Part shown: piece by piece, positions 1 through 64,000 of the stretch | How positions within the stretch are numbered: position 1 is the first letter of the stretch | How the letters are laid out: every line of letters starts with the position of its first letter | NCBI GenBank assembly: GCA_035279905.1 | Contig: DATEGZ010000200.1 | Coordinates: 1-64,000 of the forward strand | Source of the DNA: Vicinamibacterales bacterium | GTDB taxonomy: Bacteria > Acidobacteriota > Vicinamibacteria > Vicinamibacterales > SCN-69-37 | Length of the DNA stretch: 64,000 nucleotides | Direction of reading: 5' to 3' | The notes under the pieces: model-generated | The model's database searches: none | What the model was told of the DNA's origin: nothing | Seen by the model: the letters and a program-made list of their open reading frames with translations, nothing else | Position numbers and translations under genes: made by a program

Positions 1-169
1 CCCCGCGGCCGCCACCGCCGCGGCCGTTCGACGGCTGCGACAGGCCGAAGATTGGCTTGTGCGCGGCCAATACATCAACCATCGGATTGAGGTGCGTTGG
101 CTGCTGCGCCGCGGCGACCGCTCCGAGCAAACCCAGACCTACCGCGACGACCGCCAGACGTGCACGCAT
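1..169 (-). CDS. 5' end of a secreted hypothetical protein; the gene runs out of the window
   Basis: Minus-strand ATG at 169-167 with an AGGAGG Shine-Dalgarno 8 nt upstream. Translation is MRARLAVVAVGLGLLGAVAAAQQ..., a signal-peptide-like N-terminus. An upstream in-frame ATG at 190 overlaps the stop of the preceding gene (ATGA). Confidence 0.45.
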   Translation of the reverse strand, partial: MRARLAVVAVGLGLLGAVAAAQQPTHLNPMVDVLAAHKPIFGLSQPSNGRGGGGRG

Positions 170-186
170 CTCAAGCCTCCTGAAAG

Positions 187-1947
187 TCATTTCTTGTGGT
201 GTTCGCTAAGGTAACACGCGACGTGCTCGTCGAGCGTGCCGAGCGGCATCGAGCCGTACTCGAGCAGGTACGCGTGGAACTTGCGGATGTCGAACGCCGC
301 CCCCTGCGCCTGCTTCACCTGATCGCGCAGCTGATGAATCTCGCGCGAGCCGAGCTTGTAGGCGAGCGCCTGGCCCGGCATGTCGCTCGAGTAGCGCAGC
401 GTCTCCGTGTTGATTTGCACATCGGACTCGAGCGTGTGATCGCGCATGTAGGCCATCGCGCGGTCGCGCGGCCAGCCGAGCGCGTTCATGCCGGTGTCGA
501 CGACGAGACGGCTGGAGAGGAAGAGATCCATCGCGAGCCGCCCCGCGCGCGCGTACGGATCGGCGTCGTACATGCCCATCTCCCCCGCCAGGTCCGACGC
601 GTACTCCGCCCAGCCTTCGGTGAACGCCGTGTGCATGAGGTTGCGGCGGAACGGACTGAGCGTCGTGCTCTCGCGCCGGAGCGCGAGCTGGAAGTGGTGG
701 CCGGGAATGAGCTCGTGGTAGATGGTCGCGGGCGCCATCAGCACCGACCGCGACTCCGGCTGCGATCCGTTGAAGCGATAGAGGCCCATCGGATCGGCGG
801 CCGACGGCAGCTGGTAGTAGCCGTACGTCATCGACTGCTCGAGCGACTCGTCCAGGCGCTTCACGCCGTACGGCGCCTGCGGCATCAGCGTGAAGTAGGT
901 GTTGATCTTCGGCTCGATCCTCCGAATCGCCGCCATCATCGTCGCGCCGATGTCCTCGGAGCTCTTCGGGAAGAATCGCCGGTCGGTCTTGAGGTACGTA
1001 CGGAATTCCGCGAACGATCCCGTGAATCCCGCGGCGACACGGACTTTCTCGAGCTCGCCTTCGAGCCGGGCGATTTCCGCGATGCCGATGTCCTGAATCT
1101 GCTGCGGCGTCAGATCGAGCCCGGTGTGCTGATGAATCAGGTAACGGTAGTAGTCGGCGCCGCCTGCGTACTGGCTCACGCCGACGCCGGCGGGCGCGTG
1201 CGCGCGGTACGTCGTGTCGATGAACGCGACGAGCCGCTGGATCGACGGATTCACCGCTTGCCGGATCGTGTCGTCCACGTTGCGCTGGAACGCGGCCGCC
1301 GCGCCAGCCGGCAGCGCGCTCACCCTCGACGCGGCCACGCTGAACGCGCTCCGCGGCGGCTCGACGATGAGCGTCCGCACGAACGGCAGGACGAGCTGAA
1401 TCTCGTCGGCGGGCAGCACGATGCCGCGCTGCATCTGTCCGCGCAGCTTGGCCTCGTAGCCGCTCATCACGATCGGCACCTGATTCAATGCGTCGAGGTA
1501 CGTCTGGGCGTCCGCTGCGGTCTTGACCTGGAAGCTCTCGAACGGCGTCGTCAACACGCGAAGCGGCGACGAGTACGGCGTGACGGGCGTGATGAACCAG
1601 AAGTACTTGTCTGAGTCGGCGGTGCCGCTCACGTCGAACAGCAGATCGCTGTAAGTGATCCACTGATCGTGCGTGAGCTCAGCCGGATGCACGTCGCCGA
1701 GCTTCTTGACCATGTCGCCGGCCCACACGGACTCCTCGTGGGCGCGCGGCAGCGAGAGACCGGCGACGCGATCGGGAGAGAGGCCGCGCGCGAGACCGCC
1801 GCCCGCGGCCGCGGCGTGGGCCATGTACTCGTCGACGAGCGTGGCCAGGCGCGTCGCATCGGCGTTGGGCCCCTGGGCGACGAGGCCCGCGCCGGTTGCG
1901 GCCAGCGTCCCGACCAGAACCAGGCGGCGCACGAGAACCGTGCTCAT
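187..1947 (-). CDS. DUF885-family secreted protein (HExxH metallopeptidase-like)
   Basis: 606-aa ORF. Signal-peptide-like N-terminus (MSTVLVRRLVLVGTLAATGAGLVAQ). HELIPGHH zinc-binding motif, consistent with DUF885. The start could instead be at 1968 (MGRILRAM...). Confidence 0.7.
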   Translation of the reverse strand: MSTVLVRRLVLVGTLAATGAGLVAQGPNADATRLATLVDEYMAHAAAAGGGLARGLSPDRVAGLSLPRAHEESVWAGDMVKKLGDVHPAELTHDQWITYSDLLFDVSGTADSDKYFWFITPVTPYSSPLRVLTTPFESFQVKTAADAQTYLDALNQVPIVMSGYEAKLRGQMQRGIVLPADEIQLVLPFVRTLIVEPPRSAFSVAASRVSALPAGAAAAFQRNVDDTIRQAVNPSIQRLVAFIDTTYRAHAPAGVGVSQYAGGADYYRYLIHQHTGLDLTPQQIQDIGIAEIARLEGELEKVRVAAGFTGSFAEFRTYLKTDRRFFPKSSEDIGATMMAAIRRIEPKINTYFTLMPQAPYGVKRLDESLEQSMTYGYYQLPSAADPMGLYRFNGSQPESRSVLMAPATIYHELIPGHHFQLALRRESTTLSPFRRNLMHTAFTEGWAEYASDLAGEMGMYDADPYARAGRLAMDLFLSSRLVVDTGMNALGWPRDRAMAYMRDHTLESDVQINTETLRYSSDMPGQALAYKLGSREIHQLRDQVKQAQGAAFDIRKFHAYLLEYGSMPLGTLDEHVACYLSEHHKK

Positions 1948-2021
1948 GGCGCGGAGTATACGCCCCATGCCGCGAGGGTGGAGTATCATCCGCGCACGCT
2001 TTCTCATTACGGAGGCTCCCT

Positions 2022-3176
2022 ATGGCACCCCGAGTCCTGGTGTGCGCCGTCGCGATCGGCCTGACGTGCGCATGCTCGCAACCCCCTGCGTCAAACACGT
2101 CCGCACCCGCGTCCGCATCGTCCGGCGCGAGCGCCGGTCAAGTTCGCACCTACTACATCGCCGCCGACGACGTCGTGTGGGACTTCGCGCCGAGCGGCAA
2201 GAACCAGGCGAGCGGACAGCCGTTCACTGAAGAGCAGTCGTTCTTCGCGATGCCGGGCCCGCTGTCGCTCGGACACACGTACAAGAAATCGCTCTTCCGC
2301 GAATACACGGACGCGACGTTCAAGACGGTCAAGCCGCGTCCCGCGGAGTGGGAACACCTGGGCATGCTGGGCCCGCTCGTGCGCGCCGAGGTCGGCGACA
2401 CGATCAAGATCGTCTTCAAGAACAACGGCCAGCATCGCTACAGCCTGCACCCGCACGGCGTCTTCTACACGAAGGACTCCGAGGGCGCGGAGTACGACGA
2501 CGGCACGGGCAAGAAGCTCGGCGTCGAGCCTGGCGCGACGCACACGTACGAGTGGCCGGTGCCCGAGCGCGCGGGTCCGGCGCACGGCGAGGGCAGCTCG
2601 ATCATCTGGATGTACCACTCGCACATTGAAGAGGAGAAGGACGTCAACGCGGGACTGATCGGCGCGATGATCATCACTGCGAAGGGCGAGGCAAGACCCG
2701 ACGGATCGCCCAAGGACATCGACCGCGAGATCGTCGCCGGCTTCCTCGAAGTGGACGAGAACCTGAGCTGGCACATCGACGACAACATCAAGGCGTACGC
2801 GGGCAAGGGCTCGCACATCAAGAAGACGGACAACTTCGCGGATCCACTGTACGTCGCGAACCTGAAGGAGACGATCAACGGCTTCGTCTACGGCAACACG
2901 CCTGGGTTCACGATGCAGAAGGGTCAGAAGGTGCGCTGGTACCTGATGGCGTCGACGAACTTCGAGATCCACGCGCCGCACTGGCACGGCAACACGGTCG
3001 TCGCGCGTCACATGCGGACCGACGTCGCGCCGCTGCTCCCGATGGACATGGTGACCGCCGACATGGAGCCGGACAACGTCGGCACGTGGCTGTTCCACTG
3101 CCACACCGGGCCGCATCTGCGCGCGGGGATGGTGTCGAAGTACGTCGTCACAGACGCGACGACGAAGACGAAATAA
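2022..3176 (+). CDS. Two-domain multicopper oxidase (cupredoxin), probably a lipoprotein or secreted
   Basis: GGAGG Shine-Dalgarno at 2011-2015 before the ATG at 2022. Signal peptide MAPRVLVCAVAIGLTCAC. Copper-ligand motifs HPHG, WMYHSH, HAPHWHG and HCHTGPHLRAGM. Confidence 0.8.
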   Translation: MAPRVLVCAVAIGLTCACSQPPASNTSAPASASSGASAGQVRTYYIAADDVVWDFAPSGKNQASGQPFTEEQSFFAMPGPLSLGHTYKKSLFREYTDATFKTVKPRPAEWEHLGMLGPLVRAEVGDTIKIVFKNNGQHRYSLHPHGVFYTKDSEGAEYDDGTGKKLGVEPGATHTYEWPVPERAGPAHGEGSSIIWMYHSHIEEEKDVNAGLIGAMIITAKGEARPDGSPKDIDREIVAGFLEVDENLSWHIDDNIKAYAGKGSHIKKTDNFADPLYVANLKETINGFVYGNTPGFTMQKGQKVRWYLMASTNFEIHAPHWHGNTVVARHMRTDVAPLLPMDMVTADMEPDNVGTWLFHCHTGPHLRAGMVSKYVVTDATTKTK

Positions 3177-3238
3177 GACCCTAGGGGTTTCTAGGGCTTC
3201 CTCAAGGTTCCCGATGGTTCCTTGAGGTTCGGAGTCCG
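3177..3238. terminator. Two small hairpins in the convergent gap between the multicopper oxidase and the cytochrome gene
   Basis: CCCTAG-GGGTTT-CTAGGG, and CCTCAAGG-TTCCCGATGGTT-CCTTGAGG. The region contains GGTTCC units. Confidence 0.4.
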
Positions 3239-4768
3239 TTACAACGTTTTCAGGTACTCGATCAGCGCGCGACGATTCGCATCGGTTTTGATCCGCGCCC
3301 AGAAATCGTGCCCGGCGTTCGACGATCCCGGACGCTGGGTGTTGAACCAGTCGCGGTTCGTCCCGTAACGACGCGTGAGCTCGTCGGGCGGGAGCGCGGC
3401 ATCGGCCGGATCGATCGTGAGCCGCTGGCCGACGCGCGCGCGATCGAAGGACCGCGCGGCCATGACCTGAAAGATCGGCGGCCGCTCGGACGCGGGACCG
3501 AGCAGGTGGTACAGCGTCGGCACGCTACCGTTGTGCAGGTAGGGGAAATCCGCCCACACGCCGGTCAGCGGCGTGGCAGCGTAGCCTTCGCTCTTCCGCA
3601 ACTGCCCTTCCGCCGCCAGCGGGCTGTGGACGAACGCGTCGATGAAACCGGCCGAGACCACGTCGAGCCGGCCGCGATCCGTGCCCACGTCCGCGTGCAC
3701 GCCCGGCCAGTCAACGTGGCCGCGGCCGTCATACACGCCGTGGCATGCGAAGCAGCCCACCTCCTTTGAGTAGAACAGCTCCCGGCCGCGCTGCGCCAAC
3801 GCGCGGTCGATCGCGTAGGGATACGGCGGCGGTCTCAAGTACTGGACGACTGATTCGAACTCGTTCTTGATCTCCGGAACGACGGACGTGATCAGTGCGT
3901 CGAAGGACCGATCCTTCTCGAGCTCCATCGACGAGGCCATCAGCGGAAACGGCCCGTGGAAGCTGCCGTCGGTGTACCAGCGGCCGACGGGCATCTTCGC
4001 CGCCGTGTGCCAGAGCGGCGGCGTCTTGACGTCGCCGCGCCCGACCTCCTCGACCGCGGGCATGCGGCCATCGTGCGGCCGCATGTAGAGCTCGACGTGC
4101 GACGCGGCAAATGCCGTCGATCGCGCGCGCGTGAGCGAGTCGATCTTGTCGTGATGATGGCTATTGAGGATCCGGTTGGCGTCGGCGACGAGTGCAGAGT
4201 CCGCTGATCCGCCCGGCACGAGCCGGCGCCACGGGTCGCTCGTCAGCTTCTTGAGCGCTTCGCCCAGCCAGAGCTCGTCGAACGTCTTCGTGCCCGCGCC
4301 GAAGTACGTCACGCCGTCGATCTCCGCGGTGTGACAGACGAGACAGTTGACCGTCCAGCGAAGCGAGTCGCGTCCGCTCGTGTCGGGCGCCATGCCGAAC
4401 GCCTTCACGCGCGCGTTGTCGCGCCAGAGCACCAGGCCGACCTTGTCGCGCACGATCGTGTCCACGTCGCCCACGATAGCCTGCGTGACCATGTTCGCGT
4501 CGAAGAGCGATTGCGGAATCCACGCGGACGCGTCGTACGTCTCGTAGATGAAGTCGAAGAGGGCCTGCTGCCGCACGGACTCCGGCCGCGGGTCCGCCGG
4601 ATCCCAGGCGAGGACGATGTGCTGCATGTCGGCGTCGAACGTCGACGCGAGCGTCTCGCGCGTCGGCGGCGCCGTCGAGGCGCGCGCCCACCAGCTCGCG
4701 GCGAACACGACGGTGACGAGCGCGATGGCGGCGCGAACGGCATGTGATCGACTCCGGGTCATGGGCAC
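3239..4768 (-). CDS. Di-heme cytochrome c peroxidase / MauG-family-like protein
   Basis: Two CxxCH motifs (NCLVCH, GCFACH). A PYLHNGSVPTL motif typical of the bacterial CCP/MauG family. Signal peptide present. Confidence 0.7.
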   Translation of the reverse strand: MPMTRSRSHAVRAAIALVTVVFAASWWARASTAPPTRETLASTFDADMQHIVLAWDPADPRPESVRQQALFDFIYETYDASAWIPQSLFDANMVTQAIVGDVDTIVRDKVGLVLWRDNARVKAFGMAPDTSGRDSLRWTVNCLVCHTAEIDGVTYFGAGTKTFDELWLGEALKKLTSDPWRRLVPGGSADSALVADANRILNSHHHDKIDSLTRARSTAFAASHVELYMRPHDGRMPAVEEVGRGDVKTPPLWHTAAKMPVGRWYTDGSFHGPFPLMASSMELEKDRSFDALITSVVPEIKNEFESVVQYLRPPPYPYAIDRALAQRGRELFYSKEVGCFACHGVYDGRGHVDWPGVHADVGTDRGRLDVVSAGFIDAFVHSPLAAEGQLRKSEGYAATPLTGVWADFPYLHNGSVPTLYHLLGPASERPPIFQVMAARSFDRARVGQRLTIDPADAALPPDELTRRYGTNRDWFNTQRPGSSNAGHDFWARIKTDANRRALIEYLKTL

Positions 4769-4772
4769 ACCT

Positions 4773-5969
4773 CTAGCGATACGCGGTCTTGATCAACGCG
4801 CGGGCGTTATCTGCGCAGTCGTCGTCGTGGTCCTGCTTGCACAGGCGGTCGGCGAGGCGGTACTCATCCGTCGCACGCGCGCGATCGCCGGCGAGATCGG
4901 CAATCTTGCCGAGCTCGCGATGGATGCGGCCGCGCACCCAGTCTCGGACGGCCATGGGCAACGCGGCGCGCAGCTCGCGCTCGGCGGGTTGAACGTCCTT
5001 GAGCGCGACGAGCGTCGCGCCATAGCCGTAGCGCCAGCGCGACTCCTCGCCGACGGCGCGCGGCCTCCGATCGGCGGCGAGCATCGCCAGCCCGGTTTCG
5101 AACGCCGTTCGCGCGACGATCGGCCGGCCCGCTCGAAGCGCGGTGCTGCCCGCTTCGAGCCACAGCAACCGGTTTCGCGGGAATCGATGCTGAAGATCCG
5201 CGACGACGGCCAGCGCGTCGTCCCAGCGCGATTCGCGGTTGTACATCACGAGCAGCGTGAAGAGCGCGTTCGGCTGGCTGTCGCTGGGATAGTGCGCCGC
5301 GGCTTCGACGAGCTTAAGACCCTGCGCGCGGTCGCCGTCGAAGCCGACGATCTTCGCCATCAGCCGCAGCGGCGCCGGGAGTGACGCGACCGTGTAGCGG
5401 TACAGACCGACGATCAGTCCGGCATCTTTACGCGACGGATCGAGCTCGAGCACGCGCTGGTGCTCGCGATAGGCGCGCCGGCCCGGTCCGAGGCTGCCGA
5501 CGACGCGGCCTTCGACGGTCGCGATGTACGACGCGCGGAAGCCGTAGACGGATCCGACCTGAAAATGCGCCTCGGCATCGTTGGGATGCGCGCGCAGGAG
5601 CGCTTCAGCGACCGTCTGCGCGCGATCGAGATCCTCATGGAACGCGCGATCGAGCTCCGGCGATGCCGCGCTGCGCGGCACATCCGCACGCGCCTGACCG
5701 AGGTAGTCATCGACCGTGACCGCGCCCTGCTCGAAGAGCAGCGCCGTCCACGCCGTAGCGGCCGCGAGCGCAGGCGCGCGCGAGTCGTTCGGATCTGCGG
5801 CGATGGCGAGCCGGAACGCAGCGAAAGCGTCCGGATAGTCGAGGTTGTAGCCGAGCTCCAGCCCGCGCGCGCGAAGCGCCGCCGACGGTCCGGCGTCGAG
5901 GGCCATCGACGCCAGAAGAATCGACGCCGCCGTCGCGCCACGTGCCACCGCCACGCCCCAGCCCACCAT
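4773..5969 (-). CDS. TPR-repeat protein
   Basis: 398-aa ORF with helical tetratricopeptide-like composition. Its stop is 4 nt upstream of the start of the cytochrome gene, so it is probably co-transcribed with it. Confidence 0.55.
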   Translation of the reverse strand: MVGWGVAVARGATAASILLASMALDAGPSAALRARGLELGYNLDYPDAFAAFRLAIAADPNDSRAPALAAATAWTALLFEQGAVTVDDYLGQARADVPRSAASPELDRAFHEDLDRAQTVAEALLRAHPNDAEAHFQVGSVYGFRASYIATVEGRVVGSLGPGRRAYREHQRVLELDPSRKDAGLIVGLYRYTVASLPAPLRLMAKIVGFDGDRAQGLKLVEAAAHYPSDSQPNALFTLLVMYNRESRWDDALAVVADLQHRFPRNRLLWLEAGSTALRAGRPIVARTAFETGLAMLAADRRPRAVGEESRWRYGYGATLVALKDVQPAERELRAALPMAVRDWVRGRIHRELGKIADLAGDRARATDEYRLADRLCKQDHDDDCADNARALIKTAYR

Positions 5970-6042
5970 GCGGGCAGGTTAGGTCGGGGCGCGGGGCGAA
6001 GTCGTGAACGGGCGATGAAGAAAGCGTGAGAAAGAGTGAGGG

Positions 6043-6651
6043 CTAAGCCTCGGAACCCCGCCCCTCGGCAGGCTCGGGGCGCCCTGAGTTCGTCGAAGGG
6101 CGGAACCTCGGAACCACCTTGCGCACGAGGCGAGCGGTGAACCTCACGTAAGCAACGAGTCCGACGAGCGCCGCCCCTCCGAGAATGCCCATGACGGGTC
6201 CAACGAGGACCGCGACCCACGGCGGCACGTCCATCGTGACGTAGGCCGGCAGCCAGTCCGCGGACGCCGCGATGCCCGCCACGAACACCGCAACTCCCGC
6301 CGCGACGAACGAGACGCCGATCGATCCGAGCACGACGATGACGATGAAAGTCGGGATGCTGCCGATCGCGATGAGCCCGGCCAGCGCCAGGAAGCGACGC
6401 AGGCGGTTCATGCCGGGACTGACCGCCGGCGGGCGATTGAGCAGCAGCTCCACGGCGTAGCCGCGCGCGAGATCGTCGGCGGACCCGAGCGACGCGAGTA
6501 CTTTGTCCACCGGCTGACCTGACGACATGGCCTCGGCGATGTGATTGCGGATTTCACCGACGACTTCGGCGCGGTCGGCCGCCGGAAGCGCCTGCAGTCC
6601 GGCGTCGAGCTTGGCGAGGTAGCGTGCGACGAGAGGATGCGTGTCCGTCAT
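6043..6651 (-). CDS. PadR-associated membrane protein (DUF1700-like)
   Basis: ATG at 6651 overlaps the PadR TGA stop (ATGA). 202 aa, with a soluble N-terminus (MTDTHPLVARYLAKLDAGL...) followed by 3-4 transmembrane helices. The remainder of the 558-aa track ORF is an off-frame artefact. Confidence 0.65.
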   Translation of the reverse strand: MTDTHPLVARYLAKLDAGLQALPAADRAEVVGEIRNHIAEAMSSGQPVDKVLASLGSADDLARGYAVELLLNRPPAVSPGMNRLRRFLALAGLIAIGSIPTFIVIVVLGSIGVSFVAAGVAVFVAGIAASADWLPAYVTMDVPPWVAVLVGPVMGILGGAALVGLVAYVRFTARLVRKVVPRFRPSTNSGRPEPAEGRGSEA

Positions 6652-6998
6652 GATTCCACTCCGATGCGCGTCGCGCGCGCGACCGCGTTCACCATCGCGT
6701 CCCATTCCTTCTCGAGCGTCGTCAGGCGCCGCTTGCCGTCGGCGGTGAGGCGGTAGTACTGCCGCGGCGGGCCGGCGGGCGATTCCTGCATGAACGTGTC
6801 GAGCAGGCCTTCCGTCTTCAGTCGACGAAGCAGCGGGTAGACCGTGTTCTCGCCGGCGGCCAGCGGTCCAAGCGCCTCGAGGCGTGTCACGATTTCGTAG
6901 CCGTAGCTGGGATCGCGCCGCAGCAGCTGCAGGATGCAGAGCTCGAGCACGCCGCGGCGAAGCTGCGAGGTCCAGTCGGCGATCGCGGGAAGAGTCAC
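6648..6998 (-). CDS. PadR-family transcriptional regulator
   Basis: 116 aa. Winged-helix PadR signature: LELCILQLLRRDPSYGYEIVTRLE...VYPLLRRLKTEGLL...YYRLTADGKRRL. Confidence 0.85.
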   Translation of the reverse strand: MTLPAIADWTSQLRRGVLELCILQLLRRDPSYGYEIVTRLEALGPLAAGENTVYPLLRRLKTEGLLDTFMQESPAGPPRQYYRLTADGKRRLTTLEKEWDAMVNAVARATRIGVES

Positions 6999-7007
6999 GA
7001 TGCGCTC

Positions 7008-7757
7008 CTACCGGACGCCCACGTGCGCGTCGCCGACGCTGACGGACGCGACGACGCCGTCGGTGCCGTCGCCCTTCAATCGCACGCGCTCGCCTGCGCC
7101 GTGCTGATCGGTGATGACGATGTCGTGGCCATCGAGCGAGAGCCGCGCGTGGCCGACGCGCGAGCGCACGTCGATGTCGCCCGGCGGCGTCTCGCCGGTG
7201 TGCGCGCGAACGACGCCGACGCCGAGCGTGAGCATCAGCGGACCGCGAGGCACGTCGACATCGATCGCGCCTTCCTGCTGCCCGACGCCGCTGTCCGCGC
7301 TCGCGCGCACGCCGCCTTCGACGCCGGTCACCGAGATAGCGCCGCGACGAAGCGTCACTTCCGCCGCGAGCCGCGCGGGCATCCGGACGATCCAGTGCTC
7401 GATCAGGCCGTCGCCGATCCCGCCGGTCACGCGCACGCGCATCGTCCGGCCCTGCGCGGACGTGTCGAGCGTCGTGCGGGAGGCGTCGCCGCGCGGCGAT
7501 CCCATCAATCGCACGCCGGTGGCGCCGCTCTCGACCGCAACGGCGATTTCGATTTGATCGGCCGGCGTCACGCCGACCTCCACCTGTCCCTGTCCCGCGG
7601 AAATCTCGACGCGCGAGAGTCCGTCCGCGGGGATGGTCGCCGAGAGCGCGTTCGTGCTGGGCGCGACCGCCGGCGCGGGCTTCCCCGCCACCGCCGCCGC
7701 CACGACCGCCGCGCCCCACAACACCAATCCCGTCACCACGATCGAGCGCTTGTTCAT
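7008..7757 (-). CDS. Secreted beta-rich protein (DUF4097/adhesin-like), the third gene of the PadR operon
   Basis: Signal peptide MNKRSIVVTGLVLWGAAVVAAAVA. Repetitive V/G/D-rich beta-strand pattern. Its stop is 9 nt before the PadR start. The PadR/DUF1700/DUF4097 arrangement is a known module in Firmicutes. Confidence 0.5.
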   Translation of the reverse strand: MNKRSIVVTGLVLWGAAVVAAAVAGKPAPAVAPSTNALSATIPADGLSRVEISAGQGQVEVGVTPADQIEIAVAVESGATGVRLMGSPRGDASRTTLDTSAQGRTMRVRVTGGIGDGLIEHWIVRMPARLAAEVTLRRGAISVTGVEGGVRASADSGVGQQEGAIDVDVPRGPLMLTLGVGVVRAHTGETPPGDIDVRSRVGHARLSLDGHDIVITDQHGAGERVRLKGDGTDGVVASVSVGDAHVGVR

Positions 7758-7857
7758 TGGCCTCTCCAGGGGGCCGGATCTGGATCCGACCCCCGTAGTG
7801 TGTCCCGCACAGTAGCAGGCTACTGTGTAAGACGCAATAGCGGCGGGAAAGTTCCGT

Positions 7858-8535
7858 CTACGTTGGTTTGACGGTGCGGTGCCGCTCGATCCACAGGGAC
7901 CAGAGCGGCAGGAGGACGGCGAGGACGAGCGCGACGATCGTCAGCGCGCCGACGCTCGGCGGTGGAGGCGAGAACGGGCCGCTGAGCCACGCGCCGCCCA
8001 CCACCAGCACGAGCGCGACGAATCCCCACTTCCCTTGCGCGTCCAGCGCCCTGGTCGTGTGGTGATAGATCGCGATGCCGGCGGCAAACAGCAGGCCTTC
8101 CACTTCAATCGTGCCGGAGACCGACTCCCACAGCCCGAGCCCGACCCGCGGACCGAACGGCCACAACGGCAGGTCGGGACGGTGCATGAAGTAGTCGAGC
8201 ACCCAGTGACTGACGACGAGCGCGCTGACGACGAGGCCGGCGCGCATGCTGCCGAACGCTTTGCGCGCGAAATGCCCGGCAATCGCCGCCCACACGACGC
8301 TCATCACGAGGCTGTGGCTCCACGGATAGCTCACGAAATTGAGCGGCGTGAACGCCGTGTTGCCAGGCTCGATGCGTACCGTTTCGAGCCCCACGAGCAG
8401 AAACACCGGCCAGAGCAGATCGGCGGCGTATGCCGAGGCGACCAGAACCGGCAGTGGAAGCTTCGGCTCGACCTTCTTGGCGCCAAGCGCAACAGCGAGG
8501 TGACCAGCAAACATCGGCGTCTGAACCCGCCACAT
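7858..8535 (-). CDS. Polytopic inner-membrane protein, possibly a DUF457-like metal-dependent hydrolase
   Basis: ATG at 8535 with AAGAGG 5 nt upstream. 225 aa, about six hydrophobic helices, His-rich motif SHWVLDYFMHRPD. The longer 482-aa ORF upstream is an Arg-rich artefact. Confidence 0.55.
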   Translation of the reverse strand: MWRVQTPMFAGHLAVALGAKKVEPKLPLPVLVASAYAADLLWPVFLLVGLETVRIEPGNTAFTPLNFVSYPWSHSLVMSVVWAAIAGHFARKAFGSMRAGLVVSALVVSHWVLDYFMHRPDLPLWPFGPRVGLGLWESVSGTIEVEGLLFAAGIAIYHHTTRALDAQGKWGFVALVLVVGGAWLSGPFSPPPPSVGALTIVALVLAVLLPLWSLWIERHRTVKPT

Positions 8536-8589
8536 CGTACCGCCTCTTGCCGTTCGCACCAACTCGCCAGGGAGTATGCTCGGGCAGCC

Positions 8590-9579
8590 ATGACGCCTTC
8601 CGCTGCATTCGCGTTCGGATCGGTGACCGTTCCGCCCGGGTCGATCGTGTCCGGCATGCTCGATGTGCCGGTCAGCGGCACCAGTCCGGCCTCCTTCGTG
8701 CCGTTTTCCGTGCTCCACGGCACGTCGCCGGGCCCTGTGCTCGCGCTGGTGGCCGGCGTGCACGGCATGGAGTACGCGCCAATCCTCGCGCTGCAGCGGT
8801 TGCGCCGCACGATCGATCCCAAGACGCTGCGCGGTACCGTGCTCATGATTCACACGGCCAACGTGCCGTCGTTCCTCGGCCGCACGATCTACTACTCGCC
8901 CATCGATGGCCAGAATCTCAATCGCGTGTTTCCCGGCAAGGCCGACGGCACGCTGTCCGAGCGCCTCGCGCACGTCATCACGCGCGAGGTGATCGCGCGC
9001 GCGACGCACGTGCTCGATCTGCACGGCGGCGACGGCAACGAGCAGCTGCGCCCGTACGCGTACTGGATCACGAGCGGCGATCCGGCCGTCGCGGACGCGA
9101 GCCGCGAGCTCGCGCTCGCCTTCGGCCTCGAGCGCATCGTCGTGGACGACGAGCGGCCGACGGATGCGGCAGTCTCGCTGTACTTGTCGAACACGGCGAT
9201 CACGCGCGGCAAGCCGGCGGTCACGACGGAGGCCGGCGGCCTGGGCCAGACGGACGAGACGGCGATCGCGTTGATCGAACGCGGCGTCGCCGGCGTGCTG
9301 CGCCATCTCGGCATGCGCAACGACGGGCCGTCACCGCTCGCCGCGCCGGTGTGGATCACGAAGAACGTCGTGCTTCGCGCCCACGAGACCGGTCTCTTCT
9401 TCCCGGCGGTGTCGTGCGGCGAGATCGTCGCCGCCGAAGCCGCCATCGGCCACATCACGGATTTTCACGGGCGCGTTCTTGAAGAGATCGTCGCGCCGTT
9501 CGCGGGAGAGATTCTCTACGTCGTGCGCACGCCGCCGATGACGATCGGCGAGCCGATTGCGATGATTGGCGCGGCGTGA
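8590..9579 (+). CDS. Succinylglutamate desuccinylase/aspartoacylase-family zinc hydrolase
   Basis: 329 aa from the ATG at 8590. VAGVHGMEY (HGxE zinc motif), DLHGG, and similarity to the AstE/AspA carboxypeptidase-like fold. Confidence 0.65.
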   Translation: MTPSAAFAFGSVTVPPGSIVSGMLDVPVSGTSPASFVPFSVLHGTSPGPVLALVAGVHGMEYAPILALQRLRRTIDPKTLRGTVLMIHTANVPSFLGRTIYYSPIDGQNLNRVFPGKADGTLSERLAHVITREVIARATHVLDLHGGDGNEQLRPYAYWITSGDPAVADASRELALAFGLERIVVDDERPTDAAVSLYLSNTAITRGKPAVTTEAGGLGQTDETAIALIERGVAGVLRHLGMRNDGPSPLAAPVWITKNVVLRAHETGLFFPAVSCGEIVAAEAAIGHITDFHGRVLEEIVAPFAGEILYVVRTPPMTIGEPIAMIGAA

Positions 9580-9582
9580 CGG

Positions 9583-11103
9583 CTACGCGCCGGTCGCGAG
9601 CGACGAGGGCTCGCGCGCGGCGGTCACGATCGCTCGCGCCAGGGCCTTCGCGCCGTCCTCGGCGCGATCGGCCGGCTGCGCCGAGTAGCACAGGCGCAGC
9701 TCGTGCGCGCCGCCGCGATCCACGTAAAACGGCTCGCCCGTGAGAAAGACGACGGACTCGCGCATCGCCGCGTCGCGCACGGCCTCGGCCCTCACGGCCG
9801 GGCCCAGCTGACACCAGAGGTACAGCCCGCCGTCGGGCACGGCGAAGCGCAGCTGGCCCGCTGGCACATGCTGGCGCAGCGCGCGAACGAGCGCGTCCCG
9901 CCGCAGCCGGTGCTCCGCCCGCAGCCGTGTGACGTGTCGATCGAACACGCCGTTCCGCAACAGCTCCGCGACGACGAGCTGCGACAGGTTGTGCGTGTGC
10001 GGATCGACCCGCTGCTTGATCATCGTGAGCTGCTCGACGATCGACGGCACCGCGGAAATCCAGCCCAGCCGCAGGCCCGGCGCGAGCATCTTCGAGAAGC
10101 TGTTCAGGTGGATGACGATGTTGTGCGCGTGATCGAGCGTGTAGAGCGACGGCGGCGGCGGTGAGGCCAGCGACAGCTCGCGATAGGTGTCGTCTTCGAC
10201 GATCGGCACGCGGTAGCGCGCGGCCAGCTCGAGGACGTCGCGGCGCACGCGCAGCGGCAGCGTCACGCCGGTCGGGTTCTGATGCGTCGGGTTGAGATAG
10301 AGGAGCTTCGGCCGGTACCGGAGCAGCAGTTCCTCGAGCTCGCCCGCGTCGGCGCGGAGGAGGTCCCAGCCGACCAGGCGCGCGCCTGCGCTGCGAAAGC
10401 TGTCGATGGCACCGAGGTAGCCAGGACGATCGACGATGACCGCGTCGCCGGGATCGACGAGGCAGCGCGCGAGCAGATCGAGGCCCTGCTGCGCGCCGGC
10501 CACGACGAGCACGTTGTCGGGCGCGCCGCCGAATCGCTCGCTGATGGCCGCGCGGAACAGCGGCTCGCCTTCCGTCGCGCCGAGGCGCCACGGCGCCGTA
10601 CCGTCGCGCGAGAGAATCGACTCGGTCGCGTCGCGAAACTCCTTTGTCGGAAAGAGCTCGAGCGCGGGCTGCCCGGCGGCGAACGAGAGCAGGCGCGGGT
10701 TGGCGGCGTCGCGCACGAGATCGCGCACGGTGGTGCGGCTCGACTGGAGCGCCGCGGCCGACACCTTGCCTCGCCAGGCAAACGGCGCGCTGCCGGGATC
10801 GGGCCGCGCGCACACGAACGTGCCGCGCCCGACGTAGCCGCGGACCAGGCCGCGCGCTTCGAGCTCGCGGTAGGCGCTCACGACGGTCGTGCGGCTGATC
10901 CGCAGCGCGCGCGCGAGGTCACGCTCGGGCGGCAGCTGAAAGCCGTCGTCGAGCCGGCCCTGCGTGAGCCCGTTTTCCACGAGATCGACGAGCCGCAGGT
11001 AGAACGGGCGCGTGCGCGGCATGCGGGTGGGATCGACGCGCAGCGCTCCGAACAGCTCATTCACCGACGCCACGTCGTGCCGAACGCGCGCGCCTGCACT
11101 CAC
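9583..11103 (-). CDS. MocR-subfamily GntR transcriptional regulator (HTH plus a PLP-dependent aminotransferase-like domain)
   Basis: N-terminal GntR helix-turn-helix (LPPERDLARALRISRTTVVSAYRELEARGLV). A large class-I aminotransferase-like C-terminal domain (LNSFSKMLAPGLRLGW). GTG start. Confidence 0.8.
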   Translation of the reverse strand: MSAGARVRHDVASVNELFGALRVDPTRMPRTRPFYLRLVDLVENGLTQGRLDDGFQLPPERDLARALRISRTTVVSAYRELEARGLVRGYVGRGTFVCARPDPGSAPFAWRGKVSAAALQSSRTTVRDLVRDAANPRLLSFAAGQPALELFPTKEFRDATESILSRDGTAPWRLGATEGEPLFRAAISERFGGAPDNVLVVAGAQQGLDLLARCLVDPGDAVIVDRPGYLGAIDSFRSAGARLVGWDLLRADAGELEELLLRYRPKLLYLNPTHQNPTGVTLPLRVRRDVLELAARYRVPIVEDDTYRELSLASPPPPSLYTLDHAHNIVIHLNSFSKMLAPGLRLGWISAVPSIVEQLTMIKQRVDPHTHNLSQLVVAELLRNGVFDRHVTRLRAEHRLRRDALVRALRQHVPAGQLRFAVPDGGLYLWCQLGPAVRAEAVRDAAMRESVVFLTGEPFYVDRGGAHELRLCYSAQPADRAEDGAKALARAIVTAAREPSSLATGA

Positions 11104-11268
11104 AGCGGCCTCCTCGGAAACCAGTCCATTCTAGCGAATCCGGGAGTTTCTTGCGGTTTCCCGGGCCGCCCCTGGTACGGTCCATTCGCAGATTGGATGT
11201 TTTCGTGCGCGCAGGCGGGCTCAATCATCGGGAGTGAGGGTGGCGCGTCCGCCCGGGAGGCTCAGGTC

Positions 11269-12198
11269 ATGGCAGCGAGCGGCATCGTATTCGTCGGCGG
11301 TCGGTTCGTTCCGGCGGACCAGGCCGCCGTCAGCGTCTTCGACCACGGCCTGCTCTACGGCGACGGCGTGTTCGAGGGCATTCGCGCGTACAACGGGCGG
11401 GTGTTCAAGCTCAGCCGCCACATCGAGCGGCTGTTCGATTCGGCGCACGCGATCCGCCTCAGCATTCCGGTCTCGCCCGCCGAGATGATCAACCTCGTCC
11501 TCGAGACCTGCCGGTTGAACGAGATCGTCGACGGCTACATCCGCCTCGTCGTCACGCGCGGGGCGGGTGCGCTCGGCATCGACCCGCGATCCTGCGCGCG
11601 CGCGGACGTCGTCGTGATCGCGCAGCCGAAGATGTCGATGTACGCGCACGAGCCGGGCACGGGCGTCAAGCTCGTCACGGCGTCGTTGCGGCGCATTCCG
11701 CCGGACGCGCTCAGCCCGTCCATCAAGTCGCTCAACTACCTCAACAACGTGCTGGCCCGGATCGAGGCAAACGACCGCGGCGCCGACGAGGCGCTGATGC
11801 TCGATCGCGACGGCTACGTCGCCGAAGCGACGGCCGACAACGTCTTCCTCGGCACCGAGCGCGGGCTCGTCACGCCGCCGACGTCGACGAATCTGCGCGG
11901 CATCACGCGCGAGACGGTGCTCGAGATCGCCGCCGACCTCGGCGTCCCGGCCGTCGAGCAGCGCTTCACGCTGTACGACGTGTGGACGGCGCGCGAAGCG
12001 TTCATGTGCGGCACCGGCGCCGAGATCGTCCCGATCGCGTCAGTGGACGGCCGCGTGATCGGCACGGGCGCGCCCGGACCGATCACCTCGCGGGTCGTCA
12101 GCGCCTACGATCGACTCGTCCGCTCCACGGGCACGCCGATCCCGCGCACCGCCGGCAGCTGGCCGGTGGCGTCGACGCCGGTGGCGCAGGCCTCCTGA
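11269..12198 (+). CDS. ilvE: Branched-chain amino acid aminotransferase (PLP fold type IV)
   Basis: GGGAGG Shine-Dalgarno before the ATG at 11269. Strong similarity to IlvE (EGIRAYNG..., RHIERLFDSAHAIRL, LRGITRETVLEIA, GTGAEIVPIASVDGR). Divergent from the MocR regulator. Confidence 0.7.
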   Translation: MAASGIVFVGGRFVPADQAAVSVFDHGLLYGDGVFEGIRAYNGRVFKLSRHIERLFDSAHAIRLSIPVSPAEMINLVLETCRLNEIVDGYIRLVVTRGAGALGIDPRSCARADVVVIAQPKMSMYAHEPGTGVKLVTASLRRIPPDALSPSIKSLNYLNNVLARIEANDRGADEALMLDRDGYVAEATADNVFLGTERGLVTPPTSTNLRGITRETVLEIAADLGVPAVEQRFTLYDVWTAREAFMCGTGAEIVPIASVDGRVIGTGAPGPITSRVVSAYDRLVRSTGTPIPRTAGSWPVASTPVAQAS

Positions 12199-12248
12199 CC
12201 CGCCTTCGCTCCGGCTTCCGCCGGAGCTACGGCGGGCAAGCAGCTACA

Positions 12249-12647
12249 ATGCGCGGCATGCCGACGCATCGACCCGTACACGCTTCCAATCTCCCTCGGC
12301 CCGCCGGTCCGTATTCGCCCGGCATGGGTTTCGAACGGCTGGTGTTCGTCTCAGGGCAAGGCGCGACCGATCCGGCGACCGGTCAGCTGGCCGGCCCGGA
12401 CGTCGAGACGCAGACCGAGCAGGTCCTCAAGAACGTGCGCGCGATTCTCGTCGCCGCGGGATCGGACTTGCAGTACGTGCTGCGCTGCGGGGTGTTCCTG
12501 ATCGATATCCGCGAGTTCGAGAAGATGAACGGCGTGTACTCGCGGATGTTCGGCGAACATCGGCCGGCCCGCACGACGGTTCAGGCGGCCGCGCTGCCCG
12601 GCGCGGGCCTGCGCGTCGAGATCGACTGCATCGCCTACGTGCCGTAG
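12249..12647 (+). CDS. ridA: RidA / YjgF / endoribonuclease L-PSP family reactive-intermediate deaminase
   Basis: 132 aa. GPYSPG...LVFVSGQ...TEQVLKNVRAIL...TTVQAAALPGAGLRVEIDCIA, typical of RidA. Confidence 0.75.
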   Translation: MRGMPTHRPVHASNLPRPAGPYSPGMGFERLVFVSGQGATDPATGQLAGPDVETQTEQVLKNVRAILVAAGSDLQYVLRCGVFLIDIREFEKMNGVYSRMFGEHRPARTTVQAAALPGAGLRVEIDCIAYVP

Positions 12648-12740
12648 AAGATGACGCCGGGAGTAGTTTTACGCAAAACGTAAAACCACCCCCGGCGTCC
12701 GAGTAGTTTTACGCTTTGCGTAAAACTACTCCCGGCGTCA
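12648..12740. terminator. AT-rich double hairpin in the convergent gap
   Basis: Nested inverted repeats: CCGGGAGTAGTTTTACGC-AAAA-CGTAAAACCACCCCCGG, then a perfect GAGTAGTTTTACGC-TTT-GCGTAAAACTACTC. About 35% GC in a 70% GC genome. Lies between RidA (+) and the di-heme gene (-). Confidence 0.55.
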
Positions 12741-12743
12741 TTT

Positions 12744-13964
12744 TCACAGCGACGCCAGGAACGTCAGCAACTGCAGTTTTCTGAAGTCCGACAGATTGCG
12801 GTACCGCTGGATCACGTTCGCAGCTTCGCCGGCGTGCCGCAGGATCGCGGCGTTCACCGTCAGCGATTCACCGTCGTGCATGAATCGGTTGTGCGTGCGC
12901 AGGCCCCAGAGCGGCGCCGTGCGCACCTTGTTGCGGGTGTCGTGGTCGCCTTGCTGGATGCCGTCACCTGTGCCGACGTCGTGCATCAGAAAATCCCCGA
13001 ACGGGTGGATGATCTTGTTGCCGAGCGCCGCCGGCACGACGAATGCTCCGCCGGCGAACGACGTGCCGGTCGGCGCCGTCGTGATCGACTTGACGTGGCA
13101 GGTCGCGCAGCCAATCGCGTCGAACACGTCTTCGCCGTCTTGCGCATCGCGAGTGGCCGCGAGCGCGGTGTCACGCGGCGGCGCCTTCGACGCGCGCATG
13201 AACTGCGCGAACAGCGCGACGTCCTCGCCGTTGTCCTCCGGATCGGGAACCGGATCGAACGCGGCGATGGACCGCCCGTTCGACGTGTTCTCGGTCGGCG
13301 CCAGCGGGCTGGTCACGCCCATCTCATTCAGGTACGCGTCGGCCGAAAACGACACCAGGCTGGCGTGCTGGTCCTTCCATCCGAACCGGCCGATGCGCCT
13401 CCGGCCGTTCGACTCCAGCACCGAGACGAGCAGGATGTCGCCCTGCATGCCTGGCGGCTGGTTCTGCGCGATCGCGCGGAGCGTGTTGTCGTCGATGGCC
13501 TCAACGTAGCCGTCGCCGAGCGTGTTGAGCGAGGTCCGGAAACTCCTGGTCTCGTTGCCGGGCAGCAGCTGCTCCATCAGCGCAGCGTTCGTGGTCCGGC
13601 TGTGAATCAACGAGCCTCCAGGATGATCGGTGAACGTGTCCGAGCGCGCGTCGTAGTGCCCGGCGCGCAGCTCGGTGATCTGGCTGGTGGCGCCGCTGAC
13701 GGGGTTCTGGTGACACTCGGCACAGGATTGTGCGTTGTACATCGGGCCCAGACCGTCGCCAGTGCCCTCCCGCTCTTCGAACGTCGCTCGCGCGAGGTCG
13801 AATTGGGCCTGAGTCACCATGCCGTTGCTCAGGTTGTCGAATCCCGCGAGCGCTTCGGTCGGGGCGTTACTGTGGAATTGCTGCTGGCCTTCCGTGCTGG
13901 CGACGGCGAGAGCAAGACACGATGCCGATAGATACACTACGAGCGTAGTTCTTGGTGCCTTCAT
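12744..13964 (-). CDS. Di-heme oxidoreductase / putative peroxidase (DUF1111 family)
   Basis: Two CxxCH motifs (CAECH, CATCH). PLWGLRTHNRFMHDGESLT resembles the CCP-like distal heme region. Signal peptide present. Confidence 0.7.
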   Translation of the reverse strand: MKAPRTTLVVYLSASCLALAVASTEGQQQFHSNAPTEALAGFDNLSNGMVTQAQFDLARATFEEREGTGDGLGPMYNAQSCAECHQNPVSGATSQITELRAGHYDARSDTFTDHPGGSLIHSRTTNAALMEQLLPGNETRSFRTSLNTLGDGYVEAIDDNTLRAIAQNQPPGMQGDILLVSVLESNGRRRIGRFGWKDQHASLVSFSADAYLNEMGVTSPLAPTENTSNGRSIAAFDPVPDPEDNGEDVALFAQFMRASKAPPRDTALAATRDAQDGEDVFDAIGCATCHVKSITTAPTGTSFAGGAFVVPAALGNKIIHPFGDFLMHDVGTGDGIQQGDHDTRNKVRTAPLWGLRTHNRFMHDGESLTVNAAILRHAGEAANVIQRYRNLSDFRKLQLLTFLASL

Positions 13965-14217
13965 TTCGGTGCCTCCGAACGCTGACGGGGGGCCGCCAGC
14001 GTGTGCCTGACGGACGTACGACGACGAACGACGTGGCTGGGGAACTTCAGGGTCGAACGGCAGGGAGTGCGCGCGACAAATCGATCGCGAAACCGTGCGG
14101 GGAGGCGTTTGATCTGAGGAAGCGGGCGAAGTGTAGCACCATCACCCCTCACTCGCACCCGGTATTTTCGTATCATGTGCCCCGGCCCGCGTGTTTCTTC
14201 GACCCGAGAGGGACCGT

Positions 14218-14523
14218 ATGAGCACGATGCGCAAATGCCCGAGCTGCAGCGTGACGCTCACGCGCTACGAGTGGTCGCGACTGTGGTGGATGTCGTCGGT
14301 GCTGACCGGGAGGCTCGTGCAACCGTGCAAGGAGTGCGGCGCGCTGATTCGTCTGTCGGCGTTGACGCTGCTCACCGGCGTCGGCGCCGTCGGCCTCATC
14401 GTATCCGCCGGACTGCTGTTCAAATGGCAGTCGATCTGGCTGCTGCTGCTGGCGCTCGGATTCGCCATCGTGATTCTGATCGGCGTACTCGGCACGAGAT
14501 TGGAGACGGTACCTTCCGCATGA
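14218..14523 (+). CDS. Small zinc-ribbon membrane protein
   Basis: 101 aa. CPSC...CKEC zinc ribbon followed by two transmembrane helices. Its stop overlaps the start of the next gene (ATGA at 14520-14523). Confidence 0.5.
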   Translation: MSTMRKCPSCSVTLTRYEWSRLWWMSSVLTGRLVQPCKECGALIRLSALTLLTGVGAVGLIVSAGLLFKWQSIWLLLLALGFAIVILIGVLGTRLETVPSA

Positions 14524-17433
14524 CCAGGCGCGTTCTCGCTGTCACCGCGTCGTGTGCACTCGCGCTCGCCGTGTTCGTCCCGACGATCGCCGGACGACAA
14601 GGATCGCCTCCGCCGCTGGCGCAAACCGCACCGCCCGCGACAATCACCAAGGGCGATTTCAAGTTTGCGTACGACGATCGCGGCATCTCGAGCCTGGCCA
14701 ACGCGCAGGATCCGTTTGGCGCCACGCTGACGACGCCCGCGACGACCGGTGGACGCGGAGGGCGAGGCGGCCAGGGCGCACCGGCCGCGACGCTCGGGCT
14801 GACGTTGAGCTACCGCGTCGGCGAACGCACCGAGTGGACGAGCTACACGCGCGGATCGCGGACGCCGGCAGCCGCGGACGCGAGCGCCGTCAGCTACGCG
14901 TCAACCGCGGGTCCGCTCAAGGTCGTCGAGACGTACACGACCGACGGGCGCGTGCTCGACTGGACGGTCGATCTGGAAGCGGCGGGCCAGCCGGTGCACG
15001 TCGGTGATCTCGGGATCTCGATCCCCGTGCAGGGCCCGACGGGCGCAACGCCGGCGGACATCTTCGAGCGCGGCTTCCTGAAGCACCAGTTCGTGTCGGG
15101 CGCCGGGTCGTTCTTCTACTACGTGCGCGCGTCGGGCGCGCCGCCGTTCCTGCTGGTCACGATGCGGCCGGGCACGAAGCTCGAGTACACCGGCGGGGGC
15201 GGGGGCCGCGGCGGCGGCACCGTGGTACGTGCACTCCGCGAAAGTCGCGGCGGCAGAGCCGCGCGGCACGTGGCGGCAGCCGAACACTACGCTCGACCTC
15301 GCGCCGGGCAAGAAAGCGTCGTACGGATTCCGCATGCAGTGGGCGTCCAGCTACGAGGAGCTGCGCGACCTGATCTACCAGGCGGGCCTCTTCGACGTGC
15401 GCGTCGTGCCCGGCATGACGGTACCGTCCAACCTCAACGCGCGCTTCTCGCTTCACACGAAGGCACGGATCCAGTCGGTGACCGCCGAGTTTCCGGCCGA
15501 GACGACGATCGCGCCGCTCGCCGCGCCGCAAGTGCCGGCGTCGGCCGACACGCGCGTGTACGAGGTCACGTTCAAGAAGCTCGGCGAGAACATGCTGACG
15601 ATCACGCATGACGAGGGCCGCAAGACCTACCTCGAGTTCTTCGTCACCGAGCCGATGGAGACGCTCATCAAGAAGCGCGCCGCCTTCATCGTCAACAAAC
15701 AGCAGATCAAGGATCCGTCGAAGTGGTGGAACGGCGTGTACGGTATCTACGACATGCGTGCGAAGGTGACGCGCACGATCGACGATCCGGACATCTTTCT
15801 CGATCGCATGGTGTACGCGCTGACGTGCGACGACCCGGGGCTGTCCAAGGCACCCTACATCGCGGAGAAGAACGTCACGTTCCCGGACAAGGCGGAGATC
15901 GCGTCGCTCGAGTACTACATCAAGAATTTCGTCTGGGGCGGGCTACAGCGGAAAGACGATGAGCGGCCGTATCCGTACGGCGTGTACGGCACGCCGAACT
16001 GGTTCGTGAATCGCGATCCGGGCCGGCGCAAGGACTACGCAGAGCATCTGGCCAGCGGCGCGACGGCGCTCCGCGATCTGGACAAGGAGCACGTGTGGCG
16101 ATCGTACGACTACCCGCACGTGGTCATGCTGTATTTCCACATGTACCAGATCGCGAAGCTCTACCCGGAGCTCTCGACGTATCTGGATGCGCCCGGCTAC
16201 CTCAACCGCGCGTGGGAGACGGCGCGCGCGTTCTACACGTACCCGTACGAGATCTACCCGTCGTACTACGAGACGTACAAGTGGGGCCTCTACAACGAGC
16301 TCGTCGTGCTCGACGTCATCGCGGCGCTCGAGCGCGAGGGCTTCCCCGACCAGGCGAAGTGGCTGCGGAATCAGTGGGAGATCAAGACGAAGTACTTCGT
16401 CTACGACGATCAGTATCCGTTCCGATCCGAGTACGCGTTCGATCGCACGGCGTTCGAGTCGACCTACGCGTTCGCGAAGTACGGCGCGACGCACGACATG
16501 CAGCCCGATCAGAACCTCTGGTTCGATCTCAAGCTCAAGAAGTGGTACTCGCATCCGTCGGTCAAGCGCGAGGACTCGCGCGCGTTCATGGATCGCCAGC
16601 TCGCCTCCGGCCTCGTCGTCCGCGGCTGGCTCAACCCGGCGTACTACACGCTCGGCAGCGACGCCGGCATGAGCTACATGGCCGCGATGGGCGGCTGGGG
16701 CGTGCTCGACTACGCCGAGAACTTTGCGCCCGACCCATTCGGCTGGCTGCAGCTGGGCTACGCGTCGTATCTCAGCTCGTGGGCGCTGATGAACACCGGA
16801 CCGGCGGCGAGCAACTACGGCTTCTGGTTCCCGGGTCCGGAGAACGACGGCGCGTCCGGCTGGCAGTTCACCTCGACGAAGACGGGCAACGCGTGGATGG
16901 GGTCGAGCTTCCCGGGCGGCGTCACCGAGCCGCGCGGGCCGTGGCACTACGACGGCGAGATCGACCTCGGCTACGGCGGCGCGCTTCGCATGGCCGCCAC
17001 CGTCGTCACGAAAGATCCGACGTTCGGCTGGTTCGTGTACGGCGGGACGATGACGGAGTCCGCGAGCGCGCTCACGATCAATCCGCGCGATGGTCTCCGC
17101 CGCCGGCTCGCGATCGTCGTCCCCGACACGCGGCTCCCCTTCCCCGAGGACGTGAGCCGGTTCAAGCTCGAGCTCGAGCGCGACGGCTTCGCGGCCGATC
17201 AGTCGATCGCGATGGACAAGGCGCTCGCGAAGATCAGCGCGACTCTCGAGAACCGCACGAACAACGCGCACACGACCGGCGTCCGGCTGTCGTTCCCGCT
17301 GAACGCGCAATACGAGCTCCGCCAGGACGGCAAGGCCGTGCCGCTCGTGCAGACCGGCGACTGGGACTACCCGTGGCGCGCGGAGCTCAGCATGAGCGGC
17401 CCGACGACGAAGATCGAACTGGTCCGGCGGTAA
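14520..17433 (+). CDS. Large secreted hypothetical protein (about 970 aa if contiguous); reading frame broken by a +1 shift in a poly-G/GGC tract near 15190-15228
   Basis: Frame 0 (from the ATG at 14520; signal peptide MTRRVLAVTASCALALAVFV) looks protein-like up to about 15190 and then turns into Arg-rich nonsense. Frame +1 is nonsense before about 15200 and protein-like afterwards (GTG at 15229 through the stop at 17433). The junction is cggcgggggcgggggccgcggcggcggc. Confidence 0.5.
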
Positions 17434-17437
17434 TGAA

Positions 17438-18019
17438 GTGAAGGCACTCGTCGCTCTGGCCGTGTGTGCGTTTGCGGCTTCAGGTGTCGGCCCGGCTCAG
17501 CCGGCAACCCGCGTCGTGCAGTATGCCCCGCCGCCGACGCTTCCCGAGCACGGCAAACCGGGCGAGTGCCAGACGTCGCTGGCCGCCGCGTATCGCACCG
17601 ACGTGTTCCGCTGCACCGCGGAGACCACCACCTACGACCCGTGTTTCGCGACCGCGAAGAGCGGCCACATGCTCTGCGACGTCGACCCGCGCAAACCGTC
17701 GAGCGGCACGCTCGTGCTCGCGACGGGCTCGCCAGCGTCGCCGGCCGACATCAATGGCGCACGCAACCGCGCGTGGCTCTTCGAGCTCACCGACGGCACG
17801 CTGTGCCGCCCGCTCCTCGACAACCGCCGCGAGGTCGACGGCGTCACGGAGATCTACAGCTGCAAGTGGGTATTCCCCGGCGAGGCCGACGCCGTGCTCG
17901 GCGAGCTCGACTCGAGCACGCCGGTCTGGACGATCCAGCAAGTGACGTTGAACAAGAAAGTCGAACCGCCCACGATTAAGTCGCTGCTCACCGCCCCGGT
18001 CAAGACGGTTTGGCAGTAG
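17438..18019 (+). CDS. Secreted Cys-containing hypothetical protein
   Basis: GTG start 5 nt after the upstream stop. Signal peptide MKALVALAVCAFAASG. Six Cys in the mature part. Confidence 0.5.
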   Translation: MKALVALAVCAFAASGVGPAQPATRVVQYAPPPTLPEHGKPGECQTSLAAAYRTDVFRCTAETTTYDPCFATAKSGHMLCDVDPRKPSSGTLVLATGSPASPADINGARNRAWLFELTDGTLCRPLLDNRREVDGVTEIYSCKWVFPGEADAVLGELDSSTPVWTIQQVTLNKKVEPPTIKSLLTAPVKTVWQ

Positions 18020-18025
18020 GCAGCG

Positions 18026-18151
<126 letters not shown>

Positions 18152-18154
18152 TCT

Positions 18155-19177
18155 TCACCGTATCGGCGCGCTCCAGATCGCTGCGCCGACTCGATTGAGC
18201 GACGCGTTCGACGGATCCGCGTCGGGCGGCCGGTTGCCGGGCGCGCGCGCGAACGCGATGCGGCACGCGTCGAGATCGAACGTGTTGGGCTCGATGGTCG
18301 CGGCGGGGTTCATCACCGACGGCCGCGACGAGACGTGGTTGTAGCCGAGCGCGTGCCCGAGCTCGTGCGATCGCAACGATCGGCGGAATGGGCTGCTGCT
18401 GCGCTCGAAGTCGCGATCGAGCGTGATCATCCCGCCCGTCACCGTGCCGTCCGGCTGGAACAGCCAGCGGCTGTAACCCCAGAAACCCGCGGTCGCATTG
18501 AGCCCGACGACGCGCGTGACCGTGATGACGCCGGCATTGAGGATGTGCACCGTCGCGCCCTCGGCCGATGTCTGGCGGCTGACGGAGGCAAACGCCGGAA
18601 AAGTGCCGCCCGTCATCTGCGGCAGCGCCCACGTCAGATCGTCGGCGAGCTGCGCCACTTCGCCGTCCGTCATCTGATCGCTCAACGCGACCTGATCCGG
18701 TGCGCCGACGGTGGTGAACTGCAGCGCGCGCGTTTCGATCAAGAGCGGCGGCGCCGTCGTCCAGCGCAACAGCGACGACGAGGACCGGAACATCTGGTTG
18801 AACGCGTTGAGGTCGAAGCCCGACGAGATCAGCGACACCGAAATCGCGGCACCCGGCACCCGCACGTTGGTGCGCCGCTCGACGATGCCAGGCCCGGTGA
18901 AGACGACGAGACGCGGATCGGTCGCCGGAGCGCTGGCGGAGATCGTGAACGCGCCGCTGACGTCGGTCGCCGACGTCTGCAGCCCGTCGCCGGAGATCGT
19001 GAGGCCGCCGTAGCCCGCCTGCGTGAGCGCGTCCACGGCACGGCCGGTCGCGACGAAGCTCGACGGTGTCGGCGTCGGCGTGGGCGATGGCCCAGCGGAC
19101 GGCGAGGAACCGCATGACGCGGCCGCGACGAGCGCGGCGAGCATCACGACGGGGACCAGGCCCGGGCGGATGGTCAT
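18155..19177 (-). CDS. Lipoprotein zinc metalloprotease (metzincin/matrixin-like, HExxHxxGxxH)
   Basis: Lipobox ALVAAASC. HELGHALGYNH metzincin motif. An N-terminal carboxypeptidase-regulatory-like beta domain. Confidence 0.7.
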   Translation of the reverse strand: MTIRPGLVPVVMLAALVAAASCGSSPSAGPSPTPTPTPSSFVATGRAVDALTQAGYGGLTISGDGLQTSATDVSGAFTISASAPATDPRLVVFTGPGIVERRTNVRVPGAAISVSLISSGFDLNAFNQMFRSSSSLLRWTTAPPLLIETRALQFTTVGAPDQVALSDQMTDGEVAQLADDLTWALPQMTGGTFPAFASVSRQTSAEGATVHILNAGVITVTRVVGLNATAGFWGYSRWLFQPDGTVTGGMITLDRDFERSSSPFRRSLRSHELGHALGYNHVSSRPSVMNPAATIEPNTFDLDACRIAFARAPGNRPPDADPSNASLNRVGAAIWSAPIR

Positions 19178-19292
19178 TTCTCTATCTTATCGACTCGGGC
19201 GGGTACTCCCTGTTGGCATCGCGCCGTGCGCCAAGTGTCGCTAGACTCAACGGGATGCCAGATGTGCCGTCGAATCCTTCGCGGAGACGACG

Positions 19293-19841
19293 ATGTTCAA
19301 GAGAGTTGGGTTCGCACTCATAGTCGCTGTTACGTTTGCCGGGATCGGTTCGGTTCGCGCGCAGAGCGGGAAGATCGAGTTCGCGGACGCCATGAAAGCC
19401 GTGCAGAAATGTCGCGTCGACGATCTGCGCGCGATGTTCACGGGCTCGCCGACCGGCGCGGTCGACGCGCAGACGGCCATGTCGTCGGCCAGCAACAAGA
19501 ACGTCGATCCGACCTACGTGAGGGACGCGGACGGGACGCCGCTGCTCATCGCCGCGGCCGCGACCGACTGTACCGAAGGCGTCCACGTGCTGCTCAACTC
19601 CGGCGCGGACATCACCTCGAAGGACAAGAACGGCCGCACCGCGCTCCACGCCGCGGCGGCCTCGTCCACCGAGTCGATGGTCAAGCTGCTCGTCGAGCGG
19701 AAGGCCGACGTCAACGCGAAGACGGCGAGCGGCGACACGCCGCTGTCGCTCGCGCAGACGAACACCTACAAGGGCAAGACCGATCAGCGCGACAAGATCG
19801 TGAAGTTCCTCACGAGCAAGGGCGCGAAGGACAAGTCGTAG
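19293..19841 (+). CDS. Secreted ankyrin-repeat protein
   Basis: Signal peptide. DGTPLLIAAAATDCTEGVHVLLNSGADI...NGRTALHAAAASSTESMVKLLVERKADVNAKTASGDTPLSLA matches the ankyrin consensus. Confidence 0.75.
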   Translation: MFKRVGFALIVAVTFAGIGSVRAQSGKIEFADAMKAVQKCRVDDLRAMFTGSPTGAVDAQTAMSSASNKNVDPTYVRDADGTPLLIAAAATDCTEGVHVLLNSGADITSKDKNGRTALHAAAASSTESMVKLLVERKADVNAKTASGDTPLSLAQTNTYKGKTDQRDKIVKFLTSKGAKDKS

Positions 19842-19856
19842 CGCCGGTCTCGCGTC

Positions 19857-21176
19857 CTACGTCCAGTCGGCGGCGTCCAGCCGCTGAATCGTGTCGAGCA
19901 GGACGTTGGCCCCGTTGACGATGTCCTGAGGCTTCGTGAACTCCTTCGGCGAGTGGCTGATGCCGCCGACGCTCGGCACGAAGATCATCCCGGCGGGCGC
20001 GATCTGCGCGACGTACTGCGCGTCGTGACCGGCGCCGCTCGGCAGCCGCGTGCTCGTGAGCCCGCGATCGAGGGCGGCGTTCTCGATGAGCGCCTGAACG
20101 CGCGGATCGGTCAGCGCCGGCACGCTGCGATGCGTCTCGGCGAACGAGATCGTCGTCTTGCTGGCCGTCGCGATGCGCTGCGCTTCTTCTCTTACGCGCT
20201 GGTATAGGCGTTCGATCTTGAGCGGATCGAGATCGCGCAGCTCGAGGCTGCACACGACGTTGCCGGGAATCACGTTGGGCGCGCCCGGCAGCGCCTGGAT
20301 GCGCCCGACGGTGCCGACCTGCCGCCCGGGCTCGCTCGTCACGACGCGGTTGACCATCTCGATGAAGCGCGCCGCCGCCAGCAGCGCGTCCTGCCGCTTG
20401 TCCATCGGTGTCGTCCCCGCGTGATTCGCGAAGCCTTCGACCGTCACGTCCCACCAGCCGATGCCGACAATGCCCAACACGACGCCGATGTCGATCTTCT
20501 TCTCCTCGAGCGTCCCGCCCTGCTCGATGTGCAACTCGACGTACGCGGCGATGTCGCCGCGCTTGCGCACGGCGGAGTCGAGCTTGTCGGGATCGCCGCC
20601 GATGAACGCGATGCCGTCGCGCGTCACCCTGCCGCTGCGCGCCGTGAGCGTGAGGGCCGCCGGTTCGAGCTGCCCCGCCATCGCGCGGCTGCCCACGGTG
20701 CCGCCTTCTTCGTTCTGAAACACGACGACTTCGATCGGATGCCGCAGCCGGATACTGCGCTCCGCGATCGTCTGCGCGACCTCGATCGCCGCGAGCGATC
20801 CGACGTCGCCGTCGTAGTTGCCGCCGTCGGGCACCGAGTCGATGTGCGATCCAAACAGCAACGGCATGCGCGACGGATCGGTGCCGGCGCGCCGGCCGAG
20901 AATGTTGCCCGCAGCATCGACGCGCACCTCGAGGCCTGCGGCGCGCATCAACCCCGTCACGTACTCGCGCCCCAGGCGATCCGCGGCGCTGTAGGCCAGG
21001 CGCGTCACGCCGCCGTACGGGTTTTTCCCGAAGGCGGACAGCTCGGCGAGATGAGTGTTGAGACGATCGCCGTTGACGCCCACCCGGGCCTGCCCCGCCA
21101 GCAGATCCCAACGTCCGTGCGTCCACGCCGCGCCCACGGCCCCGGCCAGCCCCCGCGCAAATTCCCGTCGAGTCAT
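19857..21176 (-). CDS. M20-family Zn-dependent amidohydrolase (allantoate amidohydrolase / N-carbamoyl-L-amino acid hydrolase type), Tat-secreted
   Basis: Tat-like N-terminus (MTRREFARGLAGAVGAAWT). GSHIDSVPDGGNYDG, FQNEEGG and HAGTTPM are typical of the AllC/AmaB-type M20 enzymes. Confidence 0.75.
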   Translation of the reverse strand: MTRREFARGLAGAVGAAWTHGRWDLLAGQARVGVNGDRLNTHLAELSAFGKNPYGGVTRLAYSAADRLGREYVTGLMRAAGLEVRVDAAGNILGRRAGTDPSRMPLLFGSHIDSVPDGGNYDGDVGSLAAIEVAQTIAERSIRLRHPIEVVVFQNEEGGTVGSRAMAGQLEPAALTLTARSGRVTRDGIAFIGGDPDKLDSAVRKRGDIAAYVELHIEQGGTLEEKKIDIGVVLGIVGIGWWDVTVEGFANHAGTTPMDKRQDALLAAARFIEMVNRVVTSEPGRQVGTVGRIQALPGAPNVIPGNVVCSLELRDLDPLKIERLYQRVREEAQRIATASKTTISFAETHRSVPALTDPRVQALIENAALDRGLTSTRLPSGAGHDAQYVAQIAPAGMIFVPSVGGISHSPKEFTKPQDIVNGANVLLDTIQRLDAADWT

Positions 21177-21235
21177 GCGGTGAGAGTAACGCAGTCGCCG
21201 CGGCGGCCGTGCCAGAATAGGCGGCCGCGGCCCAC

Positions 21236-22165
21236 ATGATTACCGTCTCCCAGCTCGGCAAGCGCTACGGCGATCTCATCGCGGTCAACGACGTCAGCTT
21301 CACGGCGAAGACCGGCGAAGTCTTCGGCCTGCTTGGACCCAACGGCGCCGGCAAGTCGACGACGATTGGGTGCATCTCGGGACTCCTGACGCCGACCTCG
21401 GGCCGCATCACCGTGCTCGGGCACGACGTCGTCACCGACAGCCGCGCGGCGCGGAGCGAGCTCGGCGTGGTGCCGCAGGATCTGGCGCTCTACGAGGATC
21501 TGTCCGCGCGCGAGAACCTCGCGTACTGGGGCGCGGCGTACGGCTTGAGCGGCGACCGGCTGAGGACGCGCGTGCTCGAGGTGCTCGAGCGGACCGGCCT
21601 GGGCGATCGCGCGCGCGAGCCCGTCAAGCGATTCAGCGGCGGCATGAAGCGCCGGCTGAACTTCGGCTGCGGCGTCGTGCACAAACCGAAGGTGCTGCTG
21701 CTCGACGAGCCGACAGTCGGTGTCGATCCGCAGAGTCGCGTCCGGCTGCTCGAGCTCGTGCGCGAGGAAGTCGCGGCGGGCACGTGCGTTCTCTACACGA
21801 CGCACTACATGGAAGAAGCGCAGGACCTCTGCACGCGCATCGCGATCATCGATCACGGCAAACTCCTCTCGATGGGCACGCTCGAGGAGCTGCGCAAGCT
21901 CATGGGCGAGAAGGACGTGCTGCGGCTGACGGGACGCTTCGATCCGCAGGCCACGCGGCGCGCGCTCGAACAAGCAGGCGGCATCGACGTCGTGTCGGCC
22001 GACGAGCGCACGCTGCGGCTTGCCGTCGAGGGCGCGACGCGGCGGCTTCCCGCGATCTTCAGCGCGATCGACGCCGCCGGCGGCGAGCTGCAGGAAACGT
22101 CGCTCAGTCAACCGAGTCTCGAAAGTTTGTTCATCAAGCTCACCGGCCGGGAGCTGCGGGAGTAG
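21236..22165 (+). CDS. ABC transporter ATP-binding protein (ABC-2 type)
   Basis: Walker A GPNGAGKST. Signature LSGGMKRRL. Walker B LLLDEPT. Confidence 0.9.
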   Translation: MITVSQLGKRYGDLIAVNDVSFTAKTGEVFGLLGPNGAGKSTTIGCISGLLTPTSGRITVLGHDVVTDSRAARSELGVVPQDLALYEDLSARENLAYWGAAYGLSGDRLRTRVLEVLERTGLGDRAREPVKRFSGGMKRRLNFGCGVVHKPKVLLLDEPTVGVDPQSRVRLLELVREEVAAGTCVLYTTHYMEEAQDLCTRIAIIDHGKLLSMGTLEELRKLMGEKDVLRLTGRFDPQATRRALEQAGGIDVVSADERTLRLAVEGATRRLPAIFSAIDAAGGELQETSLSQPSLESLFIKLTGRELRE

Positions 22166-22167
22166 CC

Positions 22168-23400
22168 GTGCGCTTCGTGCTCACGTCCGCGATCAAGGAC
22201 TTGCGTCGGCGCGTGACCGATCCCGCGGCGCTGCTGATGTGGCTCGGCCTGCCGATCGTGATCGGCGGCTTGATGAGCCTCATCAATGGCGGCAACGGCC
22301 CCGTCCCCAAGGCCCATCTCATGGTCGTCGACGAGGATCAGTCGCTCGTGAGCCAGCTGATGATCGGCGGCAGCCGGCAGGGCCGGCTCGCCGAGTTCCT
22401 CGACGTCGAGCTGGTCACCGCGGATGTTGGCCGCGCCAGAATCGACAAGGGCGACGGCACCGCGCTCCTCACGATCCCGAAAGGCTTTCAGGACAGCGTC
22501 CTGCGCGAGCAGCCGGCGACGCTCGCGCTCGTGAAGAATCCCGCCGAGCGCATCCTGCCCGTCATCATCGAAGAAGGCTTGAAGATGCTCGTCGAAGCCG
22601 TCTTCTACGTGCAGCGGATCTTTGGCGTGCAGCTGCGCGAGATCGCGGATTCGATCGGCAGCGGCACTCGGCCGTCCAGCGAGGGCATCGCCGCGGTGAG
22701 CCGCGCATTCAACGATCGCCTGCGTACGGTGGAAGCGACGCTATTCCCGCCGGTGCTCGCGCTCGAGGCTAGGAAGGCGCCGCAGGAACCACAACTGAAC
22801 TTCTGGGCGCTGTTCTTCCCCGGCCTGCTGTTCATGTCGCTGATGTTCACCGCGCAGGGCATGAGCATCGACATCTGGATCGAGAAGACCGGCGGTACCT
22901 TGCGTCGCGTGCTGTCGACGCCGCAGCGCGTGGCGGCGTTCCTGCTGGGCAAGCTCGCCGCGAGCGTCGTGATCATGGTGCTCGCGGTGATCGTCGCGCT
23001 CGTGCTGGGCGTGACGATGTTCGACGTGCCGATCGCTCGCGCGCCGGCGGCGCTCATCTGGGCCGCCTACGCGGGCGGCGCGCTCTTCTCGTTTCTCGTC
23101 CTCATCCAGGTGTTCGCCTCGAGCACGCGCGGCGGGCAGTTCCTGTCATCGATGATCGTATTTCCGCTGATCATGATCGGCGGATCGTTCTTCCCGTTCG
23201 AGGTCATGCCGGCGTGGATGGCGCGTATCGGCCGCTGGACGCCGAACGGCCTCGGCGTCGCGAACATGAAGGAGATCCTGTTCGGCCATCCCGATCCGGC
23301 GGCGCTGGCCATTGCGGCGATCGCGATCGGCGCGCCGGCCGCGCTCGCCTTGTGGATCGCCGCGCGCCGTCTCCGCGGCGCCTTTGCGGTGAACGGATGA
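22168..23400 (+). CDS. ABC-2 family transporter permease
   Basis: GTG start 3 nt after the stop of the ATPase gene. Six transmembrane helices with a large first periplasmic loop. Confidence 0.7.
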   Translation: MRFVLTSAIKDLRRRVTDPAALLMWLGLPIVIGGLMSLINGGNGPVPKAHLMVVDEDQSLVSQLMIGGSRQGRLAEFLDVELVTADVGRARIDKGDGTALLTIPKGFQDSVLREQPATLALVKNPAERILPVIIEEGLKMLVEAVFYVQRIFGVQLREIADSIGSGTRPSSEGIAAVSRAFNDRLRTVEATLFPPVLALEARKAPQEPQLNFWALFFPGLLFMSLMFTAQGMSIDIWIEKTGGTLRRVLSTPQRVAAFLLGKLAASVVIMVLAVIVALVLGVTMFDVPIARAPAALIWAAYAGGALFSFLVLIQVFASSTRGGQFLSSMIVFPLIMIGGSFFPFEVMPAWMARIGRWTPNGLGVANMKEILFGHPDPAALAIAAIAIGAPAALALWIAARRLRGAFAVNG

Positions 23401-24560
23401 GCCTGCTCCGCGGCGCCTGGTTCGTCGCCACGAAGGACGTCGCGTACCTCATGCGACGCCGCGAGACGATCCTCTGGACGTTCCTGATGCCGATCGTGTT
23501 CTTTTACTTCATCGGCACCGTCACCGGCGGCTTTGGCCCGACGGGCGACCGGCGCACGCCGCTGGCCGTGCGCGGCGGCGCGAACGGCGGGTTTCTCCTC
23601 GACGAGTTCATGCGCCGGCTCGACGCCCAGCAGTACGACGTCGTCCGGCCCGCCACCGATGAGGCGTTCGCGAAGATCGCGCGCCGTCTCACGATTCCCG
23701 ATCCGCCCGCGCCGCACGCGACGTTCACCGCCGCGGCGCTGGCCGGACAGCAGCAGACCCTGACCTTCGAGCACAGCAGCGACCCGCTCGGCGGCGACTA
23801 CGATCAGGTCCGCATCGCGCGCGCGCTGTACGAAGTGGTGGCTGACCTGGCCGTCGTGAGGATGAATGGCCAGACCGCGGACGCTGCTTCGTTCGCTGCG
23901 CTCGCGGCCATGCCGCGGAGCCTCTCGCTCTCGGTGACCTCGGCCGGCAAGCGCGCCTTGCCGCCGCTCGGCTTCGAACAGGCGGTGCCGGGCACGATGG
24001 TCATGTTCACGATGCTCGTGCTGCTCACGAGCGGCGCCGTCACGCTCGTCGTCGAACGCGAGCAGGGCCTGTTGAAGCGCCTGGCCTCGACGCCGATTTC
24101 GCGCGCATCGGTGGTGCTCGGCAAGTGGGGCGCACGCATGGCGCTCGGCCTGGTGCAGATCGTGTTTGCGATGATCGCCGGCACCGTGCTGTTCAAGATG
24201 AACTGGGGATCGGCGCTGCCGATGGTGCTCGTCGTCATGACCGGGTGGGCCGCGTTTGCCGCGGGGCTCGCGATCGTGGTCGCGAGCGTGACGCGCACCA
24301 CGGCGCAGACGACCGGACTCGGCGTTCTGTCCACGCAAGTGCTCGCCGCGCTGGGCGGGTGCTGGTGGCCGATCGAAATCACGCCGCCGTGGATGCAGAA
24401 GCTGTCGCTGGCGATACCGACCGGATGGACGATGGGCGCGCTGCACAAGCTGGTGAGCTTCGGCGACCCGGCGCGAGTCGCCGTGCCTCACGTCGTCGCG
24501 CTCGCGGCCGGCGCGCTGGTGCTTGGCTGGATCGGCACGCGTGTGTTCAAGTATCAGTGA
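23397..24560 (+). CDS. ABC-2 family transporter permease (second subunit)
   Basis: ATG at 23397 overlaps the upstream TGA stop. Polytopic membrane protein paralogous to the preceding permease. Confidence 0.7.
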   Translation: MSLLRGAWFVATKDVAYLMRRRETILWTFLMPIVFFYFIGTVTGGFGPTGDRRTPLAVRGGANGGFLLDEFMRRLDAQQYDVVRPATDEAFAKIARRLTIPDPPAPHATFTAAALAGQQQTLTFEHSSDPLGGDYDQVRIARALYEVVADLAVVRMNGQTADAASFAALAAMPRSLSLSVTSAGKRALPPLGFEQAVPGTMVMFTMLVLLTSGAVTLVVEREQGLLKRLASTPISRASVVLGKWGARMALGLVQIVFAMIAGTVLFKMNWGSALPMVLVVMTGWAAFAAGLAIVVASVTRTTAQTTGLGVLSTQVLAALGGCWWPIEITPPWMQKLSLAIPTGWTMGALHKLVSFGDPARVAVPHVVALAAGALVLGWIGTRVFKYQ

Positions 24561-24561
24561 C

Positions 24562-25509
24562 GTGACCGACCACGACTTCAAGACCTTCGCTGCCTCCGGA
24601 CCCGCTTTTCGCACACTCGAAGCTCTCGGGCCGATCGACTGGGATTTGTGGCGCACGGCCGCCGAGAGGCTCGGGCAGGACCTCGCCGGCGCGGCCGATC
24701 TGCCCCGCCGCATCCATCACCTGTACGTGCCGGTGTTGCTGTTCGCGGTCGCGCAGGCGCGCTCGTCGGCCCGGCGTCCGGTGTTCGTCGGCATGCAGGC
24801 GCCGCAAGGCGGCGGCAAGACGACGCTCGTGTCGCACGTCCTGGCGCTGCTGTCCGAAGCCGGACTGCGCGGCACCGGCGTGTCGATCGACGACTTCTAT
24901 CTGACCCGGCAGGAGCAGCTCGCGCTGGCCGAGGCGCACCCGGGCAATCCGTACCTCGAGCATCGCGGCTATCCCGGCACGCATGACATCGAGCTGGGCG
25001 TCTCCACGCTCACCGCGCTTGCGGGACTCGGGCCGGACGCGACCGAGCGCGTCGCGCACGTGCCCGTCTACGACAAGTCCGCGCACGGCGGCCGCGGCGA
25101 TCGCGCGCCCGACGCGCAATGGCGCAACGTCGCGAGCCCGCTCGATCTCGTCTTCGTCGAGGGCTGGATGTTCGGGTTCTCGCCCGTCGCCGAGTCCACG
25201 ATCGACGACGCGTACTTCAAGGAGCCGAACCGGGTGCTCTCGCGCTACGCGGAGTGGTATCGGTTTCTCGATGCGTTCGTGGCGCTGCGCGCGGTGGATC
25301 CGAACTTCGTCGTGAAGTGGCGCATCGAAGCCGAAGAGCGGATGGCGGCGCAGGGCAAGCCGGCGCTCAGCCGCGCGGCCATCGAGGACTACGTGCGCCG
25401 GTTTCTGCCGGCCTACGCTCGCTACGCCGGCGGCGTGCCCGCCAACGTGCCCGCCGACCGCCGGCTCGTCATCGGCCTCGACGAGCTGCGGCGGCCGGTA
25501 GCGTGGTGA
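24562..25509 (+). CDS. D-glycerate 3-kinase, plant/cyanobacterial GLYK type (P-loop kinase)
   Basis: QAPQGGGKTTL P-loop. SIDDFYLT. PVYDKSAHGGRGDRAPD and EGWMFGF match conserved GLYK blocks. The start is uncertain (GTG 24562 or TTG 24523). Confidence 0.7.
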   Translation: MTDHDFKTFAASGPAFRTLEALGPIDWDLWRTAAERLGQDLAGAADLPRRIHHLYVPVLLFAVAQARSSARRPVFVGMQAPQGGGKTTLVSHVLALLSEAGLRGTGVSIDDFYLTRQEQLALAEAHPGNPYLEHRGYPGTHDIELGVSTLTALAGLGPDATERVAHVPVYDKSAHGGRGDRAPDAQWRNVASPLDLVFVEGWMFGFSPVAESTIDDAYFKEPNRVLSRYAEWYRFLDAFVALRAVDPNFVVKWRIEAEERMAAQGKPALSRAAIEDYVRRFLPAYARYAGGVPANVPADRRLVIGLDELRRPVAW

Positions 25510-25553
25510 CGGGCGGGCGCCACGAGACGCCCGCCCGCCTGCCTGTTTCTCAC
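25510..25553. terminator. GC-rich hairpin between convergent genes
   Basis: GACGGGCGGGCG-CCACGAGA-CGCCCGCCCGCC. Confidence 0.5.
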
Positions 25554-27344
25554 TTACCGCGCACCCGCGTCGCCGTTCTTCTCCGACGCGAGAATGCGCG
25601 CGACCATCGCCGTCGCGATGCCGCCGGCGCCGTCGCCGCTGACCGCGACATCGGGCACCAGCTTCACGTGGTTCTCGCCGAGGATCGACGCGAGCTGCAT
25701 CGCCGTGTAGCCGTTCGCCCCGACCGCCTCGATGCCCTGACGATACGCGTCGGCCTTCGCCGATCCGACCGCGCGAATCGACGCGGCCTCGCCTTCGCCG
25801 GTGAGCCGCGCGGCGGCGCCCTGCGCTTCCGCCCGAAGGCGCGTCGCGTTGGCTTCGCCCTTCGCGGACTCGGCCACCGCCACCGCGTTCTGCTGCGCGA
25901 TGCGGACCATCTGCTCCGAGCGCACGACGTCGTTCTGCAGATTCGCCACGGCGGTCTCGCGCTCGAGCGCCTGGCGCTTCACCTGCGCCTCGCGCTGCGC
26001 GTCGTACGTCCGCTCGAGCTCGGCCGCGATCTTGCGGTCCGTCTGCGTCTTCATCAGGTCCTGCGGCGGAACGATGTCGCCGATGAGCGTGTCGATACAC
26101 TCGACGTCATACGCCTCGATCGCCTTGCGGATGTTCTCGAACGCCTCCTTCTGACGGTCCGAGCGCGCCGACAGGAACTCGAGCACCGTGACCTGCTGCG
26201 CGGAGTTCCTGAAGTAGTTGCCCACCGTCGGCTGCAGCACGTGATCCACCAGGTTCTGCATCGAGCCCACGCGTGAGATCACCCGCGGCGCGTTCTTCAT
26301 GCCGATGTGGATGATCTGCGCGACGTCGAGACTGAACGAGAACCCGTCCTTCGACCGCACGAGGATCGACGACAACCGCTCGTCGTACTGGTGCGCCTCC
26401 GTCCGGTTCGCCCAGTTCAGCACGATGTTCGTCGTCGGCACGAGCTCGACCTTCATCACCCGCGTGTTGATCGGGTGCTTGCCCGGCAGCAGGGGCTCGA
26501 CCCACACGCCCTTGCGGCCGCGCTCGACGAGGTCGCCGTGACGGAAGCCTTCGCCCGAGACGTCGAGGTGTTCCTTGCCCACGTAGCTCACGACGACGCC
26601 GACGTAGCCGATCGGGATTTCCGTCAGCGCGACCGGCTCCACGCGCACGAGCCACGGGTTCAGGTTCCACGAGCCAGACAGCAGCACCTCCTCCTGCAAG
26701 CCGCGGCAGCCGAGCGCGTCGATGAACGTCTGGCCGCGCTGGAAGCTGTCGTGACCCGTCACCACCGGTCCCGCCAGATCGCCCGCCGGAATCGGCCGGC
26801 CGTCGAGCATCGTGACGATGCCGACGCGATCGGGCGAGACCTCGTAGACGTGCAGATCGTCCGGCGCCATGTCGACGCGCGACGCGTTCGCCGGCGTGAC
26901 GACCTCGAACAGCGCCGGGTTGATGCGATACGTGCCCGCGGTCAGAAACGCGATCTGGCGGCCGCGCTCGCCGTGGTTGCGCAGGAACGCCTCCGCGTCC
27001 TGGTAGTTGTCGCACGCGACGGCGCGTCCGAGCACGCGCTCGGCGGGAATCGCCTCACCGTCCGCGGCCATGACCAGCGCGATCTCACCGGGCCGCACGA
27101 TCGTCACCGGCACCTTGATCACCTTGAACTGCCAGCGCCAGAGCGGGAAGTGCCAGCCCGGCGCCAGCAGGCGCGCTTGATACCCCGCTTCGCCGTTGAG
27201 CGCGATGATCCGGCCCGACGGCAGCGGCGGTCCGAAGCGTTTCACCACCAGCCCGGCCTGCGTCTCGCGAATCGACCACAGGCCCAACCACGTCACCAAG
27301 CTCGCCACACCCACGACGGCGAGCGCCCACCCAAACATCGTCAT
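25554..27344 (-). CDS. Flotillin / SPFH (band-7) family membrane protein
   Basis: N-terminal transmembrane helix (MTMFGWALAVVGVASLVTWLGLW). SPFH domain. A long C-terminal coiled-coil that is Ala/Glu/Gln-rich, like YqiK/FloA. Confidence 0.75.
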   Translation of the reverse strand: MTMFGWALAVVGVASLVTWLGLWSIRETQAGLVVKRFGPPLPSGRIIALNGEAGYQARLLAPGWHFPLWRWQFKVIKVPVTIVRPGEIALVMAADGEAIPAERVLGRAVACDNYQDAEAFLRNHGERGRQIAFLTAGTYRINPALFEVVTPANASRVDMAPDDLHVYEVSPDRVGIVTMLDGRPIPAGDLAGPVVTGHDSFQRGQTFIDALGCRGLQEEVLLSGSWNLNPWLVRVEPVALTEIPIGYVGVVVSYVGKEHLDVSGEGFRHGDLVERGRKGVWVEPLLPGKHPINTRVMKVELVPTTNIVLNWANRTEAHQYDERLSSILVRSKDGFSFSLDVAQIIHIGMKNAPRVISRVGSMQNLVDHVLQPTVGNYFRNSAQQVTVLEFLSARSDRQKEAFENIRKAIEAYDVECIDTLIGDIVPPQDLMKTQTDRKIAAELERTYDAQREAQVKRQALERETAVANLQNDVVRSEQMVRIAQQNAVAVAESAKGEANATRLRAEAQGAAARLTGEGEAASIRAVGSAKADAYRQGIEAVGANGYTAMQLASILGENHVKLVPDVAVSGDGAGGIATAMVARILASEKNGDAGAR

Positions 27345-27472
27345 GTCCGCCTCCGCGGGCAGAAGGTGCATAGGGCGAGCCGGGCCCGGCCCGCGGAATT
27401 TGGCCGGTTTTCGCGCGCCGGCCTGCCAGATCGTTATTCAATTCATGTCATGACAGTGATTAAATAACGTCC

Positions 27473-28831
27473 ATGACCCTCGTCGAATGGCACGGCTCGG
27501 CGGCCCCGCCGGCGGTTCTGTCGGCGCTCCGGGCGGCGGGATTCGAGACCGCGCGGCCGGGCGACGCGCGGCCGATTGCCGTCGTGCACTGCACCACGAC
27601 CGGCAAGCGGCTGCCCTCACCCGGGCCGGGCGCCGGCGACTGGATCTGGCTGTGTCAGGCGGCGCCGGACGATGGCCAGCGCATGGAGGCGATCGCCCGC
27701 GGGGCGTACGACGTGATCTCGCTGCAGGATCCGCGGGCCGCCGAGGATCTGGTCGCGCGTCTTGGCGAGCTGGCCGTGCCCCTGCCGGTTGCACCGCGCG
27801 AGTCCACGCTCGCGCTCAAGAGCGCGGCCGCGCGGCGCGTCGTCGAGCAGGTGGCGCGCGTGGCGCCGACGTCGATGCCGGTGCTCTTCACGGGCGAGAC
27901 GGGCACGGGCAAGGAAGTGATGGCGCGGCTGACGCACGCCTGGTCGCCGCGCCACGCGAAGCCGTTCGTGCCGATCAACTGCGCGGCGATTCCCAACGAG
28001 CTCATGGAAGCGGAGCTGTTCGGCTACGCGCGCGGCGCGTTTTCCGGCGCCGTGCAGCGCTACGACGGGCAGTTGATGGCCGCCGAAGGCGGCACCGTGC
28101 TGCTCGACGAGATCGACGACACCCCGCTCGAAACGCAGACGAAGCTGCTCCGGGTGCTCGACGATCGCGTGGTGAGCCGGCTTGGCGAGAACATCTGGCA
28201 CGAGGTCGACTTCCGGCTGCTCGCGGCGACCAACTGCGATCTCGGGCCGCTCATCGAAGACGGCCGCTTCGGCGCGGATCTCTACGAGCGGCTCGCGATC
28301 GTCACGGTGCACCTCGCGCCGCTGCGCGAGCGGCTCGAGGATCTGCCGGATCTGGCCGCGCACTTCGTGCAGCGCTTCACGCGCGAGCACGGCCGCGCGG
28401 CCGGCACCGAGATTCGCGCCGACGCTCTGCGCGCGCTCGCGGCGTATCCGTGGCCGGGCAACATCCGCGAGCTTCGCAACGTGGTCTACGAAACGCTCGT
28501 GTACAAGCGCGCCGGGCACGTGGTCCTGCCGTCGGATCTACCCAGGCGCGTCCTCGCTGGCGGCGCGCGGCGGGGCCCGGCGCCCGCGGCGGATCGATCG
28601 GCGGTCGCGCGGAAAATCGCGGGTGGGACGATGAATCTTCAGCGCGAGATCGCCTCGCTCGAGCGCATGGCCATCGAGGAGGCGCTCGCGCGCACGGGCG
28701 GCAACGCGGCGCAGGCGGCACATCTGCTCGGCAGCGTCGGGCGGGGGATGGCGCGCGACCCCGGCGGCACCCTCCGGGCGATGATGCGGCGGCTCTCCCG
28801 AGGCGATCGCCGCGTCCTCAAACGGCAGTGA
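27473..28831 (+). CDS. Sigma-54-dependent transcriptional activator (bacterial enhancer-binding protein)
   Basis: AAA+ sigma-54 interaction domain with [14 protein letters not shown] and EAELFGY. C-terminal Fis-type HTH ([12 protein letters not shown]). The N-terminal domain lacks an obvious receiver aspartate. Confidence 0.85.
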
Positions 28832-28847
28832 TACCTTAGGGGCCGCC

Positions 28848-29681
28848 ATGGACCACCGTCTGCGGCTCCCCCACCTGCTTGCTGTCAGCGCGGTCGCGGC
28901 CTGGACGCTCGGGTTCGCGCTTCAGGCCGAGCAAGCTGCCACGCCTCCGGCCAACGCGAAGATCTGGATCGGCCGCGCCGCGGAGATTGAGAACTTCCTC
29001 CGCACGACGCCCATCGTCAAGATGGACGACCTGTCGGTCGGCGTCACGCACCCGAAGAAGGCGACGCTGCCGCCGGGCGGCCCCGTGCCCTACCTGGCGT
29101 TCAAAGCGATTCCCCCGGCGCGGTACTCCGGGTTCTGGGAGAGCTACCTGTCGGAGATCGCCGCGTACGAGCTCGACAAGCTGCTGCAGCTCAACATGGT
29201 GCCGCCGACGGTCGAGCGGGAGTACAAGGGCGACAAGGGCGCGGCCGTCATGTGGGCGTCCCCGACGAAAAGCTTCAAGGAGCTCGGCGGGAAGGGCGCG
29301 CCGGAGGCACCGCCGATCTACGCCGCCGCGTGGGCGAAGCAAATCGCGCAGGCGAAGATGTTCGACAACCTCATCAACAATCTCGATCCGAATCTCGGGA
29401 ACTGGCTCGTCGATCCGTCGTGGAATCTCATCCTCATCGACCACACGCGCGCGTTCACGGGCGGCACGAAGATGATCCACGAGATGACGCACATCGATCC
29501 GGATCTCTGGGCGCGCATGCGCGCGCTCGACGAGCCGACGCTGCACGCGGCGCTCGGCAAGTGGCTCGTCCGCGGCGGGGAAAAGACGATCATCGAGCGC
29601 CGCGACAAAATGCAGCAGATCATCGACGCGCTGGTGAAGACGCGCGGCGCGGACAACGTCTTCATCCGCAGTCACGAATGA
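28848..29681 (+). CDS. Secreted hypothetical protein with a PI3/PI4-kinase-like motif pair
   Basis: Signal peptide. NLDPNLGNWLV and LILIDHTRAF resemble the PI4K-II catalytic loop (DRGNDNWLI) and its IDxG...F segment. Its stop overlaps the next start (ATGA). Confidence 0.45.
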   Translation: MDHRLRLPHLLAVSAVAAWTLGFALQAEQAATPPANAKIWIGRAAEIENFLRTTPIVKMDDLSVGVTHPKKATLPPGGPVPYLAFKAIPPARYSGFWESYLSEIAAYELDKLLQLNMVPPTVEREYKGDKGAAVMWASPTKSFKELGGKGAPEAPPIYAAAWAKQIAQAKMFDNLINNLDPNLGNWLVDPSWNLILIDHTRAFTGGTKMIHEMTHIDPDLWARMRALDEPTLHAALGKWLVRGGEKTIIERRDKMQQIIDALVKTRGADNVFIRSHE

Positions 29682-31309
29682 GCACGCCGACCTGCGCCGC
29701 AGTGCTGGCCCGCACGCTGCGTGAGGCCGGCATCACGCGGATGTTCGGACTGCCGGGCGGTGAAGTGCTCGACTTCATCGACGCCGCCCGGCGCGAAGGC
29801 ATCGACTTTCTCCTCACGCGCCACGAAGCCGGCGCGGCGTTCATGGCCGACGTCACCGGGCAAATCCAGCGGCGCCCGGGTGTCTGCGTCGCGACGCTCG
29901 GACCCGGCGCGATGAACATGGCGCTCGGCGTCGCCAACGCGTATCTCGATCGCTCGCCCGTGATCGCGATCACGGCGACGCTCGCCCGCGCCAACAGCCG
30001 CATCGCCACGCACCAGGATCTCGATCTGAACGCGGTGTACCGCCCGTTCACCAAGCTCGCGCTGACGCTCGACGGGCACGACACGGCCGCGAAGGTGCGG
30101 CACGCGATCGCGGTCAGCCTCGAGCCGCGCATGGGCCCGGTGCACATCGCCGTGCCGAGTGACGTCGCGCGAACGCCGGACGCCGACACGCCGGCCGCAC
30201 CGATCGCGGAACGATCCTTCACGCCCGCGCCGCCCGCGGATCTCGATCGCGTCGCCACCGAGATCGCGCGCGCTCGCCGGCCCGTTGTCGTGCTCGGCAT
30301 CGACGTCAACCCGCACGCGGAGGCGCGCGCGGTGCGTGCGTTCGTCGACGCGCTGGGCGCGCCGGTATTCGTCACGCCCAAGGCCAAGGGCCTCGTGTCC
30401 GAGGACCACCCGCTGTTCTACGGCGTCTGCGCCGGCGTGTCCGCGGACGCCGTCGTCGTGGACTGGCTCGGCCGCGCGGATCTGCTCATCGGCGTTGGAT
30501 TCGACCCGGTGGAGTCCGACAAGGTGTGGCATCACACGATGCCGATGGTCTCCGTCGGCCCGGTGTCGATCGCGAAAGACGATTTCCGCCCACGTGCTGA
30601 AGCCGTTGGAGATCTGAGCACCGCGCTCGCCGTGCTGGCGACGCGGCTGGGCGCGCGGGCGATCGAATGGACCGCCGGCGATCGCGCGACGTTCAGGCGC
30701 GAGCTCGAAGCCGTGCTGCGGCCCACCGCCGTGCCGCGCGGGCTCTCGGGATACGAGCTGACGCGCCGGCTGCGCGAGTCGTTTCCGCGCGACACCATCT
30801 TCGTCACCGACGTCGGCTCAGTGAAGATGGTCACGTCGCAGGCCTGGACGTCGTACGAGCCGCAGACGTTCTTCGAATCCAACGGCCTGTCGGCGATGAG
30901 CTACAGCCTGCCGGCGGCGATGGCCGCGCGACTGCAGTACCCCAAGCGGCCGATTCTCTGCACCATTGGCGACGGCGGGTTCGGCATGACGATCGCCGAG
31001 ATCGAAACCTGCGTGCGCGAGCGCCTGCACTTCACAACGGTCGTTTACAACGACAGCAGCCTGAGCCTGATCGACGCCGCGCAGCAGCGCCGCGGCTACC
31101 CGACCACGGGCGTCCGCCACAGCCAGGTGGACTTCGCCGCGGCCGCCGCGGCTTTCGGCGCGTGGTCGCGCCGGGTCGAGACGATGGAACAACTGGACGC
31201 GGCCCTCGGGCAGTCGGCCGGCATCGACCGGCCGGTCGTGATCGACGCGGTCGTGGATCCGGCGGAGTATAGGGCGCAGACAGGGCCGCGGGGAAAACTT
31301 AAAACTTAG
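29678..31309 (+). CDS. Thiamine-pyrophosphate enzyme of the acetolactate synthase large-subunit family
   Basis: TPP-binding motif GDGGFGMT...NDSSL. N-terminal Pyr domain (GLPGGEVLDFIDA). The last four codons and the TAG stop are encoded inside the family-1 repeat element. Confidence 0.75.
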   Translation: MSTPTCAAVLARTLREAGITRMFGLPGGEVLDFIDAARREGIDFLLTRHEAGAAFMADVTGQIQRRPGVCVATLGPGAMNMALGVANAYLDRSPVIAITATLARANSRIATHQDLDLNAVYRPFTKLALTLDGHDTAAKVRHAIAVSLEPRMGPVHIAVPSDVARTPDADTPAAPIAERSFTPAPPADLDRVATEIARARRPVVVLGIDVNPHAEARAVRAFVDALGAPVFVTPKAKGLVSEDHPLFYGVCAGVSADAVVVDWLGRADLLIGVGFDPVESDKVWHHTMPMVSVGPVSIAKDDFRPRAEAVGDLSTALAVLATRLGARAIEWTAGDRATFRRELEAVLRPTAVPRGLSGYELTRRLRESFPRDTIFVTDVGSVKMVTSQAWTSYEPQTFFESNGLSAMSYSLPAAMAARLQYPKRPILCTIGDGGFGMTIAEIETCVRERLHFTTVVYNDSSLSLIDAAQQRRGYPTTGVRHSQVDFAAAAAAFGAWSRRVETMEQLDAALGQSAGIDRPVVIDAVVDPAEYRAQTGPRGKLKT

Positions 31310-31388
31310 AACTCAAAACTTAGAACTTCAGAGGATCACGCGGTCATTCCGAAGTTCTAAGTTTGAAGTTCTAAGTTCTAAGTTGATC
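31296..31388. repeat. Family-1 tandem-heptamer hairpin element, copy B
   Basis: AACTTAAAACTTAGAACTCAAAACTTAGAACTTCAGAG - loop GGATCACGCGGTCATTCC - GAAGTTCTAAGTTTGAAGTTCTAAGTTCTAAGTTGATC. Spans exactly from inside the stop of the TPP enzyme gene to 3 nt before the stop of the ABC exporter gene. Confidence 0.85.
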
Positions 31389-33208
31389 TACCTGTATCCT
31401 GCGGCCTGGAGCTCAAACAGCTCCGCATATCGCCCGCCGGCGCGCAGCAGCTCGCTGTGCGTGCCGATTTCCTTCACGCGGCCGTCGGCGATCACGGCGA
31501 TCCGATCGGCGATGCGCACGGTCGAGAACCGGTGCGAGATCACGATGCCGATGCGGCCTTTCAGGTTGTCTTTGAGCTCGGCGAAGATCGCGGCCTCGGC
31601 TTCCGGGTCGAGTGACGACGTCGGCTCGTCGAGAATCCAGATGTCGGCGTCGCGGTACATGATGCGCGCGAGCGCGAGGCGCTGCCACTCGCCGCCCGAC
31701 AGATCGTGTCCGCCCTCGAAGAGCCGGCCCACCTTCGAATCGAGGCCGTTCGGCATTTTCTTGACGAGCCAGTCGCTCCGCGCGTCGCGCAGCGCTTCCA
31801 TCACGTGCGCGTCGTCGACCGGCGCGTCGGGCCGGCCCATCACGACGTTTTCGCGGACGGACAGCTCGTACGTCGCGTAGTCCTGAAACAGCACGCCGAT
31901 GCGGCCCCGGAGCACTTCCGGATCGACCTCCTTCAGGTTGATGCCGCCAACGCGCACCGATCCGAGGTCGGGATCGTAGAACCGCATCAACAGCTTGACG
32001 AGCGTGCTCTTGCCCGCGCCGTTCTCGCCGACGAGCGCGACCAACTCGCCGTGCTTGATGTTGAGCGTCAACCCCGCCACAGCCGGCTCCGTGCCGCCCG
32101 GATACGCAAACGTCACGTCGTCGAACTCAATCCCGTCGATCGGACCAGCCGGAATGGCGCGCGGCTTTTTCGGCACCGGGATGAGCGGCTCGATCGAGAG
32201 GAACGAGAAGTAGTCGTCGAGAAAGGTGGTGTGCTGATCGACGGCGACGAACGTGCTGGAGATCTGCCCGAGCGTGCCCGCGACCGACGTGAACGCGCCG
32301 ATCACGAGGACGACGCCGCCGGGATCGATCGCGCCGGCCATGCCGCGCATGGCGACGAACCCGTAGGCGAGCGCGAGCGTCGTGCCGGTGACGAGCCCGG
32401 TGAGCAGCGAGATGCGCGTGCCCGACCGGTACATCTGCTCGCGCTGGCGGAACAAATCCTCGGACAGCTTCTGGTGGCGCCGCATGAGGTAGTCGGAGAG
32501 CACGTACGCGCGGATTTCCTTCGTCGTGCGCGGCTGCACGAGCAAATCGCCGAGATACTCGCGCTCGCGCTCCTCCGGCGTCTCTTTGTAGAAGTACTCG
32601 TAGAGCTTCGACGTCACGCTCCGTTCGAGGACCAGCGACAGAAGCGCGGCGACGAGCGCCAGCACGACGAGCACCCAATGCAGGCTCGCGAGGAGGAACG
32701 CCATCCCCGCGATCGTGACGACGTTGCCCGAGAGGCCGAGGACTGACCAGGTGAGATCGCCGGGCCGCCACGAGACGTCGCGCTTGGCGCGCGCGAGACG
32801 ATCGTGCCAGTCGGAGTTGTCGAAGTGGCCGAGGTCGACTCTCGACGCCTGCGCGAGCAGCCGGCGTTCCGCCTCGAGCTGCACGCGACGCACGTACAGG
32901 TTGCGTCCGTACCCGGTGTACGCGCCCACGGCGCGCTGCACACCGATGGCCACCCACAACCCGAGCACGACCGGCAGGATCGACGTGAATCCCGCCGGGT
33001 GCAGGCGCGCATCGGCGATGCGGTTGACGAGGATCGCGCCCAGCTTGACGGCCACGGGCGCCAACGCCGCGCTCACGATCCCGAGCAGCGTGTACCGAAT
33101 CAAGAGTTTCGGCGACGCCGACCACGCGAGCGCCATCCCAAGCCGGAAATTCTTCCGGACGCGCCGGAGGCGGCCCTTGATCGGCGTTGAGGTCGGCGGG
33201 CTGTTCAC
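31388..33208 (-). CDS. ABC exporter, fused transmembrane and ATP-binding protein (MsbA-like)
   Basis: Six transmembrane helices. Walker A GENGAGKSTL. Signature LSGGEWQRLALAR. Walker B ILDEPTSSLD. Confidence 0.85.
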   Translation of the reverse strand: MNSPPTSTPIKGRLRRVRKNFRLGMALAWSASPKLLIRYTLLGIVSAALAPVAVKLGAILVNRIADARLHPAGFTSILPVVLGLWVAIGVQRAVGAYTGYGRNLYVRRVQLEAERRLLAQASRVDLGHFDNSDWHDRLARAKRDVSWRPGDLTWSVLGLSGNVVTIAGMAFLLASLHWVLVVLALVAALLSLVLERSVTSKLYEYFYKETPEEREREYLGDLLVQPRTTKEIRAYVLSDYLMRRHQKLSEDLFRQREQMYRSGTRISLLTGLVTGTTLALAYGFVAMRGMAGAIDPGGVVLVIGAFTSVAGTLGQISSTFVAVDQHTTFLDDYFSFLSIEPLIPVPKKPRAIPAGPIDGIEFDDVTFAYPGGTEPAVAGLTLNIKHGELVALVGENGAGKSTLVKLLMRFYDPDLGSVRVGGINLKEVDPEVLRGRIGVLFQDYATYELSVRENVVMGRPDAPVDDAHVMEALRDARSDWLVKKMPNGLDSKVGRLFEGGHDLSGGEWQRLALARIMYRDADIWILDEPTSSLDPEAEAAIFAELKDNLKGRIGIVISHRFSTVRIADRIAVIADGRVKEIGTHSELLRAGGRYAELFELQAAGYR

Positions 33209-33221
33209 GCGCCACCAATGA

Positions 33222-33275
33222 TAGTGAATCCTTGTGGTTCCGGGGTTCCGGGGTTCCGGGGTTCCGAGGTGCGCT
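33222..33275. repeat. Family-2 GGTTCCGG-array element, one-armed copy
   Basis: GTGAATCCTTGTGGTTCCGGGGTTCCGGGGTTCCGGGGTTCCGAGGTGCGCTGGCGGCG. Homologous to the left arm and loop-proximal part of the copies at 38162 and 49462. No complementary right arm. Confidence 0.7.
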
Positions 33276-33360
33276 GGCGGCGTTTCACCGACCCGCCGTG
33301 TCGCTTCACCGATTCGAGGGATATCCGCGGCCAGTCATCGCGTATCAACGACAGAGACGC

Positions 33361-35529
33361 ATGCGACTCCTGCTGTTGATGCTCGCCGCGGCCATGACGC
33401 CGCAAACAGGTTCGGTCACGGGTGACGTCGTGGATCCCGCGGGTCTGGCGCTGCCGGGGGTAGTCGTCACGGTGCGCGGGACGACCGCGGTGGCCGTGAC
33501 CGACGAGCACGGACGATTCGCCATCAGCGTGGGCTCGGGCGAGACGCAACTGAGCTTCGCGCTCTCCGGATTCTCGACACGGACGGCGGTCGTCACGCCG
33601 CCGGCGCCGCCGCTGCACATCGTCCTGGCGCTGGCGCCGGTGTCGAGCGAGGTGGTCGTCCGCGCGCCCGTCACGGTGACGCCGCCGGACGCGCGAATCG
33701 CGCTGCGTCCGCTCGACATCGTGCGGACCGCGGGCACCCAGGCCGACGTGATGCGGGCGCTCGCGCTCCTGCCGGGCGCGGCGCAGGTCGACGAAGGCGC
33801 GGGGCTGTTCGTGCGCGGCGGCGACGTCAGCGAAACCGCCGTGCTGCTCGATGAGTCGCCGCTCAATCATCCGTATCGCTACGAGACGCCGACCGGCGGG
33901 TTCCGCGGCGCGGTCGATCCGTTTCTGACGCAGGGCGTGTCGTTTTCGACCGGTGGATTCTCCGCGGCCTACGGCAACAGCCTCAGCGGCGTCGTCGACA
34001 TGCGCAGCCTCGATCGGCCGGCGGTGCGACGCATCAACGCGACGGCCGGACTCGCGGGCGTGTCCTTCGCCGCCGGCGAGCCGCTCGGATCCTCGGCGGG
34101 CGTGCGCGTCGCGCTCAATCGGGCGACGCCGGCCATGCTCTTCGCCGTCAACCCGAGCCCGCGCGAGTTCGATCAGCTGCCGGGCGGATGGGACGCGAGC
34201 GCCAGCGCGTACGCGAGCGGATCAGGCGGCTCATTCAAAGTGTTCGTGCTGGGCCAGCAGGATCACGTTGGCGTCGAGCTCGAGCAGGACGGGTTCACTG
34301 GTTTTCTCCACTCGGCGACGACCTATCGGGCGCTCGTCGCGAACTGGCAGCGGCCGCTCGCGAACGGCTGGAACGTGAACGCCGCCGGCACGATCGATCA
34401 CCACGTGGATTCGACCGACGTCGGCGTGCTGCAGATCGCGGCCAACGACGATTCGCGCGCGGCCCGGGTGGACTTCAGCGGCCCGGTCGGCACCTGGGCG
34501 GTGCAATTTGGCGCGGACGCCGGCTGGACGTTCACCGACGCGCAAGGCATCGTCCCGGAGCGCGGCGGCGATTTCGACGGCGTCAGCGGGACGACGGCCT
34601 ACGACGTCGCGCATCACGACAATCGGGGCGGCGCGTACGGCGAAGTCACGCGCGCGTTCGGGCGCGTGGTGGCGACGGTGGGCATCCGCTCGGACTACTT
34701 CTCCACCGCGCACGCCGGACGCGTCGATCCGCGCGCGAGCGTCGCGATCAATCTTGGCGCCGCGGGACAGCTGCGCACAGCGTGGGGCATTTACCACCAG
34801 GCGCCGTCGCCGTCGTACTTCGACGACGTCCGCGGCGCGACCGCGCTCAAACCGATGACGGCCGTCCACTACATCGCCGGCTACGACATCGGCCGCATCG
34901 ACGGCGCGGCGTTCTTTCGCGCCGAGGCGTACTACAAGACGTATCGCGATCTGCCGGTTCAGGACGACCAGTTCGGTTACGTGGACAGGGGCTACGGCCA
35001 CGCGCAGGGGATCGATCTCTTCGGACGCCGCGTCTGGCACTTCATCGACGTGCGCGCCAGCGCGAGCTTCATCGACACCCAGCGCCGCTGGACGTCACCG
35101 GTGCAGCGCGATCGATTCCCGCTGCCGTCCGGCACGTGGACGCCCGACTTTTCGATCCCGTACACGTGGCAGGTCGTCGTCAACGCGCCTGTGTGGTACA
35201 CGGTATGGCTCGGCGCGTCGTGGCGCACCGCAGCGGGCCGCCCGGCGACGCCGGCAATCGGATCGATCGCGACGCCGGAGGGCTACCTGCCCATCTGGGG
35301 CCCGATCAACTCCGAGCGGCTGCCGCGCTACGAGCGGCTCGACCTGTCGGTGAGCTACCTCCGCAAGATCGGCGCGCACGCCAGCGGCGTGTTCTTCGCG
35401 AGCGTCGACAACGCGACGAACCACTTCAACTTCTTCGAGTACGCCTACTCCGCGGACTACAGCACGCGCCGCCCCGTCGCGGGCGCGATGCCGCGCGGCT
35501 TCTACGTCGGCTGTTCGATCACTCGGTGA
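33361..35529 (+). CDS. TonB-dependent receptor-like outer-membrane protein with an N-terminal carboxypeptidase-regulatory domain
   Basis: Signal peptide MRLLLLMLAAAMT. CarbopepD_reg block (GSVTGDVVD...VVVTVRG...GRFAIS). Plug-like segment (VLLDESPLN). Long beta-rich C-terminus. Confidence 0.6.
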   Translation: MRLLLLMLAAAMTPQTGSVTGDVVDPAGLALPGVVVTVRGTTAVAVTDEHGRFAISVGSGETQLSFALSGFSTRTAVVTPPAPPLHIVLALAPVSSEVVVRAPVTVTPPDARIALRPLDIVRTAGTQADVMRALALLPGAAQVDEGAGLFVRGGDVSETAVLLDESPLNHPYRYETPTGGFRGAVDPFLTQGVSFSTGGFSAAYGNSLSGVVDMRSLDRPAVRRINATAGLAGVSFAAGEPLGSSAGVRVALNRATPAMLFAVNPSPREFDQLPGGWDASASAYASGSGGSFKVFVLGQQDHVGVELEQDGFTGFLHSATTYRALVANWQRPLANGWNVNAAGTIDHHVDSTDVGVLQIAANDDSRAARVDFSGPVGTWAVQFGADAGWTFTDAQGIVPERGGDFDGVSGTTAYDVAHHDNRGGAYGEVTRAFGRVVATVGIRSDYFSTAHAGRVDPRASVAINLGAAGQLRTAWGIYHQAPSPSYFDDVRGATALKPMTAVHYIAGYDIGRIDGAAFFRAEAYYKTYRDLPVQDDQFGYVDRGYGHAQGIDLFGRRVWHFIDVRASASFIDTQRRWTSPVQRDRFPLPSGTWTPDFSIPYTWQVVVNAPVWYTVWLGASWRTAAGRPATPAIGSIATPEGYLPIWGPINSERLPRYERLDLSVSYLRKIGAHASGVFFASVDNATNHFNFFEYAYSADYSTRRPVAGAMPRGFYVGCSITR

Positions 35530-35546
35530 CCAGGAAGGATCTCGCC

Positions 35547-36335
35547 ATGCCACGACGTCTCCATCTCGCGATTGCCCTCGTCCTCGTGTTCGCGCCGATC
35601 CTCGGCGCGGCGCCGGCGCGTTTGCGGCCGGCCGAGGCCGACGATCTCGCGTCCATCGTGCAAACGCTCGAGCCGGCTGCGGTGGCCGGCAAAGTGCCCG
35701 ACATTCTCGCCGCGCGGCTCGCGTGCCTGCGCCTGCTCTCCGGGTCGCCCGCGGCGGATCGCGTGCCGCTCATCCGCTACACGGTCGCCTACGCCGCGTG
35801 GCGCGTGGCGTTCTCGCCCGAGGTGAGCGCCAGGGACCAGATGGCGCTGCTCGACGACGCGACCGTGCAACTCGAGGCGGCGATCAAGGCCGACGGCCGC
35901 TTCGCCGAAGCGATGGGTCTGCTCGGCGCGATCGACGGCGCGAAGATCGCGCACGCGCCCGACCTCGGCATGACACTCGGTCCTGAATCCAGTGCGATAC
36001 TGGGCCAGGCCGTCGGGCTCGAACCGAACAACCCGCGCCTGCTCGTCTTCCGAGGCCAGGGGCAGTTCCACACGCCGCCCGAGTTCGGCGGCAGCATCAA
36101 GGACGCGGAGGCGACGTTCCGGCGCGCGCTGCAGGCCTTCGATCAGGAGCCGGCGACGAAGGCGTGGCCGAACTGGGGCCGCTTCGACGCGCACGCGTGG
36201 CTGGGCCAGGCGCTGGCCTCGCGGAATGACAAGGCCGGCGCTCGCGCGGAATACGAGAAGGCGCTGGCGATCGCACCCGACTCCGCGTGGGTGAAGTACT
36301 CGCTGTTGCCGCAAGTCAAAGGACCCGAGTGGTAA
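35547..36335 (+). CDS. Secreted hypothetical protein (TPR-like alpha-helical)
   Basis: AGGAAGGA Shine-Dalgarno before the ATG at 35547. Signal peptide MPRRLHLAIALVLVFAPILGAAPA. Confidence 0.55.
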   Translation: MPRRLHLAIALVLVFAPILGAAPARLRPAEADDLASIVQTLEPAAVAGKVPDILAARLACLRLLSGSPAADRVPLIRYTVAYAAWRVAFSPEVSARDQMALLDDATVQLEAAIKADGRFAEAMGLLGAIDGAKIAHAPDLGMTLGPESSAILGQAVGLEPNNPRLLVFRGQGQFHTPPEFGGSIKDAEATFRRALQAFDQEPATKAWPNWGRFDAHAWLGQALASRNDKAGARAEYEKALAIAPDSAWVKYSLLPQVKGPEW

Positions 36336-36370
36336 ACCTCGACCAACAGGAGCGGACGCCGACGATCGAT

Positions 36371-37426
36371 TTGTCCGATCGCCCACCAGCACGCCTGTGG
36401 TGGCGCGGGCCGCTGCTCTGGACGGGCGGCGTGCTCCTCTACGCGCTCGTGCTCACGGTCCAGGTCGGACTGCCGCTGTCGATCTCGTTGCCATCGGCCG
36501 CGATCTACCTCTACTCGCTTGCGATCATCTCGATCCCGGTACGGATGTGGATGCAGCGGTCGCTGTCGCGCGGCCGGCCCACGGCGTCACAGCTCACGTG
36601 GTACGTGCTCGCGGGCTTCGCGACCGTCGGCCTCTGGTTCTGGGCCAACATGCTCTGGAACCGCTACACGATCGGGCCGGCGTATTGGTCGCTCGTCTAC
36701 GCCGGCAACTGGATCTTCCAGCTGCTGTTCGCGGTCACCGTCTACGGCACGGTCGTCGGCTTGCAGCTGACCGCGCAAGCCTGGCGGCGCGAGCGCGAGC
36801 GCGATCGCCGCGAAGCGGAGCTGATGTTGGTCGCGCGTGACGCCGAACTGGGCGCCATCCGCGCGCAGTTCCAGCCGCACTTCGTGCTCAACGCGCTCAA
36901 CTCGCTCCTGGCGCTCATCGACAAGGACCCGGCGCTCGCGCGCACGATGGTCGTCCGGCTGGCGGACGTGATGAAGTCGGTGTTCGATCGCATGGACGTG
37001 CCCGCCGTGCCGCTCGAGCGCGAGCTCGACCTCGTCAAGGCGTACCTCGACGTCGAACGCATCCGCTTCGGCGCGCGGCTCAGCGCCGCGTTCGAGATCG
37101 ACGATGCCGCGCGCGGCGTGCTCGTGCCGCCGTTTCTGCTGCAGCCGATCGTCGAGAACGCGGTGAAGCACGGCATCGCGCCGAGCGCGGCGCCGGGCAC
37201 GGTGCGCGTGAGCGCAAAGGTGCGCGACGGACGACTCGATCTCGAAGTCCGCGACTCCGGCACCGGCGCGGCATCCGCGCCAGGCTCGGGCCGCGGTCTG
37301 GCGCTGACCCGCCGGCGTCTCGAGACCGTTTATCAAAACGCGTACGAGCTGACGTTCGACCGGCAGCCGACCGGCACGTCCGTGCGCATCAGCATGCCGG
37401 CGGACGCGGCCCTCCATGTCGCGTGA
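36371..37426 (+). CDS. LytS/YehU-type sensor histidine kinase (5TM sensor, His_kinase PF06580, HATPase)
   Basis: N-terminal transmembrane helices. H-box QFQPHFVLNALNSLLALI. The HATPase region includes VENAVKHG. The start is uncertain (TTG near 36371; GTG at 36287 is also possible). Confidence 0.7.
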   Translation: MSDRPPARLWWRGPLLWTGGVLLYALVLTVQVGLPLSISLPSAAIYLYSLAIISIPVRMWMQRSLSRGRPTASQLTWYVLAGFATVGLWFWANMLWNRYTIGPAYWSLVYAGNWIFQLLFAVTVYGTVVGLQLTAQAWRRERERDRREAELMLVARDAELGAIRAQFQPHFVLNALNSLLALIDKDPALARTMVVRLADVMKSVFDRMDVPAVPLERELDLVKAYLDVERIRFGARLSAAFEIDDAARGVLVPPFLLQPIVENAVKHGIAPSAAPGTVRVSAKVRDGRLDLEVRDSGTGAASAPGSGRGLALTRRRLETVYQNAYELTFDRQPTGTSVRISMPADAALHVA

Positions 37427-38171
37427 GGTCCTGCGGCTGCTCATCGCGGACGACGAGCCGCTGGCGCGCGACCTGGCGCGGCGATACGCGTCCAGCCAGC
37501 CCGATGTCGAGGTCGTCTCGGAGTGCGCGTCGGGCGACGAGCTCGCGCGCGCGCTGCCGGAAGTCCGGCCGGACGTCGTGCTGCTCGACATCCGGATGCC
37601 CGGCGCGGACGTCTTCACCGTGCTCGAGCGCGAATCCGCGCGGCCCGATCGGCTGCCCGCCGTGATCTTCGCGACGGCCTACGACAGCTACGCCGTCCGC
37701 GCGTTCGATCTGAACGCTGTCGACTACCTCGTCAAGCCGTACAGCGCGGATCGATTTGCCGAAGGGCTGCGCCGCGCGCGATCGCGCCAGGGATCCGAGC
37801 GCGCCGCCGACGGCCTCGCGCGCGTGATCCGCGACCTCGGCCCGCGCCCGGATCGCCTGCTCGTCCCCGACGGCCGCAAGATGGTCGCGATCGCGATCGA
37901 CGACATTATCTGGATCAAGGCGGAAGACGACTACGCGCGCATCCACACCGCCACGCGCAGCTACCTGATCAGCCGGACGCTGAAAGATCTCGAAGGGCGG
38001 CTGGATCCGGATCGCTTCGTGCGCTTACATCGATCGGCGCTCGTGCAAGCGTCGCACATTCGGGAAGTGACGGCTGAGGGCGGGAGCCGGTACCGGGTGC
38101 GGCTCAGTGATGGGACGAACGTGCTCGTGAGCCGAACGCGCGCACCTGAGCTTCGGCGGTGGATGATCTAG
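37416..38171 (+). CDS. LytTR-family response regulator
   Basis: Receiver domain (LIADDEP...VLLDIRMPG). C-terminal LytTR DNA-binding domain. Overlaps the kinase stop by 11 nt. Confidence 0.85.
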   Translation: MSREVLRLLIADDEPLARDLARRYASSQPDVEVVSECASGDELARALPEVRPDVVLLDIRMPGADVFTVLERESARPDRLPAVIFATAYDSYAVRAFDLNAVDYLVKPYSADRFAEGLRRARSRQGSERAADGLARVIRDLGPRPDRLLVPDGRKMVAIAIDDIIWIKAEDDYARIHTATRSYLISRTLKDLEGRLDPDRFVRLHRSALVQASHIREVTAEGGSRYRVRLSDGTNVLVSRTRAPELRRWMI

Positions 38172-38305
38172 TGATCCTTGTGGTTCCGGGGTTCCGGGGT
38201 TCCGGGGTTCCGAGGTTCCGGGGTTCGCTGGCCACGACAGCGGTCTGCAAGACGTGATCACGATCGGCAGAACCCCGGAACCGCGGAACCTCGGAACCCC
38301 GGAAC
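38162..38305. repeat. Family-2 GGTTCCGG-array hairpin element, full copy
   Basis: Left arm GTGGTTCCGGGGTTCCGGGGTTCCGGGGTTCCGAGGTTCCGGGGTTCGCTGG. Loop contains GACGTGATCACGATCGG. Right arm CAGAACCCCGGAACCGCGGAACCTCGGAACCCCGGAACC. Lies between the LytTR stop (38171) and the VWA stop (38306). Confidence 0.85.
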
Positions 38306-40252
38306 CTACTGTGTCTTTCGAATGGTGGCCGTCACAGTGCCCGTAACGTTCCCCGCTTCGACGACGGACGCACGAATCAAGTACGTCCCCGCCTGCAGAT
38401 CGTCCACAGGCAGCTCCGCGATCGCCTGGCGCGTGGTACCGACGAGCTCGGGCGTGATCTCGCGCTCGATCAGCGTGGTCTCGCTGCCCGGAGCCGTCAG
38501 CGTAAAGCGTACGACCGCCTCCGGCGGGTTCGCGGTGTCGGGATAGAGCTCCAGCGACGCACCGATCGTTGTCGCGCCGTCGGGCACCCGCTCGAGCGCG
38601 AGGAACCGTGGCTGCCGGTCCGCGCCCGCCCACATCGTGAACAGATCGCTCACCGAGAACGATCCGAAGTGCGCGAGACCGGCCGTGAGGCCGTGCTCGA
38701 CGCTGCCGATGTTGCCTTTGCCGTCCGCAACGACGAACCGCAGGCGGTACTTGCCGGTCTCGATCGGCACGGGAAACGCGAGCAGGTAGTCTTCCCCGGG
38801 ACTTGGCACCGGCACGTCACGGCGTCCCGCCTGCTTGATCTCGCCCGCCTCGTTGACGAGCCCGTACATCGCGATGAGCGGCCCCTGCACGCTCGACGGC
38901 ACCTGGACGTTGACGCCAAGCTGCAGCCCACTGCTGTTCGGATCGTGCCGCTGCGCGGTGCCGAGCGCGATCGGCACGCCAAACGCGACGCCGCCCTGCG
39001 CGAGCGTGGTCTTCAGCTGCTCGGCGATCGGCACGGCCTCGGGCGCGACCGAGGCCATCAGCGCCTCGCGGTTCACGCGCACCGTCGTGCCGGACGTCTT
39101 CACGGACACCTTCGTCGCCAAATACCGGCGCTTGTCCGTGACCACGGGCGCCTCGACGCCGAGGCGATAGAACCCGGACGTCTCCGCCTCGATGCGCTTG
39201 AAGAAGCGATCCGCCTGTCCCACGACGAGAAACGCCGTGCCGCCAGCGTTTTCGGCCACGGTCTGCGCGCCGGAATTCAGAAACCGGCCTTCGCTCACAC
39301 GCGCGTCCCTCCGCGCGAACCCGGTGTCGCGCATGTCGATGTCCTCGGGGATCTCGCTGAGCGCGTAAAACTGCACGCCATTCTCCGCCGCGGCGCGGCC
39401 GAGCGGCGCGAGCTGGCGCTGCAAGTCCAGCTCGGTGCCGATCGCGACGCCGGCCGACATCGCGATCACGATCTTCGGTGCCGGCGCCAGCTTGAGGAGT
39501 CTCATCAGCTGCTGAACAGCCGCGAGCTGCATCGCCGTGGTGTGCGTCACCTGCTGCGCGTACGCGCGCCCAGCCGCTTCGACGATCGGCGTGCACTGAT
39601 CGACGGGCAGACTGAGCTCAGGACACTCCCGCGCCGCGACCATGCCGAGCGTCTCGCGCGGCAGGCCGCGGTCGATGTCGATGGCCTCCGGCACCGAGAT
39701 GTAGAACGGCGCCGTGATGTTGTCGTTGCGCCCGATCATCTTCTTGTCGTGCAGCGCCGCAAGGACCGCCGCGCGATCGCGCGTTGGATTCACCGTCGGG
39801 CCCAGCCCGCTCGTCGTCGTGATGCCGATGAGATCGTCCACGTCGAAGCTGTCGAGCATGCGCTCGGCGGCGACGAGCAACGCCTTGCCTGGGCCCGGCT
39901 TGTACGACAAATCGTCGAAGAGCAGCACGACGACGCGGCCGCCGCGACGCGCAGGCGCGGCCTGCCCCGGCTGGTTCGTCGTCTGGCGCGCCTCAGCCGT
40001 CGATCCGGCCGCGCTGCCGAACTCGAGAAAGTCGAGCGCGCGCACCGGCCGCGCCTGCTTCTCGAGCGTGACGACGAAGTCCTCGGGCTTGAGCCCACGG
40101 ACGGGCTTGCCGTCCTTGTCCACGACGGTGACGTCGAGCGTCACGAGCTCGACGCCGCCGCGGAAGACGGGCTGAGGTGTCTGCTGCGCTCGAGGCGCCG
40201 CGACGAACACGGCGAGCGTGGCAATCAAGATCGCGCGGCGCATTGGGGCCAT
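38306..40252 (-). CDS. VWA-domain secreted protein (Acidobacterial VWFA-related domain family), paralog 1
   Basis: Signal peptide. The FRGGVELVTLDVTVVDKDGKPVRGLKPEDF N-terminal block is typical of the Acidobacterial VWFA-related domain. VWA fold (VVLLFDDLS...). Confidence 0.75.
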   Translation of the reverse strand: MAPMRRAILIATLAVFVAAPRAQQTPQPVFRGGVELVTLDVTVVDKDGKPVRGLKPEDFVVTLEKQARPVRALDFLEFGSAAGSTAEARQTTNQPGQAAPARRGGRVVVLLFDDLSYKPGPGKALLVAAERMLDSFDVDDLIGITTTSGLGPTVNPTRDRAAVLAALHDKKMIGRNDNITAPFYISVPEAIDIDRGLPRETLGMVAARECPELSLPVDQCTPIVEAAGRAYAQQVTHTTAMQLAAVQQLMRLLKLAPAPKIVIAMSAGVAIGTELDLQRQLAPLGRAAAENGVQFYALSEIPEDIDMRDTGFARRDARVSEGRFLNSGAQTVAENAGGTAFLVVGQADRFFKRIEAETSGFYRLGVEAPVVTDKRRYLATKVSVKTSGTTVRVNREALMASVAPEAVPIAEQLKTTLAQGGVAFGVPIALGTAQRHDPNSSGLQLGVNVQVPSSVQGPLIAMYGLVNEAGEIKQAGRRDVPVPSPGEDYLLAFPVPIETGKYRLRFVVADGKGNIGSVEHGLTAGLAHFGSFSVSDLFTMWAGADRQPRFLALERVPDGATTIGASLELYPDTANPPEAVVRFTLTAPGSETTLIEREITPELVGTTRQAIAELPVDDLQAGTYLIRASVVEAGNVTGTVTATIRKTQ

Positions 40253-40262
40253 GTTATTGGTT

Positions 40263-40287
40263 CCGAGGTTCCCCGGAACCCTTATTG
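40263..40287. repeat. Family-2 mini hairpin between the tandem VWA genes
   Basis: GGTTCCGAGGTTCCCCGGAACC. Confidence 0.5.
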
Positions 40288-42228
40288 TCCTTTTCTGATC
40301 GTCGACGTCACGGTGCCCGTCACAGTCCCCGCCTCCACGACCGCCGCATGAATCACGTACGCCCCGGGCTGCAGATCGTCCACCGGCAGCTCGGCGATCG
40401 CCTGGCGCGTGGCGCCGACGAGCTCGGGTGTGATCTCGCGCTCGATGAGCGCGGTCTCGCTGCCCAGAGCGGTCAGCGTGAAGCGCACGACCACCTCCGG
40501 CGGGTTCGCGGCGTCGGGATAGAGCTCGAGCGACGCGCCGACGGTCGCCGCGCCTTCAGGCAGGCGCTCGAGCGCGAGGAACCGTGGCTGGCGATCCGCG
40601 CCGGCCCACATCGTGAACAAGTCGCTCACGGAGAACGATCCGAAATGCGCGAGGCCCGCCGTGACGCCGTGTTCGACGCTGCCGATGTTGCCTTTGGCGT
40701 CGGCGATGACGAAGCGCACGCGGTATCTTCCGGATTCGATCGGCACCGGAAACGCGAGCAGGTAGTCTTCTCCGGGATTTGGCACCGGCACGTCGCGGCG
40801 TCCAGCCTGTTTGATCTCGCCCGCCTCGTTGACGAGGCCGTACATCGCGATGAGCGGCCCCGGCACGCTCGACGGCACCTGGACGTTCACGCCAAGCTGC
40901 AGCGCGCTGCTCGAGGGATCGCGGCGCTGCGCCGTCCCGAGCGCGATCGGCACGCCAAACGCGACGCCGCCCTGCGCCAGCGTCGTCTTCAATTGCTCGG
41001 CAATCGGCACGGCCTCGGGCGCGACCGCGGCCAGGAGCGCCTCACGATTCACGCGCACCGTCGCGCCCGACGTCTTGACCGACACTTTCGTCGCGAGATA
41101 CCGGTGCTTGTCGGTCAACACCGGCGCCTCGACGCCGAGACGATAGAACCCTGACGTCTCCGCTTCGATGCGCTTGAAAAATCGATCGGCCTGTCCAACG
41201 ACAAGAAACGCGGTACCGCCGGCGTTTTCCGCGACCGTCTGCGCGCCGGAGTTCAAGAACCGGCCTTCCTGGACCCGCGCGGCCGCGCGCGCCTGCGTCC
41301 GTTCGGATAAGTCAACGAGATCCGGAAGCTCGCTCATCGCGTAGAACTGCACGCCATTTTCCGCCGCCGCGCGCCCGAGCGGCGCGAGCTGGCGCTGCAG
41401 GTCGAGCTCCGTGCCGATCGCGACGCCGGCAGAAAGCGCGATGATGACCTTCGGTGCCGGCGCGTTCTTGATCAGCCCCATGAGCGTCTGAAACGCCGCG
41501 AGCTGCATCGCCGTGCTGTGCGTGATCTGCTGCGCGTACGCACGTCCGGCCGCGGCCACCATGTACTTGCAGACGTCGACTTGAATACCCAACTCTCCAC
41601 ACTCGCGGCCGGCAACTGCGTCCAGCGTCTCGCGCGGGAAGTCGCGGTCGATCTCGATGGCCTCGTCCACCGCGATGTAGAACGGCGCCGTGATGTTGTC
41701 GTTGCGCCCGATCATCTTCTTGTCGTGCAGCGCCGCGAGGACCGCGGCGCGATCGCGCGTCGGATTGACCGTCGGGCCCAGCCCGCTCGTCGTGGTGATC
41801 CCGATCAAGTCGTCCACGTCGAAGGTGCCGATCATCCGCTCGGCCGCGACCAGCAAACCCTTGCCCGTGATCCCCGGCTTGTAGGACAGATCGTCGAAGA
41901 GGATGACGATGGCGCGTCCGCCGCGGCGGGCGGGCTGCGCCTGACCGGCTTGATTCGTCGTTTGACGCGCGTCGGCGGTCGATCCGGCCGCGCTCCCGAA
42001 CTCGAGGAAATCGAGCGCGCGCACCGGCCGCGGCTGCTTCTCGAGCGTAACGACGAAATCCTCGGGCTTGAGGCCGCGGACGGGCTTGCCGTCCTTGTCG
42101 ATCACCGTGACGTCCAGCGTGACGAGATCGACGCCGCCGCGGAACACGGGCTGTTGAGGAGTCTGCTGCGCCGCGAGCGCCGCGGCGAAGACGAGCAGCG
42201 CCGTCGAGGTCAAAGCCGGGCGGCGCAT
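40282..42228 (-). CDS. VWA-domain secreted protein, paralog 2 (tandem duplicate)
   Basis: 648 aa, same length as paralog 1. Roughly 85% identical overall and near-identical in the C-terminal 200 aa. Confidence 0.75.
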   Translation of the reverse strand: MRRPALTSTALLVFAAALAAQQTPQQPVFRGGVDLVTLDVTVIDKDGKPVRGLKPEDFVVTLEKQPRPVRALDFLEFGSAAGSTADARQTTNQAGQAQPARRGGRAIVILFDDLSYKPGITGKGLLVAAERMIGTFDVDDLIGITTTSGLGPTVNPTRDRAAVLAALHDKKMIGRNDNITAPFYIAVDEAIEIDRDFPRETLDAVAGRECGELGIQVDVCKYMVAAAGRAYAQQITHSTAMQLAAFQTLMGLIKNAPAPKVIIALSAGVAIGTELDLQRQLAPLGRAAAENGVQFYAMSELPDLVDLSERTQARAAARVQEGRFLNSGAQTVAENAGGTAFLVVGQADRFFKRIEAETSGFYRLGVEAPVLTDKHRYLATKVSVKTSGATVRVNREALLAAVAPEAVPIAEQLKTTLAQGGVAFGVPIALGTAQRRDPSSSALQLGVNVQVPSSVPGPLIAMYGLVNEAGEIKQAGRRDVPVPNPGEDYLLAFPVPIESGRYRVRFVIADAKGNIGSVEHGVTAGLAHFGSFSVSDLFTMWAGADRQPRFLALERLPEGAATVGASLELYPDAANPPEVVVRFTLTALGSETALIEREITPELVGATRQAIAELPVDDLQPGAYVIHAAVVEAGTVTGTVTSTIRKGQ

Positions 42229-42231
42229 GGT

Positions 42232-42735
42232 TCACTCTCGATAATTGCCGAACTGCAGCTCCACGCCAAAGTCCTGCGCCTTGAGCACACGAATCGCCGC
42301 CTGCAGCTCGTCCTTCGAGGGCGACGAGACGCGCAGCTGATCGCCCTGGATCGCGGCCTGGATCTTCTTCAGTTTCTGGTCCTTGATGAACTTCACGATA
42401 TCGCGCGCGGCCTCGATGGGAATCCCCTGCTGCAGCGTGATCGTGCGGGACACGAGCCCGCCCGCGACCGGCAGCACGTCGCCCGCCTTGAGGTTCTTGA
42501 CCGGCACGCCACGGCGGACCATGCGCGTCTGGAGAATGTCCCAGACCGCGTCCATCTTGAAGTTGTCGTCCGCGAGGATCTCGATGACGTTTTCCGCCCG
42601 CTTGAAGTCGATCGCCGACTTGGAACCCTTGAAGTCGTAGCGCTGCGCGAGCTCTTTCCGCGCCTGGTTGACCGCGTTGTCGACCTCCTGCAGGTCAACT
42701 TTGGAGGTCACGTCGAATGATGCCTGTCCGGCCAT
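42232..42735 (-). CDS. yajQ: YajQ-family (UPF0234) nucleotide/c-di-GMP-binding protein
   Basis: MAGQASFDVTSKVDLQEVDNAVNQARKEL... matches the YajQ N-terminus. 167 aa. Its stop is 3 nt before the VWA paralog 2 start. Confidence 0.85.
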   Translation of the reverse strand: MAGQASFDVTSKVDLQEVDNAVNQARKELAQRYDFKGSKSAIDFKRAENVIEILADDNFKMDAVWDILQTRMVRRGVPVKNLKAGDVLPVAGGLVSRTITLQQGIPIEAARDIVKFIKDQKLKKIQAAIQGDQLRVSSPSKDELQAAIRVLKAQDFGVELQFGNYRE

Positions 42736-42769
42736 GCGGAGTCATCGTACTCCGATCTATCATGCACGC

Positions 42770-43666
42770 GTGCTGCCCATTGCCGATGGGCTGTTCCAGC
42801 GCCTGCACGCCCAGGCGAACGCGGAGCGCTGGCACGTCCCCCTGGCGCCGTTCAGCGCCGCCCTGGCCGCGAGCGCCGGCAAAGCCTTCGCGACCGGTGA
42901 CTACGACGCACGCGAGGTCGAGCGGTATCTCACCTCCCTCCACCTCGAGGACCTCGCGCTCGCCTGCGGGTGCGCGGCGGGCGACGAGGACGCGTGGGAG
43001 CACTTCGTCGGCGAGTATCGGCCCCCGCTCTATCGCGCCGCCGACGCGATGGACCCCTCAGGCGGCGCGCGCGAGCTCGTCGACGCGCTCTACGGCGATC
43101 TGTTCGGTGTGGCCACGAGCGGCGCCGATCGGCAATCCCTGTTTCGCTATTTTCACGGCCGGAGCAGCCTCGCGACCTGGCTGCGCGCGGTCTTGTCGCA
43201 GCGGGTCGTCGATCGCGCGCGCGCGGCCAAGCGGCACGAGGATCTTCCGGCTGAGGATTCGCCGCAGGCGATCGCCGCGCCCGAGCGGCTCGATGACCCC
43301 GAGCGCGACCGCGACTTGCACCTGCTGCAGGATGCGCTGGCCCACGCGGTCAACGGCCTGGAGACGCGCGACCGGCTTCGGCTGCGGTGTTACTACGCGC
43401 AGGGGCTGACGCTCGCCGAGACCGGGCGGCTGACCCGCGAGTCCGAGGCGACCGTCTCGCGTCACCTCGCACAAACCCGGCGCACGATTCGCGAAGACGT
43501 GGAGCGCCGCCTGCACGCGATCGGCCTGACGGACGCGCAAATCGCGCTGTGTGTGGCCACGGCCACCGCCGACGCCGGTCCGATGGACGTGCAGACGATC
43601 CTCGGCGTCGCCCCCGCGCGCAAGGAATCGCCGGTCGTTCGTTCTACGGAGGAGAAGGCGCCATGA
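42770..43666 (+). CDS. ECF-type RNA polymerase sigma factor with an N-terminal extension
   Basis: Region 2-like segment (ELVDALYGDLF...LATWLRAVLSQRVVDRAR) and region 4 HTH (GLTLAETGRLTRESEATVSRHLAQTRR). The start is uncertain: GTG at 42770, or ATG at 42734 which would overlap the divergent yajQ start. Confidence 0.6.
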   Translation: MLPIADGLFQRLHAQANAERWHVPLAPFSAALAASAGKAFATGDYDAREVERYLTSLHLEDLALACGCAAGDEDAWEHFVGEYRPPLYRAADAMDPSGGARELVDALYGDLFGVATSGADRQSLFRYFHGRSSLATWLRAVLSQRVVDRARAAKRHEDLPAEDSPQAIAAPERLDDPERDRDLHLLQDALAHAVNGLETRDRLRLRCYYAQGLTLAETGRLTRESEATVSRHLAQTRRTIREDVERRLHAIGLTDAQIALCVATATADAGPMDVQTILGVAPARKESPVVRSTEEKAP

Positions 43667-44748
43667 CCGACGCTCCGCGGCGCGACGAGTCGACCGAGGC
43701 CCTGCTCCGCCGGACCTTGAGCCCGGGCCAGGAGCCGGAGACGGCCGAGGCCTGTCTGGACGGCGAGACCGCGGCGGCCTGGCTCGACGGGAAGCTCCAC
43801 GGTGGCGCGCTCGAGCGCGCCCGGACGCACACCGCCGACTGCGCGCGATGCCAGGCGCTGATGGCCACGTTCGTGAGAGCGGAAGCCGGATTCGTCCAGC
43901 CCGGGGCGCCGGCTCGTCCGGCGGCGGTCGTCGAAGAGGCCCCACGGCGCCAGTGGTGGATCTGGGTGGTCCCTGTGCTGGTGCCCGCTGCCGCCGTCGT
44001 GATTGCCGTGACGCTGCCACGAAGCAAGCCGCCTGCCACTCCGACGTCCGCGGCGGCTCCAGCGCCGGATCAGTCGAAGCTCGCCGATGCAAAAAACGCG
44101 GCCGTGCAAACGCCGGCCTTCGAAGAGAAGAAGGCCGAGGAGCCCGCGAAGATCGACGCGCAGAAAGACGTCGATCAAGCCGGCAGGCTGGACAAGAAGC
44201 GCCAGCAGGACGCGTTGAACCGCGCGGCTGCGCCGGCCGCCGCGACCAAATCCGCAAACGAGGTCGCCGCGGCCGCGCCTCCGCCACCGACGCAACCCAC
44301 GCCCGCGGCGGCCCCGGCTCGAGACGAGGCGCGGACGCGCGAGCTGGTGCAGGCGCAGCCTCTGAAGCGCGATGAAATTGGCTCGCCGGATCCGCTGGTG
44401 CGCTGGCGTCTTCGCCGCCGCACCGTCGAGAAGTCGATCGACGGCGGCAAGTCGTGGACCGCGGTGCCGACCGGCCTCGACGCCGAGTGGACCGCGGGCG
44501 CCGCGCCCACGCCCACGGCGTTCTGGATCGTTGGCCGCGGCGGCATGATCGCGCGGTCGACCGACGGACGCGCGTTTGAGCGCCTCCCGTTCCCGGAATT
44601 GACAGATCTGTCAGCCGTGCAGGCCACCGACGCGCAGACCGCGACGGTTTCGTCAGCCGACGGCCACACCTTCTCCACCACCGACGGCGGCCGCTCCTGG
44701 GCCCGCCGCGACCTGCAAGAAAAGCAGGCGGCTCCGTTCAGGGAATAG
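43663..44748 (+). CDS. Anti-sigma factor (zinc-finger ZAS-like, single transmembrane helix) with a C-terminal beta-propeller-like domain
   Basis: ATGA overlap with the sigma factor gene. GGAGGAGAAGG Shine-Dalgarno. HTADCARCQALM (Hx3Cx2C). Transmembrane helix WWIWVVPVLVPAAAVVIAV. Pro/Ala-rich linker. C-terminal segment with repeats rich in W, G and T. Confidence 0.65.
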   Translation: MTDAPRRDESTEALLRRTLSPGQEPETAEACLDGETAAAWLDGKLHGGALERARTHTADCARCQALMATFVRAEAGFVQPGAPARPAAVVEEAPRRQWWIWVVPVLVPAAAVVIAVTLPRSKPPATPTSAAAPAPDQSKLADAKNAAVQTPAFEEKKAEEPAKIDAQKDVDQAGRLDKKRQQDALNRAAAPAAATKSANEVAAAAPPPPTQPTPAAAPARDEARTRELVQAQPLKRDEIGSPDPLVRWRLRRRTVEKSIDGGKSWTAVPTGLDAEWTAGAAPTPTAFWIVGRGGMIARSTDGRAFERLPFPELTDLSAVQATDAQTATVSSADGHTFSTTDGGRSWARRDLQEKQAAPFRE

Positions 44749-44755
44749 CGACACC

Positions 44756-44802
44756 GATCAGGCACCAGGCACCAGGCACTAGCACTTGATCGGTGCGATT
44801 TC
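44756..44802. terminator. Hairpin with a GGCACCA repeat loop
   Basis: CACCGATCA-(GGCACCAGGCACCAGGCACTAGCACT)-TGATCGGTG, between the anti-sigma gene and the DUF4139 gene. Confidence 0.4.
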
Positions 44803-44821
44803 CTGAGAGGAGACGTGTCCC

Positions 44822-46300
44822 ATGTCCGCCCGATACTTGATTGCTCCCGTCGCGCTGTTGCTCGCTGGTGGAATCGTCGGTGAAGTCCGGCGCACGCCGG
44901 CGGATCCGGTGACGACGACCGTCACCGCGGCTGAACAGAACGCGACGAGCACGCTCGACGATCAGACCGAGCTCGCCGTCACCGTGTACAACTCCGACAT
45001 CGCGCTCGTGCGCGACGTCCGCGCGCTCACGCTCGGGCGCGGCACGTCGGATCTGCACTTCATGGACATCGCGGCGACCGTCAACCCCGCGACGGTGCAC
45101 TTCCGATCGCTCTCCGAGCCGTCGCGCGTGAGCGTGCTCGAGCAGAACTACGAGTACGACCTGCTCGAGCCCGACAAGCTGCTGCGCAAATACGTCGGCA
45201 AGGAGGTCACGCTGATTCGCACGATCCAGGATCAGGGCCGATCGCGCGAGGAGACGGTGAAGGCGCATCTCCTCTCCTACAACAACGCGCCCGTGTGGCA
45301 GATCGACGGCGAGATCGTGACAGGCGCGCGGTTCGAGTCGATCAAGTTCCCCGAGCTGCCGGGCAATCTCTACTCGCGGCCGACGCTGATCTGGACGCTC
45401 TCGAACACCGGCGGCACGCAGCACAAAGTCGAAGCGTCGTACCTCGCGGGCCAGCTCGCGTGGAACGCGGACTACGTGCTCACGGTCGGGCGCGACGACA
45501 AGGCCGCGGACATCGACGGCTGGGTCACGCTTCGAAACGGCAGCGGGACGTCGTTCAAGAACGCGTCACTGCAACTGGTCGCCGGCGACCTCAACCGCGT
45601 GCGCCAGCAAATCGGCCGGATGATGGACGAGGCGAAGATGACGCGGGAGGTCGCGGCCGCGCCGGCGATGTCTCAGGAATCGTTCTCGGACTACCACCTC
45701 TACACGCTCGGCCGAAAGACGACGATCAACAACGCGGAGACGAAGCAGGTCAGCATGCTCGGCGCCACCGGCTTCCCCGTCATCAAGCGCTACGTCGTCG
45801 ATGGCCAGGACTTCTACTACCGCAACGCGCAGCACCCCGGCGCGCCGTTGAAGGATCTCGTGGCGGTCTACTACCAGTTCAAGAACGAGCAGACGTCGGG
45901 CCTCGGCATGCCGATGCCGGCCGGCAACGTGCGCGTCTACCAGGCGGACTCCCGCGGCGGCATCCAGTTCGTCGGCGAAGACCACATCAGCCACACGCCG
46001 AAGGACGAGACGATCAACATCAAGATCGGCAACGCCTTCGACGTCGTCTGTGAGCGCAAGCAGACGGACTTCCAGAAGATCGCGCCGGGCGTCTATGACG
46101 TCGAGTTCGAGATCACCCTGCGCAACCACAAGGCCGTCCCGGTGAGCGTCGAAGTGAACGAGCCCATCGGCGGCACCTGGCGGATGCTCCAGTCCACGCA
46201 CCAGTGGACGAAGACGGATGCCTGGGCGGCGCAGTTCAAGGTGCCGGTGCCCGTCGATGGTACGTCGGTGCTTCGCTACAAAGTGCGCGTCACTTACTAG
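44822..46300 (+). CDS. DUF4139/DUF4140-family conserved hypothetical protein
   Basis: GAGAGGAG Shine-Dalgarno. N-terminal transmembrane/signal segment. Architecture and length (492 aa) are typical of DUF4139. Confidence 0.5.
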   Translation: MSARYLIAPVALLLAGGIVGEVRRTPADPVTTTVTAAEQNATSTLDDQTELAVTVYNSDIALVRDVRALTLGRGTSDLHFMDIAATVNPATVHFRSLSEPSRVSVLEQNYEYDLLEPDKLLRKYVGKEVTLIRTIQDQGRSREETVKAHLLSYNNAPVWQIDGEIVTGARFESIKFPELPGNLYSRPTLIWTLSNTGGTQHKVEASYLAGQLAWNADYVLTVGRDDKAADIDGWVTLRNGSGTSFKNASLQLVAGDLNRVRQQIGRMMDEAKMTREVAAAPAMSQESFSDYHLYTLGRKTTINNAETKQVSMLGATGFPVIKRYVVDGQDFYYRNAQHPGAPLKDLVAVYYQFKNEQTSGLGMPMPAGNVRVYQADSRGGIQFVGEDHISHTPKDETINIKIGNAFDVVCERKQTDFQKIAPGVYDVEFEITLRNHKAVPVSVEVNEPIGGTWRMLQSTHQWTKTDAWAAQFKVPVPVDGTSVLRYKVRVTY

Positions 46301-46307
46301 GCACGGC

Positions 46308-46413
46308 GGATTAACTTAAAACTTAGAACTAAGAACTTAGAACTTCGGAGTACACACGCGTCACGCGTGACGCTCTGAAGTTCTAAGTTTGAAGTTCTAA
46401 GTTCTAAGTTGAT
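46308..46413. repeat. Family-1 tandem-heptamer hairpin element, copy C
   Basis: GATTAACTTAAAACTTAGAACTAAGAACTTAGAACTTCGGAG - loop TACACACGCGTCACGCGTGACGCTCT - GAAGTTCTAAGTTTGAAGTTCTAAGTTCTAAGTTGATC. The right arm is identical to copy B. Confidence 0.85.
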
Positions 46414-46467
46414 CCCGGCCCCTAACCTCCCGGCAGGCCAATACGTCTAAGCTCGACGTATCGACCT

Positions 46468-46824
46468 ATGACGCAGCCCGTCGACCCACGACACTATCTT
46501 CCCCTCTCGCCCCAGCAGTTCCACATCCTGCTGGCCCTCGAGGGCAATGACCGGCACGGCTACGGCATCATCCTCGACGTCGCACGGCGGACGGATGGGG
46601 CGCTGCGGATGGGCACGGGCACGCTCTACACCGCCATGGCGCGGCTGGTGGCGCTCGAGCTCGTGGCGGACAGCGGCCGTGAGGACGAGCGACGCCGCTA
46701 CTACCGGCTGACACCGCTCGGCCGGCGGGTGCTGGTGGCCGAAACCGCGCGCCTCGAGGCGCTGGTCCGCGACGCGCACCGGCAGGGCGTGCGCGGGCCC
46801 GCGCCGGCACGGACCCGATCATGA
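46468..46824 (+). CDS. PadR-family transcriptional regulator
   Basis: LSPQQFHILLALEGNDRHGYGIILDV...LYTAMARLVALELV...YYRLTPLGRRVL. Confidence 0.85.
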   Translation: MTQPVDPRHYLPLSPQQFHILLALEGNDRHGYGIILDVARRTDGALRMGTGTLYTAMARLVALELVADSGREDERRRYYRLTPLGRRVLVAETARLEALVRDAHRQGVRGPAPARTRS

Positions 46825-49463
46825 TCGCGCGCCTGCTGGCGGGAGTCGCGCGGCCGCTCCACCGCGGCCTGCTTCGCCTCGCGCCGCCCGACGTGCGCGC
46901 GCAGTACCGCGCCGAAATGGGCCGGACGTTCGACGCGATGCTCGACGTCGCGTCGTGTCACGGCAGCTGGGCGGTGCTCGCGCTGCTCATCCGCGAATTC
47001 ATCGACATCCTGCACGCGCGGCGGTCGCCCGCCGCGGCGGAGGCGCTCATGTCATCTCACACCGATCCGGAACCCCGTGTGTGGCGCGCCGCGCGCCTGG
47101 CTCAGGCCACGCGGTCGCTCTTCCGCCGGCCGGCATTCACCGCCACGGCGCTCTTCGCCCTCGCCGCCGGCACGGCCGCGACGACGACGGTGTTTGCGAT
47201 TGTGGATACGGTCGTGATCAAGGCGCTGCCGTATCCGGACGCCGATCGACTCGTCAACGTGCAGGAAGCGAGCCCGGCCGCGAATGCGCGCGTGAGCCTG
47301 GTCGGGCCGGCGCGGCTCGAAGACTGGCAGCGCATGACCCGAAGTTTCGAGGCGGTGTCCGGGTACTACAGCGAGGCCGTGACCGACACGAGCGTCGCCC
47401 AACCCGAGCGGCTCGACGGCCGCCGCGTGGCGCCGCGCTTCTTCACCGTCTTCGGGACAAATCCAGTCGTCGGCCGGACGTTCACGGACGCGGAAGAGCA
47501 CTTCGGCGGACCGCTCGCGGCGGTGGTGAGCGAGCAATTCTGGGCGCGCCGTTTTCAGCGCAATCCACAGGTCATCGGCCGCGCGTTGATGATCGGCGGC
47601 CAGGCGTTTCCGATCGTCGGCGTCATGCCGGCCGCCTTCACGAGCAGCGTCGACGTCTGGCTGCCCGCGCAGTTCGCGCCGGGTCTGCTCGCGTTCCGCG
47701 AGTCCCGATTTCTCTCGGGCATCGGCCGGATGAAACCGGGCGTCACGCTCGAGCAGGCACACGACGATCTTGATCGCGTGCAGCGCGAGCTCGGCGCGCA
47801 GTTTCCGAAGACGGATGCCGGCTGGTCGGTCACGCTCTGGGACATGAAGGCGTTCCGGCTCGGCGACCGCAGCCGCGGGCTCTGGCTGGTCTTCGGTGCG
47901 GTCGGCCTGCTCTGGCTGATCGCGATGACGAACGTCGCAGGGCTGGTGCTGGTCGAGACGCACCGGCGCGCGCGCGAGCTCGCTATTCGTCTGGCGATCG
48001 GTGCATCGCGCGGACACATCGTCGGCGTCGTCGTGCAGGAGGTGCTGGTCGTCGCGATGCTCGGCAGCGCGCTGGGCACGGTCGTCTCGATCTGGCTCGT
48101 CGGCGTCGTCAAATCACTGTTCACGACGCTGCCGCGCGTGTCGGAGCTCGCGATCGACTGGCGGGCCGCCGCGTTTGCCGCGATCACGGGCATCGTCGCG
48201 GCAGGCGTGTGCGGGCTGGTGCCGGCGCTCGTCGCGACCCGTCATCGGCCGGCGTCGCTCGTGGCGAGCGGCGGAAGAGTCGTTGCGGGCGGTGCGCATC
48301 GGTGGCAGCGAGGGCTCGTCGCTGCGCAAGTAGCGCTCAGCTTGCTGTTGTCGGCGTCGGCGGCGCTGCTGCTGCGCAGCTATTACAACCTCACGCACGT
48401 GGATCCGGGGTTCGCGACAGAGGGCACCGTCACGTTTCACGTCGGCGCGCGGTGGGACGAGGACCGCACGCGCGTCGGACAACTGCAAGCGTCGCTGCTC
48501 GAGTCGCTCGGCCGGATGCCGGGCGTGCAGGCCGCCGGGTTCGTCAACTTTCTGCCGGCGACGGGAGGCACGCTGCGATTCAGCGTGCGCGTCGAAGGCC
48601 TCGCGGGGACCGATGCCAACGGGACAATGCAGACCGGCCAACGAACGATTAGCCCCGATTACCTTCGCGCGCTGGGCGTGCCGCTCGTCACGGGCCAGTG
48701 GTGTCGGCCGATCTCGACGGACATGAACCAGCGAACGGGCGTTCTCGTCAGCCGATCGTTCGTCGAGAAGTTCGCGCAGGGCCAGAACCTCATCGGGCGC
48801 GAGCTGACGTTCCCGGAGTTCCGAACGCCGAACACGATCGTCGGCGTCGTGGAGGACATGGCGGAAGATGGGCCGCAAGCGGCGCGCGCGCCGTATGTCT
48901 ACACGTGCCTGGCCGCGGGTTCGTGGCCGGACCCGAACTACGTCGTGCGCACGAACGACGTCGCGGGATTCATCGCCAACCTCGCGCCGGCGGTGCATCA
49001 ACTTGATCCGTCTCGCGCGATCTTCGGCGTGCGTCCGCTCGGCGACGTCCTGCACGACGCGGTCGAAGCGCCGCGGCTCAATGCGGGCATGATCGGCGTG
49101 TTCGCCGGCGGCGCATTGTTGCTCGCGGCGGTCGGGCTGTACGGATTGTTCACGCTGCTCGTGTCGGAATCGCGGCGCGAAATCGGCGTCCGGCTGGCGC
49201 TCGGCGCCGCGCCACGGCAGGTCGTGCAGCTCGTCTTCGCCGATGCCGGACGGCTGCTGGGCATCGGCATCGTGGCGGGCCTCGCGCTCGCGATCCTGGG
49301 CAATCGCACGCTCGGCAGCATGCTCTTCGACGTCGGGCCGCTCGATCCGATGACGCTCGTCACCGCGACGCTGACGCTTGCCGCGGTCGCCGCGTGCGCG
49401 ATCGCGATTCCGGCGATTCGGGCCGCGCACGTCCCGCCAACTGAAGCATTACGTACGGAGTGA
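46821..49463 (+). CDS. ADOP-type duplicated FtsX/MacB permease (Acidobacterial duplicated orphan permease)
   Basis: ATGA overlap with PadR. 880 aa with two MacB-like periplasmic domain plus FtsX four-transmembrane-helix modules. An N-terminal permease-prefix helix. PadR-ADOP is a standard pairing in Acidobacteria. Confidence 0.8.
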   Translation: MIARLLAGVARPLHRGLLRLAPPDVRAQYRAEMGRTFDAMLDVASCHGSWAVLALLIREFIDILHARRSPAAAEALMSSHTDPEPRVWRAARLAQATRSLFRRPAFTATALFALAAGTAATTTVFAIVDTVVIKALPYPDADRLVNVQEASPAANARVSLVGPARLEDWQRMTRSFEAVSGYYSEAVTDTSVAQPERLDGRRVAPRFFTVFGTNPVVGRTFTDAEEHFGGPLAAVVSEQFWARRFQRNPQVIGRALMIGGQAFPIVGVMPAAFTSSVDVWLPAQFAPGLLAFRESRFLSGIGRMKPGVTLEQAHDDLDRVQRELGAQFPKTDAGWSVTLWDMKAFRLGDRSRGLWLVFGAVGLLWLIAMTNVAGLVLVETHRRARELAIRLAIGASRGHIVGVVVQEVLVVAMLGSALGTVVSIWLVGVVKSLFTTLPRVSELAIDWRAAAFAAITGIVAAGVCGLVPALVATRHRPASLVASGGRVVAGGAHRWQRGLVAAQVALSLLLSASAALLLRSYYNLTHVDPGFATEGTVTFHVGARWDEDRTRVGQLQASLLESLGRMPGVQAAGFVNFLPATGGTLRFSVRVEGLAGTDANGTMQTGQRTISPDYLRALGVPLVTGQWCRPISTDMNQRTGVLVSRSFVEKFAQGQNLIGRELTFPEFRTPNTIVGVVEDMAEDGPQAARAPYVYTCLAAGSWPDPNYVVRTNDVAGFIANLAPAVHQLDPSRAIFGVRPLGDVLHDAVEAPRLNAGMIGVFAGGALLLAAVGLYGLFTLLVSESRREIGVRLALGAAPRQVVQLVFADAGRLLGIGIVAGLALAILGNRTLGSMLFDVGPLDPMTLVTATLTLAAVAACAIAIPAIRAAHVPPTEALRTE

Positions 49464-49543
49464 GTGTGGTTCCGGGGTTCCGCGGTTCACTGGCACCGTC
49501 ACGCGAACCCCGGAACCTCGGAACCCCGGAACCCCGGAACCAC
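49462..49543. repeat. Family-2 GGTTCCGG-array hairpin element, copy 2
   Basis: GAGTGTGGTTCCGGGGTTCCGCGGTTCACTGG - loop CACCGTCACGCG - AACCCCGGAACCTCGGAACCCCGGAACCCCGGAACCACC. Immediately after the ADOP stop. Confidence 0.8.
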
Positions 49544-49559
49544 CAGTAAAATCGAGTGC

Positions 49560-51377
49560 TTGTCGTTTCAACTCACTCCCGAAGCCAGACGACGATGGGC
49601 CTGGCGCCTGGCCGTGGCGCTGGTCGTCGGGTACGCGGCGTGGCTGCGGCTCGTCATCCTCGTCGAGCGATTCGGCCCGTTCGATCATCCCGGCTGGCTC
49701 GTCACGCTCTCCCACGTCGTCGAGGCGCCCAAGCCGATGCTCGCGCCCGCGTCGTGGGTCTGGGCCAAGAGCGACCCGCCGTACGTCGGCGGCGACCCCA
49801 TCAACTACCTGAAATTCGCGCGCGAGCTTCCGAGCTTCTACGGCGCGACGGTTCGCGAGCCGCTGTTTCTTGAAGTCATCCGCATCTTCTTCAAGGTCAC
49901 GGCCAATCAGGACGTCGCGATCAGCTTTGCGTCGCTGACGTTCTCGGTCCTATGCGTGCTCGCGACGTATCTCGTTGGCGGTCGAGCGATCTCGCGCCCG
50001 GTCGGTCTTGCGGCCGCGTTGGCGCTCGCGATCGAGCAGGAGTTCGCGGCGTGGGCACCGGATGGCTGGCGTGACGAGACGTTTGCGGCGTTCATCCTGC
50101 TGACCGCGTGGGCGCTCCTCCGGTTGAAAGACAAACGCACGTGGCAGAACGCCGTGATCGTGGGCGTGGTCGGCGCGGCGGCGTGCCTGACACGCATCAC
50201 GTCGGTCAGCGTCGTAGTCCCCGGCTTGATCTGGGTGGCGTGGCCGCGCGAGCGGGCCGCCTGGCGGACGTCAGCGCGGTACGCCGGAATCGCCGCGCTG
50301 GTCACGGCGGTGCTGGTCGCGCCGTACCTCGTCAACTGCTACCGCCAGACCGGCGACGCGCTCATCGCGATCAACTACCACACGCGGTTCTATCTGGCGG
50401 CTGAAGGCACGATCACCGACGCGCCGCCCGGCGCGCTGCGCTACGCCGCGGCCAAGTTTCGCGCGCATCCGATCGGCGAGACGGACACGGCCGTACGCGG
50501 TCTCGTGCAGTATCCGTTCGTCACGAAGTTTCGCGGGTTCTACGGCTGGTGGCCGGCGCTCGGGCCGATCCTGCGCGCGCTCTCGGCCCTCGGCCTGCTG
50601 ATCTGGATCTGGCAGCCGCGCGGGCGGTTCCTGCTGCTCGTGCTGATCTCGTCGCTCGCGCCGTACATGATCACGTGGACGCTGCAGGGCGGCGGCGAGT
50701 GGCGGTTCACGATGCACGCGTACCCGTTCTACCTGCTGGCCGCATTCGCGGCCGCGGCCTGGCTCGTGGCGGCCGCGCGATCGCTCGTCGCGAATCGTTC
50801 AACGGCGTTCGCGTCGTGGCGCGCGCAGCGCGTTGGCGTGAAGGCGCTCGCCACCGCGGGCCTGGTCGCGAGCGGCTGGCTGGCGAGCTTCTGGGCGCCG
50901 TACTTCGTCGCGCGCGAGGGCTTGCTCGCCGGCGAGCCCACGTCGGTCGCGGCGGGCGACAACGACGGCGTGTTCTTCAGCACAGGCTGGACGGGCCTCG
51001 TGCACTCCGGCATGGTCACGTCACGGTTCGCGAATGCCGAGCGGGCCACGCTGCGCGTGCCCTTTCCGGAGCGCCGCGGCTACCACCTCGTGCTGAGGAT
51101 GGACGCGATTCCCGACGCCAACGGATCGCCGCAGCGCGTGCGTCTCTTCATCGACGACCGGCCCTCCGGCGTGTTCGATCTGGCGTGGAATGAGGAGCGC
51201 GTCGGCGCGCTTACGCTCGATCTGCCGGCGAGCGAGGTCTCGCCCGGGCGCGCGCGGCTCGATTTCGTCGCCGATCGCGTCGCGCCGCTGGGGCCCGCGG
51301 AAGCGTCGTTCCCCGACCTGCCCGCCTCGGCGCCCGTCGCGTTTCGGCTGTGGTACGTGCGGGTTACTCCTCAATAA
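49560..51377 (+). CDS. Polytopic membrane protein with a C-terminal soluble domain, putative GT-C-fold glycosyltransferase (ArnT/PMT-like)
   Basis: About 10 transmembrane helices followed by a soluble domain of about 150 aa. The start is uncertain (TTG 49560 or GTG 49614). The first ~30 codons of the track ORF are a translation of the repeat element. Confidence 0.5.
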   Translation: MSFQLTPEARRRWAWRLAVALVVGYAAWLRLVILVERFGPFDHPGWLVTLSHVVEAPKPMLAPASWVWAKSDPPYVGGDPINYLKFARELPSFYGATVREPLFLEVIRIFFKVTANQDVAISFASLTFSVLCVLATYLVGGRAISRPVGLAAALALAIEQEFAAWAPDGWRDETFAAFILLTAWALLRLKDKRTWQNAVIVGVVGAAACLTRITSVSVVVPGLIWVAWPRERAAWRTSARYAGIAALVTAVLVAPYLVNCYRQTGDALIAINYHTRFYLAAEGTITDAPPGALRYAAAKFRAHPIGETDTAVRGLVQYPFVTKFRGFYGWWPALGPILRALSALGLLIWIWQPRGRFLLLVLISSLAPYMITWTLQGGGEWRFTMHAYPFYLLAAFAAAAWLVAAARSLVANRSTAFASWRAQRVGVKALATAGLVASGWLASFWAPYFVAREGLLAGEPTSVAAGDNDGVFFSTGWTGLVHSGMVTSRFANAERATLRVPFPERRGYHLVLRMDAIPDANGSPQRVRLFIDDRPSGVFDLAWNEERVGALTLDLPASEVSPGRARLDFVADRVAPLGPAEASFPDLPASAPVAFRLWYVRVTPQ

Positions 51378-51384
51378 GGCACGG

Positions 51385-51545
51385 GTTCTTCAGGTACGAC
51401 CGGTACGTCAGGTACTCGGAACGCACTGGCGCTGGCCAACTTATTTGGTTTTTCTAAAGAAGCGGACTGAGATGCAGGTTCCTCGTACCCGACGTACCGG
51501 TCGTACCTCTCGTACCTGTCGAACCCTGCCCTGTCCGGAAACGCC
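51385..51545. repeat. Family-4 GGTACGNC-array hairpin with a long AT-rich loop
   Basis: Arm CAGGTACGACCGGTACGTCAGGTACTCGGAAC pairs with GGTTCCTCGTACCCGACGTACCGGTCGTACCTCTCGTACCTGTCGAACC. The loop is about 55 nt and contains TTATTTGGTTTTTCTAAAGAAG. Confidence 0.7.
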
Positions 51546-51602
51546 CTGTAGACCGGTGCTATAGTCAATCGAATTCCCCGTTCGATTTCAGGAGGCATTC
51601 CC

Positions 51603-52319
51603 ATGCGCTTGGTTCGTCCCTTTGCAATTGCAGTCGCTTTCGCGTGTCTCATGCCTGCCGTGCCAGGCGCCCAGATGGACCCGGACCGCGTCGTCCCGAA
51701 CGGCGGGATTTCAGCCGCCGGCTGGCAGGGAAAGATTGATGCTGGCTCGGTCGCGCAAGGCCGAACGATCAACGACTCGAAGTTCGCGCAGGAAGGCGCC
51801 GCCCTGCACCTGATCATTGGACCGGCTGCCGTGTATTGGAATCCCGCAAACACGGCCAGCGGCGACTACACGATCAAGGGCACCTTCAAGGAACCGAAGA
51901 TGCAGGATGCGAACAGCCATCCGCATCCGTACGGCATCTTCATCGGCGGCCACAACATGGGCACCGACAAGATGAGCCTCGTGTACTGCATTGCGTATGG
52001 CGATGGCCGCGCGCTCGTACGCGGGTTCAATCCAACGGCAGGTCCGCCCACGGGCAACGGCCATGGCGTCTTCACGCCGATGCGCGCCGCGGCAAACGCC
52101 GCCGTGAAAAAGGTGGCGCCCGGTGAGTCGGTCACGCAGGATATTTCGTGGACGGTGAAGGGCGACTCCGCCAGCTGCACGATTAACGGCACGGTCGTCG
52201 CGACCTACACCAAAGCCGATCTCGTCGGACCGGACAAGCTCGAGAGCTTCGACGGCGTGTATGGCATCCGCATCAGCCACAACGTCGAAGCGATCGTCAC
52301 GGGCTTCGGCAAGCAGTAA
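51603..52319 (+). CDS. Secreted hypothetical protein (DUF1080 / LamG-like jelly-roll)
   Basis: Signal peptide MRLVRPFAIAVAFACLMPAVPGA. Size and beta-rich composition match the DUF1080 3-keto-disaccharide hydrolase-like family. Confidence 0.45.
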   Translation: MRLVRPFAIAVAFACLMPAVPGAQMDPDRVVPNGGISAAGWQGKIDAGSVAQGRTINDSKFAQEGAALHLIIGPAAVYWNPANTASGDYTIKGTFKEPKMQDANSHPHPYGIFIGGHNMGTDKMSLVYCIAYGDGRALVRGFNPTAGPPTGNGHGVFTPMRAAANAAVKKVAPGESVTQDISWTVKGDSASCTINGTVVATYTKADLVGPDKLESFDGVYGIRISHNVEAIVTGFGKQ

Positions 52320-52322
52320 GAC

Positions 52323-52470
52323 TGGGGGCACTGGGTCATTGGGTCATTGGGTCATTGAGCTATTGGGTTATTGAGGGTGAACGCTCGCATCCAGACCGGG
52401 CGTTTCGCTCCCAGGACGCGGCCCCAATAGCCCAATGACTCAATGGCCCAATGGCCCGATGGCCCAACGG
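52323..52470. repeat. Family-3 GGGTCATT-array hairpin element
   Basis: Arm CACTGGGTCATTGGGTCATTGGGTCATTGAGCTATTGGGTTATTGAGGG. Complementary arm CCCCAATAGCCCAATGACTCAATGGCCCAATGGCCCGATGGCCCAACGG. Fills the convergent gap from 52319 to 52472. Confidence 0.8.
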
Positions 52471-52471
52471 C

Positions 52472-53251
52472 TCAGTACTTCTCCGCGATCCGCTCGGCCT
52501 TCAGCTTCTTCCCGCGGTCCTTCACCTTCCGCTTCGGCAGCTTCACCTTCTCGCTCGGCGCGGTCTTGTACGGAATCTGCTTGAGCAGGTGCGTGATGAG
52601 ATTGAGGCGCGCGCGCTTCTTGTCGTTCGAGTCCACGACGAACCACGGCGCGTGCTTGGTGTGGGTGGCCTCGAACATCTCGTCGCGCGCCCACGTGTAG
52701 TCGTTCCAGCGCGTGTACGACTTCAGATCCATCGGCGAGAGCTTCCAGACCTTGCGCGGATCGTTGATGCGCCCCTCGAGACGGCGCGTCTGCTCGTCCG
52801 GGCTCACCTCGAGCCAGTACTTCAACAGGATCACGCCGGACGCGACGATCGCCTTCTCGACGTTGGGGGCCACACGCAGGAACTCCTTCGCCTGGTCCTC
52901 GCTGCAGAAGCCCATGACGCGCTCGACGCCCGCGCGGTTGTACCAGCTGCGATCCCAGATGACGATCTCGCCTGCCGCCGGCAGATGCGGCAGATAGCGC
53001 TGGATGTACATCTGGCTGCGCTCGCGATCGGTGGGCGTGGGCAGAGCGATGACCCGGAAGATGCGCGGGCTGACGCGCTCGGTGATCGCCTTGATCGTCC
53101 CGCCCTTGCCCGCGCCGTCGCGGCCCTCGAAGACGATGCAGATCTTCAGCCCTTTGTGCACGACCCATTGCTGGAGCTTGACCAGCTCGCCGTGCAGCTT
53201 CTCCATCTTCTTGTCGTAGTCCTTGCGTTTGAGCTTCTTGTCGTCGCCCAC
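52472..53251 (-). CDS. ppk2: Polyphosphate kinase 2 (PPK2 family)
   Basis: VFEGRDGAGKGGTI Walker A. WDRSWYNRAGVERV and lid motifs are typical of PPK2. GTG start. Confidence 0.85.
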   Translation of the reverse strand: MGDDKKLKRKDYDKKMEKLHGELVKLQQWVVHKGLKICIVFEGRDGAGKGGTIKAITERVSPRIFRVIALPTPTDRERSQMYIQRYLPHLPAAGEIVIWDRSWYNRAGVERVMGFCSEDQAKEFLRVAPNVEKAIVASGVILLKYWLEVSPDEQTRRLEGRINDPRKVWKLSPMDLKSYTRWNDYTWARDEMFEATHTKHAPWFVVDSNDKKRARLNLITHLLKQIPYKTAPSEKVKLPKRKVKDRGKKLKAERIAEKY

Positions 53252-53280
53252 GGCACCCTCATTTCATCCCGACGCCCGCG

Positions 53281-53640
53281 TCACTGGCTGAGCCAGGCGC
53301 GCGCGTCGGTCATTTTGTCGGTCGGAAAGAACTCCACGGGCGCCCGCCGCAGGTCGGCGACGGCAAACATGAGCGCTTCGCTGCGCCAGATCTCGTCGCC
53401 CACGATGGCGATGCGATCGATTTCGTCGCCGTGCGCCATGTAGAAGCTCAGGTCGCTCCAGTTGTCGGCGTCCGCCCAGCCCTCGAACCGCTCGAGAAGC
53501 ACCAGCAGCTTCACGTGTCCGTGGCTCGCGATCTCGCGCGCCAGCTGCTGCTGACACTTCTCGAACTCCGCCTTCCGCATAACGCCGCTCGCGTTGAGAC
53601 GGTAGGTCGATCCGCCCTCGGGCGTCAGGGTGAGGGACAT
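53281..53640 (-). CDS. SpoIIAA-like / STAS-fold small protein (DUF3478-like)
   Basis: 119 aa. KLLVLLERFEGWADADNW...IDRIAIVGDEIW pattern. Confidence 0.5.
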   Translation of the reverse strand: MSLTLTPEGGSTYRLNASGVMRKAEFEKCQQQLAREIASHGHVKLLVLLERFEGWADADNWSDLSFYMAHGDEIDRIAIVGDEIWRSEALMFAVADLRRAPVEFFPTDKMTDARAWLSQ

Positions 53641-53662
53641 CGCGATCCTTCCCGACCGCCGC

Positions 53663-55420
53663 CTAGGCGGTCTGCAGCTCTGGTTCGGGTTCCGGCAGAT
53701 CGCCGGTGTCGGCCCGCAGGAACCGCCGCTGGTTCGGACGGATCGTGGCGAGCAGTTCCTTCCGGGTCTTGATCTTGATCGGGCGGCCCAGGTAGATCTT
53801 GCCCATCTTCCCCATCAGCGATTCCGGGAACGCGCTCGCGAACATGAACATCGGCCACGTGAAGTTCGGGCCGTTGAGCTTGCGCAGCTTCCACAGCCAC
53901 AGGCCAATCGCGCCCGTACGCCACGCCATCGGACCCCACCAGCTCATCTGACCCGGCCGGAGGTTCATCTTCCAGCACTTCATCATCAGCTGCCACTGGA
54001 GAGGCGTGAGATTGCGCGTCTCGGTGACGCCCTTCGCCTGCTCGAGCCGCGTGTCGTGCAGCGGCGTGAAGATCGACGGGATGAAGAACGCGAACAGCCC
54101 GCGCCGCTCGACTTCGTAGATCAAATCGAGCGTCGCCTTCGTGTCCTCGTCCGTCTCGCCGGGGCTGCCGATGATGAGCGTCATCGCCGGGAACCAGTTG
54201 TTCTGGTTGAGCACCGTCAACCCGTTGACGACGACGCTCTGCCAGTCGTCGATCGAGAACGGCACGCCTTTGCTCGGCATGATCTGTTTGCCGAGCCGCA
54301 CCGATCCCGTCTCGAGGCCGATGAGCGGCACGAGCGCGCGCTTCTCCGGATGCGTGCTCAGTACAGGCAGCCGAATCGGGCTCTTGTCGAGGCACAGCTT
54401 CGAGAGGCGCTCGATCAACACCGGATCGACGACCGCCGGCGCGATCGTCGCGTGGCTCAGCACGTGTTGCTCGACGCCGGGCGTGCGAATGATCTCGCCG
54501 TAGAGATCGAGCAAGGCCTCGCGGTTCGGGAAATAGAACGGCGTCTCGGTCCGGACCTGGCCCCAGATGAACATGTCCTCGGTCGCGAGCGAGATCTGCT
54601 TGTTGCCGTCGCGCACGTTGGCGCGGACGCCGGCCATGATGTGGCTCTTCGGCACGTCGATCTGCGGATTCAGATCGGGCACGCAGAACTGGCACCGCCG
54701 GCCGCAGCCGGTCGTCATCTCGACGACGCCGAAGGTCGTGCGCTTGTCGGGCACGAGGATGGCCTCGCGATCCTTCGGGTGCCCGACTTCGAGTTGCCGC
54801 GGCAGGTCCTCGCCGCGGATCGCCTTGTCGAAGAGCGTCATCGTGTCGGCCGACTCGCTCCGCCCTTCGACGACGCAGTCCACGCTGAGCATGTCCCAGG
54901 CGTTGTTCTGCGTGATCTGCCAGCCGCCCGATCCGCCGACGATCACCTTGAAGTTCTTGCGGTGCGGACTGTTCTTCACGATCTCGAACATCTTGGTCGC
55001 GTAGAACGAGTTGATGGGCTGCTTCGACTCGCCGAAGATCGACGTGTAGACGCCGGCCGCGAACGTCACGCCGAGCGGGTTGTGCGTCGAGATCGCCACC
55101 ACGCGCGTCTTCGGGCCGATGAACTTGTGCAGGTCGTCCGGATAGCAGGCGACGATGTCGTCTTCGGAAAACGAGCGCAGCAGCGACTTCTCGAGCACGC
55201 GGACCCCCGCCGGCATGTACCGCGCGGAGCCGTCGGCGTTGTGCTCGACTTCACGCCACTTGGGATACTTGCGATTGAGGATGCCTTCGAGCCACATGGG
55301 CAGCGAGGCCATGCTCATCTGGATGAAGTACCCGGCGTGGTCGATCGTCTCGGTGAAAGGCGCCGTGAGGACGATCAGCGCCCCCTCGGTGTGTTCCCGC
55401 TGTTCAACGTCGTCATTCAT
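53663..55420 (-). CDS. B12-binding-domain radical SAM enzyme
   Basis: CGRRCQFC (Cx3Cx2C) at about residue 250, preceded by a Rossmann-like B12-binding-type N-terminal domain. ATG overlaps the stop of the upstream protease gene. Confidence 0.7.
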   Translation of the reverse strand: MNDDVEQREHTEGALIVLTAPFTETIDHAGYFIQMSMASLPMWLEGILNRKYPKWREVEHNADGSARYMPAGVRVLEKSLLRSFSEDDIVACYPDDLHKFIGPKTRVVAISTHNPLGVTFAAGVYTSIFGESKQPINSFYATKMFEIVKNSPHRKNFKVIVGGSGGWQITQNNAWDMLSVDCVVEGRSESADTMTLFDKAIRGEDLPRQLEVGHPKDREAILVPDKRTTFGVVEMTTGCGRRCQFCVPDLNPQIDVPKSHIMAGVRANVRDGNKQISLATEDMFIWGQVRTETPFYFPNREALLDLYGEIIRTPGVEQHVLSHATIAPAVVDPVLIERLSKLCLDKSPIRLPVLSTHPEKRALVPLIGLETGSVRLGKQIMPSKGVPFSIDDWQSVVVNGLTVLNQNNWFPAMTLIIGSPGETDEDTKATLDLIYEVERRGLFAFFIPSIFTPLHDTRLEQAKGVTETRNLTPLQWQLMMKCWKMNLRPGQMSWWGPMAWRTGAIGLWLWKLRKLNGPNFTWPMFMFASAFPESLMGKMGKIYLGRPIKIKTRKELLATIRPNQRRFLRADTGDLPEPEPELQTA

Positions 55421-56943
55421 TTCGGTGACTGCAATCTCATCTCATGGCGGAGCAAGTCGATGGACACTTTGTATCGTCCCAGGAACTGGTGCCCGACGAT
55501 CCCGCCGATGTTGAAGCCAAGAAGCGCGCTGGGCGCATCGAGGTTGAGGACCACGACCGACGCCTGCTGGAACTGGGCGCCCTTCGCGAACTCGATGTCG
55601 ACGAACGGCAGCAGGAACGCCGCGCGGTCCCACCCCGACGTCCCGTACACACGGACCGGCACCCGCCGGACCTCTGGATCGACCGGTAATTGCGCCGCGA
55701 CCGTGCGGCTGATCGACATCGCTTCGCCGCCCGTGTCGACGACGAACCCGGCGGGCGACGAGCCGTTGACCATCCCGCGCACGACCGCCAGCCGCTGAAC
55801 TCTGAGCGGCAGCGTGAAATCCGCCGGCTCGTTCGGCAGCTCCCGCGCCATCGTGAGCGTGTGATTGACGTAGTCGAGGCTGACCGACAGCCCGAAGACC
55901 AGCGGCGAGAAGCCCTCGCCCTCACGAGCCAGCTGGCTCTTGATCGGTGGGTCCTTGATCAGGCACGGCACGTTGCGCACGTGGAGCGCGCCGATCTCGA
56001 GATCGTCCATGCGCGCGATCTGCAGGCTGCGGTAGCCGATGCCGAGGTCGCCGATGCCGGCGCTCTGGAGCGCCGCGAACGCCTGCACGTGGTTGCGGCT
56101 GGCGACTTCGGTCGAGAGCACGGCCTGATCGGCGCCGGTGTCCACGGCGAGCTCAATCGCCGGGCCGCCATTGACGCGGCCGGTCACGAGCACGCGGCCC
56201 TCTGACACCCGGAACGGCATCGTGTACGTCTCGGCCTTACTGACGATCTCGAGCGGGATCTTGTTCTTGAACGTCGCGAGAAACTTCGACTGCGTCTTCG
56301 CCCACTTCACCAGGTCCGTGTCGTCGCGCTTGGGCAAGAGCTCGACGTACTTGAGGAGCGCATTCGACGCGTCGGTGAACTTGTGCGTCTGCTCGTAGAT
56401 CGAGGCGAGCGTGTACTGGTAGTTCGGCTCCGTCGGATTGAGCGAGATCGCGCGGGTGACGTCCGCCATCGCCTCGTCGAACCGGCGCTGGGCCGCGAGC
56501 GACCGCCCGCGGCCGTGCAGCGCGCCCGGATCCTGGGGATTGATCTTCAACGCGTCCGCGTAGCGAGCCTCGGCGTCGAAGAACAAGCCGAACGTCCACA
56601 GCGAGTCCGCGTGGATGGACACCGCGGCGGCGTTCTGCGGATCGCGCGCGGCGATGTCGGCGCCTTCCTTCGCGCCGTCCTTGAAGAGCCCGAGCCGCAG
56701 TAGCGATTTGACCACGCCGGCGCCAGCGCGCACGCGCACGTTCGCGTCGTCGGTCTCGCGCGCGCGGCGGTAGACGCGCAACGCGTCGCCGTAGTGCGAG
56801 CCGGCCATGAGCACGTCGCCGGCCTGCAACAGCTCGGTGGCCGCAGGTAACGGCTGCTGCTGCGCGGACAGGGCCAGCGTGCAGGCCGCGGCCGCGATCA
56901 CACCAATGTGCAGGCTCGGTGAGAGCCGTCCGGACGAGAACAT
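55417..56943 (-). CDS. Secreted TPR protein with two retropepsin-like (clan AA) aspartic protease domains
   Basis: GAGGAGGAG Shine-Dalgarno before the ATG at 56943. Signal peptide MFSSGRLSPSLHIGVIAAAACTLALSA. TPR region. Two D-T/S-G-A motifs (VDTGADQAVLS, VVDTGGEAMSIS). Confidence 0.65.
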   Translation of the reverse strand: MFSSGRLSPSLHIGVIAAAACTLALSAQQQPLPAATELLQAGDVLMAGSHYGDALRVYRRARETDDANVRVRAGAGVVKSLLRLGLFKDGAKEGADIAARDPQNAAAVSIHADSLWTFGLFFDAEARYADALKINPQDPGALHGRGRSLAAQRRFDEAMADVTRAISLNPTEPNYQYTLASIYEQTHKFTDASNALLKYVELLPKRDDTDLVKWAKTQSKFLATFKNKIPLEIVSKAETYTMPFRVSEGRVLVTGRVNGGPAIELAVDTGADQAVLSTEVASRNHVQAFAALQSAGIGDLGIGYRSLQIARMDDLEIGALHVRNVPCLIKDPPIKSQLAREGEGFSPLVFGLSVSLDYVNHTLTMARELPNEPADFTLPLRVQRLAVVRGMVNGSSPAGFVVDTGGEAMSISRTVAAQLPVDPEVRRVPVRVYGTSGWDRAAFLLPFVDIEFAKGAQFQQASVVVLNLDAPSALLGFNIGGIVGHQFLGRYKVSIDLLRHEMRLQSPK

Positions 56944-57113
56944 TACTCCTCCTCGCAAGTCTCGCCGCCGGAGACCCGGCTGGCGCGTACGTCGCGGAGG
57001 GGGTAACCGCGCATAGTTAGTAAGGGTAACGAGGGTATCACACGGCTCGAGGCTTGCCCGGTCATGGCAGGTATAGAATCCGGGCCACGAAGCCAATCGA
57101 TGCGAAGCAGGGC

Positions 57114-59540
57114 ATGATCGGCCGTACGCTGTCGCACTACACCCTCGTGAGCGAACTGGGCCGCGGAGGCATGGGTGTCGTCTACCGCGCCATCGATGTC
57201 ACTCTGGGCCGCGAAGTCGCGATCAAGGTGCTTCTGCCGGAGTTCGTCGCGGATCCCGAGCGCCGGCACCGCTTCGTTCAGGAGGCCCGGGCGGCCGCGG
57301 CGCTCGAGCATCCGCACATCGGTGCTGTGTACGAGGTCGATGAAGCCGATGGCATGACGTTCATCGCGATGGAGCTCATCCGCGGTGAGCGCCTCAAGGA
57401 GGTACTCGCGCGCAGCGGTCTCTCAAGCAGCCGGGCGATTCAGCTGGCGGTCGAGATCGCCGAAGCATTGGGCAAGGCACACGACAAAGGCATCGTCCAC
57501 CGCGATCTCACGCCCTCCAACGTCGTCATCACCGAGGACGGTCACGCGAAGGTCATCGACTTCGGGTTGGCCAAGCTGGTCGAGCCGATAGCCGGTCCGA
57601 CGAGCGAAGCGGAGACCAGAGCGCGGACCGGAAGCGGTCTCGTCATGGGCACGACGGCCTACATGTCTCCGGAGCAGGCGCGCGGCAGGCCGGCTGACCA
57701 CCGGTCGGACGTGTTCAGCCTGGGTCTCGTTCTATTCAAGATGCTCTCTGGCGATCTCGCCTTCAACGGCCCCAGCGGCGCGGAGACGCTGAACGCGATC
57801 ATCAACCAGCCCGATCCACCGCTGAAGCTGTCGTTCGAAGGTGAGCCCGCCATCGAGCTTCGGCGGATCGTGCACAAGTGCCTCGCGAAGGATCCACGCG
57901 ATCGCTACCAGACGATGAAGGATCTCGCCGTGGATCTCCGCGAGGCGGCGAGGCGGCTGGACGCGACGTCGACCGCGCCGGTCACGGCTGTGCGGTCCGG
58001 GACCACGCGTGCTCGTCACTGGATCCCTTTCGCCGTCGTGGCCGCGATCCTGGCCATCGTTGCGGGGTACGGCTGGTATCGGGCGCACGGATCCGCGACG
58101 GCTCCAGTCGAAACGGCCCGGAAGCGGATCGCCGTGCTGCCATTTCAGAACCTCGGCGCGCCCGAGGATGAGGACTTCGCCGCCGGCGTTTCTGAGGAAA
58201 TCATGAGCCGGCTGTCTGCTGTCAGCCGGCTGGCCGTCATCTCACGAAACAGCGTGCTGCCGTACAAGAAAACCGACAAGAGCTCGCGCGACATCGGCAA
58301 GGAGCTCGATGTTGACTACCTCGTCGTCGGCACCGTGCGTTGGCAGCCCGCCAAGGACGGACCTGGCCGCGTTCGCGTCACGCCGCAGCTCATTCACGTC
58401 GCGGACGACACTCAAGTCTGGTCCGACACGTACGAGCGCGGCTTCGAGGAAGTGTTCGCTGTCCAGTCTGATATCGCAACACACGTGATTCAGGAGTTGA
58501 ACATCGCCGTGCTGGCCCTCGAGCAGACGATCATCAAGGGCCGGCCGATGCCAAACTTCGAAGCCTATCGCGAGTACTTACGCGGCTACTACACGGCCTA
58601 CCATGCTCCGCGTCCGGATAGCCGGGAGGCGTTGCAACACTTCGAGCGCGCCGTCGCACTGGATCCCGGGTTTGCCGCCGGCCACGCTGCCGTCGCAAAC
58701 ATGGCCGCGACAATGTTCTTCTACGACGAGGCCACGAGCGCCTTGGAGGACAAAGGGAATCGCGCCATCGAACGAGCTCTCGCGATCGATCCCAACTTGG
58801 CGGACGCATACCTGGCGCGCGGCACGTTCTTGTGGTCCCAACCGCACGGGTTCGCGCACGAACCAGCGCTGCGTGAGTATCACCGGGCGCTCGCACTGAA
58901 TCCCAGCCTGGCGGAGGGCCGAGTCGCAATCGCTCGGATCTACGAGCACATCGGCCTCCTCGATGAGGCACGGGAGCAGTTGACGCAGGCGCTCGCTCTG
59001 GACCCTGCCGCCGCCACAGCGAGGGGCCGCATCGAGCTGACCTACCTGTGGCAACACGACTACCAGCGAGTCGCAGAAATCGCGCGGTCGGCGGCCCCCA
59101 GCTGGTTCAAAGTCGAGATGCTCAGCTACCTTGGCCAGGATCAAGCCGCCCGAGACCTCGCCGCCACGCTTGCCCCCAATCCCTGGGTGCCGAATATGAG
59201 CTCGGGATTCAACATTGTTCTAATGGCGAAGCTAGGCCAGCACGAGGGCGTCAAGGCCGCGCTGCCGGTGCTGGAGAACCTCGCGCGAAACCCCCGAGGC
59301 CTCAGTCACTTCCACCACGCGCAGTACAGTCTCGGCCTCGCTCATGCGCTGCTTGGCCATAAGCGTGAAGCCGTCAGCTGGCTGCGCATGGCCGCAGCCC
59401 AGGGCTTTCCCTGCTACCCGTTCTACGCCAAGGATCCAAATCTCTCCGGGCTCAAGGGGGATCCGGATTTCGAGGCGTTCATGGCGGAATTGAAGGCGCA
59501 GTGGGAGCAGCTCCGAATCGAGGCCGCCAAGCACTCGTAA
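57114..59540 (+). CDS. Ser/Thr protein kinase with a transmembrane helix and a C-terminal TolB-N-like/TPR sensor region
   Basis: GRGGMGVVYRA...AIK, HRDLTPSNV and DFGLAK kinase motifs. Transmembrane helix WIPFAVVAAILAIVAGYGWY. Repeats in the C-terminal region. Confidence 0.85.
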   Translation: MIGRTLSHYTLVSELGRGGMGVVYRAIDVTLGREVAIKVLLPEFVADPERRHRFVQEARAAAALEHPHIGAVYEVDEADGMTFIAMELIRGERLKEVLARSGLSSSRAIQLAVEIAEALGKAHDKGIVHRDLTPSNVVITEDGHAKVIDFGLAKLVEPIAGPTSEAETRARTGSGLVMGTTAYMSPEQARGRPADHRSDVFSLGLVLFKMLSGDLAFNGPSGAETLNAIINQPDPPLKLSFEGEPAIELRRIVHKCLAKDPRDRYQTMKDLAVDLREAARRLDATSTAPVTAVRSGTTRARHWIPFAVVAAILAIVAGYGWYRAHGSATAPVETARKRIAVLPFQNLGAPEDEDFAAGVSEEIMSRLSAVSRLAVISRNSVLPYKKTDKSSRDIGKELDVDYLVVGTVRWQPAKDGPGRVRVTPQLIHVADDTQVWSDTYERGFEEVFAVQSDIATHVIQELNIAVLALEQTIIKGRPMPNFEAYREYLRGYYTAYHAPRPDSREALQHFERAVALDPGFAAGHAAVANMAATMFFYDEATSALEDKGNRAIERALAIDPNLADAYLARGTFLWSQPHGFAHEPALREYHRALALNPSLAEGRVAIARIYEHIGLLDEAREQLTQALALDPAAATARGRIELTYLWQHDYQRVAEIARSAAPSWFKVEMLSYLGQDQAARDLAATLAPNPWVPNMSSGFNIVLMAKLGQHEGVKAALPVLENLARNPRGLSHFHHAQYSLGLAHALLGHKREAVSWLRMAAAQGFPCYPFYAKDPNLSGLKGDPDFEAFMAELKAQWEQLRIEAAKHS

Positions 59541-59597
59541 CGCATTCATCGCCTCCGCACTCAACACTGCATCGTGCTACGCTCCGCTTCACAACCC

Positions 59598-61271
59598 ATG
59601 GCTCGACGACGCCTTCGTTCGCAGTTGCTCGTTGTCATTGTCGGCTTGGTCGCTCTTGCCGCAGCAGGTGCAGCCCAGACGCCTCAACGCGGCGCCCCAC
59701 CGGCGCAGCCCGCGGCGCCGACACGGGGCGACATCCTCCGCGGCGAGTACAGCGAATTTCGTGCGAACAACGACTTGCTCTCGTATCACCTCGACATCCG
59801 CGTCGACCCGGACAAGAAGCTGATCAGCGGCAAGAACACGATCAAATTCCGCATGCTGAAGGACGCGACGCGGATCCAGCTCGACCTGTACGCGAACCTG
59901 AACGTCGACAAGATCCTCTACGGCCAGACGCCGCTCAAGTACGAGCGTGAGCTGAACACCGTGTTCGTCGATTTCGCCAATACCCTCAAGACCGGACAGG
60001 TCGTCGCGATCGACTTCTACTACTCGGGGACGCCGACGTCAGGCTCGCGTTTCGGCGGCTTCACGTTCGGGAAGGATCCAGCGGGCCGGCCGCTCATCTG
60101 GTCGGCCTGCGAGGGCCCGGGCGCGATGTTCTGGTGGCCGAACAAGGACCAGTGGCGCGACGAAGTCGAGGACATGGAGATCAGCGTCGCGATCCCGAAC
60201 GACCTCGTGGACGTCTCGAACGGCCGCTTCGAGAAGAAGACCGACCTCGGCGACGGCTACACGCGCTGGGACTGGATGGTGCACTACCCCATCAACAACT
60301 ACGACGTCTCGGTGAACATCGGGAAGTACGAGCACTTCGCCGATTCAGTGGGCGATCTCACGATGGACTTCTACGCGTTCCCTGAGGATCTCGAGAAAGC
60401 CAAGGCGCAGTTCGTACAGGCCAGAGGGATGATCGAAGCCTACACGCACTACTTCGGCGAATATCCGTTCAAGAAGGACGGCTACAAGCTGATCGAGGCG
60501 GCCTACACCGGGATGGAGCACCAGAGCGCCGTCACCTACGGCAACGGCTTCCACAACGGCTACGGCCGGGCGCCGTACGACTGGACCGGCGTCGGCATCA
60601 GCACGAAGTTCGACTTCATCATCATCCACGAGAGCGGACACGAGTGGTTCGGCAACGCGGTGTCCGCCGCCGACGTGTCCGACATGTGGATCCACGAGGG
60701 CTGGACGACGTATCTCGAGTGCCTCTACGTCGAGTACACGTTCGGCCACGACGACTACGTGAAGTACACGAACGGCTACAAGTCGCACGTCCGCAACGAC
60801 CGGCCGATCATCACGCAGCGCGGCGTGCACCGCGAGCCGCCGCAGGACATGTACTTCAAGGGCGCGCTCTTCCTGAACACCCTGCGCAGCGCCACGAACG
60901 ACGACAAGAAGTGGTTCACGACGATCCACGACTTCTTTCAGACGTTCAAGTACAAGAACATCATGACGGAGGACGTCGTCGCGTTCTTCAACCAGCGCCT
61001 CGGCCGCGACCTGACGCCGGTGTTCAATCAGTACCTCCGCCACACGGCGCTGCCGACGCTCGAGCTGATGTTCGACGACGCGAATCACACGGTGATGTAC
61101 CGCTGGAAGGCGGACGAGCCGAACTTCGCGATGCCCGTGCGCGTCCGCCAGAACGGGCAGTCGAAGATGATCGAGCCGACGCTCACGTGGCAGACGATGA
61201 AGACGACCGTCGGCAAGGATCAGTTCGAGGTCGTGACCGACGAGTTCTTCATCGAGGTGAGCAAGCAGTAG
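59598..61271 (+). CDS. Secreted M1-family zinc aminopeptidase
   Basis: HESGHEWFGN (HExxH) plus WIHEGWTTYLE (second Glu ligand). Signal peptide MARRRLRSQLLVVIVGLVALAAAGAA. Confidence 0.8.
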   Translation: MARRRLRSQLLVVIVGLVALAAAGAAQTPQRGAPPAQPAAPTRGDILRGEYSEFRANNDLLSYHLDIRVDPDKKLISGKNTIKFRMLKDATRIQLDLYANLNVDKILYGQTPLKYERELNTVFVDFANTLKTGQVVAIDFYYSGTPTSGSRFGGFTFGKDPAGRPLIWSACEGPGAMFWWPNKDQWRDEVEDMEISVAIPNDLVDVSNGRFEKKTDLGDGYTRWDWMVHYPINNYDVSVNIGKYEHFADSVGDLTMDFYAFPEDLEKAKAQFVQARGMIEAYTHYFGEYPFKKDGYKLIEAAYTGMEHQSAVTYGNGFHNGYGRAPYDWTGVGISTKFDFIIIHESGHEWFGNAVSAADVSDMWIHEGWTTYLECLYVEYTFGHDDYVKYTNGYKSHVRNDRPIITQRGVHREPPQDMYFKGALFLNTLRSATNDDKKWFTTIHDFFQTFKYKNIMTEDVVAFFNQRLGRDLTPVFNQYLRHTALPTLELMFDDANHTVMYRWKADEPNFAMPVRVRQNGQSKMIEPTLTWQTMKTTVGKDQFEVVTDEFFIEVSKQ

Positions 61272-63263
61272 CTAGCCGAAAGCACGCTCCGGGTGCCGTT
61301 CGTCGTTCGGCACCGCGCGCAGCGCGACGCGATCTTCGAGCCTGAACGGGGTGACGGTGGCCGACGGACGGATGTCCGCGAGGTCGCCGATGAGCGTGCC
61401 GGCCCAGCGATAGACGTTGTGATCGAGGACGCTGCGGCGCATCCGCGCCATGCGGGCGCGGCGGTCGTCGGGATCCATCTCGAGCCCGCGCCGGATCGTG
61501 TCCGCCAGCTGCTCGATGTCGTAGGGATTGACGATCAGCGCGTCGCGCAGCTCACGCGAGGCGCCCGCGAACTGGCTCAACACCAGCACGCCGTCCTCAT
61601 CGTCGCGCGCGGTCACGAACTCCTTCGCGACCAGGTTCATGCCGTCGTGCAGCGCCGTCACGAGACACACGTCCGCGGCGCGGTAGTACGGCGCGATCTC
61701 CCGGTGATCGTGGTGCCGCGTAAGCAGCACGATCGGCTTCCAGCCGGACGTCCCGAACCGCTGGTTGATGCGATCCGCCTCGGCGGTCACCTCGTCGAGC
61801 AGATCCTGATAGCGCTTGATGCGGGTGCGGCTGGGCGCGCCGATCTGGACGAACGTGAAGTGGCCGATGTACCGGCTCCACTTCTCGAAGAAGCGCTCGA
61901 TGCCGCGCAGCCGCTCGAGCAGCCCTTTCGTGTAGTCCACGCGATCGACGCCGATGCCCATCCAGTCGGCCTTGATGCCGTGCGACTGCAGGAGCTTCGC
62001 GCGCAGCTCCGCCGTCGTCCGGCCCTGCAGAACGTCGTCCTGAAGCACCGGCGGCGCGACGCTGATCGGGAACGGCCGGACGTGTGTCACGTGGTTGTGA
62101 CGGCTGGCCGTGAAGTGCTCCCAGTCGATCTTCGACTCGAACGCGCGGTCGATCGTCTCGAGGAAGTTGTTGCAGTGCGCCTGCGTGTGGAAGCCCACGA
62201 GATCCGCGCCGAGCAGCCCGTCGAGCACATCGGCCTGCCACGGGCAGATGCCGAACGCCTCGGGGTTGGGCCACGGAATGTGCCAGAAGACGCCGACGTG
62301 CGCGTCGGGGCGCGCCTGCTTGATCATCCGCGGCAGCAGCGCGAAGTGATAGTCCTGGACGAGCACCATGGCGCCGGGGCTGCCGTCGATCTCGTCGACG
62401 ACCGCCTCGGCAAACTTGCGGTTCGCGTCCCGGTAGCACTGCCAGTCCGTCTCGCGGAACAGCGGACGCGTGTGCGCGATGTGACAGAGCGGCCACATCC
62501 CCTCGTTGGCGAAGCCGTAGTAGTAGCCCTCTTCTTCTTCCTGAGTGAGCCACACGCGGCGAAGGGTGTACTCGGGATGGTCGGGCGGCACGCGCAGCCG
62601 ATCGCGCGCGTCGACGGTCTCACGGTCGGCGTCGCCCGACCCGTGCGCGATCCAGGTGCCGGCGCAGGCCCGCAGCACCGGCTCCAGGGCGGTCACGAGC
62701 CCGCTCGCCGGAATCAGCAGCTCGGTCGTCTTGCCCCGGTGCACGTGCATATACGGCTCGCGGTTGGAGACGACGATGAGAGGCCGGCCGTTGAGGCGAG
62801 CGCGCACGTGCGCGCGGAGCCGCTCGGGCGTCCATCGTGATTCGGCGGCGTCGCGCAGCCGGGCCTCTTCCTCGGCCGTGGCGCGGGCCGACTCGAGGCT
62901 CGACACCAGGTGAAACACCTCCTGGAACAGCGGCTTGAAGAACCGGCCGACCACCAGCGGTGCCCCGACGGCGGTCCCGAGCCGGTGCGCCTGCAGCCAG
63001 CCGACGGTGCGCTTGAGCTGGCTCATCACGCGCCATCGCACGAAGAGGGACGCGATGGCCGCGATGAGCGCGATCTCGACCAGCACGCGCGCGATCGGAT
63101 CGTTCCAGAGGAAGTGGAGGACGCTCGTGCGCCACTCGCTCGGCGCGAGCACGAGCAGCACCGCAGACCCGCCCGCCAGAATCCAGATGATGAGCTGGCG
63201 ATTGAACCGCATATGTGCTTTGACGCTTGGTCGAAGGCTGTAGACGTTCAAGATCGCTGCCAC
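61272..63263 (-). CDS. otsA: Alpha,alpha-trehalose-phosphate synthase (GT20) with an N-terminal membrane extension
   Basis: GT20 blocks [29 protein letters not shown] and VNPYD. An N-terminal segment of about 100 aa with two transmembrane helices. The stop abuts the convergent stop of the M1 peptidase gene (tagcta). Confidence 0.8.
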
Positions 63264-63382
63264 TTCCGTACGCGCGTTTCCCGTGTAAATCAGCCCGTAC
63301 GCCCGGCCGCCGGCGCCGCCGGGTGGAAAGGACTACCTACCGTAGGCATTTCGTTCCCACTCGAAGTATCTTTCCAGTAACG

Positions 63383-64000
63383 ATGATCGGCCAGACCGTG
63401 ACGCACTACCGCATCCTCGACAAGATCGGGGAAGGCGGCATGGGTGTCGTTTATCGCGCCGAGGACACGCGGCTCGGACGTCAGGTCGCGGTCAAGTTTC
63501 TGTCGTCGAAGCTCTCGGCCGATCCCGCGGCGCTCGAGCGGTTCCAGCGCGAAGCCCGGGCGGCCTCGTCGCTGAACAACCCGCACATCTGCGCGCTCTA
63601 CGACATCGGGCGGGACGGCGATCTGCCGTTCCTCGTCATGGAGCTGCTCGACGGGCAAACGCTGCGCAACCGCATCAATGGTGCGCCGCTGCCGGTCCCG
63701 CTCCTGCTCGAGCTGGCCGTGCAGGCGACCGACGCGCTCGAGGCCGCGCACGCCGCGGGCATCGTGCACCGCGACATCAAGTCCGCCAATATCTTCGTGA
63801 CGGCGTCCGGACAGGTGAAGATCGTCGACTTTGGTCTGGCGAAGCTCGCGCGTCCGGCGGGCGCGGGCGCCGAGGTCGATCCGTTCGCCGACACGGCGCT
63901 GGCCCGCCCGAGTCCGCCGGCGACCGAGTCGGGCCAGACGTTCGGCACCCTCTCCTCGATGTCGCCCGAACAGGCGCGCGGCGAGGAGCTGGACGGCCGG
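63383..64000 (+). CDS. Ser/Thr protein kinase, N-terminal part; continues beyond the window
   Basis: GEGGMGVVYRAED...AVK, HRDIKSANI and DFGLAK. Confidence 0.8.
   Translation, partial: MIGQTVTHYRILDKIGEGGMGVVYRAEDTRLGRQVAVKFLSSKLSADPAALERFQREARAASSLNNPHICALYDIGRDGDLPFLVMELLDGQTLRNRINGAPLPVPLLLELAVQATDALEAAHAAGIVHRDIKSANIFVTASGQVKIVDFGLAKLARPAGAGAEVDPFADTALARPSPPATESGQTFGTLSSMSPEQARGEELDGR

Follow-up and report, generated by a model that had tools for sequence, protein, structure and literature searches.

Array hairpins abutting stop codons in Vicinamibacterales: candidate dispersed palindromes resembling REP and STRR elements

Introduction

In a 64-kb stretch of Vicinamibacterales DNA (the window, meaning the whole stretch that was analysed), the space between a LytTR response regulator gene and the oppositely oriented gene behind it is occupied by a long hairpin, the arms of which are tandem arrays of the 8-nt unit GGTTCCGG. 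What is such an element, was it copied into this position or grown there by slippage, and does it serve the gene ends that it adjoins? Although Acidobacteriota rank with the most abundant bacteria of soils, hardly anything has been described of their gene-end signals and repeat biology; we found no literature on these unit sequences or on such hairpins in Acidobacteria. The initial annotation of the window had described five places with GGTTCCGG arrays as homologous copies of one element and not as products of independent slippage, sharing their architecture with a hairpin family of AACTTAG units. All five places hold what had been described, with small coordinate shifts only, and the inverted-arm and array analyses agree on the common architecture.

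Anatomy of the array hairpins

The LytTR gene (37416–38171, plus strand) ends with a TAG stop at 38169–38171, and the first full hairpin, copy A, begins at the next base and spans 38172–38306; the hairpin itself had been recognized correctly, whereas the span given to it (38162–38305) started ahead of this stop codon. Copy A opens with the non-repeat leader TGATCCTTGT (38172–38181, plus strand), which starts with an in-frame TGA and is common to copy C and to the copy at locus L215 described below. The left arm (38182–38227) consists of five GGTTCCGR units, with G, G, G, A, and G as the eighth base, followed by GGTTCG. The GC-rich loop (38228–38260) holds GCTGGCC and the palindrome CGTGATCACG, and is followed by the right arm, (CCGGAACC)n (38261–38306), the final C of which also opens the CTA (= TAG) stop codon (38306–38308) of a 648-aa gene (38306–40252, minus strand). 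The inverted arms (38182–38227 and 38261–38306; 46 nt) are 85% complementary, and the predicted fold of copy A has a free energy of −97.3 kcal/mol (z, −7.8).

Copy B, also a full hairpin, lies at 49464–49543 with a left arm at 49466–49488 and a right arm at 49505–49543. It starts at the base after the TGA stop (49461–49463) of a MacB/FtsX (ADOP-type) permease gene, so that its position after the ADOP stop stands and its previously assigned start (49462) is corrected. Its inverted arms (49466–49488 and 49521–49543; 23 nt) are 96% complementary, with a predicted fold of −50.9 kcal/mol (z, −3.6). Copy C (33228–33281, plus strand) is a one-armed insertion of 54 nt in the divergent spacer between an ABC gene and a TonB-like receptor gene, and is composed of the leader AATCCTTGT, four units, and GGTGCGCTGGCGG. 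Its borders were set against relatives and are uncertain by 1–3 nt; they replace the span 33222–33275 earlier given to what was rightly taken as a half-copy. Folding of this one-armed copy gave no unusual structure (z, +0.8).

Two smaller features complete the set. The mini hairpin GGGTTCCGGGGAACCTCGGAACC (40259–40283, minus strand; previously placed at 40263–40287) lies between tandem 648-aa paralogs and has a predicted fold of −15.4 kcal/mol (z, −3.5) on the minus strand; the gene duplication that relates these paralogs (38297–40218 to 40271–42200) takes in the last CCCCGGAACC unit. Degenerate remnants, CTCGGAACCCCG and CGGAACCTCGGAACCACC, are present at 6049–6118, slightly beyond the GGAACC repeats noted around 6050–6115, and CGGAACCTCGGAACCACC resembles the right end of copy B.

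For the GGTTCCGN arrays, the pattern GGTTCCGNGGTTCC (≤1 mismatch) has 20 matches in the window against 0.12 expected from shuffles, and TRF delimits 8-nt arrays at 33236–33270, at 38182–38226 with 38270–38306, and at 49468–49488 with 49505–49541. The recurring pseudo-peptide LWFRGSGVPGFRGSGV in the open reading frames was correctly traced to translation of the arms. As read from these copies, the element is built from an optional 10-nt leader (TGAYCCTTGT), a GGTTCCGR run, a variable GC-rich loop, and an inverted run. Among the neighbouring genes, Pfam matches bear out the earlier labels LytTR, MacB/FtsX (ADOP-type), ABC, and TonB-like receptor, and further confirm GT39, PPK2, and YajQ (Pfam DUF520); the ‘VWA’ label of the 648-aa paralogs is unverified, as they have no Pfam match.

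Sister families and location at gene ends

Hairpins of the same design but other units are found elsewhere in the window. The AACTTAG family is represented at 18026–18151 (with GATC ends, between convergent genes), at 31294–31388 (also between convergent genes, with the TAG stop of the upstream gene falling inside the array), and at 46308–46415, where an orthologous hairpin exists in the relative L241. A family of the 9-mer CAGGTACGA occupies 51381–51525, after the stop of a GT39 glycosyltransferase gene, and one of the 8-mer TGGGTCAT occupies 52332–52471, between convergent genes.

Enrichment downstream of stop codons, a point raised by the initial annotation, was found in the window: each of the eight array hairpins, whether of GGTTCCGG or of sister-family units, starts no more than 13 nt past a stop codon, and several overlap the stop codon by one base or contain it. 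Between co-directional genes, the hairpin abuts the upstream stop and lies 50–80 nt before the next start, and each convergent junction of the window that has a spacer carries some hairpin. Over all fetched loci, the genes flanking 46 array hairpins are convergent in 16 cases, tandem in 15, and divergent in 4, according to a crude gene call. One-armed arrays are also located in promoter regions or beside start codons (copy C, and loci L045, L094, L025, and L085), which means that some copies cannot serve as 3′ hairpins.

The hairpins do not have the form of consensus terminators. A consensus scan of 20 kb for a hairpin followed by a T-run gave 8 matches against 9.6 expected, i.e. no enrichment, and the mini hairpin alone among the elements was matched. 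No T-run or U-tract follows copies A and B on either strand.

Relationship between the copies

The copies align beyond the simple repeat unit, sharing both the leader and the order of unit variants. In copies A and C and in the L215 copy, located after rpsA in another metagenome, TGA(A)TCCTTGT is followed by units ending in GG, GG, GG, and GA, so that the eighth-base order G, G, G, A is common to all three; the leader TGA of the L215 copy is the rpsA stop codon itself. A related leader, TGACGCTTGT, stands at the equivalent position in L062, a locus from another Vicinamibacterales MAG. The left flank that had been described as common to the copies is indeed shared by A and C, but B shares only TGT of it. 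On the other hand, the reverse complement of the copy B right arm (GTGGTTCCGG GGTTCCGG GGTTCCGA GGTTCCGG GGTTCGC) equals the copy A left arm minus one unit, on the basis of which copy B is probably an inverted copy relative to A with a diverged leader. A metagenome scan for the leader with the 16-mer ATCCTTGTGGTTCCGG, too short a query for that collection, gave at least 120 matching stretches, and one real copy among the loci retrieved from them.

Copies within other genomes are related in the same manner. Two copies at L215, 2.7 kb apart, have the same inner arm and the same loop. In the long-read MAG MFD02979.bin.2.72, an irregular compound arm is common to at least six loci, consisting of three or four 8-mers, the 6-mer GGTTCC, two 8-mers, GGTTCG, and 7-mers GGTTCGR in this order; the arm is mirrored on the right side, and the loops are unrelated among the copies. 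Judged from these alignments, such shared irregularities cannot come from independent slippage, and the copies are best described as dispersed homologous elements that afterwards evolve like microsatellites. Dispersal as opposed to slippage, as originally proposed, holds in this respect, but in-situ slippage and concerted evolution are also substantial.

Neither shared element ends nor a target duplication could be defined across 15 full copies. GGAACC–TACT (the dash marking the border) recurs at the right edge of copies in five genomes. The loop word TCACGCG is present 4 times in the window loops against 0.14 expected, and the hexamer TCACGC/GCGTGA is weakly enriched over all 48 loops (10 against 3.3 expected, in a post hoc test). 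Together with CGTGATCACG, TCACGCG is common to the loops of several unit families of the window and of a ACACGGAG-unit hairpin of another genome, a weak and likewise post hoc observation. Outside the arrays, GGTTCC and GGAACC occur 8 and 11 times against 10.5 and 8.3 expected, and AACTTAG is not over-represented there either.

Empty and replaced sites in relatives

Insertion polymorphism among close relatives, which the initial annotation had proposed to look for, is evident at copy C. In L119, L120, and L112, with LytTR proteins ~89–90% identical, the copy is lacking and the site reads without interruption as ATGAT(A/C)GTGCGGTTCACCGACC, where the window has 54 extra bases; compared with these three empty sites, at most 1 nt is repeated as a target-site duplication. 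Copy A has TA on both sides, each being part of a native stop codon. In the window, TAGTG precedes both A and C, giving left junctions of the form TAGTG–ATCCTTGT. Since the relatives without the insertion already carry TAGTG, this part of the described left flank is pre-existing host sequence at locus C. The common TAGTG is attributable either to a target preference, as in IS200/IS605-type insertion, or to template-switch microhomology from copy A, 5 kb away. The comparison of occupied and empty sites indicates that new copies arise as clean insertions without target-site duplication.

Other sites of the window differ from their counterparts to various degrees. The site of copy A is a 19-nt spacer in L119 and L120, with only a weak 4–8 bp hairpin in L119, and is taken by an unrelated ATCGAT-rich element in L118 (94%) and L241, without significant structure in L241; the LytTR orthologues of L112, L115, and L116 (72–90% identity) have different downstream synteny and are unusable as empty-site comparisons for copy A. 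In place of copy B, L241, L242, and L243 carry the perfect palindrome AATGACGCCGGGAGTAGTTTTACG... (−53 kcal/mol), whose family is also present at 12647–12745 of the window. Of the AACTTAG hairpins, the one at 31294 (F1b) is absent from L119, where the site is empty, and the one at 46308 corresponds in L241 to a hairpin with the same GGATC...GATC ends and AAGTTCG/CGAACTT units; among 39 pairs compared between the two, 8 have both bases exchanged and all remain intact. At 52332, the (TGGGTCAT)5 hairpin of the window is matched by a (GGAGTCC/GCGGTCC)3 hairpin in relatives, and at 51381 the 145-nt array hairpin by a small plain hairpin. According to these pairwise comparisons, the arms remain complementary while the units change.

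The other hairpins that relatives bear at the same sites are strong (−53 and −54 kcal/mol; z, −12.5 and −6.5). Because different strong hairpins are found at identical sites, a hairpin as such appears to be required at these gene ends.

Occurrence and authenticity

Tandem repeats of this kind break short-read metagenome assemblies, and one Logan contig indeed ends inside the left arm of copy A, so that an assembly artefact had to be considered. This explanation is effectively refuted: a 53,950-nt contig of an independent ENA assembly matches the window at 99.995% identity over 20.7 kb, with copy A lying mid-contig, homologous hairpins are found inside Mb-scale contigs of long-read MFD MAGs, and intact genes flank the element on both sides. 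Presence in independent short-read and long-read assemblies shows that the element is not produced by assembly.

Among named homologues, the one closest to the LytTR protein (90% identity) is from a ‘Vicinamibacterales bacterium’ MAG. A scan with one genome per species yielded at least 109 stretches with at least three units, and 44 of the matches listed are from Acidobacteriota. The architecture of a plus-strand array followed by a minus-strand array was confined to this phylum among the matches listed (21 of 21 such loci, against 0 of 65 loci of other phyla). MFD02979 alone has at least nine loci on two contigs, and the arms, 23–46 nt long in the window, reach ~100 nt in MAGs. With a TRF-based detector, the same architecture was also detected in Acidobacteriota MAGs with other units, including AAATGTT, GAGTGCT, GAATGAA, ACACGGAG, AACTAAC, and GACGGGTAAC; six of these other-unit hairpins were folded, with z values from −5.8 to −11.1. 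Viral contigs contain five short arrays, none in hairpin form, which provides no link to phages.

Possible origin and role

With moderate confidence, we interpret the elements as REP/STRR-like dispersed extragenic palindromes of Vicinamibacterales that spread to new sites by copying, have their form altered by slippage, and are retained at gene 3′ ends as hairpins that terminate or stabilise transcripts. A copy or a single arm would be duplicated into a new location through template switching during replication at a stretch of microhomology, such as the TAGTG at the left junctions of A and C, or alternatively through a single-strand transposase of the HUH/Y1 type that recognises hairpins and acts in trans. 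Slippage would then lengthen and shorten the arms, while their complementarity would be upheld by fold-back template switching or by selection; since more than one pairing register is open to either arm, whole units can be gained or lost without destroying the stem. Gene 3′ ends would retain their copies owing to a need for a hairpin at this position; in the transcript, the hairpin may pause or terminate RNA polymerase and/or block 3′ exonucleases, and between convergent genes it could work in both directions. We infer this terminator or stabiliser role from position, and the missing U-tract is its main weakness; to our knowledge, hairpins without a U-tract are not established as intrinsic terminators.

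An alternative to dispersal is growth in situ, by which each hairpin developed independently from an ordinary terminator hairpin through slippage and fold-back, any likeness being due to convergence or ectopic gene conversion. The array hairpins retained at orthologous sites as their units change together (AACTTAG against AAGTTCG; TGGGTCAT against GGAGTCC) fit this view, as do the dozens of unrelated units sharing one architecture in Acidobacteriota loci, the exact filling of spacers from stop to stop, and the loops, which often contain a small ordinary hairpin and in two cases (GATCACGC at the F1b site and GGCGCTGG at the F3 site) resemble the plain spacer of relatives. Nevertheless, it is hard to reconcile with copy C, a one-step 54-nt insertion that carries the leader and variant order of A, with the same leader after rpsA in another organism, or with an irregular compound arm at six or more loci of one genome, and no sequence bias to drive convergence is seen in AACTTAG and GGTTCC, which are not over-represented outside the arrays; we regard it as distinctly improbable. 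Another reading is that of a MITE/REPIN-like non-autonomous transposon that is purely selfish, moved in trans, without host function, and seen after stop codons only because selection removes insertions elsewhere. Presence or absence among relatives at ~90% protein identity is in its favour, together with the lack of a target duplication and the identical TAGTG 5′ of A and C, as in IS200/IS605-type insertion; moreover, REP termini supply TAG stops to neighbouring ORFs (PMC3733652), and class 3 HUH-Y1 genes occur in Acidobacteria, with ~600 associated hairpins in Solibacter (PMC6006769). However, a regex search of the fetched loci (1.75 Mb, six frames) for HUH...Y revealed no transposase or HUH-motif ORF beside the arrays, and the window lacks the class 3 REP motif. 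Simple whole-element transposition also fits poorly with the MFD02979 copies, in which arms are conserved and loops unrelated, complementarity is maintained through compensatory change, and the other hairpins at the same sites in relatives suggest that a hairpin is needed there; a wholly selfish nature is judged unlikely.

The conserved MFD02979 arms with varying loops, and the one-armed arrays in promoter regions or beside start codons, might instead reflect arrays that bind a protein at the DNA level (a nucleoid protein, gyrase, or a GGTTCC-repeat regulator), with the hairpin potential being incidental; REP/BIME sequences have been reported to bind gyrase and IHF (background of PMC3733652). 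That the inverted architecture is common to many unrelated units, and that arm changes are compensatory, indicates that pairing and not a fixed site matters; in addition, the 8-nt period would mismatch the helical repeat, and GGTTCC is not enriched outside the arrays. We consider protein binding as the primary function very improbable. A more speculative scheme, to which we assign little probability, is a dedicated Acidobacteriota copying process in which a single arm (leader and array, as seen in copy C) is placed 3′ of a short target such as TAGTG or a stop codon and the second, inverted arm is made by fold-back around the local spacer, giving self-renewing, interchangeable terminator cassettes. 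Such one-arm-first copying would explain the conserved arms with locus-specific loops, the loops resembling plain spacers of relatives, and the spacers overwritten from stop to stop, and is motivated also by the shared loop words (TCACGCG and CGTGATCACG) and the recurring GGAACC–TACT edge; if true, bacteria would have their own equivalent of foldback elements.

Under the preferred interpretation as dispersed 3′-end palindromes, gene 3′ ends in this lineage would be served by long microsatellite-like array hairpins of many unit families, which are swapped among close relatives and undergo concerted evolution with compensation, offering a clean system in which to study the shaping of palindromes by slippage and by fold-back copying. 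Should they terminate transcription or stabilise transcripts with no U-tract, they would constitute a natural test, in a high-GC phylum, of the effect of a hairpin alone on RNA polymerase or exonucleases. On the practical side, the arrays interrupt short-read assemblies, and mislead annotation through the false ORFs and changed C-termini that they create.

Comparison with known elements

Rfam at the gathering score gave no match over the whole window, and at E ≤ 1 only eukaryotic miRNA-precursor models appeared, far under their cut-offs, as a generic effect of long hairpins. Integron attC sites and CRISPR were rejected, given both gene orientations, core housekeeping genes, no R′/R″ core, and no spacers. 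The DNA uptake sequences of Neisseria (DUS) and Haemophilus (USS) are genome-specific motifs that stand as inverted pairs after genes and are over-represented genome-wide, including inside genes; a DUS-like reading was rejected, as GGTTCC/GGAACC is not over-represented outside the arrays. Intrinsic and bidirectional terminators are also GC-rich hairpins directly after stops and shared by convergent genes, whereas the present hairpins have stems of 23–46 bp (not ~5–14 bp), loops of 16–43 nt, and no U-tract.

Foldback (FB) elements have long inverted arms of tandem short units, with the unit type changing from outside to inside. The terminal inverted repeats of Galileo are likewise internally repetitive and FB-like (PMC3573991). 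Both are eukaryotic, of kilobase scale, and have known transposase partners, and the likeness is an architectural analogy only. MITEs (Correia/NEMIS, ERIC, and Nezha) are short non-coding insertions with inverted ends that are present or absent among strains and can act in transcripts, as the window elements may; in the latter, however, the inverted ‘ends’ make up the whole, internally repetitive element, and no target duplication is present at copy C (at most 1 nt). In the fetched loci, no inverted array pair encloses an ORF, and no parent IS with matching ends was found. The class 3 HUH-Y1 ‘REPtron’ hairpin, with a CnGA foot and a GCCGCGACCGTNAGGGAGCG-type motif (Table S1 of PMC6006769), is absent from the window at ≤3 mismatches.

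The REP/REPIN/BIME sequences are, similarly, multi-copy extragenic palindromes at gene 3′ ends, genome-specific and subject to turnover among relatives; they occur as singlets and inverted doublets, have been proposed to act in termination and mRNA stabilisation, and can supply TAG stops to adjacent ORFs by their ends (PMC3733652). High copy number (4–5 copies in the 64-kb window), extragenic location, and 3′-end bias are found here too. In contrast to REP, which is an imperfect palindrome of 20–40 nt with a 5′ GTAG/CGTC tag and a cognate RAYT, the arms here are tandem arrays of 23–100 nt whose unit is not itself palindromic, with no such tag in the flank logos of 15 full copies and no RAYT found beside the arrays in 1.75 Mb of fetched loci. 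REP, MITE, intrinsic terminator, Rfam, and class 3 REPtron each fail at least one defining feature.

The STRR (short tandemly repeated repetitive) sequences of filamentous cyanobacteria are intergenic arrays of 7-bp units that can pair as inverted runs into a hairpin located between or after genes, as between hupS and hupL and upstream of hoxW, with roles proposed in stability, coupling, or termination (PMC2670836). Like the window elements, they are tandem intergenic arrays of short units able to form a hairpin; the likeness is by description, as STRRs of types 1–3 are heptamers of heterocystous cyanobacteria and the present arrays are built from unrelated units, such as the 8-nt GGTTCCGG, in Vicinamibacterales. 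The present elements further differ from STRR in the direct evidence of insertion polymorphism, shared leaders, stop-codon abutment, and the coexistence of many unit families. Altogether, the array hairpins are closest to STRR in architecture and to REP/REPIN in behaviour.

AACTTAG array hairpins and the loop word shared between unit families

The AACTTAG hairpins of the window (18026-18151, 31294-31388, and 46308-46415), designated family 1 and also found in relatives (L112:17285-17396 and L241:6751-6862, positions within fetched comparison loci), are bounded by GGATC...GATCC, with TAGGCA(G/C)(C)GG as the leader following the upstream stop. The 46308 copy has an orthologue in L241 whose units all read AAGTTCG as against AACTTAG in the window and whose opposite arm fully compensates, with eight double-sided changes and no broken pairs. 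The 7-nt AACTTAG unit meets a stop within three units in any frame. The gene for a TPP enzyme runs on into the array and ends at a TAG within it (31294-31309), the C-terminus being ...GPRGKLKT* in the window versus ...RPA* in L119.

A loop word, (G)ATCACGCG / CGTGATCACG, is common to different unit families and genomes, and occurs also in an "empty" spacer, i.e., a relative's site without an array hairpin. Its sites are in the window loops at 18076-18101, 31329-31349, 46346-46377, 38227-38269, and 49489-49504, and, outside the window, at L101:4530-4580 and L119:1088-1116. In post hoc tests, the word was observed 4 times in window loops against 0.14 expected, and 10 times across 48 loops against 3.3 expected.

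Occupancy of the hairpin sites in relatives

The hairpin of GGTTCC units at 38172-38306 (copy A) lies in the convergent spacer between the LytTR gene and a 648-aa gene, one of two tandem paralogs (38306-40252 and 40282-42228) with about 85% nucleotide identity; the final unit of the hairpin's right arm falls inside the duplicated segment. The syntenic relative L241 has one copy of this gene. Because the 648-aa paralogs have no Pfam match, the "VWA" label given to them in the initial annotation is left unverified. In the two closest relatives in this comparison, an ATCGAT/GCAATCG-rich element, with no significant fold (z-score of fold energy, -1.1), lies in this spacer instead of copy A (L118:2255-2433 and L241:469-571).

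At the site of the second full hairpin, GGTTCCGG copy B (49464-49543), three relatives carry instead a member of a separate family of perfect, non-array palindromes, ATGACGCCGGGAGTAGTTTTACG...CGTAAAACTACTCCCGGCGTCAT (L241:9912-9990, L242:1579-1640, and L243:1509-1565), which also fills a convergent junction of the window at 12647-12745 (fold, -71 kcal/mol; z, -13.5). Array hairpins of two further families, built from CAGGTACGA 9-mers and TGGGTCAT 8-mers, are placed 3' of consecutive genes (51381-51525 and 52332-52471), where relatives have a small plain hairpin and a (GGAGTCC)3 hairpin, respectively. The window hairpin at 44749-44800, with a CACCGATC/GATCGGTG stem, contains (AGGCACC)3 in its loop, and in L241 a 165-nt array hairpin 3' of the YajQ (DUF520) stop (2525-2689) has each of its arms built from the same unit, the window equivalent of this site being only 3 nt.

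Arrays in other genomes and at contig ends

In other Acidobacteriota MAGs, one-armed GGTTCC arrays (L045:6812-6849, L094:7505-7542, L025:5938-5983, and L085:4209-4247) directly adjoin the start codons of minus-strand genes, and CCGGAACC repeats are thus placed at the expected position of the ribosome-binding site. A one-armed array, GGTTCCGGGGTTCCGCGGTTCCGCGGTTCACGG, similar to the left arm of copy B, is located 3' of a TAG on a putative viral contig (IMG/VR 3300011438_000025; L248:206-260). The detector also picked inverted short-unit arrays beyond Acidobacteriota, in Haloferula sargassicola NBRC 104335 (L017:4581-5123) and a Chloroflexales MAG (L012:1634-1709); the Haloferula region was rejected as a neat hairpin: it is duplicated and asymmetric, and contains runs of (CCAAGCA)n and of (CCACGGA)n.

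A Logan short-read contig (SRR5195129; L002) stops within the left arm of copy A, at 38203, indicating that arrays fragment assemblies. Numerous short metagenome contigs of the same lineage probably end at such array elements.

Follow-up and report, generated by a model that had tools for sequence, protein, structure and literature searches.

A hairpin of mirrored GGTACG arrays abutting a stop codon belongs to a dispersed palindromic repeat family in uncultured Acidobacteriota and may form transcript 3' ends

What does a long hairpin built of short tandem repeats represent when it lies between two genes of the same orientation? The question is raised by positions 51378-51531 of the 64,000-nucleotide stretch of DNA analyzed here (the window), which has a GC content of 67.6% and whose closest relatives found are uncultured Acidobacteriota. 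Upstream is the gene for a PMT_2 (GT-C type) glycosyltransferase, which ends at 51377 (Pfam PF13231, E=2.5e-18); downstream, at 51603, starts the gene for a 238-aa protein with a signal-peptide-like N-terminus. An earlier note on this DNA had described both flanking genes correctly and had offered a terminator, an attenuator or a structured sRNA as the function of the hairpin between them, with only the latter two named in its heading. We consider it slightly more likely than not, at roughly 55%, that the element is one copy of a dispersed, strain-variable REP/MITE-like palindromic family and provides the upstream operon with a hairpin at its 3' end that lacks a U-tract. The copies of this family measure ~100-270 bp and occur in a clade of uncultured soil Acidobacteriota.

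The inverted-repeat arms lie at 51381-51422 and 51478-51519; they are 42 nt each, 81% complementary and 55 nt apart, so the GGTACG-array hairpin with a 55-nt loop that the earlier note had reported is present (z about -7). Folding pushes the stem outward past the repeat arms, which yields an interrupted long hairpin at 51378-51531 whose first base directly follows the TAA stop codon of the PMT_2 gene (51375-51377, plus strand, from sequence and gene calls). As delimited by repeat search and fold, the left arm (51378-51422) consists of the outer stem GGCACGGGTTC followed by 9-nt units, and the right arm (51478-51531) of five CGTACC-type 9-nt units and the outer stem GAACCCTGCC. Their GGTACGNNN units, each 9 nt long, form mirrored arrays, with four units on the left and five on the right. 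In register, the left-arm units read GGTTCTTCA, GGTACGACC, GGTACGTCA and GGTACTCGG, the first of them degenerate, whereas the right arm, as its reverse complement, reads GGTTCGACA, GGTACGAGA, GGTACGACC, GGTACGTCG and GGTACGAGG. Mirroring between the arms holds unit by unit, the ACC variant included, and the extra (fifth) right-arm unit forms a bulge in the predicted fold. In all, the array comprises nine 9-nt units, one degenerate, with eight exact GGTACG hexamers.

Tandem Repeats Finder reported period 9 in both arms, and the repeat search found four direct copies at exact 9-nt spacing in the right arm. The pattern GGTACGNNNGGTAC, with at most one mismatch, has 8 matches in the 64-kb window against 0.35 expected, a number reached in 0 of 100 shuffles, and six of the eight fall inside the element. 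The predicted RNA minimum free energy is -79.6 kcal/mol for the plus strand (z -7.4) and -82.1 kcal/mol for the minus strand (z -7.7), with 0 of 200 shuffles as stable. Three separate contigs, which come from different samples or runs, carry the element without a single base difference, so it is not an assembly artefact.

The 55-nt spacer reads GCACTGGCGCTGGCCAAC...GATGCAG; the loop as quoted in the earlier note had dropped its first 17 nt. The length given there was right, but the AT-richness ascribed to the loop applies to its central ~24 nt only (51441-51464, 29% GC), the whole spacer being 49% GC. Together with the adjoining arm ends, the spacer makes up the family core (51418-51482), with the conserved left end GGAACGCACTGGCGCTGGCCAACTT, an AT-rich variable centre and the conserved right end ATGCAGGTTCC, as defined by an alignment of seven dispersed copies, nhmmer, regex matches and GC content.

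On its downstream side, the element is followed by a promoter-like and leader block (51536-51602, plus strand) whose promoter function is inferred and which is conserved in the window and at three orthologous loci. It contains an extended -10-like box, TGCTATAGT, at 51557-51565 and the Shine-Dalgarno sequence AGGAGG at 51590-51595. Between the end of the element and this conserved box lie ~26 nt, and about 72 nt separate the hairpin from the next ATG. Because this block lies 3' of the hairpin, the hairpin is probably outside the leader of the downstream gene and at the end of the upstream transcription unit. A scan for consensus sigma-70 promoters and one for hairpins followed by a T-tract (terminator scan, 51300-51700) returned no site at the locus, and Rfam gave no match in the whole window at the gathering threshold or in 51300-51650 at E<=1. 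The 238-aa protein itself (51603-52319, plus strand) has no Pfam match; it has more than 4000 homologues, and the closest sourced ones are acidobacterial.

We compared the locus with the contigs that encode the closest homologues of the 238-aa protein, here called L005, L009, L006 and L008 (93%, 90%, 89% and 83% protein identity, respectively). The earlier note had looked to conservation of the loop in relatives; the loop and the element are instead absent from three of these four loci and rearranged and non-folding at the fourth. In L006, L009 and L008 the same PMT_2 to 238-aa junction exists without a hairpin. Only 22-24 nt separate the stop codon from the conserved block, CGGA.A...CCGGTG(C/T)TATAGTCAA...GTTCGA(C/T)TTCAGGAGG(C/A)ATTCCCATG, in L006 and L009, and L008 has a 44-nt spacer and lacks the block. 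The promoter-like block, with TGCTATAGT, AGGAGG and the ATG, is kept in the window, L005, L006 and L009, hairpin or no hairpin. L005 carries a related, rearranged element with GGTACG/GGTGCG units on one side only and the core in the opposite orientation (nhmmer E=0.001, reverse strand), and this element folds no better than shuffled sequence (z -0.44). Among these five strains, the intact element is found in the window strain only.

No target-site duplication is visible in the window or in L005 when compared with the L006 and L009 sites, which lack an intact element, and the flanks have diverged. In L006 the junction is filled by 24 nt, CTGTCGTCGACAGG, which match the opening ~25 nt of the L005 element, CTGTCGTACGACGGGT; both sequences resemble a single unit pair, and for this reason the site between the PMT_2 and 238-aa genes may long have hosted some form of the element, at varying stages of growth and decay. 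The opposite pattern is seen downstream of yajQ, where L009 bears an AGGCACT hairpin and the window a spacer of 3 nt. One and the same junction can carry different families in different strains. The junction between the DUF4139 and PadR genes behaves otherwise, its hairpin being retained in three genomes of only ~73-86% DNA identity with changed sequence, compensating changes and preserved folding (z -13, -6 and -7.8). A scan of GTDB genomes yielded one relative, L004 (65% identity), which is uninformative on the junction because its two flanking genes are no longer adjacent.

To find further members of the family, public metagenomes were scanned for exact matches to three GGTACG units. At least 120 contigs matched; many of the matches are Gly-Thr coding repeats of unrelated organisms, and ~25 of those listed are non-coding arrays of the window type on contigs of 62-69% GC. 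Many of the contigs that carry the element are of acidobacterial type (64-69% GC). Paired inverted arrays were seen in L010, L060, L067, L087, L095, L107, L112 and others. In at least 22 arrays, a high-GC3 ORF stops 2-16 nt upstream, and the preceding ORFs represent a variety of unrelated genes (FabH-like, radical SAM, amidohydrolases, an MFS transporter, DUF4097, FabZ/LpxA and peptidase M3). About 10 arrays among the matches listed are at contig ends, as expected of multicopy repeats that break assemblies.

What these copies have in common, besides the unit, is the core. In seven aligned copies (the window, L087, L089, L112, L121, L107 and L067), the spacer begins with GGAACG..CT..CGCTGG.CAACTT.TTT (in short form, GGAACG..CTGGCGCTGGYCAAC) and ends with AGATGAC.G.ATGCAGGTTCC, around a centre that is variable and mostly AT-rich. 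About 35 core positions are conserved in copies beside unrelated genes on different contigs. Searches with the core profile (nhmmer) found full or partial cores also in L088, L111, L043, L116, L065, L105, L122 and L005, and second core copies in L121 and L087, so that at least 17 core-bearing copies are known on different contigs. Relative to the adjacent gene, the core is forward in ~8 and reverse in 3, numbers too small to call a bias. Across the family each arm holds 3-10 units, and in most copies the two arms have nearly the same number. Variant units recur at mirrored positions in the opposite arm, as with the TCA unit of L087, the third one counting from the outer end of either arm, and each copy has its own preferred variant triplet (TCG in L087, ACA/ACG in L107). 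Taken together, the features of these copies indicate local amplification of units and a process that keeps the arms complementary.

The earlier note had also referred to other copies. Pattern and profile searches detected no second GGTACG array or core elsewhere in the 64-kb window; the other hairpins are built from different units. Counting the GGTACG element, about ten long hairpins stand at gene 3' ends in the window, most of them with tandem-unit arms. Units of AACTTAG (period 7) form the hairpins at 18026-18151, 31296-31384 and 46308-46415; units of GGTTCCGG (period 8) form those at 38182-38306 and 49466-49543, a mini copy at 40259 and a one-armed array at 33236; and units of TGGGTCAT (period 8) form the one at 52325-52471. 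The GGTACGNNN unit, with period 9, is represented by the element at 51381, and 12647 is the site of a REP-like dimer that lacks tandem units. In the window, no two-armed element begins more than 10 nt past a stop codon, and five of them occupy nearly the whole gap between convergent genes. Around our element, the local order is a DUF4139 gene, hairpin 46308-46415, a PadR gene, a MacB/FtsX-type permease gene, hairpin 49466-49543 and the PMT_2 gene, followed by the GGTACG hairpin, the 238-aa gene, hairpin 52325-52471 and a PPK2 gene on the minus strand. The hairpins at 46308-46415 and 49466-49543 are likewise between plus-strand genes, and the location of the GGTACG element is not the exception that the earlier note had taken it for. 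One mechanical ORF call, at 49464, extends through a hairpin.

The sister families behave like the GGTACG family. A core specific to the AACTTAG family (CAGAG.ATCACGCGG) is present in the window, L009 and L101, and GGTTCCG and AGGCACT hairpins are present in related contigs. No transposase domain, RAYT included, was detected among the 35 window ORFs scanned against Pfam. Canonical terminators of the hairpin-plus-T-tract kind are not enriched, with 24 found at positions 1-60000 against 27.8 expected.

Each copy thus consists of two mirrored arms of 3-10 tandem 9-nt units, GGTACGNCN, around a family-specific core with the plan GGAACG..CTGGCGCTGGYCAAC, variable AT-rich centre, (GATGAC)..ATGCAGGTTCC. 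In the mechanism that we propose, the present element would be transcribed as the tail of the upstream genes (those for PadR, the MacB-type permease and PMT_2), and its transcript would fold into an interrupted stem of ~50 bp. As a 3' end structure without a U-tract, the stem would either terminate transcription or block 3' exonucleases, and it would also insulate the downstream promoter from read-through. The element would be dispensable and subject to fast turnover: between close strains, copies would come and go, undergo rearrangement and perhaps become inverted. Its arms would grow and shrink by slippage of whole units, with mirroring kept by selection for pairing or by hairpin-templated copying.

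A terminator-like 3' end role is plausible because the hairpin directly follows the stop codon and the whole family shares this placement. The retention of the sister hairpin between the DUF4139 and PadR genes in three genomes supports such a role, as does the lack of any enrichment of canonical terminators in the window. There is no U-tract 3' of the stem, where the tail reads CTGTCCGGAAACG. High-GC bacteria tend toward 3' stem-loops with long stems and short or absent U-tracts, some of which are exonuclease barriers after Rho-dependent termination (PMC13613805), and the proposed role would fit these published structures. Any function at this junction would be non-essential, since close relatives manage without a hairpin there. 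Strand asymmetry, in G-U pairs and in minimum free energy of the plus versus the minus strand, was used as a test for function at the RNA level; it showed no consistent bias across eight hairpins, and with both strands folding equally well there is no G-U asymmetry that points to such a function. A near-perfect stem of more than 40 bp can be a substrate of RNase III. The stem of the element could be one, in which case the mRNA would be destabilized rather than protected.

Several other readings of the locus have to be weighed against this one. The functions in the earlier note other than a terminator, namely a structured sRNA or a 5' leader attenuator or riboswitch of the downstream secreted protein, draw on the very stable structure, the intergenic position with co-directional genes on both sides and the stretch of about 72 nt from hairpin to ATG. 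We consider them exceedingly improbable: the element is absent or non-folding at all four closest orthologous loci (83-93% protein identity), the conserved -10-like box and the Shine-Dalgarno sequence are both downstream of the hairpin, the core occurs in both orientations relative to the neighboring gene, and copies follow unrelated genes. Moreover, conservation of the loop ends among dispersed copies at unrelated loci points to a repeat family rather than to a locus-specific regulator. That the family sits at gene 3' ends, including convergent pairs without a nearby promoter, speaks against an iteron-like array that binds a protein at the DNA level and controls the promoter of the 238-aa gene, as do the quite different units (periods 7 and 8) at equivalent positions in the same genome and the conservation of the promoter block in relatives without the array. 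In favor of such an array are the eight exact GGTACG hexamers, with the array ending ~26 nt upstream of the -10-like box, and the AT-rich centre could aid cruciform extrusion, as AT-rich centres can; we nevertheless judge this reading highly improbable. Scarcely credible is a small ORF running from ATGCAGGTTCC (51472) through the right arm and encoding an Arg/Thr-rich repeat peptide, with the 9-nt period equal to three codons. By eye, a frame of 30 codons begins in the window at the ATG of the conserved motif in the core, and L087 has a similar frame of ~27 codons, but no convincing Shine-Dalgarno sequence precedes the ATG in the window, the core occurs in both orientations, sister families with periods 7 and 8 are unable to keep a reading frame, and ATGCAGGTTCC is accounted for by its pairing with GGAAC across the core. 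A CRISPR reading was rejected on anatomy.

Two further alternatives concern origin and effect rather than regulation. The element could be purely selfish or neutral DNA, either a foldback-type MITE or a locally expanding palindrome, that is tolerated solely in the safe stretch past stop codons and leaves expression unaffected. This account would be in line with the presence/absence differences and rearrangement seen between close strains, the spread to unrelated genes, the copies at contig ends, folding without strand bias and the relatives without any hairpin at the PMT_2/238-aa junction. It is harder to reconcile with the retention of the DUF4139/PadR hairpin, with compensating changes, at ~73-86% DNA identity, with elements that fill convergent gene gaps almost exactly and with mirrored unit variants, which suggest that pairing is maintained; in addition, so stable a stem in a transcript would be unlikely to lack any effect. 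We regard the selfish or neutral account as unlikely, though it deserves real weight. Alternatively, a small ancestral palindrome could have grown in place by slippage of 9-nt units, with the likeness between copies due to convergent expansion or gene conversion rather than to transposition. The match between the L006 filler and the start of the L005 element, each like a single unit pair, agrees with this, the copy-specific triplets (TCG in L087; ACA/ACG in L107) fit local amplification, and no target-site duplication is seen against the L006 and L009 sites, the flanks having diverged. Local slippage cannot, however, create a core of ~35 conserved positions that is common to copies on different contigs and next to unrelated genes; dispersal is required for the core if for nothing else. 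Such a common core speaks for the spread of a unit and against independent growth, and growth in place is improbable.

We return to the reading that we prefer, a dispersed palindrome with a 3' end role, to ask which known elements it resembles. The closest described case is that of the inverted GGGAATC heptamer arrays of Xanthomonas. These form 70-75 inverted (convergent) pairs per genome with the potential for stem-loops, mostly within 50 bp of a stop codon and on or overlapping the ORF end; most are transcribed, their length differs between related species, and they show no association with IS elements (PMC4692102). Related GGGGAYT heptamer repeats occur in Nostoc (Rehm et al. 2015, PMC4692102). 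The GGTACG element shares with the Xanthomonas arrays two convergent arrays of a short unit, a position within ~50 bp of a stop codon and a length that is variable between relatives. It differs in its 9-nt unit, which is not G-rich and for that reason confers no G-quadruplex potential on the window copy (each arm has one GGG run), in the conserved family-specific core between the arms, in the coexistence of unit families of period 7, 8 and 9 in one genome and in its acidobacterial host.

REP, BIME and REPIN sequences of Proteobacteria are also dispersed extragenic palindromes at gene 3' ends that vary between strains, and roles in termination and mRNA stabilization have been proposed for them; the termini of GTAG-type REPs often supply or abut a stop codon (PMC3733652). 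REPs, however, are imperfect palindromes of 20-40 bp without tandem-unit arms, have a GTAG or CGTC tag and are linked to RAYTs, whereas the GGTACG element is ~150 bp long, has tandem-unit arms and no consistent end tag, and no RAYT was detected among the 35 window ORFs scanned. Bacterial MITEs such as Correia/NEMIS, ERIC and RUP are multicopy elements with long inverted arms and presence/absence polymorphism, and they give long RNA hairpins when co-transcribed. Our element is like them in size (within 50-500 bp), inverted arms, multicopy dispersal and presence/absence polymorphism. MITEs have terminal inverted repeats of unique sequence derived from an IS element, together with target-site duplications; the GGTACG arms are instead tandem arrays of variable unit number, with no parent IS found and no target duplication recognizable against the L006 and L009 sites with their diverged flanks. 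Inverted arms of short tandem repeats, variable in number and flanking a variable central loop, occur in the Foldback (FB) transposons of Drosophila and other eukaryotes. The present family has the same tandem-repeat inverted arms, with repeat numbers that vary between copies and between arms, but Foldback elements are eukaryotic, measure kilobases and are unrelated to stop codons, and no homology is implied. With intrinsic (Rho-independent) terminators the element shares a GC-rich hairpin immediately behind the stop codon, its stem beginning at 51378; unlike them, it has no 3' U-tract, a 55-nt spacer in place of a 3-8-nt loop and a stem several times longer than usual. Its 9-nt unit that is not G-rich, its conserved core, its coexistence with families of period 7 and 8 and its phylum set it apart from the Xanthomonas arrays, REPs, MITEs and Foldback elements alike. 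An integron attC site was also considered and rejected, the neighbors being syntenic chromosomal genes in both orientations and GTTRRRY-type ends being absent. A literature search on the unit sequences returned primer matches only.

More tentatively, and with doubt outweighing confidence, the GGTACG, AACTTAG, GGTTCCGG, TGGGTCAT and AGGCACT families may constitute an undescribed superfamily of foldback-type palindromes in Acidobacteriota. A separate core would characterize each family, flanked by arms of tandem 7-, 8- or 9-nt units that would lengthen through slippage of units and be copied in mirror image from one side of the hairpin to the other. The elements would target the bases immediately past stop codons, where they would supply this lineage with its terminators lacking a U-tract, and they might spread by means of a hypothetical enzyme that acts on hairpins.

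If the dispersed-palindrome reading is true, the element is no regulator of its two neighbors but a sample of how 3' ends are built and renewed in a phylum that is abundant and little studied in soil, and the 3' ends of transcription units come from repeat families that have hairpin arms of tandem units and turn over between close strains. Annotation would be affected where mechanical ORF calls cross hairpins (as with ORF 49464), and so would metagenome assembly, in which contigs break inside elements. Terminator prediction in high-GC bacteria would have to account for such elements, and it would become possible to test in bacteria the origin and persistence of long palindromes whose tandem arms mirror each other.

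Two minor features of the window elements were considered and set aside. A bias toward TAG or TAA beside the elements was dropped as not meaningful because TAG is already the commonest stop codon in the window (20 TAG, 18 TGA and 7 TAA). The hexamer GCTGGC was examined as a motif common to the arm-core junctions of different families; it is frequent in the window (117 copies), and its three matches in ~450 nt of cores are only marginally above the ~0.8 given by a rough hand estimate.

The hairpin at 51378-51531, which directly follows the PMT_2 stop codon and whose arms are built from 9-nt GGTACG-type units, has its reverse case of presence and absence at yajQ. In L009, a contig from a relative, a hairpin with AGGCACT heptamer arms (L009:451-539) starts 3 nt past the yajQ stop codon; the window holds a mere 3-nt spacer at that site (42229-42231).

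Within the GGTACG family, the conserved core motif ATGCAGGTTCC contains an ATG from which a short frame extends across the right arm, both in the window (51472-51564) and in a metagenomic copy (L087:1182-1265). The frame would encode an Arg/Thr-rich peptide; we rejected it as a gene and regarded it as a side effect of the 9-nt period. A second metagenomic contig carries a half element (L043:1008-1130), composed of the left arm and the beginning of the core, after which comes a terminator of textbook form, GCCGGACCTGAGGGTCCGGC with TTTTTTT. Among the copies seen, only this one has a T-tract.

Other hairpins of the window belong to sister families with different arm units. Three have AACTTAG heptamer arms (18026-18151, 31296-31384 and 46308-46415) and share the core CAGAG.ATCACGCGG, which is also found in a further family member from a metagenome (L101:5239-5323). 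At the DUF4139|PadR junction, the gap that holds the 46308-46415 hairpin, an orthologous copy is kept in both L009 and L004, with its units diverged and its folding preserved. The GGTTCCGG octamer family comprises two full hairpins (38182-38306 and 49466-49543), a mini hairpin inside a 29-nt spacer (40259-40280) and one array lacking a partner arm (33236-33270). This last array lies upstream of a TonB-receptor-like ORF, in the divergent region. The hairpin at 49466 is read through by a mechanically called ORF, 49464..51377, whose true start is probably 49614.

A hairpin with TGGGTCAT octamer arms (52325-52471) takes up the intergenic space that separates the 238-aa gene, downstream of the GGTACG-type element, from the convergent PPK2 gene. 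Its fold is clearly better on the plus strand (-93.7 versus -78.1 kcal/mol) and includes nine G-U pairs. The 238-aa gene is itself present as a tandem duplicate in another relative (L006:1400-2852), with copies of 233 and 238 aa lying 38 nt apart. Compared with L009 and L004, the window has two extra gene blocks: PPK2 with a SpoIIAA-like gene (52322-53662), for which the TGGGTCAT hairpin is the starting point, and a Ser/Thr kinase with TPR repeats (57049-59672).

Different unit families carry the motif (C)GCTGGC(G) where the arm meets the core (window 33273, 38227 and 51431; L004:4760-4775, reverse strand). Because the GCTGGC hexamer is common in this genome (117 copies), its recurrence there is only marginally above chance.

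A separate dispersed palindrome, GACGCCGGGAGTAGTTTTACGCAAAACGTAAAAC..., has no tandem units and occurs as a dimer in the window (12647-12745); in relatives, it is found as single copies at other gene 3' ends (L009:10715-10770; L008:300-350).

Follow-up and report, generated by a model that had tools for sequence, protein, structure and literature searches.

The convergent gap between a 238-aa gene and a PPK2 gene in a metagenome-assembled genome (MAG) of Vicinamibacterales (Acidobacteriota) was found to be occupied, from stop codon to stop codon, by a hairpin whose two arms are tandem arrays of a short repeat. The element is interpreted as an ORF-less dispersed repeat hairpin that would evolve by slippage and arm-to-arm copying and whose RNA would mark or insulate the 3′ ends of the transcripts of both neighbors. 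This reading, which is based on position and analogy, is given about an even chance of being correct. The window, i.e., the whole stretch of DNA that was analyzed (64,000 nt), has a G–C content of 67.6%, and the genes on the two sides of the gap are as follows:

51603–52319, + strand: gene for a 238-aa protein, TAA stop at 52317–52319 (ORF list; called independently on L002, an identical contig)
52472–53251, − strand: gene for PPK2 (259 aa), facing the 238-aa gene (Pfam PF03976, E-value, 2.6 × 10−95; gene call)

The product of the 238-aa gene has no Pfam match, and its homologues were found at 71 metagenome loci.

Read 5′ to 3′, the 152 bases of the gap (52320–52471) consist of (TGGGTCAT)×5.2, a 45-nt spacer and (CCCAATGG)×6.1. 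TRF assigned the 5.2 copies of TGGGTCAT to 52332–52373 and the 6.1 copies of CCCAATGG to 52423–52471, and the inverted-repeat search returned two arms of 45 nt each (52332–52376 and 52422–52466), which are 82% Watson–Crick complementary and lie 45 nt apart, in agreement with the separation given in the initial annotation. The unit ATTGGGC, named there for the right arm, is an error, as it is the complement of GCCCAAT. On the 5′ side, the TAA stop is followed by GACTGGGGGCAC, three copies of TGGGTCAT, TGAGCTAT, TGGGTTAT and TGAGG, and then by the GC-rich spacer, in which no ORF was found; on the 3′ side, the order is CCCCAATAG, CCCAATGA, CTCAATGG, CCCAATGG, CCCGATGG, CCCAACGG and CTCA, the final three bases of which are the PPK2 stop on the opposite strand. 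The parts of the element were delimited as follows:

52318–52326, + strand: 5′ half of the outer helix (AAGACUGGG), pairs with 52471–52480 and overlaps the TAA stop (MFE structure)
52320–52331, + strand: two degenerate units (GACTGGGG GCAC) (MFE structure)
52332–52378, + strand: 5′ arm, TGGGTCAT ×3, variants TGAGCTAT and TGGGTTAT, TGAGGG (TRF, inverted repeats, fold)
52379–52420, + strand: GC-rich unique spacer with an inner 9-bp hairpin followed by TTTCGCT (fold)
52421–52466, + strand: 3′ arm, CCCAATAG, CCCAATGA, CTCAATGG, CCCAATGG, CCCGATGG (TRF, inverted repeats, arm comparison)
52471–52480, + strand: 3′ half of the outer helix (CUCAGUACUU), overlaps the PPK2 stop (52472–52474) and the last two codons of PPK2 (fold)

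The + strand RNA of 52315–52480 folds with a free energy of −101.7 kcal/mol, compared with −59.9 ± 4.7 kcal/mol for shuffled sequences (z = −8.8), and none of the 200 shuffles matched this value; for the − strand RNA of the element, the fold reaches −81 kcal/mol (z = −6.4). In the predicted structure, the main stem joins 52332–52378 to 52421–52466 through 45 bp, seven of them G:U. It is enclosed by an outer helix of 9 bp (52318–52326 with 52471–52480) that takes in both stop codons (TAA, and TCA at 52472–52474, i.e., TGA on the − strand), and the spacer is predicted to form an inner hairpin of 9 bp (52379–52387 with 52397–52405) followed by UUUCGCU. The arms, the fold and both flanking genes thus confirm the earlier claim that a repeat-array hairpin exactly fills this convergent gap. 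The pattern of two consecutive units, searched with up to two mismatches, has eight matches in the window against 0.04 expected, and every one of them lies within the element, the single copy of the GGGYCATT pattern in the 64 kb. Rfam searches at the gathering threshold were negative both for the window and for six related loci. A relaxed Rfam scan of 52200–52600 returned a plant miRNA precursor with a score well under its threshold (36.9 vs. 137 bits), which was rejected as a match to the hairpin shape only.

The two arms mirror each other unit by unit: only eight of 40 positions differ, all by transitions, and a TGAG variant is present at unit 5 of both arms. In the stem, G:U pairs are in 7:1 excess on the + strand, which may reflect one variant multiplied through slippage, and the units of the arrays become more degenerate closer to the coding borders. 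Under the preferred reading, the arrays would lengthen and shorten through replication slippage, and the complementarity of the arms would be kept by arm-to-arm templated copying, i.e., quasipalindrome template switching, which is well established as a source of mutations in E. coli. The exact filling of the gap would then follow because arrays expand until they reach sequence under selection. A transcript entering from either gene would contain the same imperfect duplex of ~55 bp. Intervening sequences, and the hairpin-only transcript ends of GC-rich bacteria, suggest by analogy that this duplex is likely to be cut by RNase III and/or to stop 3′ exonucleases. Such a duplex would set and insulate the 3′ ends of both convergent transcripts in a way other than that of a canonical intrinsic terminator. 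Judging from these analogies, the RNA of the element probably marks or insulates 3′ ends.

At least seven further tandem-array hairpins, with units of 7, 8 and 9 nt, were found in the window. In total, eight array hairpins or arrays were counted; they and a REP-like palindrome (12647–12745) exceed all other inverted repeats of the 64 kb in length. The sites other than the one described above are:

51381–51530, + strand: hairpin of the 9-mer CAGGTACGA / TCGTACCTG, directly past the PMT_2 stop (51377)
49466–49543, + strand: GGTTCCGG-family (8-mer) hairpin, directly past the MacB/FtsX stop (49463)
46308–46415, + strand: AACTTAG-family (7-mer) hairpin, past the DUF4139 stop (46300), in a co-directional gap
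40258–40281: minimal palindrome of the GGTTCCGG family
38172–38306, + strand: GGTTCCGG-family hairpin, fills a convergent gap
33227–33285, + strand: one-armed (solo) GGTTCCGG array in a divergent gap
31290–31390, + strand: AACTTAG-family hairpin, ends at the stop of an ABC-ATPase gene (31388, − strand)
18025–18152, + strand: AACTTAG-family hairpin, fills a convergent gap between stops at 18019 and 18155

The element at 52320–52471 had been described as a third sequence family with the same architecture; the architecture indeed recurs, but a fourth family is also present, represented by the 9-mer CAGGTACGA, which was found at one site only in the window. According to the contig gene calls, each of the seven full hairpins begins 2–14 nt past the upstream stop. 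The genes on either side are convergent for four of them and co-directional for the other three, where 50–75 nt remain between the hairpin and the next start. The proposed rule that such hairpins fill convergent gaps is therefore upheld as regards stop abutment, and stop-to-stop filled convergent gaps were found at six further loci elsewhere (L015, L036, L060, L071, L076 and L180), but it does not cover the three co-directional hairpins of the window.

Comparison with related genomes revealed an exchange of such elements. A strain with 99.9% identity (L001) shows no differences within the element and is thus uninformative on strain variation. Two other relatives, L109 (238-aa homologue 95% identical at the protein level, flanks 80–90% identical at the DNA level) and L110 (homologue 77% identical), have the gene order PMT_2, 238-aa gene, short gap and radical-SAM gene, and are devoid of PPK2, the SpoIIAA-like gene and the GGGTCATT hairpin. 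The gap after the 238-aa gene is taken by a small hairpin of TCCGGAGTCC-type repeats in L109 and by a REP-like palindrome, of the family seen at 12647–12745 of the window, in L110. Similarly, L109 carries an unrelated REP-like palindrome in place of the GGTTCCGG-family hairpin at 49466–49543. These comparisons show that different hairpin elements take each other's place in one gap among close relatives. Loci L105 and L108, considered as syntenic on the basis of PPK2, were rejected as not syntenic; in L106, the PPK2 side is syntenic, yet the 238-aa gene and the element are absent. It had also been suggested that the hairpins target terminators when they insert, which is possible and compatible with the turnover of elements in one gap; no insertion mechanism was identified in these comparisons.

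Other sites demonstrate inheritance. In the orthologous gap of L180, where the neighboring kinase is 84% identical, the hairpin at 38172–38306 is kept (L180 6830–6924) with ~3.5 units per arm instead of ~5. The minimal palindrome at 40258–40281 corresponds to a full six-unit hairpin elsewhere in L180 (8890–8985). Related families are thus inherited at orthologous gaps while the number of units changes. The solo array at 33227–33285 is an insertion relative to L180, without target duplication. Another relative (76–81% identity) is devoid of the GGTTCCGG copies that were compared with L180 and carries other array hairpins elsewhere. The 9-mer hairpin at 51381–51530 is missing from L109 and L111, which have a 44-nt gap at this position, and its spacer aligns to this ancestral gap, indicating that the arrays flank native sequence.

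The family to which the element belongs is not confined to Acidobacteriota. A scan for three consecutive GGGYCATT units, with one genome per species, matched at least 102 stretches. The matches listed include Acidobacteriota (Terriglobia, Luteitalea, Chloracidobacterium and Pyrinomonadaceae), Bacteroidota (cultured Mucilaginibacter species, Chitinophagaceae and Saprospiraceae), Armatimonadota, Anaerolineae, Tepidisphaeraceae, Ca. Binatia and others, and the G–C content of the GGGYCATT-bearing genomes among them ranges from 30% to 73%. Variants of the unit are nearly all transitions. When the arrays are read on the GGGYCATT strand, a partner array is found within 250 nt downstream in 57 of 112 cases and upstream in none, the remainder being solo; a strict count gives 25 downstream partners versus one upstream, and the latter is an artefact. 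The unit and its polarity, 5′-GGGYCATT...AATGRCCC-3′, are thus common to several phyla. As about half of the arrays elsewhere are solo, formation of a hairpin is not obligatory. In locus L071, the unit has a 7-mer form, GTCATTG, i.e., TTGGTCA, which we take to be STRR2, and further array-hairpin units in the fetched loci are AATGTGGTC, ATTGCCG, ATTGCGCG, AAAATTG, AAGGTTT and GGCACTA. Viral contigs yielded only seven matches in 2.9 million, and a phage origin was rejected on this basis. No literature on the exact repeat sequence was found in the library searched.

The dispersal of these families might suggest that the hairpins are MITEs, with the arrays serving as terminal inverted repeats, moved by a transposase encoded elsewhere and targeting terminator hairpins. 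Structurally, the arms do qualify as terminal inverted repeats, the families are multi-copy, and presence or absence of copies differs between relatives. Moreover, the AACTTAG family, in which both arm orders occur, has kept its ends (GGATC...GATCC) and the core GATCACGCG in three Vicinamibacterales genomes, and the GGTTCCGG family its loop-proximal motif GGTKCGCTGGCC. The GGGYCATT family, however, has neither a conserved spacer nor conserved ends within one genome: in another acidobacterial MAG (MFD02416), which has at least 13 GGGYCATT loci, ten hairpins have the arrays alone in common, and their spacers (13–70 nt) and flanks are unrelated. Nor is there a direct repeat between the flanks of the element (...CAGTAA|GACTGG and GGCTCA|GTACTT), i.e., it is without a target-site duplication, as is the solo insertion relative to L180. 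The absence of target duplication and the unrelated spacers of copies within one genome argue that these are not classical MITEs. In addition, the two arms may differ strongly in length (6.5 vs. 27 units; 18 vs. 3 units), one-armed copies are common, and the spacer of the neighboring 9-mer hairpin is ancestral local sequence. All-versus-all BLAST of the ORFs from ~100 array loci revealed no recurrent neighbor family, the maximum being six loci. The MITE explanation is accordingly regarded as very unlikely.

The same comparisons bear on the opposite explanation, according to which the element is a neutral local by-product, i.e., a small native palindrome that grew in place through slippage and template switching, with neither dispersal nor function, and is tolerated where harmless. 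The native sequence in the spacer of the 9-mer hairpin, with a unit unique in the window, speaks for local growth, as do the mirrored arms and the degenerate units toward the coding borders. Selection on the RNA of one strand is likewise not apparent: in 23 co-directional hairpins, for which genes were called roughly by GC3 and longest ORF, the sense strand folded better in 12 cases and the antisense strand in 11 (Wilcoxon p = 0.85). On the other hand, the recurrence of one octamer with one polarity at more than 100 loci across phyla makes an independent local origin very unlikely. The preference for stop flanks is also tighter than tolerance alone would predict: in other genomes, the distance to the arm is at most 15 nt for 38 of 43 stop-side flanks (median, 3 nt), whereas start-side flanks, measured to longest-ORF starts, have a median of 31.5 nt, and promoter-side gaps are larger, yet contain fewer hairpin copies. 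Purely neutral local growth is therefore considered quite improbable.

Because of its position, the element had initially been interpreted as a bidirectional terminator. In its strict form, this explanation holds that the hairpin itself acts as an intrinsic (Rho-independent) terminator and frees RNA polymerase arriving from either gene. The position is indeed that of a terminator: the convergent gap is occupied from stop to stop, and distant homologues of the 238-aa gene (~50% identity) mostly have a canonical terminator, a GC stem with a T-tract, directly past the stop. It follows that the hairpin stands in the terminator's place; a few of the distant homologues have other array hairpins past the stop instead. 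The terminator consensus scan of 44000–63999 found 11 sites versus 9.5 in shuffled sequences, none of them at the elements or at gene ends; in a 20-kb stretch without canonical terminators above chance, something else must end the transcripts. Hairpin-only transcript ends in GC-rich bacteria (PMC8914203) provide a precedent. However, neither a T-tract after the stem nor an A-tract before it is present on either strand of the element, so that it is not a canonical terminator, and a 45-bp stem with a 45-nt spacer is far from terminator geometry. A canonical terminator or promoter at the element was rejected, as the consensus scan gave nothing above chance.

The distribution of the hairpins in other genomes is also difficult to reconcile with strong termination. 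Convergent gaps are mildly over-represented and divergent ones mildly under-represented, a tendency weakened by the rough GC3/longest-ORF gene calls. Co-directional gaps contain the majority of such hairpins, and in some cases the next (longest-ORF) start follows after just a few nucleotides; a strong terminator at such a place would silence the downstream gene. Divergent gaps account for ~9–18%. In Mucilaginibacter, a hairpin of this class is located within the thyA–folA pair, where efficient termination would be harmful. The terminator interpretation thus retains the position, and is otherwise judged unlikely.

The thyA–folA site of Mucilaginibacter is also one of those at which the arrays enclose a gene. 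The arrays are ~700 nt apart there, and the gene between them belongs to Pfam family PF05635 (23S_rRNA_IVP, "four helix bundle protein"; E-value, 1.3 × 10−23). Bracketing of a PF05635 gene by GGGTCATT-type arrays was observed at four loci (L004, L005, L006 and L083), of which L006 is a second bracketed site in M. rigui. When four PF05635 homologues were fetched by protein alone, all four proved to be array-bracketed. In L183 (M. terrigena), the gene occupies a new site, and in L184 and L187, from further species, it occupies the thyA–folA site, all three with GGGTCATT-type arrays; in L185, a Bacteroidota MAG, the brackets consist of the related 7-mer AGTCATT. A local HMM identified a PF05635-like ORF in a Ca. 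Binatia MAG (L099), with (GGGTCCTTT)n on one side of it and (AATGACCC)n on the other, and another one, without arrays, in L094; the same HMM, which is of limited reach, detected no PF05635 in the window and the Vicinamibacterales loci. The link to PF05635 came solely from hairpins with long loops. The window element appears to be connected to the ORF-bearing form by the shared unit and polarity only.

Slippage and template switching do not explain why one octamer with one polarity recurs in genomes of 30–73% G–C, which leaves room for a sequence-specific factor. The element could accordingly be an array of binding sites for such a trans-acting factor, or its product: either a single-strand nucleic-acid binder recognizes units containing ATTGG/CCAAT, or a PF05635 (Avd-like) protein together with a polymerase lays the units down. 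Besides the conserved unit and polarity, this is favored by the bracketed PF05635 genes at no fewer than four independent sites and by the solo arrays, which are found past a same-sense stop in 19 cases versus 8. PF05635 moreover resembles Avd, an accessory protein of DGRs that works with reverse transcriptase (PMC10053308). On the contrary, neither a PF05635 gene nor a reverse transcriptase was seen in the window, and the unrelated units of 7, 8 and 9 nt within one window would require several factors. A trans-acting factor as the explanation of the element is, in our opinion, very unlikely.

A broader, speculative version is also rather improbable, albeit attractive. It assumes that most members of a cross-phylum family resembling intervening sequences are array hairpins without an ORF, that the autonomous form of this family carries the PF05635 gene, and that trans-acting machinery, possibly PF05635 with a polymerase or reverse transcriptase, recognizes or lays down the units at the base of native hairpins beside stops. 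If true, it would account for the presence of one octamer with one polarity in lineages that include Acidobacteriota, Bacteroidota and Ca. Binatia, and would provide a function for the large PF05635 family as well as an origin for STRR repeats and rRNA intervening sequences. The cross-phylum polarity rule, the PF05635 cargo and the turnover within gaps go beyond the initial annotation, and the first two are the most interesting leads. Tandem-array hairpins are abundant in soil Acidobacteriota and Bacteroidota; together with the fixed polarity and the bracketed PF05635 genes, this makes three old puzzles, i.e., STRR repeats, intervening sequences and the PF05635 family, testable jointly. Where canonical terminators are lacking, they fill the expected slots and thus matter for operon prediction and 3′-UTR annotation; they also matter for MAG assembly, as many contigs of the collection end within such arrays.

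Cyanobacterial hairpins made of short tandem repeats came to light around 1990, and rRNA intervening sequences are an equally old finding; to our knowledge, no explanation of the origin, spread or function of either is generally accepted. STRR repeats were reportedly also described in RNase P RNA by Vioque in 1997. Like the elements studied here, STRR (e.g., the hupS–hupL and hoxW hairpins) are short intergenic tandem units, often in inverted arrays able to fold. STRR are multi-copy, with several unit families per genome. In Nostoc/Anabaena, these 7-bp hairpin-capable tandem repeats are found, e.g., between hupS and hupL, and their function is unknown, although a role in transcript stability has been proposed (PMC2670836); the Nostoc hupS flank contains ttgtcag ×3 ... 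ctgacta inverse arrays (Table 3 in PMC2408588). The unit of the element described here, in contrast, is 8 nt long (7 and 9 nt in other families of the window) rather than ~7 nt, and the host is an acidobacterium with ~68% G–C, not a filamentous cyanobacterium. Strict polarity, stop-codon abutment and PF05635 cargo are not reported for STRR in these two papers (PMC2670836, PMC2408588).

Two groups of palindromes and arrays are less similar. REP-like palindromes are present in this genome (12647–12745) and swap with array hairpins in relatives. REP/BIME are dispersed intergenic palindromes at gene 3′ ends and in convergent gaps of enterobacteria and pseudomonads, and are thought to shield upstream mRNA from 3′ exonucleases. 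A REP, however, is a single short imperfect palindrome (~20–40 nt) of conserved sequence with a cognate RAYT, whereas the arms described here are tandem arrays, and no RAYT was seen here; REPINs (PMC3116915) belong to the same kind as REP/BIME. Arrays of the heptamer TAACTGA are common to Beggiatoaceae, Cyanobacteria and Bacteroidetes, their transfer being unexplained; they show whole-unit indels between strains and are missing from the orthologous gaps of close relatives (PMC4679880). They are, however, mostly direct repeats located just upstream of starts, with one inverted set, whereas the arrays studied here are mostly hairpins past stops.

Hairpin-only ("I-shaped") transcript 3′ ends have been described in a genome with >70% G–C (PMC8914203). 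The element is likewise a stable hairpin without a U-tract at a gene end in a GC-rich genome, but I-shaped stems are short and unique, whereas the stem described here is at least 45 bp long, repeat-built and a member of dispersed families. In the 23S rRNA intervening sequence of Coxiella burnetii, a 28-bp terminal stem, which is cut by RNase III, closes a loop with an S23p (PF05635) ORF; tandem heptamers adjacent to the stem vary in number between strains, and ORF-less or decaying forms exist (PMC4990558). A long terminal stem of inverted repeats is also found in the window element, which differs from S23p-type intervening sequences in that it is free of ORFs and is located in a gap of protein genes instead of in an rRNA helix; the PF05635 genes of the arrays in Mucilaginibacter, the Bacteroidota MAG and the Ca. 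Binatia MAG are bracketed in a similar way. The closest known kinds of element are the cyanobacterial STRR hairpins and the ORF-carrying 23S rRNA intervening sequences, and the element at 52320–52471 is best described as an STRR-like/IVS-like repeat hairpin in a phylum for which we found no prior description of the kind.

The array hairpin at 52320-52471, which has the form 5'-(GGGYCATT)n, spacer, (AATGRCCC)m-3', is present in the window together with PPK2 and a SpoIIAA-like gene (52320-53671), and all three are missing from two close relatives (L109, 4724-4810, and L110, 807-877), in which the radical-SAM gene directly faces the 238-aa gene. Because of this joint absence, the hairpin is placed at a gene-content breakpoint. 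Comparison of the window with the 99.9%-identical strain (L001) revealed that 11 of the 12 differences fall within 40 nt (54397-54436) inside the radical-SAM gene, a cluster suggestive of a short tract of recombination or conversion.

Among the listed matches to three consecutive GGGYCATT units (L003-L104, one genome per species scanned), the unit is common to many phyla and to genomes of 30-73% GC. About half of these arrays are solo, and where a partner array is found it lies downstream in 57 cases and upstream in none. At one locus, in a Pyrinomonadaceae MAG (L065, 339-6924), an array hairpin follows each of four tandem paralogous genes, the units being ATTGCCG, GGGYCATT-type and ATTGCCG. 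Many contigs in public collections start or end inside arrays (L008, L016, L031, L040, L053-L055, L058, L074 and others). Evidently, array repeats break short-read assemblies, and array copy numbers are therefore underestimated.

Further array families were found in the window. The fourth, a 9-mer CAGGTACGA array hairpin (51381-51530), is missing from the relatives L109 and L111, and its spacer has kept the ancestral sequence of the gap and also carries an AT-rich insert of 21 nt. A one-armed GGTTCCGG array (33227-33285) occupies a divergent (promoter) gap. Two of its sequences, the 9-nt terminus ATCCTTGT and, further in, the motif GGTKCGCTGGC, recur in the left half of the 38172 hairpin. This array is an insertion relative to another relative, L180, and the same comparison revealed no target duplication. 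The minimal GGTTCCGAGGTTCC/CCGGAACC palindrome at 40258-40281 corresponds to a six-unit hairpin at the orthologous site of L180 (8890-8985), and this pair shows extreme expansion or contraction. Directly after the stop at 44748 there is a small hairpin, CACCGATC...GATCGGTG (44757-44797), with (AGGCACC)x3 in its loop; GGCACYA-type 7-mers also occur at loci L062 and L106.

The REP-like palindrome family GACGCCGGGAGTAGTTTTACG...CGTAAAACTACTCCCGGCGTC retains at least 95% identity between genomes (window 12647-12745; L109 2008-2058; L110 816-862) and fills, in relatives, the same gaps as the array hairpins of the window. A second family of small GC-rich palindromes, GGGCGCCC...GAGCTCGTCGAGGGGCGG-like, occurs in more than one genome (window 6058-6103; L180 6805-6832), and in L180 it adjoins an array hairpin.

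Arrays of the GGGTCATT type also enclose a PF05635 gene, at no fewer than four independent Bacteroidota sites and at one in Ca. Binatia.

Loci with a PF05635 gene and arrays
L004, 738-1516 (Mucilaginibacter)
L005, 1434-2220
L006, 4711-5238 (M. rigui)
L083, 2728-3562
L183, 2865-3405 (M. terrigena)
L184, 2975-3420 (Mucilaginibacter)
L185, 2905-3390 (Bacteroidota MAG), arrays of the related 7-mer AGTCATT
L187, 2965-3405 (Mucilaginibacter)
L099, 430-1000 (Ca. Binatia MAG)

When PF05635 loci were retrieved via the protein alone, arrays were found at all four of them. The enclosed gene belongs to the 23S_rRNA_IVP family, whose product is an S23p/Avd-like four-helix-bundle.

Follow-up and report, generated by a model that had tools for sequence, protein, structure and literature searches.

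Do four genes that lie head to tail on one strand of an acidobacterial contig make up one pathway, or have they merely come to stand side by side? The question is raised by a cluster in the 64,000-nt stretch of DNA analysed here (the window). An earlier note had read it as an operon for a TPR protein with two aspartic protease domains, a B12-dependent radical SAM (rSAM) enzyme, a SpoIIAA-like STAS protein and a PPK2. As possible roles it had suggested a peptide- or protein-modifying pathway, or a regulated kind of proteolysis in which STAS partner-switching and PPK2 take part. The arrangement is exactly as described: four co-directional minus-strand ORFs (Table 1), an ATGA at 55420-55417 in which the protease stop overlaps the rSAM start by 4 nt, spacers of 22 nt (rSAM-STAS) and 29 nt (STAS-PPK2), and a Shine-Dalgarno sequence, GAGGAGGAG, before the first gene. 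The ATG at 56943, where homologs begin with MF, is the real start of the protease, since the longer extension from a TTG at 57096 is not conserved in homologs. The divergent neighbour was also correctly named. It is a gene for a Hanks-type membrane Ser/Thr kinase, with an ATG at 57114 and its longest ORF from 57054; in locus L086 another gene is found in its place. The ATGA overlap is present in L088, L089 and L178 too. No intrinsic-terminator-like site was found in the intergenic gaps of the cluster, and because of this and the 4-nt overlap the four genes are probably co-transcribed in this organism.

Table 1. Positions of the four genes and the associated elements in the window
Feature	Position	Strand	Basis
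TPR/aspartic protease gene	55417-56943	minus	ORF and Pfam
rSAM gene	53663-55420	minus	ORF and invariant motif
SpoIIAA-like gene	53281-53640	minus	ORF and PF11964
PPK2 gene, GTG start	52472-53251	minus	ORF, PF03976 and TIGR03707
Shine-Dalgarno GAGGAGGAG	56946-56954	minus	read directly; 2 nt 5' of protease ATG
Imperfect inverted repeat	52325-52466	none	45-nt arms, 82% complementary, 45-nt spacer

Are the four genes kept together in related genomes? To count as adjacent, a gene had to be found by tblastn (E≤1e-5) within flanks of 6-8 kb, a count that a partner encoded elsewhere in the genome escapes. Among the best 80 GTDB species-representative loci for the rSAM (orthologs of 65-85% identity), the protease adjoined it in 0 of the 71 with at least 1.6 kb upstream, and STAS or PPK2 in 0 of the 69 with at least 1.3 kb downstream. 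The result from the protease side was the same. None of the 74 listed loci with protease homologs of at most 53% identity, 59 of which have at least 600 nt downstream, carried rSAM, STAS or PPK2 nearby; their conserved neighbourhood is a different one, with a convergent acyl-CoA thioesterase gene at 49 loci and an upstream NuoI-like gene at 47. Among the matches listed, adjacency of protease and rSAM is restricted to a clade with rSAM identity of at least 88%, and even there the set is patchy. All four genes are found in the window and L085, in L086 and L087, and in L093; L003 has three, without PPK2, and L001, L088, L089 and L178 have only the protease and the rSAM. Thus the one-pathway proposal fails, as the four genes are not co-conserved in related genomes. 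The cluster is limited to one narrow group of soil Acidobacteria, which argues against a new pathway and for genes that are neighbours by chance. Because the STAS-PPK2 pair is patchy in the clade and relocated in a sister genome, with no wider co-conservation, the protease, the rSAM and the movable STAS-PPK2 pair are three separate units. The most likely reading is that four genuine ORFs have been brought together in one lineage as a juxtaposition of these independent units, and that they are not one functional system.

Might the cluster nevertheless be a genuine module recently assembled in the genus, for example one that ties extracytoplasmic proteolysis to an rSAM-made modification and to polyphosphate/NTP status via STAS and PPK2? 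The genes are compact and co-directional with a translational overlap, and the terminator-free gaps would suit a module as well as they suit a shared transcript. At least two diverged lineages, window/L085 and L086/L087/L093, share the four-gene order, with proteases just 73-75% identical; since the order survives down to 73% in L086, it is not brand new. Co-transcription, probable here from the tight packing, can moreover create a lineage-specific coupling that is invisible to comparative genomics. However, STAS and PPK2 are missing from L088 and L089, which among the matches listed are the nearest relatives after L085 (92-93% identity), as well as from L001 and L178, and PPK2 is missing from L003. 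In the L001 genome the pair stands at a separate locus. The evolutionary rates also differ sharply, with 90% identity to L001 for the rSAM versus 72% for the protease, and so do the predicted compartments: the protease has a signal-peptide-like N-terminus and would be exported, and the rSAM, which lacks any hydrophobic segment, would be cytoplasmic. In addition, no SpoIIAB/RsbW-type kinase or PP2C phosphatase was found among the ORFs neighbouring the STAS-like gene. We therefore consider a recently assembled module improbable and prefer the juxtaposition of independent units, which are taken in turn below.

The protease had been described as a secreted TPR protein with two DTG-type aspartic protease domains, and this agrees with its predicted features. 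Its 508 aa comprise a signal-peptide-like N-terminus (hydropathy peak at residues 7-25, then ALSA-QQQ), a stretch of TPR helices about 200 aa long and a pair of retropepsin-type half-domains. Pfam gave TPR families together with two stretches each of PF13975 and PF13650, and both motifs, DTGA at 268-271 and DTGG at 403-406, are invariant in an alignment of 14 sequences. By the D-T/S-G motif and PF13650/PF13975 the protein belongs with the clan AA retropepsin-like proteases, with a fold that appears pepsin-like and bilobal in the model; it falls outside the narrower subfamily TIGR02281 (clan_AA_DTGA), with 36 bits versus a cut-off of 57.95. For the AlphaFold model (pLDDT 78), the top structural match was 9iy9, a putative endopeptidase of B. 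fragilis (TMq 0.61, TMt 0.72, 432 alignment columns). Chymosin, pepsin and plasmepsin came next, and the protease part superposes on chymosin/pepsin. Bacterial relatives of retropepsin and pepsin type are on record, namely secreted retropepsin-like enzymes of P. aeruginosa (PMC12239564), the retropepsin-like aspartic protease APRc of Rickettsia (PMC4140852) and pepsin homologues (PMC2761423). Like these and 9iy9, the window protein has DTG catalytic motifs and is predicted to be exported. APRc and the Pseudomonas enzymes are homodimers of single domains, whereas here two retropepsin half-domains lie in one chain behind a TPR region. A Sec-type signal peptide would take the protease out of the cytoplasm, the TPR domain would presumably bind protein or peptide ligands, and the half-domains, with one DTG aspartate each and folded like the lobes of pepsin, would form a single active site.

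What kind of enzyme is the rSAM? It has 585 aa, with an N-terminal Rossmann/flavodoxin-like domain (about 13-205), an rSAM core and a helical C-terminal region. Its single CX3CX2C motif, CGRRCQFC (C239/C243/C246), is invariant across the family alignment, and this triad holds the only invariant ones of its 7 Cys. The window protein reaches only 23.9 bits with Pfam Radical_SAM (cut-off 29.5), but its homologs pass the cut-off, and the CX3CX2C motif in a partial TIM-barrel core places it in the superfamily. It is predicted to be soluble, with no TM-like segment (maximum KD19 1.24). The nearest folds to its structure model (pLDDT 85) are RimO, MgmA, TsrM, MiaB, AprD4 and CysS, and the modelled fold seems equally near to MgmA/TsrM on the one hand and to RimO/MiaB and AprD4 on the other. 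A Rossmann-like N-domain over an rSAM barrel is a class B trait, as in TsrM, TokK, MgmA and CysS. The cobalamin-dependent label given earlier is not established, as PF02310 (B12-binding) had no match at E≤0.01 in the window rSAM and 10 diverse homologs, and every NCBIfam match was far below its cut-off (TIGR04013, 37.8 bits versus 251). The family has no curated model. HMM classification thus agrees with a radical SAM enzyme and yields only sub-threshold matches to any subfamily. The remaining domain assignments of the earlier note, to a TPR/double DTG protease, a SpoIIAA-like protein and a PPK2, all stood. One [4Fe-4S] cluster on C239/C243/C246 would split SAM and yield a 5'-deoxyadenosyl radical that acts on the substrate, while the N-terminal domain might hold cobalamin for methyl transfer, as in MgmA, TsrM and CysS, or be a cofactor-free scaffold, as in AprD4.

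Comparison with these known enzymes sets the window rSAM apart from each. MgmA (PDB 9ccb) is the methyl-coenzyme M reductase (MCR) glutamine C-methyltransferase, a class B, cobalamin-dependent rSAM. The window protein shares just 15-18% identity with it, scores 20.6 bits with TIGR04014 against a cut-off of 360, and is about 170 aa longer; its model shows a large insertion that separates strands 1 and 2 of the N-domain, and a helical C-terminal extension. We know of no MCR in bacteria. The methylthiotransferases RimO and MiaB (PDB 4jc0, 7mjv) carry three N-terminal auxiliary-cluster Cys, which are missing from the window rSAM, and a C-terminal TRAM domain, for which Pfam gave no match here. The sole Cys of the N-domain, C92 and C182, are not conserved, and TIGR00089 scores 38.9 versus 251, so identity with MiaB/RimO was rejected. 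AprD4 (PDB 6fd2; 14% identity) is a diol dehydratase of the radical SAM type that has a B12-like domain. It belongs to a gene cluster for an aminoglycoside and works with a partner reductase, whereas the window rSAM gene is solitary in the wider family. The tetraether synthases Tes/GDGT-MAS carry two CxxxCxxC motifs (PMC8941075); the window rSAM has one and also falls short of them in homology.

There is the further question of whether the rSAM and the protease could form a RiPP-like or protein-modifying pathway, with a ribosomal peptide or protein altered by the rSAM (through C-methylation, for instance) and freed of its leader by the aspartic protease once exported. Peptide and protein methylases are indeed found among rSAMs with an N-terminal Rossmann-like domain, MgmA is the best match in both sequence and structure, and the protease gene lies directly upstream with the stop/start overlap. 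But a small precursor-peptide ORF, which the earlier note had thought worth seeking, has no room in gaps of 22 and 29 nt, and no conserved small ORF adjoins the rSAM in 84 loci among the matches listed. The rSAM has no SPASM/twitch cysteine set, Pfam detected no RRE, and relatives of the protease outside the clade never adjoin an rSAM among the matches listed. A solitary enzyme kept at 65-91% identity phylum-wide is also unlike the patchy, fast-evolving RiPP maturases. Such a pathway is hardly credible here, and the rSAM is better viewed as an independent unit.

How widely is this unit kept? Orthologs in the best 80 GTDB loci come from four acidobacterial classes: Vicinamibacteria, Blastocatellia, Terriglobia and Bryobacterales/Solibacteraceae. 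The metagenome scan likewise covered the best 80 loci. In L004 (86% identity) and L002 (81%) the rSAM is a lone gene, and among the matches listed the stand-alone gene is kept at 65-91% identity across the major Acidobacteriota classes, with any neighbouring gene family recurring in at most 9 of 84 loci. Its sequence conservation throughout the phylum is very strong, and it is the one notable gene of the cluster. From this solitary and strong conservation we infer that the enzyme acts on a housekeeping target, be it a macromolecule, a lipid or a cofactor, and not on a secondary metabolite. Could the target be membrane lipid, with the rSAM as founder of a phylum-wide family, either as synthase of the membrane-spanning lipid iso-diabolic acid or as a brGDGT/iso-diabolic-acid C-methylase? 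The four groups above correspond to subdivisions 6, 4, 1 and 3, respectively, and these are the ones reported to make iso-diabolic acid. Under stringent criteria no Mss homologs are found in Acidobacteria, which also mostly lack Tes homologs, and thus another lipid-synthase route is needed (PMC13159169). Against this, the rSAM is predicted to be soluble and lies beside no lipid genes, and the groups in which it occurs may be no more than those that supplied most acidobacterial genomes. We give this membrane-lipid role very little credence.

The remaining unit is the STAS-PPK2 pair. The SpoIIAA-like protein (119 aa; PF11964, 69 bits versus a cut-off of 25) is of STAS-SEC14 type, and an identical protein bears the NCBI title 'STAS/SEC14 domain-containing protein'. 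The PPK2 (259 aa) is a single domain with the Walker A motif GRDGAGKGG, scoring 318.8 bits with PF03976 and 357.7 with TIGR03707; the latter exceeds the equivalog cut-off (301.8) of class I, P. aeruginosa type, and the protein is below the cut-offs of both the two-domain class II and the PPK2_rel_1 models. A partner-switching role for the STAS protein was rejected, as PF11964, not PF01740, is its sole STAS-type match and no kinase or phosphatase partner lies nearby. In the sister genome (L001) the pair occurs at L168, about 880 kb from the rSAM locus along one 5.09-Mb contig, with the STAS protein 60% and the PPK2 86% identical to the window's. There it is flanked by a VIT1 gene and atpB-E-F-H-A-G, just ahead of the F1Fo ATP synthase operon. 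The two form a cassette that has moved as a unit, and its PPK2 would make NTP from NDP and polyphosphate. One explanation is that, within the cluster, this pair alone is truly linked in function, the STAS/SEC14-like protein acting as a ligand- or partner-binding regulator of PPK2 that tunes NTP regeneration, and that adjacency to the rSAM is irrelevant. The order and the spacer of about 30 nt are retained in two unrelated contexts, after the rSAM (window/L086) and before the ATP synthase (L168), and the PPK2 is closely alike in both. However, only a single independent second context was seen, the majority of STAS homologs examined have no adjacent PPK2 (L003 and L170-L177, the latter in unrelated contexts), and the papers retrieved describe no pairing of PPK2 with STAS. 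This explanation is a tentative one and somewhat doubtful.

Between the convergent PPK2 and 238-aa genes lies the inverted repeat of Table 1, whose arms consist of 8-nt tandem units, GGGTCATT / CAATGRCC (repeat families D1, D2, I1). All 8 matches to these units fall within it, where 0.1 would be expected by chance. L088 has neither the repeat nor STAS-PPK2. The repeat is possibly a bidirectional terminator or an insertion scar.

What does the locus mean for the biology of these bacteria? As an operon it carries little weight. The coupling of protease and rSAM vanishes below about 88% rSAM identity, and the locus serves as a warning that genes which overlap and run the same way may owe their order to a recent accident of synteny. 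That a STAS/SEC14-like protein and a class I PPK2 travel together, once before an ATP synthase operon, hints at a regulated conversion of polyphosphate to NTP. The other by-product is a stand-alone radical SAM family across the major Acidobacteriota classes, and such constraint on it suggests an important reaction in a phylum that is among the most abundant in soil.

Do the four genes of this cluster form one operon and one functional pathway, for peptide modification or for regulated proteolysis with the STAS-like protein and PPK2, as an earlier note proposed? The co-directional genes, their ATGA overlap, short gaps and Shine-Dalgarno sequence, and the divergent kinase were all read as that note had them, from the table of ORFs and the sequence of the reverse strand. 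A longer reading of the protease from TTG-57096 is not supported, because its homologs start at MF... instead. The G+C content is 64-70% along the entire window, and the best named matches are from Vicinamibacterales, phylum Acidobacteriota.

Features of the cluster and its flanks in the window
Feature	Position	Strand	Remarks
Second Hanks-type Ser/Thr kinase	63383-64000	plus	starts near window end
Hanks-type Ser/Thr kinase	57114-59540	plus	C-terminal TPRs (Pfam)
Shine-Dalgarno sequence GAGGAGGAG	56954-56946	minus	precedes protease ATG
Protease	56943 (ATG) to 55417	minus	508 aa
Radical SAM enzyme (rSAM)	55420-53663	minus	585 aa; ATG overlaps protease TGA as ATGA
STAS-like protein	53640-53281	minus	119 aa; 22-nt gap after rSAM gene
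PPK2	53251-52472	minus	259 aa, GTG start; 29-nt gap after STAS-like gene
Imperfect inverted repeat	52325-52466		between convergent PPK2 and 238-aa genes; 45-nt arms, 82% complementary, 45-nt spacer
238-aa gene	51603-52319	plus	convergent with PPK2; signal-peptide-like N-terminus (MRLVRPFAIAVAFACLMPAVPGAQ)

Co-transcription of the four genes is a plausible prediction from the sequence. A terminator scan gave matches inside coding sequence only and none in the intergenic gaps, and a promoter scan found no sigma-70-like sites. SD-like sequences precede the STAS-like and PPK2 genes; the rSAM gene has none, and may be translationally coupled instead. An RNA search of 51000-58000 found no riboswitch for cobalamin or SAM and returned one sub-threshold chance match to a miRNA model, and PADLOC reported nothing for the four genes.

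Is the gene neighbourhood conserved in relatives? Partner adjacency was scored by tblastn with the window proteins. The protease was beside the rSAM in 0 of 71 GTDB loci with sufficient upstream sequence, and STAS or PPK2 in 0 of 69 with sufficient downstream sequence. When the ORFs flanking the rSAM (±6 kb) in 84 loci were clustered all against all, no conserved neighbour emerged, the top family occurring in only 9. The rSAM is thus a solitary gene. Among closer loci, the rSAM is alone in L002 and L004 (81% and 86% rSAM identity), accompanied by the protease in L178 (88%), L001 of the sister genome (90%), L088 and L089 (both 93%), and by protease and STAS in L003 (91%); all four genes occur in the window and L085 (99%) and in L086, L087 and L093 (91%). 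L088 and L089 are the closest relatives after L085; they have no STAS-PPK2, and the convergent 238-aa gene lies directly after their rSAM.

The protease gives a similar picture. Among the best 80 loci of a metagenome scan with its alignment, 6 are at least 70% identical, and the rSAM is present in 4 of the 4 with enough downstream sequence. Beside the other 74, at 53% identity or less, rSAM, STAS and PPK2 are all absent (downstream sequence is at least 600 nt in 59 and at least 1.8 kb in 35). These distant loci have a conserved neighbourhood of their own: 49 of the 74 have a hotdog-fold acyl-CoA thioesterase gene, convergent and about 58 nt downstream, 47 have a co-directional NuoI-like 2x[4Fe-4S] ferredoxin gene upstream, and 36 encode a protein of about 1,000 aa further downstream. 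The window protease may be either a paralog of these homologs or an ortholog that has left this neighbourhood.

The protein itself is what had been described, a TPR protein with two clan-AA aspartic protease domains: Pfam finds TPR families, PF13975 and PF13650 each match two stretches, and the catalytic triplets D268-T-G and D403-T-G/A-G, like the C-terminal GGI-GH motif, are invariant in an alignment reaching down to 47% identity. In the AlphaFold model (pLDDT 78) TPR helices span about 200 residues and lead into a bilobal, all-beta domain, which superposes on chymosin, pepsin and plasmepsin. Two retropepsin stretches and a bilobal fold matching pepsins therefore point, on the model, to a pepsin-like pseudo-dimer in which one chain supplies both retropepsin half-domains. 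The top PDB match, a putative endopeptidase of Bacteroides fragilis (9iy9, TMq 0.61), is an already solved relative of this TPR-double-retropepsin architecture, and the family has over 2,300 detectable relatives. Among the bacterial relatives that have been characterised are Rickettsia APRc (PMC4140852) and, in P. aeruginosa, secreted retropepsin-like enzymes of stress tolerance (PMC12239564). The sole strongly hydrophobic segment is the N-terminus (MFSSGRLSPSLHIGVIAAAACTLALSA followed by QQQ), which we infer to be a Sec signal peptide. The protease would then be an extracytoplasmic enzyme in which the two DTG aspartates make one pepsin-type active site and the TPR domain recruits ligands. At 6460-7981 of L003 the protease gene is split in the ORF calls: its TPR part (204 aa) and its double-protease part (309 aa) are separate ORFs that share about 20 nt, which points to a frameshift, a pseudogene or an assembly error.

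The PPK2 and the SpoIIAA-like protein, both correctly named before, are ordinary family members. The latter matches PF11964 at 69 bits, and an identical protein is named 'STAS/SEC14 domain-containing' at NCBI; PPK2 passes the class I equivalog TIGR03707 (357.7 vs 301.8), while class II and other models failed. Class I PPK2 is established to regenerate NTP from NDP and polyphosphate (PMC8776046, for example), and the window enzyme would do the same. In the sister genome neither gene is beside the rSAM of L001; a STAS homolog (60% identity), followed about 30 nt later by a PPK2 86% identical to that of the window, is on the same contig (5.09 Mb), about 880 kb from that rSAM. At this second locus (L168, 5001-10348; ena:ERZ25039534 contig_26058, 1015653-1026000) the pair sits between a VIT1-family gene, which precedes it, and the F1Fo ATP synthase operon, directly upstream of and co-directional with atpB-E-F-H-A-G. 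A polyphosphate-driven NTP-regenerating enzyme is thereby placed beside the ATP synthase. In three other, unrelated contexts no PPK2 accompanied the STAS homolog, which followed an ABC transporter and preceded a phosphopantetheinyl transferase, came behind an MtrB/multihaem cytochrome cluster, or followed a histidine kinase and a DUF1508 gene and faced a convergent cation-efflux gene. No link between PPK2 and STAS was found in the papers retrieved. The recurrent STAS partner may regulate PPK2, a hypothesis that comes from one independent second context.

Each arm of the inverted repeat beyond PPK2 consists of 8-nt tandem units (GGGTCATT...), and the window has 8 matches to them, every one at this site, where chance would give 0.1. 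In L088 the same position is taken by a different sequence that resembles a hairpin. The product of the 238-aa gene has no Pfam or NCBIfam match, and the gene is kept across the syntenic clade, where L001, L003, L088 and L089 carry it at 69-95% identity. On the other flank, the divergent kinase scores up to 289 bits with PADLOC PD-T4-6 kinase models, most likely by generic kinase-domain similarity, and the second kinase is 44% identical to it over 207 aa. In L086 and L087 the kinase's divergent position upstream of the protease belongs to a protein of 1,041 aa that matches nothing in Pfam.

Since the views centred on rSAM, protease and STAS show no joint conservation, the cluster decomposes into protease, rSAM and STAS-PPK2. 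The neighbourhoods of rSAM and protease are not shared outside close relatives, which speaks against one functional module. The genes are linked by an accident of synteny at the level of the genus, to which a mobile STAS-PPK2 pair belongs, and each of the three units most likely acts on its own.

Then what is the rSAM? It had been called a B12-radical SAM enzyme. The radical SAM part holds, with GCGRxCxFC (C239, C243, C246) invariant in the alignment; the B12 part is unproven, and Pfam gave no match to PF02310 B12-binding, TRAM, SPASM or DUF4070 on the window protein, where even Radical_SAM is sub-threshold (23.9 vs 29.5 bits). As AprD4 illustrates, a Rossmann-like domain plus rSAM architecture alone is no proof of cobalamin dependence. 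The model (pLDDT 85) has a five-stranded Rossmann/flavodoxin-like N-domain, an rSAM barrel and, at the C-terminus, a helical region, and places the enzyme in the broad 'Rossmann-like domain + rSAM' group; the N-domain has a roughly even chance of holding cobalamin for use in C-methylation. Between the first two beta-strands of this domain lies a conserved insertion of about 70 residues (residues ~20-88) with the motifs FIQMSMASLP and Y-x-P-x-G-L/V-R-x-L/V-E, which could be a family-specific substrate- or partner-binding element. The four further cysteines are not conserved, and therefore a single Fe-S cluster is expected. Hydropathy shows no TM-like segment. The enzyme would perform canonical 5'-deoxyadenosyl radical chemistry, and its need for a reduced Fe-S cluster and SAM would put it in the cytoplasm.

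Searched in Pfam and NCBIfam, the window protein gave sub-threshold family matches only (MiaB/RimO, TIGR04013, TIGR04014, ladderane rSAM), those in NCBIfam far under cut-off (TIGR00089 MiaB/RimO, 38.9 vs 251; TIGR04013, 37.8 vs 251), and 10 diverse homologs gave the same picture. HpnJ, HpnP, HpnR and BchE are rejected, as no such curated model is among the NCBIfam matches. An MTTase is rejected too, as the auxiliary-cluster cysteines and TRAM domain are missing; so are Tes, which requires two CxxxCxxC motifs (PMC8941075), and Gms, a SPASM/twitch protein (PMC11214058). Mss, another candidate identity, is reported to have no homologs in Acidobacteria. A family-profile search of the PDB gave MgmA as best match (E 7e-14), confined to the rSAM core.

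Homologs number in the thousands, and the best 120 are all at least 79% identical. At 50% clustering there are 991 matches (E<=0.001), with full-length relatives down to 30-35% identity, including archaeal MAG proteins (one from a Korarchaeota MAG), and the distant ones have generic names only ('YgiQ/UPF0313', 'B12-binding domain-containing radical SAM protein'). A GTDB scan with one genome per species gave, as its best 80 loci, orthologs 65-85% identical in Vicinamibacteria, Blastocatellia/Pyrinomonadaceae, Terriglobia and Bryobacterales/Solibacteraceae, classes which we take to equal Acidobacteria subdivisions 1, 3, 4 and 6. These same subdivisions make iso-diabolic acid, without Mss homologs and mostly without Tes homologs (PMC13159169). 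Because this overlap is a correlation only, a lipid role for the rSAM is very improbable. Against L001 the rSAM is 90% identical, while five neighbouring genes are 65-81%. That the gene stands alone and is so well conserved speaks for a housekeeping substrate. All four proteins fall within known superfamilies and the rSAM subfamily is uncurated; the main interest of the cluster is this orphan, phylum-wide rSAM.
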